DNA of 64,000 nt from Macrostomum lignano (taxonomy: Eukaryota), in contig NIVC01001141.1 of assembly GCA_002269645.1 (NCBI GenBank), positions 1 to 64,000 on the forward strand. The letters run 5' to 3'. The notes beneath the pieces are model-generated. The model saw nothing but the letters and a program-made list of their open reading frames with translations, was not told the origin of the DNA and searched no databases. This document shows, piece by piece, positions 1 to 64,000 of the stretch. The position numbers and the translations under genes were made by a program. The first letter of the stretch is position 1. Every line of letters begins with the position of its first letter.

Positions 1-1
1 G

Positions 2-558
2 ATCGCAGACCCAAGCCTCGAGTCAGAGGCCACGGCGGAGGTGAGTTGTGCTCAGATTCTTGTTTTCAAAACATTCAGAACATGAAAATGGCAGATACTA
101 AATTTTGATTTGAAAAACTTTCAGACAGTGATGGAGTGGCCAGTGAGAATTCCAGCTGCTTTGAGCAGTTTCGCTTCTCTATTCCACTGTTTATTGGTCT
201 TTGCAATGCCATTCAATAATAATGATAAGCTCTCGTTTTCCTTCCCTCCGACACTTTTTTAGGAGATTGATGACGGCGGCAGCTGCGGCTTTGTGAGCTG
301 GGGCCACCACTTGAGACTAATTTTTTTGCACTGTCTATGTAGCAATGCCTCATTAGGCTACTATAAACTAATCATCGCTGACAAATGCACTCTGCCTCTA
401 TTTCAGAGTGATGGTGGAGGCGGCGGTGGCTGGACGATAGCGGAGGCGGAGCGGCTGGGACGGTGGTGGGGCGGAGGCGGCTGGGACGGTGGTGGCGGAG
501 GCGGCTGGGACGGTGGTGGGGCGGAGGCGGCTGGGACGGTGGTGGCGGTTTCGACTGA
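2..558 (+). CDS. 3' end of an unidentified gene with a Gly-rich (GGGGWD)n C-terminal tail; partial
   Basis: An exon ends at 40 with donor GAG|GTGAGT, acceptor TTTCAG| precedes 407, and the phase-0 join reads IADPSLESEATAE|SDGGGGGGW. About 24-bp repeats encode GGGGWDGG and end GGGFD-TGA at 556-558. One- or two-base indels between repeat units break the frame. Confidence 0.45.
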
Positions 559-1695
559 AGCGATTGACGCGTCGCGGACTGGGGCATGTGGGAAACGATA
601 CAAAACTCTGCGGCTAAAAATTCCACTTAGGGCTGGTACACATAATTCAGCTACAGAATAGCGTCATTTGACACGATTTCTGTGCACGTTGGTTTTGTTA
701 TTTTGTTGTTTCGACTTTCCCTTGATTTTACTTTTATTCTAAAACTATCTAGAAGTAATTGATGTCACAGTAATTGGTTTATCACGATAAAAAACAACTT
801 TCAAGAAATTCTCTTAAATCGAGATTTTTGAACAAACTCAGGCCTCTCACGCTGCACTAGCAAGCGAATGATTTTTTTAGCAAGCACGAAAGGGAGTGCA
901 TTTGCTCTGTTAAGATTGAGAATGGGGTCTCACAGAGTTGTTAACAATAGAGTAGTGACAAGGGTTTGAGATAGACGCACCCTGTAACAGGAGCGGAGCA
1001 GGACTGCAAAAATGTTATAGAAAGAAAAACTCGCAAAAAATGCTTCTGACCTCAAAGTACGTCGGTCACATTGGCTGAGCTCGGAATGTAAAAGCATCAA
1101 TTAAGTTATGAAGAACATTGTAAGAAAAAATTACTTACTGTATTTGCAAGTATTTGAGCACAAATGTCTCATCGCTGCTAGTTACTACTATAAGTATTAT
1201 ATAGCAAGACACGGCCCCTCCAGACGAGAAACCGATGTCAGATTTAAGCGCCGGACTGATTTTTTAAAATTTTTGAGTCTTCTCCAGCCTACGTCCGCTA
1301 AGCCTGGAATAGGCCTGTTTCAAAGGGTAAAGAAAGTCTATTCTCAGTACAAAAAATAAAATCAAAATCTTGTTTTGCAGAACATGGTTGATACAGCATC
1401 CCTCGTGTGCAATTCCATGCGAGTTCGCAATCAGCTACAAGAGAACCGAAATCGATTCAATATGAGGATAGACTCTGAGTATAAATTTCATCTTGGCTTG
1501 CGTGCTTATCAGCTAACCAAAGTGTTTTGAAAAATGCAGCCGAAAGTTGCGATTTAAGACACTTCTGAATGGAATCTGCCGAAGCTGTGAGGGTTAAGAG
1601 CTGCTTGAATGAGCTGCTTGAATTGATGAGCGGCTGCATGGAACAAGCGGAAAGCGGCATCACGTGACTGAGCAGCAAAACAACTGAGCCATGGC

Positions 1696-1703
1696 TATAA
1701 ATA
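1696..1703 (+). promoter_or_regulatory. Candidate TATA box (GGC-TATAAATA-G), possibly for the ACSL gene
   Basis: Consensus TATAAATA about 750 bp upstream of the ACSL ATG. The same GGCTATAAATAGA context precedes the P450 gene at 54711. Confidence 0.25.
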
Positions 1704-2452
1704 GATTCACCCAGTTGGCAGTTGAGAAGGAGAGCAATAAACAGACGTCCAAAAAGAGAAACAATAGCCAGTGTTGCGCTCCAAGGGATTTCACCCGAGA
1801 GATTTGGCCAACGATTTAGTCAAAATCTTTCACAGGGAGACCTGACCAGCGAAGCTACTGCACTGCAAACTGCCGACGCATTCTTGACAGTGAGCTGTGA
1901 GCACAAAAGTGTTTGTCTTGCATTCTCGGTGTTTTTCAAACGCTTCGGAGCGGCTCCATGGGCCTCGGTCAGCTGCAACCGATCACCGTGCAGCAACCGC
2001 CACATGCATTTAGCTTGCGATCGCTGCCTCAGTTCGCAAAGTGGATGTTGCATCAGTTCAGAGGGGTTCATGTGCATTAGCACTAGAATGCATTGTCTAT
2101 ACGAGGTACACTCGTAGTGCACCGCAGTCCTCACCCCTGACAGCTAACTCCGATTCCGCCAGCTAGAGCTGGTAACTGTACTAACTGGGGTGTTTGCCGC
2201 CCTCTCTCACCCCGCTTAGTCCACAGCCTGCCTCTCAGCCCAGCCCATTGGCCCAGTTGGCAAAGCCAGTGGAGGAGAGGGACAGAGTGGGATAAAACAG
2301 GTAGAAAAGAAAATTAAGAATGAGGAGAGCCGGAATCAGCCCATAGCCCCGTCAGCGCCAGGCACTTAGCAGCCCCTGCCTGGCCCCTTTCAGGCACAAA
2401 GAGGCGGCTGGTAGCAAAGCTCAGACCAGCCTCCTGAGGGCGTCATCACGGC

Positions 2453-5400
2453 ATGGCTCACGCCAAGGTTGCGCCACAATCGCTGACTGATGATGAGGCG
2501 GAGATTCTGAGAAGTACGCGACCCGAGGATCAGGATCGAGTAAGGATTTCAGCTGATTGTAAATTTCCCACACGGATCTCTCTGGCTCCTTTCATTTAGG
2601 TTGGCGCACTTTGAGCTGTTGGGCACGAATAAAAAACTTGTTTCCATAGCAACCCTGTGCTTTAGAGGCAAAGGAAAGAGCTTTTTCTGCTGTTTTGGTA
2701 AGCCGGAGGGACTTCGTGTTAACCACCTTTTAACACACCGAGAAGTAGAAATACAAAAGACAAAAGCAAACCTGACAACAAAAGGCAGCAAAAGTAGGAA
2801 GTGGCTGGGAAATCCTGGCGAGGCGGATCAAAGCGGCTCTTTTCCACATCATTATTGCCGTTTGCCTCGGATTTCAACTGGGCTCTGATGTGAGATGCTG
2901 GAGCCAACCAATAAAAGTACATTTTTAATGCCTGCGTGCCCTTGAGCCATGAGCCTAGCATGCTGCAGCAGCTGCAGGATTCCGTGAGAAAGCCCCAGGT
3001 AGAGAGGCCACTAGAGCAGCGGGAAAGCAACTGCTGCAAGAAGAGATAAAAATGAGTTCTCTGTGGCAGCGGTACCCAACTTAAGCGAAGAGATGCTGAG
3101 TAGTACTGGCACAAGAGTGGAGAAGACATGCGATTGCCTGTCATGAGTACAGTCCCAGAAATAATGCTCTCTTCTTTCTGGCATTCAGACCATTCACCCA
3201 AGCAACCCCGACCTCTCGACAGCCTGTGAAAACAAAATTTCTGCCCTCATTCTCTGCATTTCTGCAGTGGGGTGTTCCCGGTTTGGGGTAAATCGCGTGA
3301 ATGTGACATTCCCAAAGTCCACAAGCTTATTTGAACCCAAGGAGCTGTATCTTTACTCAAGTCTATGCCGTGTCAAATCGATATCCAGCCGAGTTTACGG
3401 GAGGTACTGGAGAAATCAAGTCAATAAAATGAAATTATAAAACGTCGAAATGCAAATATTCAGTAGATGAGGAAACAGCACATTATGTTCTGTCAGAGTT
3501 AGTGAGTAAACTTGACAGGCTGAAATATAAAATAGACTGTTAGCACCTCTACGAACGTGCTCCCCCATGCTTGCAGAGACACGAGATCTTCTCCAGCAGG
3601 CTAGCCGGCAGCCCGCACCAGAACGTGCTGGACCTCTTCCTGACCGGGGAGCGAGTGTCCTGCACCCAGCCTTGCTTGGGACGGCGAGACGGCGAGCGCT
3701 CGCCCTACACCTGGCTGTCCTATAGAGAGGTAGGCGCTTAGAAGGGGCCTGATTGGAACATTAGCTTGATTGATATTTGGATTCCAATCGATTTAAGCGA
3801 ATGGACTTTTGCCAGCCATCAAGAAAATTGATACGCTGTTTCCCGCTAATGAGGGGCTTGTCGGATTTGCAGTCAGCGAGGCGGAAAGCTGTAGTGCTGC
3901 TTCAAGCACTGACAGTAGATCAGATTTATACAATAGTTGAATCTTGAGGATAGATATAGCTAAAACTATAGACAAAGTCTAGCTGGAACTGTGAGCACAG
4001 TGAGTTTTGTGGCCTCTAGCAAAGGAAGTTTTGTCAGTCCCCAGCAACTGGACTTGTTCAGAAACCTATGCGGGTTTTGAGGTAAGAGAGGCCAACACAG
4101 CCGTTTACCCACCGGTTACAGGTGCTGCAGCAGGCCCGCTGCGTGAGCCACTTCCTCACCGGGCAGCTGCATCTTCGACGCGGCGCTTTCGTGGCAATCT
4201 GGTCGAAGAACCGGACCGAGTGGGTGACGCTGGAGCTCGGCTGCTTCATGACGGGCCTCGTGCCGGTGCCACTGTATGACACGCTCGGCGACGAGGCCTG
4301 CGACTACGTGCTGAAGCAGACTGGCGCGGCCGTCATGCTGTGCGAGGGCCGGGCTCAAGCAGCCGGACTGACTCGGCTCAAGTCGGGCGCTCAGATCCAG
4401 CACCTGATTCAGCTGGACTTCGCCGAGGTGGCCAACAGTGAAGTCGCGGAAGGCCCCAAGGTCTGGAGCTGGTCGGACGTGCTGAGCACCGGCGAGAGCT
4501 GGAAGAGCGGCTGGCACAGGCTGGAAAGCAGCAGGAGCAGCCGTGGGCAGGGCCGACCTGGCTGTTCTCTGCTACACCAGCGGAACTACAGGTGGGCGGA
4601 AAAAGCGATCAAAGTATGATTAACTGACCGTACTTAATTGCAAAGGAAGCTGTCTATTGGCTTTTCTGCTGCTCCCAGAGGATAGTTTCAAATTCAAGTC
4701 CACGAATACTGCGGTTATTCCTTGCATTCTGTTCTCTGCAGCCATTGCAAGACTTCATTCATAAGCCCTTGAGGCATCTCGCGCATGCACATCATCACCT
4801 AACAATGTAACATCAGTGTCTTCAGTAGATAGTGCAGCGCAAGAATATCAGAGGGCAAAAAAATCATTTTTTGAGTCATTCCTTATTCCCCTCGCAGCGA
4901 GGATTGAAATTAACTTCAGACGAACTTAATTATCATACTAACATCACCCCTCAGGCCCACGAAGGGAGTGCAAATCACACACGGAAATCTGGTGGCAGAG
5001 GTTCTCGGGATGCACGAGTTCTTGGTGGCTCATGGAGGCCAGGTGAGCATGAGCATGAGTGCTATGAGTGCTAGTACGAGTACGAGTTATCAGTATCAGT
5101 ATCTGTATCCCGGAGCAATTGCAGTATCAGTGGGTAGAGAAAGAATTTCCGTCCCCAGACCAACCTGCTTGCAGCTTAGCTTGTTGCGGGAGGGAATCCG
5201 ATGCCCATTCGCTAATTGTACCAAGCTTAAAATCTGATCTTAATTCCATTATCTACTGGAATTCAAAGCGGTCCAGCGTAAATTGCCTGAGACTTCAAAG
5301 CAAAATAGCGCAAAAACTGCCTTTGCCAGCACGCACCTGTGCCTCACCACGACGACGTGTACCTGAGCTACCTGCCGCTGGCGCACATCTTCGAGCGCAT

Positions 5401-7004
5401 TATGCAGCTGTTCTGCTTCATGCAGGGCATGCGGATCGGCTTCTTCCGCGGCGACATCGCTGGCCTCACAGCCGACATGCGGGAGCTGCAGCCCACCGTC
5501 TTCTGCACCGTGCCGCGACTGCTCAACCGAATCTACGACCTGGCGCACGCCAACGTGGCCGGCAGCTGCCTGAAGTCGCTCATCTTCAACCTGGCGCTGC
5601 GCAAGAAGACAGAGGAGGTTGACCGCGGCGTTATCCGCAACAACTCGATGTGGGACTCGCTGGTCTTTTCCAAGGTGCGCGAGCCCACCGGGGGCCGCAT
5701 CCGCCTCGTCATTGTGGGTTCCGCGCCGCTCGCCGAGTCCGTCATGCGGTTCGCACGAGCTGCCTTCGGCTGCCCCGTCATGGAGGGCTACGGCCAGTCT
5801 GAGGCCACCGGCGGCTCCACCTGCACTCCGCCGACCTGCGTCTCGACCGGCCACGTGGGCGTGCCTCTGTTTCAGAATGCCGTCATGCTGCAGGTATCCG
5901 GGTTCTGGGTGGGGCTGCTGGTAGTGGACTGGAGGCATGCACATTTATTTTTCCCAACAGTTTACTTCGGCGATTGTGTATTCAGTCGCTCAACACTCTA
6001 CATGTACAAGATTCATCGTTTTTTCATCGTTTAGCGCACCCCTTCCTGCCGCGCAGGACGTCCCTGAGATGGACTATTTCTCTCGGGACGGCCGTGGTGA
6101 GGTCTGCGTCCGGGGGCCAAACGTTACCAGCGGTTACTTCGCCCAGCCGGACAAGACGGCTGAGGCCATCGACAGCGCTGGCTGGCTGCACACGGGCGAC
6201 ATCGGCGAGTGGCTGCCCGGCGGGCTGCTGAGAATTATCGACCGCAAGAAGCACCTTTTCAAACTGGCGCAAGGCGAGTACCTGGCGCCCGAGAAGATCG
6301 AGCAGGTGTACGCTACCTGTCCTACCATCCAGCAGGTGTACGTTGACGGTGACAGTCTGGAGAGCTGCGCGCTGGCAGTGGTAGTGCCCAGTGCCGAAGC
6401 GGCACAGGCCTGGGCGCATCGCCATCGCGAGGACTCGGCGGGCTCGCCTGAAGTTGCTATGACAGCCGCCTGCGGCAGCGAGGAATTCAAGCAGGCAGTG
6501 ATGCAGGAGATGCTGGCGGCGGGGAAGGCGGCTGGTCTAAAGTCGTTCGAACAGGTGTGAAACTGTTGCCACTTTTTCGTCTTTTTCAATTAAAGCCTTC
6601 AAAATACCACTGTTATCACAGAAATCTGCGGCTGTTAGAGCCTCTGCAATTTTAGCCACTTGATTAGGCCTCTCGATAGCGGACCCGCTCTGAACCCTAA
6701 TCCAGGCAGGATCGGCTTGTTGTGAATTATGATAGGCTTTGCAGTGAATTAATTTTGAACCAAGGTGCTATCATGTGAATGCTTATCAGCTGCCTTGACT
6801 ATCAAGCTGCCAAGTTCTTCTAAAAACATTGAAACCTTAAAATCCGCTCCAAAACAGGCGAAAGACATTGTTCTGCACCCGGAAGCCTTCAGCATAGAAA
6901 ACGGCTTGTTGACGCCCACCTTCAAAGCCCGGCGGCCTGAGCTGAGGAAGCGCTTTGGCGATGAATTCAAGCAGATGTACCAGAAGATGAAAACTGGAGG
7001 CTGA
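2453..7004 (+). CDS. ACSL: Long-chain fatty-acid-CoA ligase (ACSL1/5/6 family), 7 coding exons
   Basis: Exons 2453-2539, 3577-3729, 4122-4591, 4955-5042, 5330-5893, 6057-6554 and 6858-7004, all GT-AG. Motifs: WLSYRE, VPLYDTLG, CYTSGTT (in a shifted frame, see findings), KGVQITHGN, YLSYLPLAHIFER, EGYGQSE, WLHTGDIG, IDRKKHLFKLAQGEYLAPEKIE, FSIENGLLTPTFK. A TACTAAC branch point lies at 4936-4942. The first exon is less certain than the rest. Confidence 0.92.
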
Positions 7005-7919
7005 AATCTGAAGACTAAAGAGCTCATGCCAGATAGGCAACTTGGCAACTTGATTGATTTCGTTTGATATGGAACTTTTGAATATGAGTATTTTGTATCC
7101 AGACATGTACAAGCCAAAATAAATGAACTTTGAAGCCACTTTGCACACCGCTGACTGTTACATTTTCCAGCTCCGAATCACAGCTAACCAGCTGCACGCT
7201 TTAGCGGTAAAACGCACGCAGGATGCAGATGGGCACAGAGACTTAGATATGCAAAATATTCAGCACCACAGATGCTTGTCAGCGGCTGAAAGGAAAAAAA
7301 TAATCAGACAAATGTGTTAACTTATAAATTCTTTTTTTTCTTGCTTCCAGCTGGTTAATAGAATTTCAAAATCTCAGGGTCACCGGCATCCTCTAGAAGG
7401 CAGTTAGTGGGGAGCCAAGATGCCGGCAACTCCCCTACTCAGACTCAGACAGTCACTGTTCTGTCTGTCAGTTTGTACAGTGTTGAAGGATCTTTTAGCT
7501 GATTTGGGCACATTTAGGCTTCCTGGGCGCCTCGTTACCCAAGACTCATAGTGATCCTGCCGCCATTGAAACAGTCGACTTGATAGAAACCTCTTTAACT
7601 ATTTAAATGCTGACAAACTTTACTGTCAGATAAAAAGTGAATTCACACGGATTGCCCCTGTTTGTGAGGTAAATGGGACGAACCGCACTGCTTTCACTAA
7701 GACGCAAGCTCCCCAAAAGATCTTCTTTGAGACGTCAGCACTAAAGCAGCGAGCCGTCAGTACGCAGTGAATTCCATGACTTCCCTGGTTGACGCCAACG
7801 TCCAGGATGTGGCTGTCCCCGTTTGGTACAATGCCCTCCTGAATACAGCCCATTTTAATGTCATTGGCATCACAGTCAGTGATAAGTTGCCATCCCGTGG
7901 TTGAAAATGCAGCAATTGC

Positions 7920-8046
7920 TGCCTCCATTTCTCTTAGGCTCTTTTGTGAGCCTGGAGTGAAATGGGTGTTAGCCATCCACCCCTCGCGCTGTACATTGTG
8001 CCGCCTTTGTGCGCCGTCTTCTCTACCCCCCGTGGGGTGGGGGGAG
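7920..8046 (+). repeat. Split direct repeat A1 (second copy A2 at 11261-11386)
   Basis: TGCCTCCATTTCTCTTAGGCTC...CCGTGGGGTGGGGG(G)AG is near-identical at both positions. Confidence 0.93.
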
Positions 8047-8385
8047 ATCGGCGAGCTCTTAGACGCTAACTACAGTCCAAGTGTCGTGTGGGAATTCGAT
8101 GAGGATTACAGAAAGTTGATCGCAGACTCGGATTCGCATCGATGGGGCTGCGAGCCTCCACAGCTGTACCACCGACACCTTAACGCACCAAGAAACTTAA
8201 AAGTCACCCTGAGCAGACCAACATCCAACCAGTCGCAAGCTCCCATCTGCCTAAGCTACAACTCCCCTGCTGGCTGCCAGCGGTCCTCCTGTAGGTACCG
8301 TCACGTCTGCAAGCTGCGCGACTGCGGCCGGCCGGCGTCGGCGGCGACGCTGTGGAGGGAGCAAAAAACTAGATCTTTTTTATAG
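8047..8385 (+). pseudogene. C-terminal remnant of the Ngaro-type gag ORF with a Cys/His zinc finger
   Basis: ICLSYNSPAGCQRSSCRYRHVCKLRDC matches the C-x2-(Y/F)N-x4-C-x4-C-x-(Y/F)-x-H-x-C finger of YR-retrotransposon gag. The 5' part of the ORF is missing and it abuts A1 directly. Confidence 0.65.
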
Positions 8386-8407
8386 CCGCCCTGCTTTTAA
8401 CCCCCGT

Positions 8408-9941
8408 TTGCCGTCGCCTTTTATCTTGCCTCCCTCTGCTCATTGCCCTGCTCCCACCCTGCTCTCTCCACCGCGCCGCGCTCTGTCGTCCAACATGAAC
8501 CTTGCCGCCTGGGAGCCGCTGCTTCTGGGTGACCAAGACGAAAATTTTTTTCGCAGCGGCCTTAGTTACGGCTTTCGGCTCGTCAATAGGTCGCCGCCTT
8601 CTCTTGCCTGCTCCGCCAACTACCGCTCAGCCTTGGACCAAGCCAAGCAGGTTGATGAACTGCTCGCCGAGGAGCTCCGTCTCGGCCGCCTGCAGCTCGC
8701 CAATGGCCCTGTCATGATGAACGCCATCGGGGCGATTCCAAAATCTGACGGCAGTGTCCGGGTCATTCATGACCTTTTTAGACCTTCGGGGTCCTCCGTC
8801 AACGACAGCTATGAGCAGGAAAAGGGGCTGCGCTTCGCCTCTGTCCAAGACTTGAACCGCTATCTTCGCCCAAGCTCGTTTATCGGCAAAATCGACCTCA
8901 AGCAGGCCTATCGTTCCGTCGGTATTCACCCAGACGACCAGGTGCTCACGGGCCTCAGCTGGCGGTTTGCTGCCGACAGCGATGACTCGGTGCTCGTTGA
9001 CACCCGGTTGCCCTTTGGTGCTCGAGCGTCATGTGAAATTTTCCATCGCTTATTGGCCGGCATCAAGCGCCACATGCTCAGCATTGGCTTCACAGCTACC
9101 GTCAACTACTTGGACGACTGGGCAGTAGCCACTGATACTGAAGAAGCGGCTCAGGAGGCCTTCAATTATCTGGTTGAGCTACTGCAGAACTTAGGCTTCG
9201 ACATCAACCGGCAGAAGACCGTGGCTCCAGCTCAACACGTTGTGTTTCTCGGCGTGCTGGTTGACATTGTGAACGACACTCTGTCACTTCCAAGCAACAA
9301 GAAAGACGACATTAGGAAACTGCTGAACGATTGCCTGTCACGTGACGTTGTTAAGCTGAAGCAGCTCGAAAAACTGGCCCGAAAGCTGTGCTGGCTCAGC
9401 CAGATCAACAGGCTGTTGCGTCCTTTCCTGCGTCCGCTCTTCGACATCCTCAGCTACAGAATGGACACCCGGCTGCCATCTGAGCTTCGCAACCTCTTCC
9501 TCTGGTGGCTGCGCGTCGTGAGTTCTCTGCCGCCGACGGTCATTCGCCCCCGTCTTCGTCAACTTGTGGCCATCGAATCTGACAGCAGTTGCGAGGGTGC
9601 TGCTGGCATCATCTTTGGCAGCGAATTCAGTGACTGGACGTACTTCAGCTGAGAGAAGGACTTCGAGAGCAAGTTCCGCGACCTTCACATCAACCACAAA
9701 GAGGCGCTGGCTCCGCTGCTTACCATCCTGCGCTTCCGCGAGCAGCTTAGGAACAGCCGCGTTGTGATTTACTCGGATAGCACTGCTCAATAATGGCATG
9801 GTCAATAAGCTGTCCTGTCGGCATCATCTGCTCATTCGCATCTATCAGACCGTTGCTCTCGTGTGCCTCACGTCGGGAATTCAGCTCCAGGCGTTCCACC
9901 TTCCTGGCCAGATGCAGCTGCTGAGCGACTCCGCTTCTAGA
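8408..9941 (+). pseudogene. Reverse transcriptase-RNase H of the YR retrotransposon
   Basis: RT motifs IPKSDGSVRVIHDL, KIDLKQAYRSV, RLPFG, NYLDD, VFLGV. RNase H motifs ESDSS, HINHKEALA, YSDS, HLPG..LSDSASR. A TGA at 9650-9652 probably replaces a Trp codon, and there is a frameshift near 9790. Confidence 0.9.
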
Positions 9942-10017
9942 ATGGGGGGCTCGAGCAGAGAGCTCATTAATTTTTGCTGCCGTCTTTACGGCTCTTTATG
10001 CATTTGCCCTTTCGAAT

Positions 10018-11034
10018 TTGCTTCCCACACCATTTCTGCCGTGTCTCGCACCCTCTTTATTCACAGGTCGCAGCCGCGCTCCGTTCCGTTCCACCGTGTC
10101 TGTGTCCGCTCTGTGCCGCCTGTCACTAGCGCCTAGTTCCAGGAAGTCCTATGCGAGCCACTTACAAGTCTGGAACGAATTCTGCCGGCAGCGTCGAATT
10201 CCTGCGACCGTCGCCTCTGAGTCTGATGTCTGCCAATTTGTCTCGTTCCTGTTACAACGTGGACCGGCGTCCTACTCCAGTGTGCAGTCAAGCCTCAGCG
10301 CGGTGTCTTTCCTTCATAGGGCTTCCGCGTCGCCAGACCCGACCAAGGGCAGCGCTCGCCTGGCTCTCGTGTGTCGCGGGGCTCGGCGTCTTCTGAGCCG
10401 GCAGTCTCGGCGTGCGACGCCGCTGAAGCCCAGCCACCTCCGCCTGCTCTGCAGCTCCACCGAGCTACGTCATTCGCTGCCAGCATTGCAGGTGGCCTGG
10501 TGGGGAGTCCTTAGGCTCGGCGAGCTCTTACCATCCACCGCTGCGGACGCTCTTCCCTGGAGCTGCCTATCAGCGTGCCCCGGTGGTCTGCGGCTGGTGC
10601 TCAACAGGTCAAAGACAAACCAATTCAAGGAGCGGCAACTGGAAGTTTTTCTGCCGCAGGCCTCTGAATGTCTGCTTATCTGTCCCGCTTCCGCACTAGC
10701 AACTCATCTGCGCGAGAATCAAATCTACGCGTCGCAGCAGCCCCTGTTTTCTGTCCTAGGCAGCCGCGGCCGGACTCTCTTGTCTGCCGCTATGTTCATC
10801 CGGCTCCTAAAGCGGGGCATGTCTCTGTGCGGCTTTGGTGAGTGCGGCTTCTCAGGTCACAGTCTGCGTAGAGGGGGGGCCAGCGCTGCCTTTCAGTCAG
10901 GCCTCTCAATCGCCGACATCCGTTGCATAGGCGACTGGCGTTCAGACTGCGTCTTTCGGTATTTCTCTGATGAGGCGTCATTTGCCCGCCGTCGGACAGC
11001 AGCTAGGCGGATCGCTGCCTGCCTGGCCTCTTGA
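10018..11034 (+). CDS. Tyrosine recombinase of the YR retrotransposon (intact ORF)
   Basis: Catalytic set present: LRLGEL (R), SKTNQF (K), GHSLRRGGA (H-x2-R), GDWRS (W), FRY (Y). Confidence 0.93.
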   Translation: MLPTPFLPCLAPSLFTGRSRAPFRSTVSVSALCRLSLAPSSRKSYASHLQVWNEFCRQRRIPATVASESDVCQFVSFLLQRGPASYSSVQSSLSAVSFLHRASASPDPTKGSARLALVCRGARRLLSRQSRRATPLKPSHLRLLCSSTELRHSLPALQVAWWGVLRLGELLPSTAADALPWSCLSACPGGLRLVLNRSKTNQFKERQLEVFLPQASECLLICPASALATHLRENQIYASQQPLFSVLGSRGRTLLSAAMFIRLLKRGMSLCGFGECGFSGHSLRRGGASAAFQSGLSIADIRCIGDWRSDCVFRYFSDEASFARRRTAARRIAACLAS

Positions 11035-11166
11035 CTGCTTACTCGCTCGTTTTTTTTTACCCTTTGGCGTTTTACCTTGGCGTTCGTGGCCTGGCTTTGC
11101 TTACTTTTGCTGCCTCCTTGCTTTTATCTTCCTGTTCTCTCCTTTTCTCCTCCTTTTTTCGGGGTT

Positions 11167-11262
11167 GGGGTCGCTTTCCCCACCTCTCGCGCTGCTTCGG
11201 GCCATAGACCTTTGCCTGCCTGCTGTTCGTCTCATTTGCTGTTGGGGTGTGATTGGTTAATG
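11167..11262 (+). repeat. Split direct repeat B1 (second copy B2 at 11526-11626)
   Basis: GGGGTCGCTTT(C/T)CCCACCTCTCGCG...GTGTGATTGGTTAATG occurs at both positions with a few differences. Confidence 0.92.
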
Positions 11263-12988
11263 CCTCCATTTCTCTTAGGCTCTTTTGTGAGCCTGGAGTG
11301 AAATGGGTGTTAGCCATCCACCCCTCGCGCTGTACATTGTGCCGCCTTTGTGCGCCGTCTTCTCTACCCCCCGTGGGGTGGGGGAGGGGTTTGCTCACCC
11401 GCTTATTTATATGCACGCCGCTCTCTGTGCCCGTCGCTTGCTTTGGCTTTGAAGCTCAAATTTTTTTTAAACACATTTTTTTCTTTTAATCTCGTTTGCC
11501 TGCAAAATAAACTTATCGTTACTACGGGGTCGCTTTTCCCACCTCTCGCGCTGCTTCGGGCCATAGACCTTTGCCTGCCTGCTGCCTGCCTCCTCTCATT
11601 TGCTGTTGTGGTGTGATTGGTTAATGGGTATAAAGTACTCGAATCAAACACGCATCAAGTGTGTGGGTCAGCTTCTGGAAGACCCAATGGCATGATGCAA
11701 GCCCATCTAACAGATACGGTTTTGTGCGCATGTTGAGGTTACCATGGGACCCACCGGCGGGGTTGGTCCTCAGACGGTTGCGCATCGTCATGCGTTGCCT
11801 TTGAGTGCGTTTGAATGAGAACAGCTTAGGCCTCTTACTCGGAGTTCGAGTTCTCGAGGCCACCAGAGCAGGTATCCTCGCTCTAAAGTAAACTTAAAAG
11901 TCTCTGCATCACTTAAGTTAATACGTGAATGAAAAATACGGGTTTTATGAAATACAAAGAGTTTAAATTAAGCCTGTGCGAGAATTTGGCATTAAGTTTC
12001 CTATTATATTTGGTAGTCCTACACCAAGCAAATTTCATAAAACCGAATTCGGCTATCTAAATCTTTTCTGGCCAATACTTGACAAAAGTCTTAAATAAAT
12101 TTACTTATCGCTTATTGAAAGAAAATTTTACCGAGGAATCAATCGCTGGGGAGAAAATAGTTTAGTAGGACGCAGAGTAATATATTCTCGCGATTTACTA
12201 TGCTCGTATTCTCATCATTTCGCGAGTACGCACGCGCGCACAGCGAAACATCAGCTACGAGCATAAATCGGAGTATTATATCGGGCGTACACCACAATAG
12301 GCGTGAATAAAAACATAAGGAGAGCAAAAGATTCAGACAGAATCAGATGGCTTTGTTAATAAAGGCTGTTATAGCGAATCAGATTAATAATGCAGAACAA
12401 AATGGAGCAGTGTCGGAATTGCTGGGGAGATGGGACGATAAGCAAATTCTCTTAGGTGCAACCAAGGACAAGCTAAGAAGGACGCAACACTCACAAAATG
12501 CGTAAGACAATTTGAAGGAGACAATTCAAGTTCAAATTAAAGTAAAAAAGCCAAAACCATAGAATCACCTGTATTAATGCATATTAATGAATACGAAATT
12601 GCCTGTCTGCAAAATTTCAGTTTTGACTGCAAACTAGAAAACTATCTGCACTTATATGCTCGCTAAATCCCACCTTCAAAAACATTTACAATTCGTGAGT
12701 GTTGCGACCTCCTTGACGAAATTTTCTAGTGGCCCTTGTGTGGAAAAGTTCAGACAAAGAATTTCTAAAAAAGCATACTAGTATTACTAGACAAAGATTT
12801 GACATGGTTATATGTCCAACAATATCAGGAAAGAAATCAGACTGTAAGTTAAGGAACGCTGGCCGAAAATGACCAGATCTGAAAAATACCAATTAATTCA
12901 ACGGTGCCGGTGGCTACACATTGGTTTGTAGAAAAATTTATAATAGCTATAGTAATCTCCGATATGCTAAAAAGGAATTGTCTCGATT

Positions 12989-13727
<739 letters not shown>

Positions 13728-13898
13728 ATTTTTCACAGCAGATGTAAAAACTACGAGTCAAATAAGTTGAACCTGGGAATTAGTTTTTTTTCGAATACTT
13801 TTCCACTTGTATAATAAATCCAGAAAATCTCATGGAATTGTGCTTCAACAGATAGCTATAGTTGAACTCTGTTGCTGCTGAAAAAGTGAGGGCCCAAC

Positions 13899-16800
13899 TT
13901 AGGCAAGGAAGGCGTGCTCCAGGAGGTCGGTGGTATCCATCCTCGCCTCGGGTTCCTTTACAACGCAGCAGCGGTAGAAGTTGCGCAGCTCATTGGACAC
14001 TTTTGCTGAAATGTCGGGCATCTCGTACTTGTGGAAGTAGCGCGGGATCTGCATTGGCAGCAGGTGGCTGTTCGGCGGCTTGCCTTCTGCCATCTCAAAA
14101 ACGGTGCAGCCGAAGGCCCACACATCGGACTGGGGCGTGTACTGGGCGTTGCCCTCCGCGCTGTGCAGCTCTGGCGCCATGAAGTAGGGAGTGCCGCACT
14201 GGTTCATGCTGATGTAAGCAATTTTCGATGTGGTGATTTCTTTAGCTAGGCCGAAGTCGATCAGCTTGACAATGCCCTCATGAGTGAGCATTACATTGGA
14301 ACACTTAATGTCCCGGTGCAGGATGGCCGGCCTCCGTCTGTGCAGGAAGTTGAGGGCCGCGCAAATCTGTGAAGGGAACCAATATTTGCTGATTTGATGT
14401 GTTTTCATAAAAATAATTTTGTTATTTCATGCTACTAATATTGCTACTCAGGTGCAGCATTACCTGCTGAGAAAACTTCTTTATTCCGGACTCCTCAAAC
14501 GGCTTCCTCTGCCGTTTCATCAAATCAAAGAGGCTGATTCCGGCGATGAGTTCAGTGAAGATGCAGAACTGACCACTGTCATCGAGCTCGGATTTTAGGA
14601 ACACAACGATATTCGGATGTCGGACGGTCTTCAAAATTTCTATACCTTTCCTTTCCTGCTCGATTGCTCTTTTGTACCTCTTGGGATCGTTGCCCTTCAT
14701 TGTGACAATCTTTACAGCCACGAACTGGTGCTTATCTGTGTAGGCCTTGTAAACCTTGCCAAAGCCACCCTCTCCGATGGGCCTCTTCTTGTTGTCATCG
14801 TCACAGATGATGTCCCACTTTGTGAAGTTGGGGTCGAGATAATGTGCGGCGGGTTCGGACGCAGCCCTAGCGCCAGCCCCAGCCCCAGCCCCAGCTGCAG
14901 CTTTGGGCCTCTCGGCATTTCGCAGAAACCTGTGCTTCAGAAGCTCAGTTGAGGTAAACCTCTGCTCGGGATTCTTCGCCACACAGTGACGGTAAAATTC
15001 GCGCATGTCAGAAGAATATTTTTTTGATGGCAGAGGCATTTCCTGCATTTCCTTGAGCACATTGGGAATCTGCTGTTCCCGCTTGTCTCTGTTTGGAGGC
15101 TCGCCTTCTGCCATTTCGAAGATAGTGCACCCAAACGCCCAGATGTCCGTCTTGGGTGTGTAGGAAACATGCGCCTGACTGCTGAACAGTTCAGGAGCAA
15201 GGTAATACCAGGTGCCGCACTGGCTCTCAGTCACTGCTGCGATTGTTGAAGTGACGATCTCTTTAGCGAGTCCGAAATCAATCAACTTGATTACATCCCG
15301 CTTTGTCAACATAATGTTGGAGCATTTGATGTCCCTGTGCAGAATTGCAGGCTTGCGTGTATGCAGAAAATCCAGCGTTGAACAAATCTGAAGAAGCATG
15401 TCAAGCGTGATTAATCAGTTCTGTGATTTATTCAACATCAACATCACCATCAAAAATATAAATCTACATATTTACCTGGGAAGCATAGCTTCTGATTTCC
15501 GACTCTTCAAAAGACTGCCGATCCTTCAAGTGGTCAGCCAGACTCATGCCGTCAATCAACTCAGTGAAGACGTATACGGCTCCATCCTTCTGTTCGGACT
15601 TTAAAAAGATGGCTATATTTTGGTGACGAATGGCCTTCAAAACTTCAACGGCTTTCATCTCCAAGTCGATGGCTTTCTGAACGACTCTATCGTTCTTGGC
15701 ACCCTTGAGCTTGGTTACTTTCACTGCAATTGTTTGGCCCTTGTTTGTGCGCGCCTCGTAGACCCTGCCGAAGTTCCCTTCGCCGATCAACTTTTTCTTA
15801 CGTCTCTCATCATAGATGTAGTCCCAGTCTGTAAATGTGGCGTCCAGATGATCCTCTGTGGACCTAGAAATGCGATTGTTGGATATCATTGAATACATAA
15901 CACCGGTGAACATAATTTTAAAGGCATAAAAAAGCAAAAAATTACTCCTGTCTCTGATTGGCGCCGCCAGGTCTTCTACTTGGACTTGGCTTTTCGCGGG
16001 AACCAGATTTCTGCAGAACCTTCAGGAGCTCTTCGTGATTGCGCTTCTTTGCGATATCCACAGCGTTCTCCCCTTTCTGGTTCGGCTTGCCCACACTGCA
16101 GCCGCGGCTCATGAGAAATCGCACTGTCTCGGGGCTCGCGTCCGCCTTCACAGCCCGCATCAATGGCGTGTTGCCATCGGTGTCCGGAGTATCCAGAGGA
16201 GCACCCACTTTAGCTAGGAACTCAAGAAGCTCTATGTTGTCCTCTTTTGCTGCGTACCAAGCCAGAGTCTTGCCGTTGTCATCCTTCACGGAGATGTTGC
16301 ACCCTTTTCCGTGTAGGTATTGAACCATATCAACGGAGCTCTTCTGTGCCGCGCATAAAATGGCGGTCTCATTTATTTTGTTCGGCAAATCCAGTTTAGC
16401 TCCAGACTCTCCCAAAGCCATCAGGATCACAAAATGTCCGTTGTAGGCAGCCCTCAAAGCAGGAGACACACCGCGCTTGTTCTGATGATTCAGATCGCTT
16501 CCTTCGGAGATCAGAAAGCCGACCGATTCTTCAGGACCCACCTGGCAGGCACCAAGGAGTGCGGTTTCACCATTCTTCTTGTTGACCTGCTTCATTGACA
16601 AGCCCATTGCGCGTAGCTCTTTAAGCATGTCGACCTGCTGGTTTGAAGCCGCAATCATGGCGAAGTCATAGCCGTTGAACTCGATGTGATCAATCCGAGC
16701 TCCTGCATCAATGAGCATGTGGAAGATGGGCAAAGAGCCCTGCTTGATTGCGCACTCTAGTGGCGTTGTTCCCTCCTCGTCTGCCTGGTTGACATTCGCG

Positions 16801-17699
16801 TTACTGCGAATTAACAGCCGCACAATGTCGTCGTGCCCGTTGTTCACTGCCGAAAAAATCGGAGTTCGACCAGTGATGCTCGTGTGGTTTATGTTGCAGC
16901 GCTTCTCCAGTAAGAAATTTACGACTTCAAAGTGATCGTTTTGAGCAGCGCAAAACAGTGGCGTGTGTCCACGATCGTCCGTGAGCTCAAAGTCAGCCTT
17001 GTACTTGTTCAGCAGAAGCATAATGTCCAGGTGCCCATTTAGAGCGGCAATAAACGCCATTGTGCGGCTCTGGGCGAGCTTATGGTTGCAGGCTTTGCGG
17101 TCCGGGTGATTCTTCAACCAGAAGTCGATAATTCTTACGTTACCTTCCTGCGCAGCGGTCATGAGGGTCTTCTCGTGCACCACCGAGTCGAATTGCAGGC
17201 AGCGCCTGACGTTCTCCAGTGTTGTGACGATAACAAGACTCCTCTTCATCAGACCGATATCCGCTGCTGTGTGGCCCTTGTTGTTGATGTGAGCCACATT
17301 GGCCCCCTTCTCAATAAGAAGTTCGACCGGCTCCTGCTTTTTGTTGATGACGGCGGATATGAGTGGCGTATCACCATCTTCGTCTGTGGCATCGATTTCC
17401 GCTCCTCGTCTTAGCAGCTCCCTGATCACATCCGTGTGTCCTTCATGTGCTGCAAGGTGCAGTGCGGTAAGACTCTTTTTGCCTCGAGCGCTTGGGTCGC
17501 CGCCGCCATCCATGAAGGACAGGCACCGCCGACGATCACCGGAGGCAGCCGCCTTCAGAAAGGATTTAACTGCTGGTGGAGTCGGATCTTCGCTGCTGCT
17601 GGTGGAACTGGCATCTTTCCGCTTTTTTTGAACTCCCTCCATGAGCTCCTCCAGATGCTCCCGGAGCATTCGTTCGAAATCCTGTAGTGGTGGGGGTCT
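13899..17699 (-). CDS. Ankyrin-repeat protein (about 15 repeats) with two tandem STE/MAP3K-like Ser/Thr kinase domains
   Basis: Exons 17699-15946, 15863-15476, 15387-14464 and 14366-13899 join in frame through GT-AG introns (3534 nt including the stop). Ankyrin consensus G.TPL..A...G...IV..LL..GA is repeated. Kinase 1: [30 protein letters not shown]. Kinase 2: [48 protein letters not shown]. Confidence 0.92.
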
Positions 17700-19343
17700 C
17701 TGAAAGAGAAGGGGCAGCTGTCGTACATGAAAATATTTACACGTAGCTTTTTATGCAGTCTTACATATGATTTATACAAAATTTTTAACCAAATGATTTG
17801 GTACCTTGTTAAAAAATCAAGGTTTCAACTAGATTACTTACACTTGACATGCTTCGGCAAGCAGTGTGTCAAATTTAAATACCCACAGAGTAAGCTGATC
17901 TCCTACGAGCTTATAATTAATTGTGGATAAGAATTTTTACAGTTAAACGAACGTAATGCTTTTTTTGCCAATCAGTTGAATGCGACACACTATAAATCCA
18001 AGCTTTGTACAGAGACAGCATCCCCCGCCCTCAGTCAGAGAGGACAGAAAAAATACTCATGCCCAGTACAGTATGCGATATGCCTGTGTACGTACACCTC
18101 CGAATGTACTGGCATGGCGCTACGCTCGTATTTGCGCTTTCTGCGTCGCAGTAAAAAAGTTTGCTTTGATGCGAATAGGCAAGCAAAATAAGGTACTTTA
18201 AATTGATAACCCGCGGGGTACGTACGTCTGCTGTACTGCGCGCAGTCAGTAGCGACTGCATTACATCTCTGCACTACCAGCATTACCATACCAGCTTGGA
18301 TATTTTACACTTCTATTTGTTTTATACAGAGACGAAAATATAATTTCCTTTCCATCCAAGATAAGAAAGCAAAAGCAAAGCTGATTCTAATATTTTTACT
18401 TTGATATTCATGTAGTACCTTGTAGCCGCGAGAGCAACGTGCAAGCAGACCCGGACACGCCCTGTCTTGCAAATCCGTGCTGCTTTTTAGACGATACGGA
18501 TGCAAAAAATTTTTTATTAACTACAGACTGAACAGATTGAGGGAATTTTTTTGTTTTTTTGCTTTACCTGACTGTAAATATTTTACCCCATGCACAACCC
18601 TAAAGAAACTTTTCCCAGAGACATTACTTAGTTAATCTTACGATCTTAAATGAGGTATTAAAAATACACAACATGCAACAACACCTATCCAGTGCAGCAT
18701 CTAATTAAGTAGCGGGGAGGCGTGACGCTTTGAGACAGCGATATGGCGGTGAAGCTGCATGTGACTTGATCTGTTGGCCCGATAGGTATTCGGTGGTCTG
18801 TGAGCTATAGCTGTTTCTGTTAGCGGCAGGCTTTCGGATACGGGTTCGGAAGGTTTGAACTAATTCCGAAGACCAAAAGCAGCAAAAACCTCCAAAACCA
18901 ACAAAAGGTAACAGCTCGAAATGCACTATTATATATATTACATCGCCACGAGTAAAATCTGCTTGCGGGTTGCGGCCGTCAGCTAATATTATCGACAGGA
19001 AATAGAAGCCCCCAATGTTTAACATAAAACAGAGCAAGACGGTCTTTGACCACGAGACACGCTCGCTGTCACCGCAAACTGCTTCGGGAAGTACATGTAC
19101 ACGTACTCGTAAATTTACGATCATGGAAATAGAAGTTCTATACAGTGTACATACATGTACATGTTTAAATGATTTGTCCAGTGTTCACGTACAGCTCACT
19201 TCACAACAAATGTCTTTTAATTTAATCCAGTTGTTTTTATTCCGTTGCTAATCCTGATGCGTCCCTATTGCATTTAATGTGTCGCATTATCTCCTCTCCT
19301 GCATCTTAGAATTTTTGAGAATTTCTAAATTTATGAGACTTAC

Positions 19344-19361
19344 CTTTTCCACTTTGGACAT
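19344..19361 (-). CDS. Candidate first coding micro-exon (MSKVEK) of the ankyrin-dual-kinase gene
   Basis: ATG TCC AAA GTG GAA AAG|GTAAGT is a strong phase-0 donor that would join the phase-0 acceptor at 17699 ([12 protein letters not shown]). Alternatively translation starts at the ATG at 17669. Confidence 0.4.
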
Positions 19362-22291
19362 GCATTTTGGGGCCAACTTTCAGCCTGCACGAAGTCCCAG
19401 AAATAGTAGCCGCTGATTAATTTTTCAACAAAAGTAAAAAACTGAAAGCCAAATGGCTTCATTTTCCCAAAAAATTGATTTGTTGTTTTTTAAAGAGAAA
19501 TTCAGGTTTGCGCGCAGATTTCTTAGAATCATTTGCTAAATAATTCATTCATGGCTTTATGGCTCTTGTCGGATCTACGTCCTAAGCATTTTTATCACTT
19601 TAATTTTTCTTTCATGATAAAAGAAGCCCCATTATAGGAAAACATTATTTTTGATCCTTTGAGTCCATTTAGTTACATAGGTTGAAACTCACCACTTAGT
19701 GTCAGCCTGTCAGGTAGGCCTGCTAGTGCAGTGTAGTGTATATCAGTATATGGATTAATGAATAGGGCTTAGAGATTTAGCCAGAGCAGTACAGTAGGAA
19801 GATCCTTTTGGGGATTGATTTGATCTATTTGATCAATGGATATGAGGATATGATGGATATAAACTATCTATGGTAGTTTTAGTATCTAAGCACTTAGCTA
19901 ATGAGAAAAAAGACTAGGCCTAGGCAAAGTTAAGCATACATATAAATTTAATATCTATTTTACCTTTATTTAAGTTTTAACTAAGCAATTGCTAGTTATA
20001 GACCCATTCAAAAATCTATACTGAATAAACAAATTAAAAAGGGTCTAAAATTGTTTTACTTATATAAAATAATAAAATATGTTCAATAGGTCCCTATTTA
20101 AAACATTTTAGCTGTGGCAATTGCTAAATAGTAACATTGCTATTCTAGTTCCACCAGTGAACGAGCTGAGCCCGGCGCCGCCAAAGGCCAAAGGCGGCAT
20201 CGGGCGAGAGCAAGAGAACCCGAGGCCCCATCAGGGGCTGAGGGCGAGTGAATAATTTCTACCCATGGCGGCCGAAGGCCGACATGGGCTAGAAAGTATT
20301 TACAAGTAAATAAGTTAGACTCTAATGCATTTTGAAATTTCACGTTTTTCTGCCAAAAAATGCTCCTGTTTTGCAACCACTGCACCAATTGAGTTGAGTG
20401 AGGTGTCGATCGATAGAAAACTTTTAGATCTATCGAATGAATGTACTTTTAAATGCAGAGATTTTTTAAATGAGCCGTAAAATAACTGGAAAGACAATTT
20501 TTTCAAAAGTGCTTCTAGGAGATCTCAAAATTCTGGTACACCTTACGAGATACAGCTTCGCCATCTGAGAATCAAAGTTGTAAAACTAAATTTCCTACAA
20601 AATGGTATATGGCGCTTTGATTTATTTTGGTATCTTTATGTAGTTTTGGTGGGTTTTTTGGGTAAAAAAATGACCCTCATTTTATTATTTCCCCACTTTT
20701 TCCTACGAACCTTTTTAGGTTTCGGCTTCAAAGCAGTGCATTTGGATGCGCAATGCAAATATCTACAAGTGTCTAAAGTTTTGCTTTCCTACGCTTCTAC
20801 AGTGCTGAGAAAATTGACAAAAATCAATTTTTCAAAAAATCACATGACTTTCGCATTATTGCTCATTATAATTTTGAGAACATGGTGCGAATAAGCCAAT
20901 ATCGAATTTCTATAGCATAGTTGCTGTACTATATTGGTGTAAATTGCTGCCGTCTGCTTTCACTGCTTTCGGATTGAAAAATCGATCAGAAATCGATAAT
21001 TTGTGATTTTTGGCTGATTGAGTGCCAGAAAATGGGTGATTAAAATTTTAAAAGAATGCTAGATCAAATGTGGATACTGCAACGAATTGTACTAATGTCT
21101 GGCTAAAATTGACCAAGTTTTTGAGTGTCTGCAACAAGTGCTCATGTGTCAAAAGTGATTCGAAATCGATCAGAGTAGTGATTTTTTAATATTTTGCTTG
21201 AAATCAGGCAAAAAAACGCAATAAGATGGCATTATTTTTATGACGGCTGATTTCCCAAAAAACGAGGTATATTTGTGTGCAATTTCTAGAGATTCGGTTT
21301 ATTTAGTAAAAAATTATCGATAAAAAACTGAAAACTTGACTTTTTACTTTCATGTTAGTTCCGGGGCTATTTAAACTGGAAATGGTAGGAATTTTGCACT
21401 GAAACCAATGCACAGTGTTCCATATAGTTAATTTAACAAATTTCTTGAATTTCATAACCATTCAATGTTTTTTCATGTAAAAAATGCCTTTTTTGCATCG
21501 AAATTCATCACATTAAGCTGCATACCGCTTTGCATAATCTGCATTTGCATGTGATTGCTTGCATGGCTTTGGCATTGGGCTAATTAAGCTGGTTAGAAAG
21601 GAAGGAAAGGAAAGGAAAGGAAGGAATAATCGTACATACAATGTACACACCCGTCCCTTCCAAGTGGGGTTGTGGCAACGCGAGAGGGCTTGGCAGCTTG
21701 GTTTGGAGGGCGTGTAATAGAGCTTCATTTGACTCGCACACAGACCAAGGGAAATTAGATCAATAAACGGGCGTCACGTGATTAGAATTTCGTATTAAAT
21801 TTAGCTCTTTAACTGCACATTTGAATTGCAAGCCCAGTACAAAGTTTGTCAGGCGCAAGATCCAAGTCACTACGTGTACAATCCTCCCCCCGACTAAAAA
21901 GTCAGGCGATACGGCTTCTGAAGTAGGAATGTACAGTGTTTTGGAAAGACTTTATTTATAGCTTTCTTTGCAAAATATAACCCTGCTACGCTCTGGAGTC
22001 ATTAGAAATTTTTTTATATCGAGGCCTTCTAAAGCCTATTATAGAAGACTCGATTCCAGCTCATGGCTGTGGGTCAGATGAGAGAGAAAGAGAATAGAGA
22101 AGAGATAAGACTAAAGAGAAGATAAGAGATAAAACGAGAGATAGAAGCGAGAGGAGAGGAGAGGGGAGACTAGAGAGAGATTAGAGTGGAGAGAAACAGA
22201 ACAGACAAAGAGAGAAAATGGGAGAAGTAGAGATTTACATTTTTATTGAGCTTCTCAAAGTTCTTTTTCATCGGTACAAAACTAGGTTTAT

Positions 22292-22370
22292 CAAGTAGTA
22301 TGAAGACCCACGTCTAAAAAGAAGCCCGTTCACTGGTGGCAAAAAGACGTGTGCGTCTTCATACTACTTG
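22292..22370. repeat. Short inverted repeat (MITE-like hairpin)
   Basis: CAAGTAGTATGAAGAC(C)CACGTCT ... AGACGTG(TGC)GTCTTCATACTACTTG, with TAT on both flanks. Confidence 0.55.
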
Positions 22371-23453
22371 TATTTATATTAGGCCTATATTGTTACATAG
22401 ACCTAACTAATTAAAAAAATTATTGACATTTTTTAAATTAAGACCAACATTCTTATATCTGTCAATGCCTATATTTTAAATCAATTTTATTATATAATAC
22501 CCAATGGAAAATAGTGAGAATTGAAATAAACATAGTTGTGATTGCAAAAATTTTATAGGTCTAATCAAAGCTTATTAGAGCACAATCCTTATATTTACAT
22601 TTGTTATATGATAGGCCGTAGGCCTACCCTAAATGGATAGATAATTTGTTAATAAAATATTATTAGACAAAAGTGAGAAAGAACTGGATATAGGCATATT
22701 ATAAGAATCTTATAATTGTAATATTGAGCTGTCTAATTCTTTTATTATTCTTCCTTATTTTCATTTTGGTAACCTTTTTCACTTTTGTTTTATAATGCAT
22801 TATTAACAAATTATTTATTTAGGGTATATACTATAAAAATAAATATAAAAAGAACATGATTGTGTTCTATTAAGCCTAGGATAGAATTCTTGCACAAAAG
22901 TTGTTACACATTTGTGCGCACTTGTCAAATTTGTGCACGCTTGCGTGCTAAAAAGGAGCCTACTTGCGCACTCTTAAAGAAGTGTGTGCGTGCTCCATTG
23001 TATGTGCTTGCACAAGAAGCTGTTTGCCACAGAATCACAGATAGGAATTGACTTTTACATGCATTCAACATGGTTATGTGCCATGTGGCATATGCGTGCT
23101 CAAGTTTTCCTACTTTTCATAGTCTAGAAGGTTGTTTTTACACTGAAAAATATCAAAAAAAAGTAAAACAAAGAGTTTTTAGCAAAAATAGTTACTTTAA
23201 AGTTTAGTAAAACTCTTACAATTTTTACAGAATATTTTCTCTAAAAAATATAGTGTTCAAGCTACTTTAAACTTGAAGTACAATTTTTTAATTTACATTG
23301 ACATAGAATTAAAAAACTAGAAAAATGAAATTTCATTTTTTGTGCATGGGCCATGTTCCGCATTATGACTTATTTTTATAGCTGGTATGCGCGCTGCTTC
23401 AAAAATGTGCACGCGCGTTTTCCTACCCCAAGCAAGAATTCCATCCTGGTATT

Positions 23454-23620
23454 CAGTGGCGCAACCAGGGGGAGGGGGGGCGGGGGACCAAAAAAAATCA
23501 AAGGGGGGACCAAGCGAATTTTTGCCAAAAACAAAGCCACTCTTCCGCTGCCCCCCCTCCCAGGACTTTGCCCTCAGAATCCACCCCCCCCCCCTTAAAA
23601 AATTTCTGGTTGCACTACTG
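23454..23620. mobile_element. 167-bp non-autonomous hAT-type MITE
   Basis: TIRs CAGTGGCGCAACCAG / CTGGTTGCACTACTG. Perfect 8-bp TSD CTGGTATT at 23446-23453 and 23621-23628. Confidence 0.85.
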
Positions 23621-25997
23621 CTGGTATTAAGCTATAAGCTGGATTTTTGCAATTGCCTATGTCTGTTTTAATCAAGGCCTATATGCTAAAAATTATATTT
23701 TCCATTGGATATTGTATTACAAAAATGATGCAAGTAATTAATAGGACTATGGATATCCTAAAATAAAAGAATGCCTTAAGACCTAATTATCTAGGCTAGG
23801 CCTATGCCTACTCTATGGCTATATTATATTTTATAGTCTTGATAAAAAATTTATTATTATTATGGATATAGTATGGGAAACTATAGATATAAAGATTTTT
23901 TGGCAAAGCATATGCGAATATCTATTTCCTATGTCTAGTTCCTATTCTTGTATCTAGTAATACTATTCAACTTAGACTTGAAAGACCATTGGCATTAGAG
24001 CGATTGATTTGATAGATATATGGTAATAGAAATAAATAAATATTGCTAGTTTCAAAGTGAGAGGAACTTGTAAGTCCTTGTAATTTATTTTAGGATTCAA
24101 GCATTTATATAGATTTTTAGTGCCATGTCCACATTCTGATTGGTCTATATTTATAAAGGCTAAAGTTAATATGAATGTTTTATCATTTTTAAAAAGCTCT
24201 TAGGCCTTACTTAAGTCCTTGCAAGAATTTGGTGACTTAAACAATAGGCCTAGCAAGTTTCAATGCCATATACATGTTGTTAGGTAATAGGATCTAATGT
24301 TAAGATTTTTTTTACTTTTAATGCAGGGACTAATGCTTTTAAGTCCCTAGGGTCAAGGATTAGGATAGGGTTAGGATTGTGAGGGCTAAATTTAAGATGA
24401 CTATTTCCATTTTCATTATAAAGGGAACTCTTAAGTCCTTAGAATTGGGAACTCAAGCAAAAAAGAAATTTTGATACTATATGCATAGGGTGCTAAAATA
24501 GGGAGGGGGCTAAAGTTAAGACATATTTTCACTTTCAATACAAAGGTAGCTTTTATGTCCCTGGGGTTAGGGACTTAGGTCAACATTTTTGATACCACTT
24601 ACACATTGTGTTTGGGATAGTAGGAGCTTTTAAGTTGAATAAAGCTAATGGAAAAGCCACCTAGCATTTCCATTGTCAAAGAAGGCTAGATTACAAAGGA
24701 GGCTTTCTTGGAAACCAACTGATAAGTAAGCCATTGTCCTTACAAAAGATCTTGCATGATACAAATTTGGGATTTTTTTACTTTAGTTATTTAAACAATA
24801 CAAGAAAATATATCAAAAAAGGAGAGAAGGTACAAAAGAAAAGGAAAAAGAGGGAAGAGAGAAGAGAAAAGGCTAGCAGTAGCACTTTGTGTAGCAACCT
24901 AAGGCAAAAGGCTTCCAACCAAATGACTACCAGCCAATCAAAGTTGTCACTCACATAGTAAGTCAGGCCACATTAGGAATGCCCTTATATATAGTGCCAT
25001 ATTAGTCTTGCTACCTAGATGGCTATGCACTCCAAATGTCGCATATAACATAGCCACATGCAGTGTCTAGCTGCCTTTCCAAGGCATCTATCAAGGTTCA
25101 GGTCTCAGCATTATACAATAGTTACAAAAAGTTCACTAGCTATGGCTATAGATATAGATACAGATGGCTATAGGAAAAATGTCAAGATATAGCTATGGAT
25201 ATAGATATAGAAAAATTTAGTTATAGTAAAAACTCTAGTCATTATCATTCATATTGAATACAATTTTTATATTTTATTTCAATGGAATATATGTATATAT
25301 TTTATTTTATTGGACTTTATATATACTTATACCTATTTGAATATTTATACTTGTTATTCTAATCAATTATATATCAAAATGTGTATTAATCCACCTGTAC
25401 TATTTTTTCCTAAAGAATATATATGCTAAACAATATCTAAGGATGCCAAAGTCATTGAGATACCTTAATCTATATTGTTTGTAATATATTAACAATAGGA
25501 ATATCATTTGAAAGTCACATCATAGAAGATTCCATCCATGGTTGCACTTTTGAGAATGTAGGTAAAGTATCTTTTATTTCAAAATAATCTAAGAGAAATT
25601 GCTCAGTGGCATATAGTGGTAACTTTTCAAAGTTGCTGAATATATATTCAGTGTTGGGCACAATTCCAATATTCCAATACTATTGGCAATACCTTTTAGG
25701 TATTGGAGCATTGGAAGCCAATACTTTTTTGACAGTATTGGACTTTGGTAACTTCCAATACAATTTTCAAATTTTCCCAATAGTTCAATAGTCTGATACA
25801 CTAGTAACAAGCAATTTAGTAAACAATGTATATATATACTGTCAGCAATAAATAAATAAATCCACTATTTTAGGTGCATATATTGGGCAAGGCCAAGTTG
25901 AATAAAGGAAAGAAAGGTGACGCGATTTACTTAGGTTTACATGTATAAAGGGTGGAGAGGCAAGGTGTTACCCAATCAGAGATAAGGCTTTAAATTC

Positions 25998-27353
25998 GGG
26001 AGCACCCTAACTGCCAGCTGGAAAACTGCCAGCCGATAACTGCCAGCCGGAAAACTGCCAGCTGACAATTGCCAGCCAACAACTGCCAGCTGACAACTGC
26101 CAGTTGACAACTGCCAGCCGACAACTGCCAGCCGAGAAATCTGCCAGCCAACAAATGCCAGCCAACAAGTTCTAGCTAATTGAATCTACTGTAGCCTACT
26201 TATTAGCTAATTTAAAAGCATGAAACTGTTTGGCTAGCAAAAGGCTTGTGGGGTAGCCTTAAATGTCGCCCTTCCCTTCCCTAAATTTTTCAGATTTCCA
26301 TTAGAAGTATATATGTGAAGGAGAAGGCATTCTGTAATGCCTATTGTAAATAATTCTGTATTGAAAGTTTATTCACTTTTTTATTTATTTTGCGATTGTG
26401 ATTGCTATATGACGCAATCCTAGATAAGTCTATTCATACATGCGCAACAGTCGGCCGAGGCGGCCGATCCGGCCGACTGATTTGGCAGCCAACCAAGGAA
26501 GTCGCAAAAATGCCCACCCAAAAAATACCCAAGTAGTAGTACTAAGTAGCTGACGAGGCATTTTTGCCTAATAAGACAGTTATAGTTACTCCCGCTGTTT
26601 ACCCAAAGTTGCGTTTATTTTGCTTTAGGGTTTTTTTACATGTAAGTCGCATTTTTGGCAAAAAACTACGTCGCATTTTTGTTAAAACTAAGTCGCACGG
26701 CCGACCGAATTTTGGACGTTGCGCATGTATGAGTCTATTAAATTACTTTACTTAAATAAAGCTTTCAAAGAAAGAGCAAAGGCTACCTAAAATACGAAAT
26801 TTGAATGCCTTCTCCTTCACATATATACTTCTAAGGGAAATCTGAAAAATTTAGGGAAGGGAAGGGCGACATTTAAGGCTACCCCACAAGCCTTTTGCTA
26901 GCCAAACAGTTTTGTGCTTTTAACTTAGCTAATAAGTAGGCTACAGTAGATTCAATTAGCTAGAACTTGTTGGCTGGCAGTTGTTGGCTGGCAGATTTCT
27001 CGGCTGGCAGTTGTTGGCTGGCAGTTTTCCGGCTAGCAGTTTTCTGGCTGGCAATTGTCGACTGGAAATTGTCAACTGGCAGTTGTCGGCTGGCAGTTTT
27101 CCAGCTGGCAGTTTTCTCGGCTGGCAATTGTCGGCTGGCAGTTGTCGGCTAGCAGTTGTCGACTGGCAGTTGTCAGCTAACAGTTGTCCGCTGGCAATTG
27201 TCAGCTGGCAGTTTTCTGGCTGGCAGTTGTCGGCTAGCAGTTGTCGACTGGCAGTTGTCAGCTGACAGTTGTCCGCTGGCAATTGTCAGCTGGCAGTTTT
27301 CTGGCTGGCAGTTGTCGGCTAGCAGTTTTCTGGCTGGCAGTTGGGGTGGACCC
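25998..27353. mobile_element. Non-autonomous Mutator-like foldback element with minisatellite-containing long TIRs
   Basis: Inverted arms 25998-26332 and 26803-27353 begin GGG..ACCC.AACTGCCAG. A 9-bp TSD TTTAAATTC lies at 25989-25997 and 27354-27362. The arms contain 14-15-bp ACTGCCAGCCGACA repeats, and no transposase is present. Confidence 0.87.
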
Positions 27354-27931
27354 TTTAAATTCTGTACCTTGGCTTAGAGCATTTAGTCTGGCTGGCTAGT
27401 TACATGTATATATAAATGCACCCAACCCAAAAAACAAGGCTGAGGTTAAGCGTGCAGGTGTACTAATCATAGTCTAGCAGGTTGCCACACTATACTAAAA
27501 CAATAACTCTACTAATAGGCATAAAGAAGACTGTATGCTACAGAGGCTAGTAGGTAGTCAATTGATTGACTACAGTGGCAACTATTGGTTTTTATTTGTT
27601 AATTTAATTTTTTGCTTTACTAAAGGCTTCATCATTTAGAACAATGCTAAGCTTGCTATATTTGCCTTAAAAACCTAGGAGAAGGTCTGAGAATCTTAAC
27701 TTATATGCATTTATATTTGTCAAGATTTCTTTTTGCAAAAACTGGGTATTGAATATAGTATCGGAATTAGGGTATTGCCAATATTCAAATTTGGGTATCA
27801 GACTTTCAGGTTATCAACAATACTTTTTTTTCAGAAAGGGTATTTGAGTATAGGTTTTCATTGATACTTTTTTGAGTATTGTGCCCAATGCTGCATATAT
27901 TAAGCCTTATGAGAGACAAAGCATAGAAGAT

Positions 27932-28022
27932 TTAAACCTTTGACCTTTGACTTTGACTTAAACCTTTGACCTTTGACTTTGACTTAAACCTTTGACCTTT
28001 GACTTTGACTTAAACCTTTGAC
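27932..28022. repeat. 26-bp tandem repeat, about 3.5 copies
   Basis: TTAAACCTTTGACCTTTGACTTTGAC repeated. Confidence 0.85.
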
Positions 28023-28890
28023 TATTTAAACCTTGACCTTATACTAGAAGATGATTGACTAAATATATGTTGCAAGTTTTATTTTACTTTGTAAGCATTT
28101 TTTGTCAACATTATTAATGTTTATATTATTAATCACACATGATTCTCTATTACAATGTATTAACAATAGAACTCAAAAAAATTAATACTTGATTTAATCA
28201 ATCAATGATTTAATAATTCAATCAATTGATTGACACTTATTAGCTTTGTATTGACAATAATTGCCATGTGCAACACCAAGCTGGCTGATTTAGCTAGCTA
28301 ATAAGTGGCCTAGCCAATATAAATTGCAAAAATGCCTGACCTAAAAAATACAGATTTAATTCTAATTAGATAATAAGGAATTTAGCTTTAATAATATAGT
28401 CATAGTTACTCCTGTTATTTATCCAAAATTGCATTAATTGTTGCTTAGGTTTCTTTTATATGTAAGTTGCATTTTGGTTTTTGGTTGCACAAAGGGCCAA
28501 AGGGGGTAAATGCAATAGGCAATGAAAGATATAGAAAATGTACATTCTTGTAACCATATCCATATCATGTTTTGTCTAAAAGCCTCCATATCTGTAATTT
28601 CTCATACCCATATCTATTAGCTATGGTAGAACTCTAGTGTCAATATTTTCACAATCTTTTTGGCAAGCTTGCAGCAGATTGAAACTTTTCTAAATTACAT
28701 TTGTCTTATCCTTGAAGGCTCATATAGCTTTCCCTCTGCTATAGAGAAGTCATTGCCCATTTCTTCCTGGCTTTCAGAAAACTCACATATTTGGACCAAC
28801 ACATAGGAAAAACATTGATTGCTGCCACTTTCCATAGCTAATTTGACACGCATCCAACTAGAGGCTGACTTCTTGCTCATAGTCTTCCCA

Positions 28891-29340
28891 CTAGCAATCT
28901 ACGCCCCCCGTTGGGGAGCCAAAGAAATGCAATACACGTTTTTTAATAACCTACATGTAGCCTTGAAATCTTAAAAAATCTCCTGTTAAACTTCTAACTT
29001 TAACCCTAACCTTAACCATAACACTAAATTTATTATTTTGTCCATGATTTTTTGCGTGACGCTTCCATTATTTTTGCATGATGCTTCTATGATAAACATT
29101 TTTAATAAGCTACATGAGCTAAAGTTATAAGCTACCAGGCCTAGCCCTAACCTGAATCTTAACGCTATAACCCTGAACCTAACCCTAAACCTTAACCCCA
29201 ACACCAACCCTAACACTAACCCTACAGCCCGACATCTGCATATGTTTTGAAGTGCTAGTAGTATTTTTTAGCTTACTTGTAGTATCTTAGCGCTGGGAGC
29301 CAAAAATGCAGTACAAATTTTGTAATAAACTACATGTAGC
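28891..29340 (-). mobile_element. Short non-autonomous Helitron (3' terminus at 28891; 5' limit uncertain)
   Basis: The minus strand ends GGCTCCCC-AAC-GGGGGGC (hairpin) -GTAGATTG-CTAG|T. About 350 bp are homologous, in inverted orientation, to 36670-36987. Confidence 0.7.
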
Positions 29341-30140
29341 ATCTCAGTGTCAAAGTTTGACTGCTATAGACATGGACTCATTTCACTCAAACCTTTTTGG
29401 CAGTTTCAGCAATGTGTGTCACCAATGTTATATGCTTAGCTGCTGCTACTGATTTCAAACATAAGAGCACTGTTTTAATTTCATTATGCCAATACATATA
29501 TAGCATAGCGAAATGAATGATGCACCCAGCTGGTCTTAGTTCAACTAAAATTTAGATATGTTTAGATAAACATGTATTTAGATAAAGTTACAATGATTTA
29601 TAAGTAATTTATTTTATTGAAAAACCTGGAAGCAGTCCTATATACTAAAAATGAAAATCTTGCTTGCTTGCTTGCTTGTAATCGATTAGAGAAAAAATGG
29701 CTTAACCGATTTTCATGAGACTTGCACTGTTCGATCAGAAATTTTCCCGTGACGGTACATGCATCGTGGCTAAGAAATTGCTCGATGCTAGAGGCATTAA
29801 ATATTCGAAAAATATGCTTTTTTGCAAAGGTCAAGCAAACTTTTCGACTTGAAATGCATTGTAAGAATGCTAGAGAAAAAATTGACTGGTTTATTCTGAT
29901 TCTGAAATAGATTGCATCATAACTGAATTGTAACTCCAACTTGAATTGCGTCACAGTATTGAAAATGCAGTGTGGAAGCGTAGCACCAGACTTGATTTAG
30001 ATTGCGTAACCATATTGTCAACTTTAATTGAGACTGATACTGACTTGCCTAGGAAATTGATTGTCATAACTTTTTTTGTGAGTGAGTGTGGAATTATATA
30101 AAAGCTACACACTTATATAATTCAACACACTACACAAAAC

Positions 30141-30762
30141 TCATAGAAGCGTCATGTAAAAGTCATAGAAGCGTCATGTAAACAATCATAGAAGCGTCAT
30201 GTAAAAGTCATAGAAGCGTCATGTAAACAATCATAGAAGCGTCATGTAAACAATCAAACAAGCGTCATGTAAACAATCATGAAAGCGTCATGTAAACAAT
30301 CATAGAAGCGTCATATAAACAATCATAGAAGCGTCATACAAAAAATCATAGAAGCGTCATGTAAACAATCATAGAAGCGTCATGAAAAATCATAGAAGCT
30401 TCATGTAAAAGTCATAGAAGCGTCATGTAAACAATCATAGAAGCGTCATGTAAACAATCATGGAAGCGTCATGTAAACAATCATGAAAGCGTCATGTAAA
30501 CAATCATAGAAGCATCATGTAAACCATCATAGAAGCGTCATGTAAACAATCATAGAAGCGTCATGTAAACAATCATAGAAGCGTCATGAAAAATCATAGA
30601 AGCGTCATGTAAAAGTCATAGAAGCGTCATGTAAACAATCATAAAAGCGTCATGTAAACAATCGTAGAAGCGTCATGTAAACAATCGTAGAAGCGTCATG
30701 TAAACAATCATAGAAGCGTCATGTAAACAATCGTAGAAGCGTCATGTAAAAATCATAGAAGC
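30141..30762. repeat. 22-23-bp minisatellite (AATCATAGAAGCGTCATGTAAAC), about 27 units
   Basis: Direct reading. Related motifs recur in the Helitron subterminal regions at 36770-36840 and, inverted, at 29040-29095. Confidence 0.95.
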
Positions 30763-30801
30763 AAGAAATTGACGCCAATGAAGTAATACGCGAGCGAAAT
30801 C

Positions 30802-33800
30802 ATGGTGCGAGCGGGCCAGTTCAGTGTGCTACGCTATGGCCGAAGATTATTTCAGCAGTACTTAGTGGACATGTGTGCCAAGATTGAGGCAGAGAGGCTG
30901 CTGTATTTGCGGACCGATCAGCAGGACCTGCGCAGCGAGACGTATAGCGGTCTGCGGGACGCTCTGTTTGCAGCTGATGGCAGGTCTACCGACAGAGATC
31001 CGAGTGACATAGGCAAGCCCGCACATGTGCTTCTGTCCTCAAGCTTCGTTGGTAGGCCAAGGTACCTGATGGAGAGGCTGCAGGACGCTATGACCTATGT
31101 TCACAAGTTTGGTCAGCCGGACCTGTTTGTCACGGCAACATGCAATCCGAATTGGCCTGAGATCAGCGCCCAGCTGCTGCCTGGACAGCGGGCTGAACAC
31201 CGGCCGGACATTGTTAGCCGAGTCTTTTAAATGAAGAAAAAAGCTCTGCTGGCCCAGCTAACGAAGCGCTATGGGAAAGAGGCCGCGCACGTCTGCTCGC
31301 TAGAGTACCAAAAGCGTGGTGAGTGCAAGTCTCAGTATTAAATTTTATGAAATTTAAATCGTTATAATGATACTAAATATAGGTGGGTTTGTATGATGCA
31401 AATTCGATACAGATCGGATAATTGGACTGAAAGATGTCTTGATACTTTTTTTGATAATCCAGGTCTCCCCCATGTGCACTTTCTGCTGTGGCTCGCGAGC
31501 GGCCAGCGGGTGACTCCGGACCGATACGATGACATCGTGTCTGCCGAGATTCCGGACCCACAGCAGCAGCCTGTGCTGTATGAGCTGGTGAAAACGCACA
31601 TGATCCATGGTCCTTGTGGCAAGGACAATCCAGCGTGCCCGTGCATGGAGAATGGCGAATGCAGCAAGGGCTTTCCGAAGGAGTTCCAGCAGGTGACGCT
31701 GATCAGCGATACTGGCTACCCACTGTACCGCAGACTGTCGCCTGAGATAGGTGGATTTACAGTGGACAAACTGTTCAAAGGCCGCAGCATTCGCATGGAC
31801 AATAGGCGAGTCATGAGTATTAGATGCCTCTTGTATTTTATGTTGGAAACGTTTGACAATGTTTTTATCCTTAAACCACAGGTGGGTTGTGCCTTATAGC
31901 CCTGAACTGTTGCTCCAGTTTGCGTGCCACATGAACGTTGAAGTTTGTGCCACTGTAAAGTCGGTCAAGTACGTGATCAAGTACTTGCTGAAGGGCGGCG
32001 ACATGGCAACGTTCAAAGTCAATGCCAATCAGAATTCTGCTGAAGCGACAGAGCAGAGTGCGGGTAGTCAGCAGCCGGCTCAAACGGTAGCGGCAAACGA
32101 TGGAGAGAGGCCGCGTGATGAAATCAAGGAGTATCTGTCTGCGCGCTACATTGGCCCAATGGAAGCTGTGAATACAATTTTGGGCTTTGAAGTAATAAAT
32201 ATTTTAAATTTTAAATATTGCAAAGCTATGGCTTTTTGTATTCGGAAAAACTTAAAAGTGATTATTTCTCTCCCACCTTCTGATCAGGTGCACGACAGAT
32301 TTCCGGCGGTCATCCGGCTCTGCGTTCACAAGTCGGAGGAGCAGCTCGTGTATTTCAACGAGCAGACCGCAAGTGCTAGAGCCAGGACGCCGAGGGACTC
32401 TACGTTGACGGCATTTTTCAAGCTGTGCCGTACTGACGAGTTCGCTCGGTCCTTGCTCTACACGGAGGTGCCGTCCTACTTCGTGTGGCATGCCAGTGAA
32501 AGAGTGTGGCGGCGGGCGAAGCGAGGCGCGAAGCCGATGGCCACCCGGGTGTAGTGCGGAACACAAACGTTGCACGCATGTACACGGTGAGCCCAAGAAC
32601 TGGTGATTTATTTTATGTTCGCATGCTCCTTTTGCGAGTCAAGGGACCAACCAGCTTCGAGGCGCTGCAGACCGTGGACGGCGTTGTGCATCCCAGCGCC
32701 AAGGCTGCTTGCATGGCACTTGGCCTGTTGCAGCGAGATGACCACTGACGACGGTGCCTAGCTGAGGCCGTTCAGTCAAGAATGCCAAGAGCCCTGAGAC
32801 ACCTTCTGGCTGTCATTCTCGTATGGGGCGAGCCTGAGGATGGCAACGACCTCTGGTGCTCTTTTGCCGAAGATATGTGCGAGGACCTGCGGTTCCACCA
32901 TCGAGATCTAAGTGCCGAGGAGATTACTGACCTAGCGCTCCGCGAGCTGCAGAGCATGCTGACCTCCATGGGTGGGAGAAGCCTGCCAGAGTACGGCTTG
33001 CCTGCGGCCTCCGTGATGCCTCAAGATGGACCGATGCAGTTCGATACGATTGAGCAAGCGCAGATTACTGAGGCACGCTTACCAATGCTAACAGACGAGC
33101 AGAAAGCCGCGTACGAGTCAGTGACTCAGGATCTTGTGAGCGGCAACGGCGGCTTGCACTTCCTGGACGCGCCCGCTGGCACTGGCAAAACCTTCCTGCT
33201 GGAGGTTTTGCTGGCCTTCGTGCCCAGCCGGGGTGAAGTCGCTCTCGCCGTTGCGGCTTCTGGAATCGCAGCGACTCTGTTGCCAGGTGGACAAACTGCG
33301 CATTCCACGTGAGTTGTTTATATTTAATTTGTAAATTATTGGTAACTTACGGATAATTAAACAAGTAAATATGTGAATACTTCCTCTGCTGTATGATACC
33401 CAAATTTTTCCATGTCAGGTTCAAGATACCAATTCGGGTATTACGCTCAAACAAGGACGTGTGCGCTGTTGGAGTGCAGTCCAAACAAGCTGATGTATTT
33501 CGCACAGCGCGTCTAATTGTGTGGGACGAGATTTCTATGACAAACCGGAAGGATTTGGAGGCTGTCGACCGGTGCTTGCGAGATGTGCGGAAGCAGGACC
33601 GGTTGTGGTGCATGGGACTCGTGCTAACAGCGTCATGGCGTGTGTGAGCCGATCCTCACTGTCGAAATACTTCCAACGGCATCGCCTGACGAGAAACATC
33701 CGGATGCTGAGCAGTTCCGATTCTGTAGCGTATCAGATGTACACTGAGCTACTCAAGCAGGTAAGTCTGATTTCATCAGTTTATTAAATGATTGACAATG

Positions 33801-34683
33801 ATACACTAGACGCGGATTTGTTTTTGAGCTCAATTTTTTAAGTTTGCGTCATTTAGGAATGCCTATGCTTAAAAGTGTGTATAGGTTATGAAATATTCGA
33901 CATTTTAACCCTCCACAGATCGGATCCGGAACAATGGAGCAGGATGTGGAGGAGAAAGTGTCTCTGCCAGCCGAGATCGTGATTTCTGCGGAAGGGCCTC
34001 TCACTGACCTGATCAATTTTGTGTACCCATCGTTTGAAGAACCAGTGGAGAGAGACAGCTACTTTGCAAACCGAGCGATCCTGGCGCCTTACAATGACTC
34101 AGTGGATACCATCAATGAGACGTGTCTGGGCATGTTCCCCGGAAGCCTGCGAGAGTACCGCTCAATAGACAGTGAGGCCGATGAGGATGCCGCTACGCAC
34201 TTCCCGCCTGAGTTGCTGAACCAGCTGGATGCCCCGAACTTTCCGATTCCCTTGTTGAGGCTGAAAGTGGGTATGCCAGTAGTGCTTCTGAGGAACATCA
34301 ACCCGCCACGGTTGTGCAATGGTACGCGGCTCATCATACTCGCGATGGGCGAGAACGTGATTCGGTGCAAGATTGCCGCTGGCCAGTTCACGGGAGATGA
34401 GATTCTTCTGCCGCGAATCCCGCTGATTCCTAGCAATGCGGACCTGCCCGTCAGTTTTAAACGATTACAGTTCCCTGTGAAGCCGAGTTTCTGCCTGACG
34501 ATCCACAAGTCACAGGGACAGTCTCTGGACACAGTTGGCGTGGACCTCGCTGTCGGTTGCTTCACTCATGGCCATCTGTATACGGCTCTGTCGCGAGCAA
34601 GGAACTCTGCTAATGTCCGTGTCCGTACTTCTGGAACTAAGACGAGGAACGTGGTGTACCCAGAGGTGCTGACTGGAGACTAA
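30802..34683 (+). pseudogene. Helitron Rep (HUH endonuclease)-PIF1 helicase, six exons, 5'-truncated and disrupted
   Basis: FQQYLVD, PDLFVTATCNPNWPEI, EYQKRG|LPHVH (HUH), HMIHGPCG, GYPLYRR, DNR|WVVPY, KYVIKYLLKGGD, Walker A DAPAGTGKT, Walker B WDEISM, HKSQGQSL, HGHLYTALSR, NVVYPEVL. Stops at 31228 and about 32746, a frameshift near 32540, and loss of the GGDFRQ helicase motif near 33600. Confidence 0.93.
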
Positions 34684-34965
34684 GCGATTTCGGACGCTAT
34701 TCGTGAGTTCAAGTCCAAGGGATGTGTTTGAGAAGTGTCTGGCGTCTGACTGTAGAGAATGAAATCAAAGTCGCGTGGAGTCTCAATGAACTGATAGCCC
34801 TGAGAGAGTACATTGAGTAAATCCTATTTACGAGGGATGTTTCATAAGTTCTTTCTTATACTCATCTATAACAGTTTTACATGAACATAATATACAGTCA
34901 TTTAACAGACAAAAACTACAGCCACTGATCATACAGTCACTATGCAGACAGTCTCTAAACAGAAA

Positions 34966-35768
34966 ATAATACAGCCTCTAAACAGACAATACAGCCTCTA
35001 AACAGACAATACAGCCTCTTAACAGACAATACAGCCTCTAAACAGACAATACAGCCTCTAAACAGACAATACAGCCTCTTAACAGACAATACAGCCTCTA
35101 AACAGACAATACAGTCTCTAAACAGACAATACAGCCTCTAAACAGACAATACAGCCTTTAAACAGACAATACAGTCTCTAAACAGACAATACAGCCTCTA
35201 AGCAGGCAATACAGCCTCTAAACAGGCAATACAGTCTCTACAGACAATACGGTCTCTAAACAGACAATACAGTCCCTAAACAGACAATACAGCCTCTAAA
35301 CAGACAATACAGCCTCTAAACAGACAATACGGTCTCTAAACAGACAATACAGTCCCTAAACAGACAATACAGCCTCTAAACAGACAATACAGCCTCTAAA
35401 CAGACAATACGGTCTCTAAACAGACAATACAGTCCCTAAACAGACAATACAGCCTCTAAACAGACAATACAGCCTCTAAACAGACAATACAGTCTCTAGC
35501 CAGACAATACAGTCTCTAAACAGGCAATACAGCCTCTAAACAGACAATACAGTCTCTAAACAGGCAATACAGCCTCTAAACAGACAATACAGTCTCTAAA
35601 CAGACAATACAGCCTCTAAACAGACAATACAGCCTCTAAACAGACAATACAGTCTCTAGCCAGACAATACAGTCTCTAAACAGGCAATACAGCCTCTAAA
35701 CAGACAATACAGTCTCTAAACAGACAATACAGCCTCTAAACAGACAATACAGTCTCTAACAGACAATA
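34966..35768. repeat. 21-bp minisatellite (AAACAGACAATACAGCCTCTA), about 38 units
   Basis: Direct reading. It lies downstream of the helicase stop, inside the proposed Helitron. Confidence 0.96.
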
Positions 35769-37290
35769 ATACAGTCACTAATACAGTCGCTGAACAGACC
35801 ATAAAATACAGTCAGTAAACAGATAATAGTACAGGTATATATAAGCAGGTGAAACATGTATGTATAATTGGAATTTATAAAGCAGCCCTCATTGAGAGTA
35901 GGTTGACTGCATCTTAACTGGGCTAAAAGAGTTTGTGAATGGTGTATAGGAGCTGCTCTATATACCCTGTGGTTCCAGACTCTAAAAGGAGCATTTGCAG
36001 TCAAGCTCTGTAGCAGCCTTAAGCAGAGCGGAGCGACTTAATGTTTGGTTTGAGAATGAATGTATCTACCTTTGCTTACACCCAATGCATGCAATTGAGC
36101 AGTGACGCGAGTCGGCAGGTAGTCAGGATGGCATATACATGTACATTTTTGTACTGCTAAAGCTATACTGGCTGCTTGTCGATGGCACCATCTGCTGAAG
36201 CGACAGTCTATCCTTTTGTTCATTAATTATTATTCAATACATTATTTTAAATTTTCACCTGCTATTAGCAGCAGAAGATAATATTATATCATTTGAATAA
36301 ATACATGCGTTTGTTTAACTATTGTTTCACTTTTGAACGTCAATTTTCGGTTGTTTAAAATCTAATTAAAAGCTCGTACCGTTTGTTGTTTCTTTATTTG
36401 TTGTAGTTCGTAAAAGTACAGTTGAATAAAACTGTTAATTTTTACATTTACTGTGTATAATATTTTGTTAAACTAACAGAAATGTTTATTACTTCGGCGA
36501 ATTTATTCACGCAGTTTCGTATCACCCTACACTCAAAGTATGCAAGTATTAAATTGTACGCGTATATGCACGTTCTTTGTATTGACGTTCTATGGCGAAA
36601 ATAAATAAAGCTTAAAATATCTCACGTCATTAATTAAGAATATTCTGTTCACAAAAATTTGGTGCATAAGCGCTCACAAACTTATGCAAATGTCAGGCTG
36701 TAGGGTTAGTGTTAGGGTTGGTGTTAGCCAGGGTTTAGATTTAGTGTTTAGATTTAGATTTAGATAGAAATAATGGAAGCGTCGTGAAAAATAATGGAAG
36801 CATCATGCAAACAATCATGGAAGCACCATGCAAAAACTCGTGAACAGAATATTAAATTAAGGGTTATGGTTAGGGTTAGAAGTTTGACAGGATATTTTTT
36901 CAGATTTCAAGGCTGAGCTACATGTAGCTTATTAAAAAACGTGTATTGCATTTCTTTTGCTCCCCAACGGGGGGCGTTGATTGCTAGTAGTATTCTAAAC
37001 TTGTAATTTGTTTAAATTGTTCAATTTTTTCAACCTGTTTGACTTTTTTGTCTAATTCTTTATCCTAAATTCTACCAGTGCTACTATGAAATTATGAAAT
37101 TACTATTAATAGAATTGTTTCTTATTTTGTCATAAAAATCGCAGCTTGTAGTTTTTATTCGGCCAAAGTTGCCTTCCGCACTACCATTAGTAAAGCATTG
37201 ACTGCACCTCACAATGCCCACAGACGAAGGCTGTATTGAGCGGCCCTAGGCGCCAAGCCCAATCCCTGCCACCCCGTCAAATCTGACACC

Positions 37291-40200
37291 ATGGCAACGC
37301 AGCCGCCAGACCTGAGCCTCATGGAGCTGTGCGCCTGGAAGCTGCTGTCCTGCGACACCAACTGGGAGTCCGGCGGCCCGCTGGCTGGGCAGCACAGCTG
37401 GCTGAACCGGAGCCAGCTGGGGGCCGAGCTGTTGCTGCTGCCCCTGCTTGATGGCATGCGCAGGTTCACCCCAGCCCGCTTTGACTACCGCCAGATGCCT
37501 GACCAGCCCGTCCGCGTCACTGCCGCCGCCATCCGCCAGGTGGCCCTGTTCCGCGGCGCTTGTGTGCCCCGCCTGGACCTGCTGCCTAGCAACACGGCGC
37601 CCAGCCTTGGGGACGAGCCCTACCCCGGCGCTCAGCAGGAGCTGCTCACCGCCCTGCTCAACCTCACGCCCGCCAGTCTCTACCTGTACGAAGGCCTGGC
37701 GCTCGAGCCCAAGCTGGACACCTACATCGTGCACCTACGCCGCCTCGCCTCCCTGCTGCACACACTGGACATCGGCGCGCACTACCCGGATCTCATCAAG
37801 GCTGACCACCGCATCAGCTTTAACCGCGTCACTTGCTTGCGGGCTCGCCTGCCAGCCCACCCGGACTCAAACCCCCTGGCTGACCTGGACGTTCGCTTCA
37901 TCTGCGCCAACCTGGTCTCGCTGGACCTGGCCGGCAGCGGCATCACGGCCGCACAGCTGCTGGCGGCGCCGCAGATGCCCGCGCTGCGCTGCCTCGGCCT
38001 GCGCCGCTGCGTCGCCCTGTTTCTGGCCGACTCCGAGGACATCACGGTGAGCTGGCCGTCATGAACCCGATTTCACGCACCTGTTTGCACTTTAACTGAC
38101 TAAATAGCCATCCCTCGCTAAAGCTGGCAAAGATAACGGTGCACAAATCTCTGCTGCAGGTGGCGGAGCTGCTGGAGACGTACAACTTCGACACCGAGGT
38201 GGCCGCGCGCCTCGACGAGCTGTCCGAGTCGGACACGAGCGGCTTGGATGCCCTGTGCGAGAAGTTCCCACTTTTAGAGGTGCTGGACATCGGGCTACCG
38301 CACAACGACCCGCTGCCAGACGCGGAGACGCTGCTGTTCCCCTTCGCCGATGCCGCCGACCGCCTGCGCCGCCTGCTGCAGCGGCTGCCCCGCCTTCGCC
38401 GGCTCGACCTATCGTTCACCAGCCTGGCCGATGCCGCTCCCGCCCTGTCTGCCGAGCTCGCCGCCTTTGACTACCTCGGCCTGTTTGGCGCGGCCAGCCG
38501 CCTTGATGGCTTTGATGGCGCTGACCGCGTTGGCTCCGAGCGCAGCCTTGCTGGCTTTTCCTGCTTGCTGCGCGAGTTCGCCCGCGACCCCCAGGCTGCG
38601 ACCATCGTGCTGCGCTCGCTGTTCCAGTTCTTGCGGCTGCCCGCTCAGCCAGGCCCCGACAACAGCGCCGCCTGCGGCTTGCGCCTGTTGCACCGCCTGC
38701 TCGACATCATGGAGGACTTCGTCTGGGCCGACGAAAAGCTCGAGGCACTGTTCCTGCAGGCCTCCGCATCGATCTACTACCTCATCCGCTCCTACCTGCA
38801 GGCCCGCCCGGCCGGCCTTTTCGACACAGTCTGCCGCTGCCTGGACGTCATTGCCACCTCCATCTACCGCTGGCGGGCCGACCCGCTGACCAGACGCAAC
38901 TTCCTGCTGTCCCTCTTCCTGCTGCTGAATAACGAAATTGAGGCGGCTATCATGAGCTGCTCCAGGTGAGCTAATCCTTTTTCGACTTTTCTGTGTGCAT
39001 TTGCGCCATCATTTGTGCATAGCTTAGCACAAATGCCATTGAGTGTACAGTAAATCAGAGAAAATTCTCGCCCTCGCCCATCAGAGAATCCTCGCCCTCG
39101 TCCCATCAGAGAATCCTCGCCCTCGTCCCATCAGAGAATCCTCGCCCTCGTCTCATCAGAGAATCCTTGCCCTCGTCCCATCAGAGAATCCTCGCCCTCG
39201 TCCCATCAGAGAATCCTCGCCCTCGTCCCATCAGAGAATCCTCGCCCTCGTCCCATCAGAGAATCCTCGCCCTCGTCCCATCAGATAATCCTTGCCCTCG
39301 TCTCATCAGAGAATCCTCGCCCTCGTCCCATCAGAGAATCCTCGCTCTCGTCTCATCAGAGAATCCTCGCCCTCGTCCCATCAGAGAATCCTCGCCCTCG
39401 TCCCATCAGAGAATCCTCGCCCTCGCCCTATCCGAGAATCCTCATCCGCATCAGAGAATCCTCGCCCTCGTCCCATCAGAGAATCCTCGCCCTCGCCCTA
39501 TCCCGCTATCCGAGAATCCTCATCCGCATCAGAGAATCCTCGCCCTCGCCCCATCAGAGAATCCTCGCCCATTTCCCGTAGAGTGAAGCTGCTCCGGTCG
39601 CTGCTGTTCGTGCTGGACCAGAGCTGCGAGGAGGAAGAGCCCGAGTCCATCCGCTACGTGCTGGCGGTGATCAACTACTTGGCGATCTCTTTCGACGAGC
39701 CAGAGCGGCAGTTCGTCGGCTGCGAGTGCCGGCTGGTCACCCGGGCGCTGCAGTTTATCCAGAACTGCTTAAACCCGCCCAGGCGGATTGCCGGAGCCCC
39801 GCAGGCGCAGTGCCTGAGCTCAGCCTGGAGCATCCTGTGGAACATCACGGACGAGAGTGAGCCAAACTGCGCTGCCTTCATGCAGAGTGGCGGTTTGCAG
39901 TGCCTTGTCGACTGTCACCGCGTGCACTCCACTTCGCCGGATGCCTCGCAAGAGCTGATGCGGAATGTGCTGGGGCTGCTGGGCAACGTGTCCGAGGTGC
40001 CGAGCCTGGCCGCGGACCTGCTGACTGGCGAGTCCAGGGAGATCGCGGACATCCTACTGGTGTACCTGAGCCGCTGGACAGCAGATAATGTCGAGGCCGC
40101 CTACAACGCGGCGGGAATTGTGGCCCACTGCCTGCACAGCAGGCGGGAAAAAGAGCTCACCAAGGTGGAGCGAGAGCTGGACGCCAAGGTCAGCGAGGTG

Positions 40201-40500
40201 ATCCGCAACTGGCCGACCAGCAACCTCAGCCGGCAGATCAATTATCGCTCCTTTCAGCCCATCCTGCGGCTGCTGCGGTGCCGCCGCTCTAGGGCCAGCT
40301 ACGCCTGGGGAACCTGGGCGCTCATGAGCATGTGCAAGCACCTGCCCGACAAGTACGTGCCCCTGCTCGCCTCCGAGGGCGGCCATGCCGTGCTATTAGA
40401 ATTCGTCCAGGAGGTTGGCAACGACATTGAAGCTGTTAAATGGGCCCGCGAGACCCTCGAGATGCTGGAAAAGCGGCAGGCTCGGGACGCGAGTGCCTGA
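37291..40500 (+). CDS. ZER1: ZER1/ZYG-11 family Cullin-2 substrate adaptor (LRR + ARM-like), 3 exons, about 826 aa
   Basis: Exons 37291-38046, 38160-38965 and 39582-40500 join in frame. N-terminal PDLSLMELC resembles the VHL/BC box. LRR motifs LVSLDLAG, LRRLDLSFT. C-terminal AWSILWNITDESEPNC, RNVLGLLGNVSEV, YNAAGIVAH and RQINYRSFQPILRLL are ZER1-typical. Confidence 0.87.
39066..39570. repeat. 25-bp intronic minisatellite (CATCAGAGAATCCTCGCCCTCGTCC), about 20 units
   Basis: Fills ZER1 intron 2 up to the CCCGTAG acceptor at 39581. Confidence 0.95.
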
Positions 40501-41442
40501 TCCTGGCCTTCTCAGCGCGCGCACCACTTTGATGTCTCTCGTCTTTCTTACTGCCACATTTTTAATGAGAATTTCGGCGTTTTTCTCTTAGCAGTTCTCC
40601 CATGTCCCCCGAGAGTCTGCCCTCCATCGACACCCGAGAGCAAGGCTGCGAGCTTGCTGCCCGCTCATGTACATTAACTCCTGCCACCTGTGATAGCCCG
40701 AGAATCCCTACCACTGGCTTTGCCCTCAGTCCCCGCAGCTTCTGCTCCTCATCTCATCAGCCAACCAAGTTCATCCCAGCGTTAGCCGCTTGCCACTCCC
40801 GCCTAGCTACTCTCGGCGCTATCTCGGGTTCGAGTTTTCTCGCCTTGTCTTCGAATTCTATCGTTTGTATTGTCTGTCACATGTAGAAATTGTGATTGCG
40901 GTCTTTGATTTCTTTATATTGTCTGCTTCTTGCATGCCAGCCATGCTCCGATGCTGCATCTGCCCCCAGCAGGTTGTTCTGCTGCAGTCTTGAATTTAGT
41001 GCTGAAACCCCTTCTGTATGTTCCGCTTTCAAAGCTGGCTGCACCTCCCGACTCTGCCGCCAGGGCCTGACAGTTCGGCCTGCACTCTCTGTTTCTTGTA
41101 TTGATGACGAATTGTGGCGCAGGACCGTCTATTGAGCCACAGCTGTCTGTTTTGCTGCTATTCCCATCAAGCGTGCGGAGACATTTTTGATTATGCTTAC
41201 CTGTATAAATACACATTATACATTAATTATTGAGCGGATTTTACCTTGATTAGTGTGAACTTTTTGAGCTCTGTCCAGAGTAAAAGCAGCAAGTGTATCG
41301 AAGCAACTTTTCAGCTCACTAGTAATTTAAAGTGTGCATTATTAGCCTTCATCCCTTGCACCTCTGTTTCATGCGGAAATTCCTCATTCAAAGTTTGATT
41401 GAATATCCATCCAGTACGAGTATGTAAATACGCAGGTGCGAC

Positions 41443-44400
41443 TTGAACTTAAGAACCATTGCACATGGACAACGAAAATTTGACGAGGACAGGGACAAGG
41501 GCTTAATAGGCTTTTATCGGCTCAGGCTCAGCTAGGTTAGTGCTCGTCGCACAGATAGCAACTTTATTAGTTAGCAAGCTTTATGTGAAATTTAGTCGGT
41601 ACACGAAAGAAAAGGTCTAGTAATTTTCACTACCTGATCGAAACAGTTCAACCTGCACCTTTTCGGGAGAGGCTATAAATTAAAAGAAAATTGGCGTCTT
41701 TAGAGCTCACTGTGCTCAGAATTCAATCAGATTTGAGTCATCACAGAAGGCTGCAGCAGCTGCCGCTGGGCAGGCCCTGGGCGAAGAGTTTGTTCTCGAA
41801 TCCGTACACGAAGAACACGCCCTGTCTGCCCTCGTGCTCGTAGTGGACCTCCGTGACCGGGATTCCGCGAAGGTTGTGCCTCTGTCTCAGCACCCGCTGG
41901 CCTTTCAGGCTGTTCTCGTGGGCCCCGATCAGCGACTTGGAGGCTCGGTTCACCGGCGAGATAGGAAAGTTGCTGATGGGAGTCAGCAGTTCGCCCTCCT
42001 CCTCGAAGATCACTTTGCCTGTCACGTCCCGCACCAGCTCGTCGGGTAGGTCCGTGCGCTCCTCAATGTAATCCGCGTTCTTTCCGCGCCACTCACACTT
42101 TAGCTTCACGGCGAACACGAGCTGTTGGTGACCACTGCAGGTTGTGCAGGTTTCCTCCCCGCTGCCGCTGCACAAGGGACAGCTGTGAGGGATGGTGTGT
42201 ATTAAGTGCTTTGAATTATCTAGACTTATGAAGTACGTTAGATGTGTTAGATGTGAGGCTGCAGGGTTGTCAAGTAAACACTGCACGAGTTTCCTATATA
42301 CAGCTCGCTATTGGAGCACGCATGCTGTACACTGTACATGTGTAGCAACCCACACCCATGAGGAAACCTCAAATACGACGCCCCAGAATCAGCAACTCAC
42401 CGACGCTTGCCCTGTCCATCACACTCCCCACAGTCGACTTTCCTCAGCACGGCGCCCTGGGCTACCGTCTTGCGACCATGGCCGCCGCAGTCACCGCATC
42501 GGGTCAGCTTCTTCCCTCTGCACTTGTGACACACCGTCTTGCCCTTAGCATTGCAGTGGTGGCACGGCTAAAAAGGGCAGAAAAGTAGGATCACAGTCAG
42601 CCTTTTGGTGTGGAGGGTGAAGCTGGAGTAAGTGTAAAGTCTAGTTGCATACTACGAGCGTAAAAAATTCACCGTCACAGTGCTGGTGTGTGGGACGATG
42701 AGCTCCTTGTCCTGATCCACGAACATTTCCCGCGGCCTCAGCTCAACCTCCCAGGGCCCGGGCGCCTTGCCCTCGTTAGGACTGTCCAGCTTCTGGCCAG
42801 AGAAAGGCTCGTAGCTCCAGCAGGTGAAGCGGGATTCAACATAAGTCTCCAGGCAGTACTGCAATCATGATGGGAAGCGGTGCACTTGTACGGTAGCTTT
42901 GCTGCGTTTGAAGAATGACGCCCAGACTTCCCCATCAACCTGCTTATTGTGTTCCAACAACTTAGTTGAACTTAAGAACCATTGCACATGGACAACGAAA
43001 ATTTGACGAGGACAGGGACAAGGGCTTAATAGGCTTTTATCGGCTCAGGCTCAGCTAGGTTAGTGCTCGTCGCACAGATAGCAACTTTATTAGTTAGCAA
43101 GCTTTATGTGAAATTTAGTCGGTACACGAAAGAAAAGGTCTAGTAATTTTCACTACCTGATCGAAACAGTTCAACCTGCACCTTTTCGGGAGAGGCTATA
43201 AATTAAAAGAAAATTGGCGTCTTTAGAGCTCACTGTGCTCAGAATTCAATCAGATTTGAGTCATCACAGAAGGCTGCAGCAGCTGCCGCTGGGCAGGCCC
43301 TGGGCGAAGAGTTTGTTCTCGAATCCGTACACGAAGAACACGCCCTGTCTGCCCTCGTGCTCGTAGTGGACCTCCGTGACCGGGATTCCGCGAAGGTTGT
43401 GCCTCTGTCTCAGCACCCGCTGGCCTTTCAGGCTGTTCTCGTGGGCCCCGATCAGCGACTTGGAGGCTCGGTTCACCGGCGAGATAGGAAAGTTGCTGAT
43501 GGGAGTCAGCAGTTCGCCCTCCTCCTCGAAGATCACTTTGCCTGTCACGTCCCGCACCAGCTCGTCGGGTAGGTCCGTGCGCTCCTCAATGTAATCCGCG
43601 TTCTTTCCGCGCCACTCACACTTTAGCTTCACGGCGAACACGAGCTGTTGGTGACCACTGCAGGTTGTGCAGGTTTCCTCCCCGCTGCCGCTGCACAAGG
43701 GACAGCTGTGAGGGATGGTGTGTATTAAGTGCTTTGAATTATCTAGACTTATGAAGTACGTTAGATGTGTTAGATGTGAGGCTGCAGGGTTGTCAAGTAA
43801 ACACTGCACGAGTTTCCTATATACAGCTCGCTATTGGAGCACGCATGCTGTACACTGTACATGTGTAGCAACCCACACCCATGAGGAAACCTCAAATACG
43901 ACGCCCCAGAATCAGCAACTCACCGACGCTTGCCCTGTCCATCACACTCCCCACAGTCGACTTTCCTCAGCACGGCGCCCTGGGCTACCGTCTTGCGACC
44001 ATGGCCGCCGCAGTCACCGCATCGGGTCAGCTTCTTCCCTCTGCACTTGTGACACACCGTCTTGCCCTTAGCATTGCAGTGGTGGCACGGCTAAAAAGGG
44101 CAGAAAAGTAGGATCACAGTCAGCCTTTTGGTGTGGAGGGTGAAGCTGGAGTAAGTGTAAAGTCTAGTTGCATACTACGAGCGTAAAAAATTCACCGTCA
44201 CAGTGCTGGTGTGTGGGACGATGAGCTCCTTGTCCTGATCCACGAACATTTCCCGCGGCCTCAGCTCAACCTCCCAGGGCCCGGGCGCCTTGCCCTCGTT
44301 AGGACTGTCCAGCTTCTGGCCAGAGAAAGGCTCGTAGCTCCAGCAGGTGAAGCGGGATTCAACATAAGTCTCCAGGCAGTACTGCAATCATGATGGGAAG

Positions 44401-44483
44401 CGGTGCACTTGTACGGTAGCTTTGCTGCGTTTGAAGAATGACGCCCAGACTTCCCCATCAACCTGCTTATTGTGTTCCAACAA
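41443..44483. repeat. Tandem duplication of a 1518-bp unit (41443-42960 and 42966-44483) with a 5-bp junction insert
   Basis: All ORFs recur identically at a 1523-bp offset. The junction reads ...TTCCAACAA-CTTAG-TTGAACTTAAG... Confidence 0.96.
41741..42858 (-). pseudogene. Duplicated last three exons of the SSUH2-like gene (no start of its own)
   Basis: Exons 42858-42673, 42567-42401 and 42182-41741 look identical to exons 4-6 of the upstream gene. Confidence 0.8.
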
Positions 44484-47400
44484 AAATTTTGTCATATTTA
44501 CATTTCCTGCCCATTGTATCCCAATTTCGTGTCTTGCTAGGCTCCGCCAGCTACTTCAGGCATTTTATGTGACGAACAAGCGCGTCATCTTCATTCAGCA
44601 TCTCAGTGGCTCATTGCTATTCAGTTATGCGAATGCAAGCCCTGGGGGTGTGCGCATCCCCACTGCTTGGGGCAGCAGAAGATTTGTCAGACTCCGGCTG
44701 TTAGTTTGAAGTAGCTTTAGTTCCCTTTATCCTGCCTGCTCCCTCGAAGCCCTTCACAAAGATTTGAGATGCGATACCTTTCGTTGCAGTTTGGGTGACT
44801 TTTTGTTGTGCTAATATTGTATATATGCTAATATTGTATATATGCTAATATTGTATATATGCTAATATTGTATATATGCTAATATTGTATATATGCTAAT
44901 ATTGTATATATGCTAATATTGTATATATGCTAATATTGTATATATGCTAATATTGTATATATGCTAATATTGTATATATTGTGGCGGCCAGACTACGGCG
45001 GCAACTGACTGTCGATTGCCTCGGGTGTGGTCCGGCCGCGCGCCCCTGCTGCCTTCGGCGCCCACCTGACGCCCTGCTGCCATCGGCGCCCGCCTGGCGC
45101 CCTGCTGTCATCGGCGCCCGCCTGGCGCCCTGCTGCCTTCGGGGCCCGCCTGGCGCCCCGCCGCCTTCGGCGCCCGCCTGGCGCCCCGCTGCCTTCGGCG
45201 CCCGCCTGGCGCCCTGCTGCTGCTGTCTTCGGCGCCCACCTGGCGCCCCGCCGCCTTCGGCGCCTGCCTCGCACCCCCGCTCGGCGCCCGTTCGGCGACC
45301 TGCTGCCATCGGCGCTCTGCTGCCTTCGGCGCCCGCCTCGCGCCCCCGCCGTCTTCGGCACCCGCTCCTCGGCGCTCTCGCTGCTTCGGCTACTACCCGA
45401 CGTTCGTGGCCTAGCTCGGTGCTGGGGGGAGCTGTGTGGCGGCCAGACTACGCGACCGGCAGCACCAGTGCAGCCGCACTGGAAACCCCCCGCCAACCTC
45501 TGTCCAGCTGAGGTGGGGTGGTGGCGCACCGCACTAGCCGGCTCGCTAAGCCAGGGGGGTTGGCGTAGCCAATCACGCCACGCCACATGTGCGCACCTCC
45601 CTAGGCCCCTCAATAATCTCGCGCTGTTTTCATTTGTATAAATATACGAGCAATGCAGTGCAACATCTTGGTTGCCATTCCATCTATTGAAACTAAAAGG
45701 CCTTCCGCCTCAATATGCTAATATTGTATATATGCTAATATTGTATATATGCTAATATTGTATATATGCTAATATTGTATATATGCTAATATTGTATATA
45801 TGCTTTTCACTCTGACTAATTTTGGTTCGTAGAGAAGCGCAAGAACTTTCCGGATGACCGGATGCCTGCGATAGGCTGGCTGCTGTAGAATCTCTACTGG
45901 CAGACTAAATGCGTTGCCATGCCGACACAGGCTCACCTGCAAAGCTTTCCTATCCGTTGCAGCAATAATATCCCGCGCCCAATAAACCCTGTTTAACTCC
46001 CTCCGATTAATTATATTTCCCAAAATTTTTCTACCCGCATCCCATGGGATTTTTTGGCTTTTGGCAAGGCTCACCCTGCAGGGAAATGTTTCTAACTCAT
46101 GCAGCAGGCTTACAGGTAGAGACTGCGATATGCGCTGGTCAGCGGTGTCAATTGGGAGGAGGGTGCGGTTACAGACCCTGCGGTTGAGTACCTGCTTTGT
46201 GACTGGCGCTCAGCTGCTCACCCTGTGAGCCAAGCCCGCTACTCACGTGCCACGCCAGTGTGTTCTCGACCTTGGTAATGGGCATGTCCCATAAGAACTG
46301 CTTGCTCTGGCAGCACTTCTGAGGCGCTTGGGCCACCAGAATTTCGCGTGCAATTTCAGCTGTGACCTTGGGCAGCCTGCAGAAATTGGGGAAGGCAGCT
46401 GCAGAAGTTTGATGAATTGATCCACCGCGGTTATTTAGTCACCTCTAAAGTCACTTTTAGAGAAAAAAATTCTAATTATAACTCAAAATAAGCTTTGAAT
46501 TTCTCTCAGCCTCATTAAAAGAGCTGCAAGCAGGGTGTCGCCGAAACCAGAAAATTATAGTGCATTCCAATGTCTCAAATTCTTCTGCCACGCATTCTGC
46601 TCTCTGCGTACCAAAAAAACCCTCGTCAATGGCATATGGCTTAAATATGGCTTACATATGCAATTACTATTTATAAATTGCTAGGTTTTGAAGTCAATCT
46701 GTCTGAAGTCAAAACTGCTCACTTTGACACTAGGATTAAGGCTCGATCTCAGCTACTCTAGTGAGCCATCAATAGTGAGCCATCAAGTCGCAGTACAGAT
46801 TGGTTTACAGTCCAGAGCGAGAAAACAAACCCATGAAAAGCATGAAAGTTGGCCTCGTCTGATGGTGATGTGGAGGCCCTCTATTAAAACTTATTTTCCT
46901 CAACAATATTTTTTCTTGCTTAATATTTTCTGCCTTGTTTTCCGTGTGGTAAATAAAGTCCAGGTGATGGGTTCGATCCTCAATTGCAGCACTGCCAACC
47001 AAGTTAAGTTTACGACTCTGCATTTATTGTAGCTCACTCACTCTGCATATCTGCGCAATTTTCACTTGCCTTTGTTATTTCGATGGCAAGATCAACAGCT
47101 CTCAACCGAGATTCTCGAAAGGCCTATCTTGTGAAACAACAAATGACAGTCAAGCACGGACTGCACAAACCCTTGCTACGAGTTGCCCCAAAGGCTACAG
47201 TATTTTTTATTCTCCTCGTTACCAAGTTGAACAGTCCTCTGCTGTGGCCGTCATATGGAACTCGCAAAAACTCCGATTACTCATCCCACAGACGGCTGTG
47301 GCCATGCTGAACTATCAACCAACCACCCTTGTCAGTGAAATTCTCGGTGCAACTGCATCGCAGAACAGGCTCCTGCAGCACCTGCAAAAAACTGCCCGTC

Positions 47401-48993
47401 TATTGTTCCTTTTGCCCAGGGCTTCAGTGATCTGCACTAGCAATACAGAACTTCCAGGCACAACTGCTGAGCGAACGGATTTTCCGGCTGCATTGCAGAA
47501 GTCAACTCCAAGAAGCAGGCAGCTGAAACAGCCGCATTTTTCACGAAAATGTTGTGACACCGGAGCAGGAAAATGTAAGTTTTTCTGGCGTTGGTTGAGA
47601 CACTTGCTGGCTGTGCACTGGGGTAGTTTTGCAGTTTGAAGCAGACAGGCGCACTTTTAATGTAGCTTAAAAGATCCGGGGCTCCGAGCAACTCACCGCT
47701 CGAACGACTTGATGCCCGCTCTGGCGTCGAACTGTCGCGGCTGTCGATTCGGCGCCGGCTGGTGCGCCATTTCTGACAGTTCGGGGGGGAAGTGGCGCCA
47801 ATGCAGAAATGCAATGCATTTGGTCAGACATTCGGCACAACAAACATTCCAATGCAGAAATGCAATGTGTTATGTCAGGCATTCGGTATAACAAACATTC
47901 CAATGCAGAAATGCAATGTGTTCGGTCAGGCATTCGGTATAACAAACATTTCAATGCAGAAATGCAATGTGTTCGGTCAGGCATTCGGTATAACAAACAT
48001 TTCAATGCAGAAATGCAATGTGTTCGGTCAGGCATTCGGTATAACAAACATTTCAATGCAGAGATGCAATGTGTTCGGTCAGGCATTCGGTATAACAAAC
48101 ATTTCAATGCAGAAATGCAATGTGTTCGGTCAGGCATTCGGTATAACAAACATTCCAATGCAGAGATGCAATGTGTTCGGTCATTCATTCGGCACAACAA
48201 ACATTCCAATGCAGAGATGCAATGTGTTCGGTCAGGCATTCGGCACAACAAACATTCCAATGCAGAGATGCAATGTGTTCGGTCAGGCATTCGGTATAAC
48301 AAACATTCCAATGCAGAGATGCAATGTGTTCGGTCATTCATTCGGCACAACAAACATTCCAATGCAGAGATGCAATGTGTTCGGTCAGGCATTCGGTATA
48401 ACAAACATTCCAATGCAGAGATGCAATGTGTTCGGTCAGGCATTCGGCACAACAAACATTCCAATGCAGAGATGCAATGTGTTCGGTCAGGCATTCGGTA
48501 TAACAAACATTCCAATGCAGAGATGCAATGTGTTCGGTCAGGCATTCGGTATAACAAACATTCCAATGCAGAGATGCAATGTGTTCGGTCAGGCATTCGG
48601 TATAACAAACATTCCAATGCAGAGATGCAATGTGTTCGGTCAGGCATTCGGTATAACAAACATTCCAATGCAGAGATGCAATGTGTTCGGTCAGGCATTC
48701 GGTATAACAAACATTCCAATGCAGAGATGCAATGTGTTCGGTCAGGCATTCGGCACAACAAACATTCCAATGCAGAGATGCAATGTGTTCGGTCAGGCAT
48801 TCGGTATAACAAAATGGTTTTCTTTTCGTTGCTCACCGCCGGGCAGCCCGATCAGCTCATATCCCTCGACTATGTCCAGCGCCTCCAGTCTCTTATCCGC
48901 GATCAGCTTCATCGCCAGCCTCCGATCCTCTTCATCATCCTGTTCGACTCGCAGCGACTCCACCGAGCCCACCTTGTTAGATGCTGATGGCAT
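43264..48993 (-). CDS. SSUH2: SSUH2 (ssu-2 homolog) DnaJ-type zinc-finger protein, 6 exons, about 385 aa
   Basis: Exons 48993-48837, 47772-47697, 46376-46247, 44381-44196, 44090-43924 and 43705-43264 join with compatible phases. LPKVTAEIAREIL..KCC..AWH|YCLETYVESR..EPF..GPW..MF..VPHTSTV, repeated CxxCxGxG, RQRH..IPVTEVHY..VYG and a terminal CCSLL match the SSUH2 pattern. Confidence 0.88.
44809..44979. repeat. 17-bp tandem array (TGCTAATATTGTATATA), about 10 units; second array of the same unit at 45713-45803
   Basis: Direct reading. Both arrays lie in SSUH2 intron 3 and flank a GC-rich block. Confidence 0.93.
44981..45460. repeat. Very GC-rich block of degenerate repeats of about 27-30 bp (CCTGGCGCCCnGCTGCCTTCGGCGCCCG)
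   Basis: Direct reading. TGTGGCGGCCAGACTACG occurs at about 44980 and again at about 45435. Confidence 0.7.
47798..48812. repeat. 51-bp minisatellite, about 20 units, in SSUH2 intron 1
   Basis: Unit CAATGCAGAGATGCAATGTGTTCGGTCAGGCATTCGGTATAACAAACATTC. It produces stop-free 17-aa-periodic ORFs in three frames. Confidence 0.96.
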
Positions 48994-49411
48994 TGTTGCT
49001 GCTGATTGCCAGGTAAATTGCCAGGCTGGGATCACAGAACTCATTGAGACGGCAGCTGATGCCTGGCTGATATTGGCCCGCTCAGCCCCGGCCGAGCCAA
49101 TCCGCCTGCCAGCCAGCAGCGCCGCAGCTCTGAGCCACTCAGGCTGGGAGACTGGGCTGTGTATGAAGGGATGACAGCTGGGGAAGTCGGCAGTAAATTC
49201 CCGTTCCAGTTTCCAGGTGTGAGGGCTGATTTTTTCAAAACCACTAAATTTCTAATTTCAAAATGCTGGTTCTGGCAATAAAATCACCCTCTTTATGGCC
49301 TAAGCTGAACTGTGAAGGCTCAGAGATACAAATTCGGAGGGTGTCCGTTCCATCATCAAAGGCGATACACCTGCGAGTAGAAGGAAGCTGTGGAGCACAC
49401 AAATGCGAGTA

Positions 49412-49785
49412 ACAGCCTGCCGTCTCCGCTCTGGCCCCATCAACCTGCAGTCTTCACTGATCCCATCACAGCCTGCAGTCTCCGCTCTGGCCCCATCAAC
49501 CTGCAGTCTTCACTGATCCCATCATAGCCTGCAGTCTCCGCTCTGGCCCCATCAACCTGCAGTCTTCACTGATCCCATCACAGCCTGCAGTCTCCGCTCT
49601 GGCCCCATCAACCCGCAGTCTTCACTGATCCCATCACAGCCTGCAGTCTCCGCTCTGGCCCCATCAACCTGCAGTCTTCACTGATCCCATCACAGCCTGC
49701 AGTCTCCGCTCTGGCCCCATCAACCTGCAGTCTTCACTGATCCCATCACAGCCTGCAGTCTCCGCTCTGGCCCCATCATAGTCTG
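49412..49785. repeat. 56-bp minisatellite (dimer of related 29- and 27-bp subunits), about 6.5 units
   Basis: CAGCCTGCAGTCTCCGCTCTGGCCCCATC + AACCTGCAGTCTTCACTGATCCCATCA. Confidence 0.93.
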
Positions 49786-50356
49786 CACCCTCAATTAGTG
49801 TACAAAGTGCACTTAGGTACCAGATAAGTACTCGTAAGTTCAGACAGCGCAGACAGCGCAGACCTCCGACAGCATGTCAGTTTGTTGTTTGTTTTGGTCT
49901 GAACATTTTAGCTCTCCATCCCGTGGGAGTTTGAAGCTGTGCAGTGCAGGAATTCTTCTCACGGGCCAGCATGACGTCTTGACTGGAGTAAAATGTGCCG
50001 TCGGCACTGCGAGTTAGTAAATAACTGCAGGAGAAGCGCTAAGCTTTCATAACTTATAGGGTCCGTCAATCCGATGGGCAGCGCTCGCACCCATCTACAG
50101 CTGCCGTGTGCGGAGGCTGGGCAGCAGTGATTGACAGGCTAGTCTGTGAGAGCCATCATCATCTCAGCTTGTCCATCAAGCGTCACTGCGTCAGCAAATG
50201 CTTGGACGAGAGAATAAGAAAATTACTGCAGTGAGTAATCGGTCAAAAAAGGTCGTTGCCCACAGCATATAAGGAGTCCCTTTGCAGTGCTCTGTGAACA
50301 GAGTCTCAGTGCGAGGCAGTTCTAAATCTGAGTCATTTTCTCCTCTACGAACAGCA

Positions 50357-50992
50357 ATGCACTCGGCCAGGCAGACGGGCAGCAGCCAGCTGAAGTCCCT
50401 TCTGGGCATCGACCCCAGCAGCAGCGTGGAGATGACGGAGAGCGACTTGCGGCAGTGCATGGAAGCGTTCCGCCGCTTTGAGAACAAGCAGGGCCGATTC
50501 CCAGTCGCCAAGCTGATTGAAGGTTTCGAGGCGGCCCAGACCTTCGTCAGCGAGACCGTCATTGAGGTAGGTCTTATAAGCTGATGCGGATTTCTAGGCT
50601 TTGTGTGTGACTGCTGCTGGGTTTTTATTGAGCCAACAAAAGATGCCTTTTCATTCCAACAGGAGAGCATGAACTCCCTGGCTGCGCAGGGCGTGGAGTC
50701 CATGGAGTTCTACGACTTTGCCACCCTGGTATGCTCAAAGAAGCTGCGCAAGCGGCGCAGCACTCACGCCTGTCTGAAGGCGATCTTCCGGCATCTGGAT
50801 CAGGATAGCGACGGCTTCATCAGCGCCGAGGAGCTGCAGATGTCGGTGGAGGCCCTCATGGGGGACGGTGAGGCCGGAGAGCCGGCCGAGCGGCTGGCCG
50901 AGCGGATGATCGGCCAGCTGGACACCAGCGGCAGTGGCAAAGTCAGTTACGACCAGTTCGTCTGCATGCTGAACCACAGCATCAGTTCCTGA
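50357..50992 (+). CDS. Calmodulin/troponin-C-like EF-hand protein, 2 exons, about 179 aa
   Basis: Exons 50357-50566 and 50663-50992, phase 0. EAFRRF, FYDFATLV, FRHLDQDSDGFISAEEL and MIGQLDTSGSGKVSYDQFV. Confidence 0.85.
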
Positions 50993-51636
50993 AAAATCCC
51001 TAAACTTGTCTAGATCCAAGGTCTACGAGCGTATTTCAGCTGGGCACCTCTGGCCAGTCCCTGATTAACCTTCGTACCCCTCGAACTCACCCTGCTCTTG
51101 TTTATTACTCTTGTGAGAATTAAGTAAACGTGCACAATGCTCCTCATTCCTCGTCCAATTTGATTGCCACTGAAAAAAAGGTAGCTTTGCTACTTCTCTC
51201 CTCCAGAAATTTCAATAAATTTGCAGACTCAATTTTCGTAGCCAGAAAGCATCCGTTTTACCTATCGCGTTTACGGGGAGTCAGGAGCTTCAGCCCGCAG
51301 TTTTTGACTGATCAGAAACTTTAAAGGTACCACAGTGCTCCCAGCTTATCTGTGCATCAACCAGCCAGTTAAGGGAGCTTCGGACTCTAATAAATAGCTC
51401 AATAAAATTTGTCTGTTGAAAGAAAGAATTTCTGAACTTTCACTTACTCGTATTCTTGATTTTTTAATCTAATAAATCTTTGCAAAATGTAGGTAAGAGT
51501 TGAACACCCAACTTGAGTGCGTGCTGTCTATGGCCCCTTCCTTCCCCGTCAGGGATGAGTGACACATTCTGTCTTTTTTGATGCTTGAATCAGAAAAGCT
51601 TTATCACGAAGATACAAAACGGTTACATATTCGGGA

Positions 51637-52140
51637 ATGCCACAGAAACGAACTTTCTCAGCTGACAGGGTCAACGGTGCCCCAATGCGCCGCTCCAATC
51701 GTCTGGCTGGCCTGCCACCGCCGATCATCCCGACTGAACCTGCCGTTAAGAAGAGGCGACGGACACTTGCTGCCAGCAGTGCCGCTGCACGACGCACGGC
51801 TTCTACAGTCGCTCTCAGGGGCAGCAACAACAACGGTGATCAAGTTTCCAGTATGGCCGCTGCCGGACTCAGGTCTTCACCGGCCGCTCTCGAGGACAGA
51901 ACGGCCACTCTCGGTGACAGCACAGCCGCTCTCGAGGACAGCAAAACTGCTCTCGAGGACAGCACAGCCGCTCTCGAGAACAGCACAGCCGCTATCGAGG
52001 ACAGCACAGCCGCTCTCGAGGACAGCACAGCCGCTCTCGAGAACAGAACAGGCACTCTTGGAGACGGCAACAGCAATGGAGACCAAGTTTCCAGCGAGGT
52101 TGCTGTCAAGAGCTGGGCTTCTTTGGAAAGCTCCCTTTAA
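51637..52140 (+). CDS. Possible small orphan protein with a basic N-terminus and TAALEDS heptad repeats
   Basis: A 167-aa ORF in a GC-richer patch. RRSNRL and KKRRR motifs, and about eight 21-bp units encoding heptads. No recognised family. Confidence 0.35.
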   Translation: MPQKRTFSADRVNGAPMRRSNRLAGLPPPIIPTEPAVKKRRRTLAASSAAARRTASTVALRGSNNNGDQVSSMAAAGLRSSPAALEDRTATLGDSTAALEDSKTALEDSTAALENSTAAIEDSTAALEDSTAALENRTGTLGDGNSNGDQVSSEVAVKSWASLESSL

Positions 52141-52617
52141 TAATGTCACATGACGAAAGCTATATGCGTGAATTCATTTTAACTTCTCAAGTTTAACTCC
52201 TGCCGCATGTATAACTTAGGAGCCTAAGACCCGTTTCGTACGCGGGTCTTGTCTCATTGATATGTACAAATCAGCTTGACCCCTTAAGCTTATTATTTGC
52301 TATCCGTTACAACAAACTTTTCTTTATGGAATTGGATTGAACGTGATCGATGCAGACTTGCATTGGCCCCACTCCGCCAAATGTGGTCTTTTTCCTTAGG
52401 TGCATTTTTTGTATGCAAAAGTACCTTCTGAATGGTAGCTGTCTCCAGCATGCGGTTAATAATTCTTTTCAAAGCAATCAGCACTGCATGACCAAATATT
52501 GAGTAAGTCTATCACAGTAGCAATAAATTTAGTAGTAATAAACCTTTTACTTCCGCTGTGAAGGAGTAGTAAGTAGTAAGTAATTTTACATTTTTACAAA
52601 ATTTTCAATTCCATGAA

Positions 52618-54372
52618 TTTCCCGTGATAAGAATCCGCCTTGATATGAATTTACTGTGATAAGAATCGACCTTGATATGACTTTACTGGGATAAGAATCG
52701 ACCTTGATATGACTTTACTGGGATAAGAATCGACCTTGATATGAATTTACTGGGATAAGAGTCGACCTTGAAATGAATTTACTGTGATAAGAATCGACCT
52801 TGATATGACTTTACTGGGATAAGAGTCGACCTTGATATGAATTTACTGTGATAAGAATCGACCTTGATATGAATTTACTGGGATAAGAATCGACCTTGAT
52901 ATGAATTTCCTGTGATAAGAATCGACCTTGATATGACTTTACTGGGATAAGAATCGACCTTGATATGAATTTACTGTGATAAGAATCGACCTTGATATGA
53001 ATTTACTGTGATAAGAATCGACCTTGATATGAATTTACTGTGATAAAAATCGACCTTGATATGAATTTACTGTGATAAGAATCGACCTTGATATGAATTT
53101 ACTGTGATAAGAATCGACCTTGATATGACTTTACTGGGATAAGAGTCGACCTTGATATGAATTTACTGGGATAAGAGTCGACCTTGAAATGAATTTACTG
53201 TAATAAGAATTGACCTTGATATGAATTTACTGTGATAAGAGTCGACCTTGATATGACTTTACTGGGATAAGAGTCGACCTTGATATGAATTTACTGGGAT
53301 AAGAGTCGACCTTGAAATGAATTTACTGGGATAAGAATCGACCTTGATATGAATTTACTGTGATAAGAATCGACCTTGAAATGAATTTACTGGGATAAGA
53401 ATCGACCTTGATATGAATTTACTGTGATAAGAATCGACCTTGATATGAATTTACTGGGATAAGAATCGACCTTGATATGACTTTACTGGGATAAGAATCG
53501 ACCTTGATATGAATTTACTGGGATAAGAGTCGACCTTGAAATGAATTTACTGTGATAAGAATCGACCTTGATATGACTTTACTGGGATAAGAGTCGACCT
53601 TGATATGAATTTACTGTGATAAGAATCGACCTTGATATGAATTTACTGGGATAAGAATCGACCTTGATATGAATTTCCTGTGATAAGAATCGACGTTGAT
53701 ATGACTTTACTGGGATAAGAATCGACCTTGATATGAATTAACTGTGATAAGAATCGACCTTGATATGAATTTACTGTGATAAGAATCGACCTTGATATGA
53801 ATTTACTGTGATAAGAATCGACCTTGATATGAATTTACTGTGATAAGAATCGACCTTGATATGAATTTACTGTGATAAGAATCGACCTTGATATGACTTT
53901 ACTGGGATAAGAGTCGACCTTGATATGAATTTACTGGGATAAGAGTCGACCTTGAAATGAATTTACTGTGATAAGAATCGACCTTGATATGAATTTACTG
54001 TGATAAGAATCGACCTTGATATGACTTTACTGGGATAAGAATCGACCTTGATATGACTTTACTGGGATAAGAATCGACCTTGATATGAATTTACTGTGAT
54101 AAGAATCGACCTTGATATGACTTTACTGGGATAAGAATCGACCTTGATATGACTTTACTGGGATAAGAGTCGACCTTGATATGAATTTACTGGGATAAGA
54201 GTCGACCTTGAAATGAATTTACTGTGATAAGAATCGACCTTGATATGAATTTACTGTGATAAGAATCGACCTTGATATGACTTTACTGGGATAAGAATCG
54301 ACCTTGATATGACTTTACTGGGATAGGAATCGACCTTGATATGACTTTACTGTGATGAGAATCCACCTTGAT
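52618..54372. repeat. 32-bp minisatellite (GATAAGAATCGACCTTGATATGAATTTACTGT), about 54 units
   Basis: Direct reading. Constant period with no unique spacers. Confidence 0.98.
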
Positions 54373-54713
54373 TAAAAACTACATTTAATTGTCACAGAAA
54401 GATGAACTTGAAATGAAAGAGTGGGCTGTCTACCCGACGGCGTGGCCAGTTGTAGAGTAGAGGTGGTCAGTTGACAGCCTTTCTTGTTTTTGGCTAGCCT
54501 GCAGGCCATTGTAACTAACCTTCATTTGAAAGAGAGCGCAGCTTCTACGAGCGTAAATGGAAAAAAAACTTTGGATGGAGTCGCGTACTCTGTAGTCGGG
54601 CCTTGTTTTCAGACGAGTTTAGCAGCTCTTGCTTTCTGAAGAGCAGTCGGTGACGGAAAATTTGAAAGGAGTTGCACTCAGCCAGCCACCTCAAACCGGA
54701 CTGACGAACTGGC

Positions 54714-54720
54714 TATAAAT
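54714..54720 (+). promoter_or_regulatory. Probable TATA box of the P450 gene
   Basis: TATAAAT(A) about 80 bp upstream of the ATG at 54797. Confidence 0.5.
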
Positions 54721-54796
54721 AGACGCAAGGAATTCTCCTAGCTCAGCTTATGCCAGTTCACTGCACTCTTTTGCCAAGGTACAACTGGAACACAAA

Positions 54797-56308
54797 ATGG
54801 CCACGGCAACAACTCTGGCGATCGCTGGCGGTGCGGCGGCTCTGGGCTTCTACTGGTTCAGCAGCAAGCGCTTCAACGGCAAGGATGCGCCATCGGTTGG
54901 CAGGTACCCCATGATCGGAAGTCTGCGCCACCTGCCGGAGCCCATGTACCTGTCCCTCTACGAGCGATTTGGCACAGAGCCAATTGTTCGCGTCTACTTT
55001 GGCACGCAGTGTGTCTACGTGTTTAACAGATGGTCGGCCTTCAAAGAAGCAATGGTGGACAATGCAGAGCAGCTGAGCGGCCGGCAGAGCCAGACACTTG
55101 CAGCCAGTGTCTTCGGCGACATCGGTGGCATTGTCATGTCTGACGGGGAGATTTGGCGGGAGTACCGCCGATTTACTCTGAAGACGCTCCGTGACTTCGG
55201 CTTCGGGCGGCGCGGAGCCGAAGAAATCATCGCTGTTGAGACCGACCACCTGCACCGCTCAATTGAAGCAGCCGCCGGAGCTCCCATGGACACAACCGTC
55301 CTCATGAGCTCCGCCGCCAGCAACATCATCTGCCAGCTCGTGTTCGGTTCACGCCTGGCCTCCGAAGATCCGTATTTCCACGAGCTGCTCGATGTGTTTC
55401 ACAAAATCTCTCAGGCTGGCAGCTCGAACATCACACAGAGTGTTGTACTGTCTGTCTTGGCGGTGGTTGACAGACTTCCGATGCTGCTACCGCTGCTGAA
55501 GCTCCTACCAAGCACTTCTGTGACGCTGGCAAACTTCAAAAAGCTGCACGACTACTGCTGCCAGCAGCGGGACAAGCACGCGGCCGAGATGGAGAAGGTG
55601 GACCGCGCCAAGGACTACATAGAGGCACACCTGCAGCATCAGAACATCCGGCCGGAGCTGTTCAACGACACACGACTGGCCATGGCAGTGACGGAGCTGT
55701 TCCTAGCGGGCACGGACACGACAGCAAACACTTTGCGCTGGGCCATCCTCTTTATGATCGAAAATCCCGACGTAGCCGACAAGGTGTACGAAGAGATCGT
55801 CGAGAAAATTGGTCGCGAGAGGCTGCCGACAATGCAAGACAGGTCCGTGCTGCACTACACCCAAGCAGCCATCGAAGAGGTCCATCGGAGAGCCTCTTTA
55901 GTGCCATTGGGGGTCTTGCACCGAATCACCTCAGATATCACTGTGTCCGGAGTTCCACTGAAAGCTGACAGTATCTGTGCATTCAATGTGTACTCCATCC
56001 ATCACGATCCCGAGCTGTTCTCGGAGCCTACTAAGTTCCTTCCGGAGCGGCACTTAAAGGACAGCCAGTTTGTGCCGTGTCCTCACCTGGCCACTTTCGG
56101 CTTGGGCAGACGGGCTTGCCTCGGCGAAAGCCTAGCGAGGATGGAGCTGTTCGTCTTCTTTTCTGCTCTCATGCAGCGCTACCGCTTCAGCCTGGATCCC
56201 CAGGACAGCCGCACCCTGTGGGACCTCACGGAGGACCCAGAGATATTCAAGGGCAACTCAATCAGGACTCCGGCGGCCCACAAGATAATCTTCAGTTACA
56301 GAGCTTGA
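54797..56308 (+). CDS. Cytochrome P450, CYP2 clan, intronless, 503 aa
   Basis: N-terminal membrane anchor then P..G.YPMIGSL; C-helix W..YRRFTL.TLRDFGFG; I-helix ELFLAGTDTT; EEVHR (ExxR); PERH; heme motif FGLGRRACLGESLA. Confidence 0.97.
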   Translation: MATATTLAIAGGAAALGFYWFSSKRFNGKDAPSVGRYPMIGSLRHLPEPMYLSLYERFGTEPIVRVYFGTQCVYVFNRWSAFKEAMVDNAEQLSGRQSQTLAASVFGDIGGIVMSDGEIWREYRRFTLKTLRDFGFGRRGAEEIIAVETDHLHRSIEAAAGAPMDTTVLMSSAASNIICQLVFGSRLASEDPYFHELLDVFHKISQAGSSNITQSVVLSVLAVVDRLPMLLPLLKLLPSTSVTLANFKKLHDYCCQQRDKHAAEMEKVDRAKDYIEAHLQHQNIRPELFNDTRLAMAVTELFLAGTDTTANTLRWAILFMIENPDVADKVYEEIVEKIGRERLPTMQDRSVLHYTQAAIEEVHRRASLVPLGVLHRITSDITVSGVPLKADSICAFNVYSIHHDPELFSEPTKFLPERHLKDSQFVPCPHLATFGLGRRACLGESLARMELFVFFSALMQRYRFSLDPQDSRTLWDLTEDPEIFKGNSIRTPAAHKIIFSYRA

Positions 56309-57699
56309 TGACAAACAATAGTTATCCAATGCCACTATGATGAGGAATTTGATAGCGCGAATAGTGGTGGCGGTTTTTTAATTGCCTAAAACCGATTTAA
56401 AAGCTTCTTTTTCTGCACCGTAGTGATACGAAAAAATGTTTAAATATTTTTACAGGTATATTGGATACCATTAATAGTTCACCTACAGATTGAGGTAGCT
56501 AAAAGAATTTTATAATTTTTTGTTTGGGCCCTCTCTATACAGCGGGCATGGAAAGATTCTTATCATTGAATGCAGATCTTTTTTCAGAGTGTTTTTCGTA
56601 TTTGGTTCACGTCTCTTTTATCTAAAATATTTATTTTTATTTCCGCCTTGCTTATAGTACTGTTTTGAAATCTCTGCAGATATATCTTATTTAATAAATC
56701 TACAAGTATTGTATTAATTAAGCTTTGTAGGTCACATCTTTAGTATATACCTTTTGTATACATTTTCAAAAAGGCCTCTAATATTAACATGACATCAAGA
56801 AACACGATTGAATACCAAGACTCAGAATTACTATTTGAAAACTTTTTTGTATTATTTCGTCTTTTGACTCTATTTATCTGATGCGATGGGCACAGAACCA
56901 GTGGCATCTGTACCTGTACGTCTGCGATAGGTTTTTCGTATGACCAGGTTATGACCAGGTCACAGTAACAATGAATAGCCTGTACAGAAGCATCTTTAGA
57001 ATCAATGCTCTATGGAAAAGAAAAAGCCAAATATTTTGCCCTGAAATTCGCATCTCGAAGCTTACGAGAAAAAAAAACTAGTGTTCGTCGCATGACTAAT
57101 TTCTAAGATTTCTTGAGCTCCAGCAGCCGAAACAAAATGACGCTGTCGCATATTTTCTCTTTGCTCATCTTACTTTTTATTTCACTGCTTATATGACAAT
57201 CAAATCATTTGACTTATGCACAAAGAGACGAAAAATGATGCACAAGTCTGACCAACCCTAAATTTAGCCCTCACAGGGCATGTGAATGTACTATGTACTA
57301 GATAGATGAACTTATCGAAGAATGTTGCGCAAGCTAGGCTGCTCACATCCTGGGCTTCTAAAATCAGAAAAAATTTATATAGCTCTTTTTTTCTAAGATA
57401 ATACTCCGGAGAGTTAGGGTTAGGGTTAGGGTCCATCCACCATTCTCCATCCACCTCCTGATATCCGTGCGGGCGATCGCAAAATCGCGTGATTTTTCGT
57501 GTTGGATCTCCGGGCCGGAGAAAACAAACACCGGAGAACAGAAACCCCAACACCGGGGCGCCCCACCTGCATAGCAGCGCAGGGCAAGAGCCGCAAAAAG
57601 TGCGCAAAGCTCGACCACTTCGCGTGAGCTTGCAGGTCCAGGCAGGACGCCCCGAAGAGCGACTCCAACGCCGTCGCGACGCTGCAAGACGAGACCAGC

Positions 57700-59660
57700 T
57701 ACAAGAAGGTGGACGACCCGGACGCCGGCATATTTGGGGTCGAGAAGTCGGCACACCCAGGAGATCAACGGCTCCAGACTGTCGGTGTTGATTGACAGCG
57801 GCGCGGCTCAAATGTGATCAAACGGGCCACGTTCGAGAGTCTGAGACAGCGGCCGCACCTGCAGGCCACCTCCTCAGAAAGGCTGTTCGTGTACGGGTCG
57901 GACCGGCATGCAGCTGCTGGGCAAGACGGCGACGACCGTCCCCATTTTCGACCGGCAGGCATGCAGTCGCCACGTTTCACATCGTCGAAGGAAAAAGCAT
58001 CACCATAATTGGCAGGGAGACGGCCACTCACTCGGATGGACATCCTGCAGGTCGGGCCACCACCGACAGCCGGCCAGCAGGTACTGCAGATCGCTGATGC
58101 AGAGCCTGCCGTCGACGGCTAACGGCGAGATCTAGCGGAGTGCACCAAGGACACGTCGAGGACATCGTCAGAAAACTGCTCAAGCACGCCAGCGTGTTTA
58201 GCGACTTTGGCTGCTTCACGGACCGCCTGCCAAAATAAACCTCATCGACAACGCCCGCCTGGTCTGCCATGCGCCTTTGAAGGTCCGATTCACCTGGCAG
58301 ACTCGGTGGGCAAATTTCATGGGAATGCGGCTTGAAAGCAAGGTTGCCGCCGTTTAAGACTTCAAGGAGCCCCAACGCTCATTCCTGGGCCTCGTGAATT
58401 ACCTCGACGTGTTCACGCCACAGCTAGCCAAGGTGGCGGAATCGCTGCGGCGCCTGACCAGGAAGAGCGTCAACTAGAGTCATCCGGGCGGCTGTAGCGG
58501 TGACACAAAGCGGTCGTTGAGATCGCTCCAGAGCCCAGATAGGGTCCCTCCACGCGCTGCAAGAGGAGCTGTCCGCGGTGGATGGAGTCCTCATTCGGCA
58601 CCAGCGAATCGTCGTGCCAGCTGGTCACTATCACCAAGGGCTCCTAGAAGACGATCGCCAGATTCGGCATAAAGATCTGGTGGCTGAGGATGGCAACTCA
58701 AGCGGAGAAGTTTGTCAGTTGATATAACCGCAGCTACGCCGTCAAGTCGCACACGCCAGCCTCCGGGCCACGCCTCCCGGTAATCGCTTCTGGGCCGCGC
58801 CTCCTCGCGGGAGCCTGGCTGTCGATTAGCACCGACTTTGTGTGACCCATAAACAACAAAATGTTGCTGGTGTGCGTGGACCGCTACTCGAGGTTTCCAG
58901 AGGCATCATGCAGACGACGACGGCCGAGGCACTGATTACCCCGCCTATGAGAGATGTTTGCTGGCTTCGGGATCCCGCAAGAGCTCTTGACAGATAATGG
59001 ACCGCCCTTCTCGTCCAAAGAGTTTGGACGGTTCCTGGCGAGTTACGGGATCAAGCACCACCTCATCATGCCCTACTAACCTCCGGCCAACGGCATGATA
59101 GAGCGACTCACGCTCCATCAACAGAGTCGTGTGAGCAGCCATCGAGGAGCGGCTGGACTGGAGGGCCGCTCTGGACGAGTGACTGCAGCTGGCCTACAGG
59201 AATATACCGCACACGGCCATCATGCGCGCACCAGCCGAGCTGCTGATGAGTCGGCGGCCAAACGACGCAATCCCTGCTGCCCGTCCAGCTCTCAGCGAGT
59301 CGGCATCAACGAGCAGCGGCTGAGTAAAGTGGATGCCGGGGCAAGGCGTTGATGAAGCAGCATGCAAGGGTGCAGCCACGCGGCACAACGTCCAGGTCGG
59401 CGACTCGATGCTGCGAGGGTGGGTCTGTGCCGTCAAGACGCAGGCGCCATTCGAGGTGCCTGGACGGTGCATGCAGCGGGTGGCCAGCAACTCGCTGCCG
59501 CTTACGCCTGGATCGGCGGTCAAAGTCGTCGTCAGCCAACTTGGCCGACGCTGTGGCGCCCAAGACGCAGACCGCTACACCGAGAGCTCCAGACGAGGCG
59601 AGCCCTCGCCTGGCGCTGTGCCCACACCCCCGCGCTGCTCTTCAGGGTGGCGTGAACATC
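57700..59660 (+). mobile_element. Heavily decayed Ty3/Gypsy LTR-retrotransposon pol remnant
   Basis: Protease VLIDSGA at 57785; RT-connection SFLGLVNYL..F.PQLA at about 58380; integrase HQG, TDF..LVCVDRYSRFPE, ELLTDNGPPFSS and ANGMIER (D,D35E) at 58620-59110. The order PR-RT-INT fits Gypsy. The RT core and RNase H are largely deleted and no LTR pair was found. Edges are approximate. Confidence 0.85.
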
Positions 59661-60325
59661 TACAAGGACTGAATTTGTGAATCCAGTTGTCTGAAATTAA
59701 CTTTTTTTCTAAAAATATGCTTTGTGGGTTTTTGCAATACATGTATTTTTGCTCTTGCATTTAATTAAATATTTTACTTCCTCAATATTTAATTCACAGA
59801 TTCAGTCTTTCGAGAATTTCTTTTTAATCAATTTTCTTCCTCACAGTCTATTCCGAAGGGGGAGAAATTTAGTGTGCGTTACGCACAGTACGAGGATGTC
59901 GGTCAGGTGCACGCGGTCAGTTCAAACTGAAAAAACGCTTCTGAGGAAGTTTATAAATTTTTCGATTTCGGAACCACTGCAGATCCATGTATACAGCATC
60001 CATTTTGATTTTATCGAACTCACTGAAAATTGTTCGATCTATTTCCTGCAGGCGCGCAGATGATCAATAGCGATCAATGGAGTTAGGGAACACTGCATTA
60101 AGAGAATGGAATAAAAGAAACAGGTCTAACCGATCAGCAATGTACGTGCTGTGCTCCTATATGTAAGCTTCATACGGTATCTAGAAAGTTTTAAATGCAG
60201 TGATATTCACTCGCTGCACATCTCTTTCCAAAACAGGTTTCGAGTTTGTCTAAGTTGACGACGCGCCAGTTTTGGACATCATAATCGCTTGCAGCGAAAT
60301 TAAAGTTGTTGAGAAATATGTTAAA

Positions 60326-60480
60326 AAATATTTATATTTCAGTTTCATAGCGCGATTCTGGAGCCGATAATTAAAGCCTATTTGGCAACTACATGTAATA
60401 GGCCTTAATAGGCCAAAAGCGATGATAGGCTTTGATTATCGGCTCCAGAACCGCGCTATGATTCTGAAATTTAAATATTT
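60326..60480. repeat. Inverted repeat of about 55 bp with a short spacer (MITE-like)
   Basis: AAATATTTATATTTCAG..CATAGCGCG.TTCTGGAGCCGATAAT.AAAGCCTAT pairs with ATAGGCTTTGATTATCGGCTCCAGAACCGCGCTATG..CTGAAATTTAAATATTT. Confidence 0.75.
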
Positions 60481-62189
60481 AAAAATATTTTTTAGTTTTT
60501 TTTTATTTATTTTTGTAAGCAAATATATGAACAGATTTTTAATTTCTTTTTAGAGATTATGCTCATTTCTAGCACTATAGAAAGCTCTTGTTGTCGTTAT
60601 AAACGGTGTAGAGCAGATATGAAATGATGAAATGAGCTTCGAGGAAATGCGAAAACTGGAAAAAATTCAGATTTCAGATTAGAAGTTAGCCAGTTTAGGT
60701 AAGTAAAATTAAAGTAGGCCTGCCTAGTAAGCAGTTTCAATTTCAAGTAGGCCTAGCACAAAGTCTACTAGTAGCTTAAAGTTTAGGCACAATTCATAAA
60801 AATCAGTTAGGCTTTTCATATTACCGTTACCGATTCCAGAACCAGAAACGGTTCGAAGCTTTTCATTTTGTCTGTTCCATTTTCAGAATCCATTCCAGAA
60901 CCGTGCTCTGGTTCTGGAATTCTGGAATCTGGATTTACTGTCATGTTTACACTTTAACAGTAAAATATATTTTAAATCATTAATTTTTTATTGTTTTATT
61001 ATTATTGTTTTTCTCATATCCACAAGAGGAGAAACAAAGTGAAGTAAAGTGAAGTGAAGGACAAAATTAAATTAAATTGTAAGACTGACAAACATAAAAT
61101 CGGTTCGAGGCTTTTCATTTTCCTACAGATTCTAGTTTTGGAATTGGAATTATTCTGGTTCTAGAACCAATCTTTGTGAAAAGCCTTTAGAAGTGTCCAT
61201 GCCCCTTGGGCCCTTGGCCTTAGGAAAAATATATTATACAAATAAGTTATAAATGTATTGGAAAGTTTTGCAACTCTATAACTTTAACTATGTTTTCCAA
61301 AGGTTATAGTAATCTGGGAGTATTCAGTAGGCTAGGCCTAGTAAATTGTGTCAACTCAACAAAATCAATAATTGATAGCCTATGATACTTTATACTATAG
61401 AATAGGCCCTCTAACATTATATTATAGGCAATAGGCCTAGGCCTAGACATATAAAGTAGTTAAAATGTTTTAAACTTTAGGAGCATCATTTTGTTGCTAT
61501 ACATAATCCCAAGTAAACACTGATGCAGTATGCATATTGTAGGATTGGGAAAATAATTGAGGCGTGAAATGCGGTGGTTCATTTGCTTTAATTTTTCTTT
61601 GATTGTTTTCCGTGTGGAAAAGAATAGAGGGAATTGAGTAATTGCGTGTTAGGGTGCTTATTATTTATATACATGTTGATAGAACATTCCGGAATCCGGA
61701 AAGTTCGAGAGTGGTTTTTAGAAAGGGGTACGCAGGAGTTCAAAATACCAAATATAGAAAGTGCGTGTTTACGCGGAAGTTTCTAGAATATAAGTATTGT
61801 ACTTACTGTACGCTAGGCCTATCTTATACCATATATGCGCGTTGTTTAGTTGGAGAACTTTCTAGAATATGAAGATTTAAACATGTTATAGAATATTATA
61901 GAAAATAGAAATACGCTATAATACTTATAATATAGTGAATGCGCTACAATATAAGAATTTTTGTCTTGCACACTATATACACCCCACACTCCAGATCATG
62001 TAGTATATGCCCAAAAATTTAGGCATGCATTGGCTTTGCATGCCAAAAGTAGGCATGCACAGTTGGTATGCATCACTCCTAAGAAAATACACCTTGCATG
62101 CACTTTATAGAATTGCAGAAAAGTTATTGTGAAGTAGAAAAAAGTGAAAAAAAGTTCATAAATAAAGGTAAATATCAACATGAAGTATT

Positions 62190-63330
62190 ATTTGAGTTGC
62201 CAATGCATTTCGTCCATTTGCATTAGGACATCGTCAGGGTCTTTTTATTTAAAAAACAATTTGAACAAATATTCAGTATATATAGATAGTTGAGAGTAAC
62301 AAGAGTAGTTGAATTGAGTTTTTAATTGATGGTTTAAAACTTGTACATAGTAATCAATTTTTGATACAGTATTGGTTGGGTAAAGTGCATATCAGTTTCA
62401 AGCCAGTCCGGTCATTGACAAATCAGCTAAAAAATTCTGAGTTGACGGCTAGCCCCACCCATCGCAAGTTGGTTATTTAACGTGGGCTGTTTGGTCTTAA
62501 TGTACAGGGCTTCTAATAGGCAGAGCATGTGATCTCTATTACAAAAATCAATAGCCTTTATCATTTCGTGTGGTTCAGCCTCACAACAAGAATTGCAGGT
62601 TAGCAGGTGTTTGTTAATAGCAGAGTTTTTTAGCCAGTGCTCTCTGACCCTCGTGTATAAGTGTCGTTTAGTTTTTCCCATGTAGGAGATGCTCTGGTCC
62701 TCAGAGCAAACAAATTTATACACGACACCAGCCGCGAGAGGATGTGGAACACTGGATTTCAACTTGCAGACAAACTTAGCAATCTTTTCGGTGCGAAACA
62801 CAACACGGATTTGAGTGTTTAAGTCTTTACGGACGGAGCAGCTTTTCTAACTTCTTTTTAAACTCTATAGAACAAACACCAAAGTAAGGCAAAGTGATCA
62901 AGGGACATTCAGAGGTGGAATCACAAACTTTCATCTGAGTAGGTTCAGTCAGTTTGTCATTGAGAAAAGAGTTGACAATTTTCATCACAAAGTTCTTAGG
63001 ATAGCCATTGTAGCTGAGCAGATTGGTGAGGATTTCAACTTTGTTGTGGAAAAGTCTCCAAGAGCTGCAAGTGGAAAAAGCCCAGTGAAGAAAGCAACGA
63101 ATAAATCCAGTTTTCCATTGTCTAGGGCACAAGGCGTCAAACCTAAGCATAAGCCCAGTAAAGCTAGGTTTCCTATACACACTGGTCGAAATAGTTTCAT
63201 CGGTGGCGTCAACGTCAATGTCTAAGAAAGGAAGTCTTTTGCCTCCCCCCTCCACTGTGAATTTGATATTCTCATGAGTAGAATTGATTAACTTAAAAAA
63301 CTCGTCCTTCTTAGCTTTTTTCATTTTTGA
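62190..63330 (-). mobile_element. 5'-truncated Penelope-like retroelement (RT C-terminus + GIY-YIG endonuclease)
   Basis: INSTHENIKFTVE..LPFLDI..VYRKPSFTG..NGYPKNFV (RT domain 7 and thumb), a frameshift near 62830, then GVVYKF..YMGKTKRHL.TRVREH..LLEALYI..QPTLN (GIY-YIG). Confidence 0.92.
62199..62241 (-). ncRNA. Minimal type-I hammerhead ribozyme in the Penelope-like 3' repeat
   Basis: The minus strand reads GACC-CUGACGA-U-GUCC-UAAUGCAAAU-GGAC-GAA-AUGCAU-U-GGC: a conserved core, a 4-bp stem II, a palindromic 6-nt stem III and a weak stem I. Confidence 0.72.
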
Positions 63331-64000
63331 GGCAAAGTTCATTTTTGAATGTAAATTTCCTACTTTCTGGGTTTTTAAGCTCACAATAGGGCATTTAAAC
63401 AAATCTTTGCATATATCAATTTTTCACTATAAATTGTTTTGCCAAAAAGCAGGAAAATTAACCAAATTATCTATCAAAAGGATTTATTATGCAATGAAAA
63501 AGGTCATTTTTATTATAACATTAAATAGGTCATATGTTGCAACACTAGTGGAGTTTTAAAAATGGGCATGCACTTAATTTTTTTGGTGTGCATTTATAAT
63601 TATCAATTTTTGTTTAGATGTGCATCTAGCATGATCCAGACTATGGTATATACCTATCTCTAGAAGATATAGTGCATGCCAACATTTTCTGGCATGCATT
63701 TAAAAATGTCAGCATACACAAGATGCATTTTATTTTTTTTAATATCTGTGCAACTGAAGAAAGTGTAGTTATGAGCATACACAAATGGCATGCAATGTGT
63801 ATTGTGGTAGATCAATATAAGCTATATAATAGATTGATATTCAAATTTATACCACAAAAAGTCTAAATTAGAAAAGTAGTTTTTCCAAGGTTATCACCTT
63901 GGATTATTAAATGTAAATAATTAAAAAGATAAAATAATTATAGGCATTATCAAATTCTAACATTTTTTAAGATGATAATAGAAAGTTTAAAGTATATTTA

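Follow-up and report, generated by a model that had tools for sequence, protein, structure and literature searches.

Gene structure at the locus

The locus carries a five-exon gene on the minus strand at positions 13899-17850 of the window, the 64,000-nt stretch of Macrostomum lignano DNA analysed here, with four GT-AG introns of 142, 82, 88 and 97 nt. Joining the minus-strand exons 17669-15946, 15863-15476, 15387-14464 and 14366-13899 gives a 3504-nt open reading frame of 1167 amino acids, which aligns from end to end with GenBank PAA71750.1 (1180 aa) at 100% identity; that record is the product of BOX15_Mlig002250g2 from M. lignano. The 13 additional N-terminal residues of PAA71750.1 are accounted for by a 9-nt first coding exon at 17842-17850 (minus strand; ATG TCA AGT, encoding MSS, with the donor read in the sequence as AGT/GTAAGT, the slash marking the splice site), which is joined to the acceptor at 17700/17699. 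The product at the locus is thus identical to PAA71750.1 at 1180 aa, and A0A1I8J3B8 is a further record matching the gene model. The preliminary description had placed the locus at 13899-17699; a gene does lie there, but the right end at 17699 is an exon boundary and the coding sequence starts at 17850. Residue numbers below refer to the 1180-aa protein (P0001).

The remaining exons, all on the minus strand, follow the domain layout closely. Exon 2 (15946-17699, ending in phase 2) encodes an acidic and Ser-rich N-terminal lead and the entire ankyrin solenoid, and residues 4-588 are 100% identical to it by tblastn. Exon 3 (15476-15863) encodes the N-lobe of the first kinase domain (K1), with its GEGNFG Gly loop, Lys636 and alpha-C Glu, and ends in phase 0 after SYASQ. 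Exon 4 (14464-15387) is 924 nt or 308 codons long, runs from phase 0 to phase 0 with an uninterrupted reading frame, and encodes the C-lobe of K1 (HRD736), a linker and the N-lobe of the second kinase domain (K2; GEGGFG, Lys943). The linker, 22 Ala/Gly residues at 14854-14919, is the presumed duplication junction and includes a hexanucleotide repeat, (GGGCTG)n, at 14862-14895 (TRF). Exon 5 (13899-14366) encodes the C-lobe of K2 (HRD1044) and ends with the stop codon TAA at 13899-13901. K1 therefore occupies residues 589-873 (14920-15863, split by the intron 15388-15475) and K2 residues 896-1180 (13902-14853, split by the intron 14367-14463). About 170 bp past the stop codon, in or just beyond the 3' UTR and outside the protein, TRF identified a 738-bp (TATC)184 microsatellite (12989-13726, unstranded), which also yields artefactual 'SIYL' open reading frames.

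Ankyrin repeats and kinase domains

Pfam matches in the protein are confined to ankyrin and kinase families. Among the former, Ank_2 scores 331 bits over nine stretches and Ank scores 207 bits, with additional matches to Ank_4, Ank_3 and Ank_5. Pfam and a 33-residue ruler together lay out 15-16 repeats at residues ~58-575 (15984-17537, minus strand): 13 are clear by the ruler, and three were recognized by eye, namely the N-cap, residues 142-174, and residues 509-542 with a one-residue insertion.

Each kinase domain matches Pkinase (PF00069) over profile positions 3-263 of 263, with 208.4 bits for K1 and 195.6 bits for K2 against a gathering cut-off of 31.7. A chance pattern is ruled out as an explanation of the domains, with E-values of 1e-57 to 1e-101. 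K1 and K2 are 54-55% identical, and each keeps the GxGxFG loop, the beta-3 Lys (within IAVK in K1 and VAVK in K2), the alpha-C Glu, the HRD Asp, the catalytic-loop Asn, the DFG Asp and APE, as well as the subdomain-IX Asp and subdomain-XI Arg. The catalytic positions are Lys636 and Asp736 in K1 and Lys943 and Asp1044 in K2, and the catalytic residues are invariant across K1, K2 and two paralogues. The HRDIKCSN catalytic loop is common to both domains, and their activation segments are nearly identical in architecture. Judged from these retained residues, K1 and K2 both look catalytically competent. The AlphaFold2 model of K1 is a confidently predicted canonical kinase fold (mean pLDDT 89.4, pTM 0.88), with values below 50 only in the activation loop (domain residues 176-185). 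The preliminary description had counted about 15 ankyrin repeats and two complete, apparently active kinase domains with their motifs kept, and had contrasted GTWYYLAPE in K1 with GTPYFMAPE in K2; all of these readings agree with our results.

Genomic copies and selection

Three intact genomic copies encoding 1180 aa lie on separate contigs; within the window, tblastn matches this locus alone and no second copy was found. Copies g2 and g4 have diverged by 2.4% in introns and 0.7% in exons, with 19 synonymous and 6 non-synonymous differences (pN/pS 0.09, binomial p = 1.6e-8). By domain, the ratios come from small counts and are 0.07 for K1 (8 synonymous, 2 non-synonymous; p = 1.2e-4), 0.07 for K2 (4 and 1; p = 8e-3) and 0.10 for the ankyrin region (6 and 2). 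As far as these substitutions can tell, the comparison shows purifying selection on the ankyrin region and on both kinase domains.

One gene and one polypeptide

K1 and K2 are in one polypeptide, because exon 4 spans from the C-lobe of K1 to the N-lobe of K2 and is physical proof of their continuity. A fusion of two neighbouring genes is ruled out, since the junction lies within one exon and K2 has no Met ahead of its catalytic Lys. An assembly artefact is also ruled out, given that the two domains are no more than 55% identical as proteins and that three separate contigs have the same structure. The GenBank model derives from an RNA-seq-based transcriptome annotation that ran from StringTie/TACO through TBONE to TransDecoder, with TBONE making its cuts at sites of trans-splicing and polyadenylation, and this pipeline dropped only alternative transcripts sharing an identical CDS (PMC5730564). 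The single gene proposed at the outset is supported on all three counts: the bridging exon, the lack of an upstream Met in K2 and the RNA-seq-based model. An independent assembled transcript fragment across the K1-K2 junction was not found with a 221-aa junction query, which returned only single-kinase paralogues but is weak as a negative, as the same protein collection did not return the full protein itself either. The support for a single transcript therefore consists of the published annotation pipeline and exon continuity.

It is very unlikely that the gene mainly makes something other than the tandem protein, whether because the model is mis-fused or because exon 4 is mostly left out during splicing. 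Structurally, skipping would be easy: exon 4 is symmetrical and both flanking introns lie at the homologous SQ/IC position, so its removal keeps the frame and rebuilds a whole kinase. The result would be an in-frame 872-aa protein with the ankyrin region and a hybrid kinase (K1 N-lobe plus K2 C-lobe), which matches the single-kinase paralogues in size (863-880 aa), and the missing junction-spanning fragment would fit this scenario. However, the K1 C-lobe and the K2 N-lobe, which such skipping would remove, show purifying selection, exon 4 is present in all deposited models of the three full copies, and the records contain no isoform of 872 aa, even though the pipeline removed only same-CDS alternatives. 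Mis-fusion of two genes is excluded by the position of the junction inside one exon.

Kinase group

K1 and K2 are assigned to the STE group by sequence. In HMMER searches of solved structures, STE20-family kinases lead for K1, K2 and the family profile, scoring 7-27 bits over ASK1. The best PDB matches of K2 are STK25/STK24 at 137 bits, and the family profile reaches 177-182 bits against SLK, STK24 and LOK and 162 bits against ASK1. Among the PDB matches, ASK1, which is also of the STE group, and NEK kinases interleave about 15-20 bits under the leading STE20 kinases, and the P+1 loop of K2 is STE-like. In a Foldseek search with the K1 model, ASK1/MAP3K5 came first, and the best 50 matches consist of ASK1, LOK, TNIK, MST2, MST4, HPK1 and MAP4K4 plus one WNK1 entry, with alignments at 26-30% identity to solved STE-group kinases. 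The nearest named proteins outside are plant MEKK-type MAPKKKs and MAP3K19 (32-38% identity). Taken together, the best sequence and fold matches are the STE20 family (SLK, LOK/STK10, STK24/25/MST4), ASK1, MEKK-type MAPKKKs and MAP3K19. The STE assignment made earlier is thus upheld, with STE20 kinases leading the HMMER matches and ASK1 the Foldseek matches of K1, whereas the narrower label of MAP3K-like is only partly so: it agrees with ASK1 as first Foldseek match of K1 and with the nearest named proteins, but HMMER places STE20 first.

The nearest outside relatives of the kinase domains are in the STE group at no more than ~39% identity, and orthology to a defined STE20 subfamily is not evident among them. 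In Pfam, the protein lacks the STE20 accessory domains CRIB/PBD, CNH and SARAH; compared with STE kinases, its accessory domains are ankyrin repeats only. Neither an N-terminal ankyrin solenoid nor a second kinase domain is known from any canonical animal STE kinase.

The Macrostomum ankyrin-kinase family

Proteins with ankyrin repeats and one kinase domain form an expansion confined to Macrostomum, of which Mlig002250 is a derived member. The Mlig gene groups in the family number at least 20, most of them with this simpler architecture, and are 45-59% identical. For example, Mlig024438 (PAA49418.1, 880 aa) has an ankyrin solenoid 58% identical to that of Mlig002250 and a kinase 59% identical to K2; the corresponding values for Mlig023526 (PAA77795.1, 863 aa) are 45% and 48%. 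One copy of Mlig024438 lies on the same contig about 150 kb away, at ~168 kb and beyond the 64-kb window. These paralogues have one kinase domain, and among the relatives found a second complete, active-looking domain occurs only in the Mlig002250 group. Tandem derivatives arose more than once in the family: besides the kinase-kinase tandem of Mlig002250, Mlig009993 (P0369/P0231) is a second, independent tandem, a kinase-pseudokinase pair whose second kinase is clearly degenerate (HRN, GFG, SPE), and A0A1I8G4U5 is a three-unit model in the same family. Outside Macrostomum the searches gave no orthologue, and the architecture maps to no conserved orthogroup, in line with the lineage-specific origin first suggested.

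Family comparison also changed the meaning of the P+1 loop. The altered loop of K1 had been taken as a sign that the two domains have diverged in function; the position after GT, however, varies across the family (P/L/T/V/W/M), and the GTW variant recurs in six other single-kinase paralogues, so the loop was dropped as a marker of K1 divergence.

A full-text search of published papers found no mention of Mlig002250, two expression studies of M. lignano list neither it nor three paralogues in their supplementary data, and nothing relevant was found in the kinome and ankyrin literature. The Macrostomum-only ankyrin-kinase family thus appears undescribed in the searchable literature. Such a family may represent a lineage-specific signalling or defence system.

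Origin of the second kinase domain

How did the second kinase domain arise? A phase-0 intron at SQ/IC is found in both kinase units and in the single-kinase paralogue. Mlig024438g2 has three coding exons, with a phase-2 intron before the N-lobe and a phase-0 intron at SRQ/IC, the same positions and phases as in Mlig002250, and in a Logan transcript of a related species the break falls at the SQ/IC-type junction as well. The common intron in both units and the paralogue points to an internal segmental duplication, and the exon structure thus shows or strongly implies that the second kinase domain arose by tandem intragenic duplication. The duplicated segment would have taken in both kinase exons, starting at the 5' end of the one for the N-lobe and stopping at the 3' end of the one for the C-lobe; placed in tandem, it would have fused the first C-lobe, the linker and the second N-lobe into one exon and left the phase-0 intron in both units. 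This exon signature indicates that a single intragenic duplication can make a two-kinase protein.

By sequence divergence the duplication is old, because K1 and K2 are only 54% identical and about as far apart from each other as from the Mlig024438 kinase. In a neighbour-joining tree, K1, K2 and Mlig024438 fall in one weakly resolved clade (bootstrap 51%/45%). Since their branching order is weakly resolved, an alternative history, such as capture of K1 from a neighbouring paralogue, could also apply. The branch of K1 is longer than that of K2 (0.259 vs 0.202), and at 88 conserved columns K1 departs from the family consensus 11 times and K2 twice, none of these departures being catalytic. On these measures, K1 is the more derived and faster-evolving domain, with K2 keeping the ancestral sequence character.

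Proposed mode of action

STE20/ASK-type kinases normally become active when they dimerise and trans-autophosphorylate their activation loops. By analogy, the tandem could be a covalent pseudo-dimer in which K1 and K2, both active, would activate each other intramolecularly. The ankyrin solenoid would dock partners or substrates, and the activated domains would phosphorylate ankyrin-held targets with slightly diverged specificities. We consider it probable that Mlig002250 is an old intragenic duplicate within a Macrostomum-only ankyrin-kinase family and that its tandem acts as such a pseudo-dimer, which together make the best joint explanation.

A rather unlikely alternative is that one domain serves chiefly for regulation or as a decoy, much like JAK JH2 or the pseudokinase in tandem-kinase proteins of plants. 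K1, which evolves faster, would be the likeliest candidate and would leave the catalytic output to K2. The consensus departures and the longer branch of K1 are in keeping with this idea, and Mlig009993 demonstrates that kinase-pseudokinase pairs do arise in this family. Nevertheless, K1 keeps every catalytic residue despite ~46% sequence divergence, all of its 11 substitutions lie off the catalytic motifs, its canonical kinase fold is confidently predicted, and its pN/pS between genomic copies is 0.07.

An in-cis two-step cascade, as suggested in the preliminary description, seems improbable. In such a cascade, one domain would be the dedicated upstream activator of the other in RSK-like fashion, and the two would have different substrate classes. 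Five residues before the P+1 Gly-Thr, both domains have Ser/Thr; three residues before it, Ser in K1 and Ser/Thr in paralogues are replaced by Asn in K2, and this difference means that activation modes could differ. But K1 and K2 are two copies of a single kinase type, rather than successive tiers, with the same HRDIKCSN loop and near-identical activation segments, and the GTW loop of K1 is shared with single-kinase paralogues. In-cis cascades known so far combine different kinase families.

If both domains are active and cross-activating, as the pseudo-dimer would predict, Mlig002250 would represent a naturally occurring, covalently linked kinase dimer and a compact model of STE20/ASK-type proximity activation. 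It would then also illustrate in an animal the tandem arrangement of same-family kinases, which has so far been functionally studied mainly in cereals. At present it is a gene model already deposited, from a genome that is polyploid and rich in duplications, and its importance is modest.

Comparison with known systems

Two kinase-fold domains per chain also occur in RSK/MSK, JAK, GCN2 and obscurin/SPEG/UNC-89. These animal proteins belong to old, conserved orthogroups in which different kinase families are combined or one partner is a pseudokinase, whereas the pair in Mlig002250 is young (within Macrostomorpha), of the same family, and active-looking in both domains. In RSK/MSK, for example, an N-terminal AGC kinase is followed by a C-terminal CAMK kinase; K1 and K2 are instead 55% identical duplicates of one STE-like type. 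Among ankyrin kinases, ILK and TNNI3K have the ankyrin repeats before the kinase as in Mlig002250, and RIPK4/ANKK1 and DAPK1 have the reverse order; all of them have a single kinase domain, of TKL or CAMK type, and fewer repeats. With few exceptions, the best 60 PDB matches of K1, K2 and the family profile are kinases of the STE group or NEK kinases, and ILK, TNNI3K, RIPK4 and DAPK1 are absent from them.

Plant tandem-kinase proteins (TKPs) such as Yr15/WTK1 and Pm57 (PMC6170490, PMC8761531) resemble Mlig002250 in having two kinase domains per polypeptide through duplication or fusion and in forming lineage-specific, expanded families, and plant tandem models (P0168, P0172) are among the matches of the family search. 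Their kinase domains are reported to come from receptor-like-kinase lineages, and their immune function has been demonstrated. That the Macrostomum family is an animal counterpart of these surveillance proteins, with an ankyrin recognition surface and a paired-kinase switch that activates itself without an upstream kinase, is unlikely. Plant TKPs are usually a kinase plus a pseudokinase without ankyrin repeats, whereas Mlig002250 is of the STE group, keeps the catalytic residues in both domains and has an ankyrin region. Mlig002250 is an analogue of plant TKPs and not a member, and its second kinase domain is a modest novelty within a large Macrostomum-only ankyrin-kinase family rather than a new kind of system.

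Gene structure and identity

The tandem-kinase gene lies on the minus strand of the window, which covers the opening 64 kb of contig NIVC01001141.1 (Macrostomum lignano assembly Mlig_3_7, GCA_002269645.1). Four large open segments (17669-15946, 15863-15476, 15387-14464 and 14366-13899) emerge from the listed ORFs and from inspection of the sequence itself; splicing across canonical GT-AG introns of 82, 88 and 97 nt joins them into a frame of 3504 nt that encodes 1167 aa. A database search showed this model to be 100% identical over its full length to GenBank PAA71750.1 (1180 aa; BOX15_Mlig002250g2; UniProt A0A1I8J3B8), a previously deposited hypothetical protein. The deposited entry has 13 additional residues because a 9-nt first coding exon, ATGTCAAGT (17850-17842, minus strand), is joined to the acceptor at 17700/17699. 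The preliminary description had placed the gene at 13899-17699; position 13899 is indeed the stop codon, but 17699 is an exon boundary and the coding sequence starts at 17850.

Both kinase domains, K1 and K2, belong to one polypeptide. Exon 4 (15387-14464, 924 nt) runs unbroken through the K1 C-lobe, a 22-residue linker and the K2 N-lobe, and K2 has no methionine upstream of its catalytic Lys, which rules out two separate genes. Mlig_3_7 was not annotated ab initio in GenBank: its gene models go back to a genome-guided RNA-seq transcriptome built with StringTie and TACO, whose transcriptional units were split wherever trans-splice or poly(A) sites had been mapped by experiment (TBONE) before TransDecoder ORF prediction (PMC5730564). 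Intact 1180-aa proteins are encoded by three genomic copies, each on its own contig (g1, g2 in the window, and g4), and a fourth genomic model is 5'-truncated. Among fragments assembled from public sequencing reads, no independent transcript fragment spanning the K1-K2 junction was found; the single-gene reading stands on annotation provenance and exon continuity rather than on new read-level evidence. In a rival reading that we consider highly improbable, skipping of the symmetrical 924-nt exon 4 would yield an in-frame 872-aa isoform with a single hybrid kinase.

Genomic neighbourhood

About 170 bp downstream of the stop codon lies a perfect (TATC)184 microsatellite of 738 bp (12989-13726), which gives rise to long plus-strand 'SIYLSIYL' ORFs that are artefacts. 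The adjoining gene is a multi-exon AMP-binding enzyme resembling acyl-CoA synthetases (~3900-7000, plus strand; annotated product 668 aa). Between the two lie long plus-strand ORFs at 8255-9649 and 9925-11031; one has a reverse-transcriptase domain (RVT_1, 53 bits), the other matches a phage-integrase SAM-like domain weakly and below threshold, and the pair points to a retroelement of DIRS-like or tyrosine-recombinase type. Further along (~30800-34700, plus strand) is a series of ORFs, probably the remains of a Helitron-type transposon; one of them carries Pif1 2B and UvrD-C helicase domains. At 54719-56305 (plus strand) a single uninterrupted open frame, 529 codons long and without a stop, codes for a full cytochrome P450 (319 bits). 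Two 188-codon ORFs about 1.5 kb apart (41744-42307 and 43267-43830, minus strand) are identical over their first 60 residues, which include a Cys-rich CPLCSGSGEETCTTCSGH motif; neither has a Pfam match, and the pair looks like a local tandem duplication.

Domain architecture and kinase class

Pfam places ankyrin families over the first 575 residues (Ank_2, 331 bits in nine stretches), followed by two complete Pkinase domains (208 and 196 bits, each covering profile positions 3-263 of 263). A 33-residue ruler recovers 13 clear ankyrin repeats, and a further three can be made out by eye (the N-cap, residues 142-174, and residues 509-542, where one residue is inserted), giving a total of 15-16. 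K1 and K2 share 55% identity across 282 residues. In their alignment with two paralogues all catalytic positions are invariant, namely the Gly-loop glycines, beta-3 Lys, alpha-C Glu, HRD, catalytic-loop Lys and Asn, DFG, APE, subdomain-IX Asp and subdomain-XI Arg. For K1, the more divergent of the two, AlphaFold2 gives a model with a mean pLDDT of 89.4 and a pTM of 0.88, and with pLDDT below 50 only in the activation loop. The architecture first proposed, ankyrin repeats and two complete motif-bearing kinases, is confirmed.

Assignment of both domains to the STE group is solid. In HMMER searches against PDB chains, STE20-family kinases rank first: K2 scores 137 bits with STK24/25, 135 with SLK and 110 with ASK1; K1 scores 128 with STK24 and 121 with ASK1; and the family profile scores 177-182 with SLK, STK24 and LOK, 164 with NEK7 and 162 with ASK1. 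Foldseek with the K1 model, on the other hand, places ASK1/MAP3K5 on top, followed by LOK, TNIK, MST2, HPK1 and MST4. The earlier label 'MAP3K-like' is half right, since placement stays two-way between STE20 and STE11/MAP3K.

Ankyrin-kinase family in Macrostomum

Kinase-region searches bring together at least 20 distinct M. lignano gene groups, which fall into about 38 clusters at 90% identity. Their kinases are 45-59% identical to K1/K2, and most of the groups combine N-terminal ankyrin repeats with a single kinase. The closest paralogues are Mlig024438 (880 aa) and Mlig023526 (863 aa). Mlig024438g1 (557-aa model; L005) lies on the same contig at 165403-173438 of NIVC01001141.1, about 150 kb away on the opposite strand, which suggests linked duplicates. 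Two intron-less contigs of 3.1-3.2 kb (L001/L002; Logan SRR28338164/SRR28338163) encode an 877-aa ankyrin and single-kinase protein; given their 78-82% nucleotide identity to Mlig024438, they presumably represent transcripts from a different Macrostomum species. That sample gave no orthologue of the tandem-kinase gene. Outside Macrostomum the best matches reach 32-38% identity (plant MEKK-type MAPKKKs and MAP3K19). Because a full HMMER scan of 1.84 billion representatives gave no orthologue with ankyrin repeats and two kinases, the architecture does not map to a known conserved orthogroup; it is lineage-specific.

Origin by intragenic duplication

The coding sequence of Mlig024438g2 is split into three exons; a phase-2 junction falls immediately ahead of the N-lobe and a phase-0 junction between SRQ and IC, the point at which a related-species transcript contig also breaks. 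The tandem-kinase gene has a phase-2 junction ahead of K1 and a phase-0 junction between SQ and IC in both K1 and K2, the pattern expected of one intragenic tandem duplication, whose breakpoints would fall close to the N-lobe exon's 5' end and the C-lobe exon's 3' end. The linker contains a (CAGCCC)5.7 hexanucleotide repeat (14862-14895; GGGCTG on the coding strand) encoding a AGAGAGAG stretch; this (GGGCTG)n repeat may mark the duplication junction and may differ in length from copy to copy. A neighbour-joining tree puts K1, K2 and Mlig024438 together in a single clade of weak resolution (bootstrap 51% and 45%), with the longer branch leading to K1. At conserved columns K1 departs from the family consensus in 11 of 88 and K2 in 2 of 88, none of them catalytic. 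The kinase duplication is an old one, with K1 as the derived copy. That K1 serves as a regulatory or decoy module, diverged in sequence with its catalytic residues intact, we consider rather improbable.

Comparison of g2 with g4 gives 25 exonic differences in 3543 nt and 10 intronic differences in 409 nt. Over the whole CDS, 19 are synonymous and 6 non-synonymous (pN/pS 0.09, binomial p 1.6e-8). The corresponding counts are 6 and 2 for the ankyrin region (0.10, p 2.6e-3), 8 and 2 for K1 (0.07, p 1.2e-4) and 4 and 1 for K2 (0.07, p 8e-3). All three regions behave as constrained coding sequence, with small counts per domain.

Activation and comparison with other tandem kinases

The altered P+1 loop of K1 pointed out in the preliminary description is real, but 'GTW' also occurs in six single-kinase paralogues and so does not single out K1; the family residue after the conserved Gly-Thr is variable (P, L, T, V, W or M). 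Three residues before Gly-Thr, K2 has Asn where K1 and the paralogues carry Ser or Thr, a weak hint that the activation requirements of K1 and K2 may differ; five residues before, both have a hydroxyl residue. Dimerisation and trans-autophosphorylation are an established mode of STE20/ASK-type kinases. By analogy, we favour a mechanism in which the tandem would form a covalent pseudo-dimer whose halves activate each other, seated on an ankyrin docking scaffold. The two-step cascade in cis originally proposed would need two different kinase classes; K1 and K2 are duplicates of one class, and we regard this model as very unlikely.

Predicted proteins with several kinases are no rarity in databases: examples include oomycete, Mastigamoeba and bacterial metagenome proteins, plant tandem kinases and a PAK3-like array from a bird. 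Many of them are probably fused arrays. A more distant M. lignano subfamily also holds tandems of its own. Mlig009993 (P0369/P0231; contig of 280,862 bp) combines a short ankyrin region and an active-looking kinase with a degenerate second kinase (HRN, GFG, SPE), and three near-identical kinase units occur in A0A1I8G4U5 (P0224); tandem kinases therefore arose repeatedly in the M. lignano expansion. The gene described here is a variant on the ankyrin-kinase and tandem-kinase themes; the intragenic duplication behind it can be identified, and its two kinases are both intact and under constraint. Its best-studied analogues are the plant tandem-kinase immune proteins, although their kinase lineage differs.
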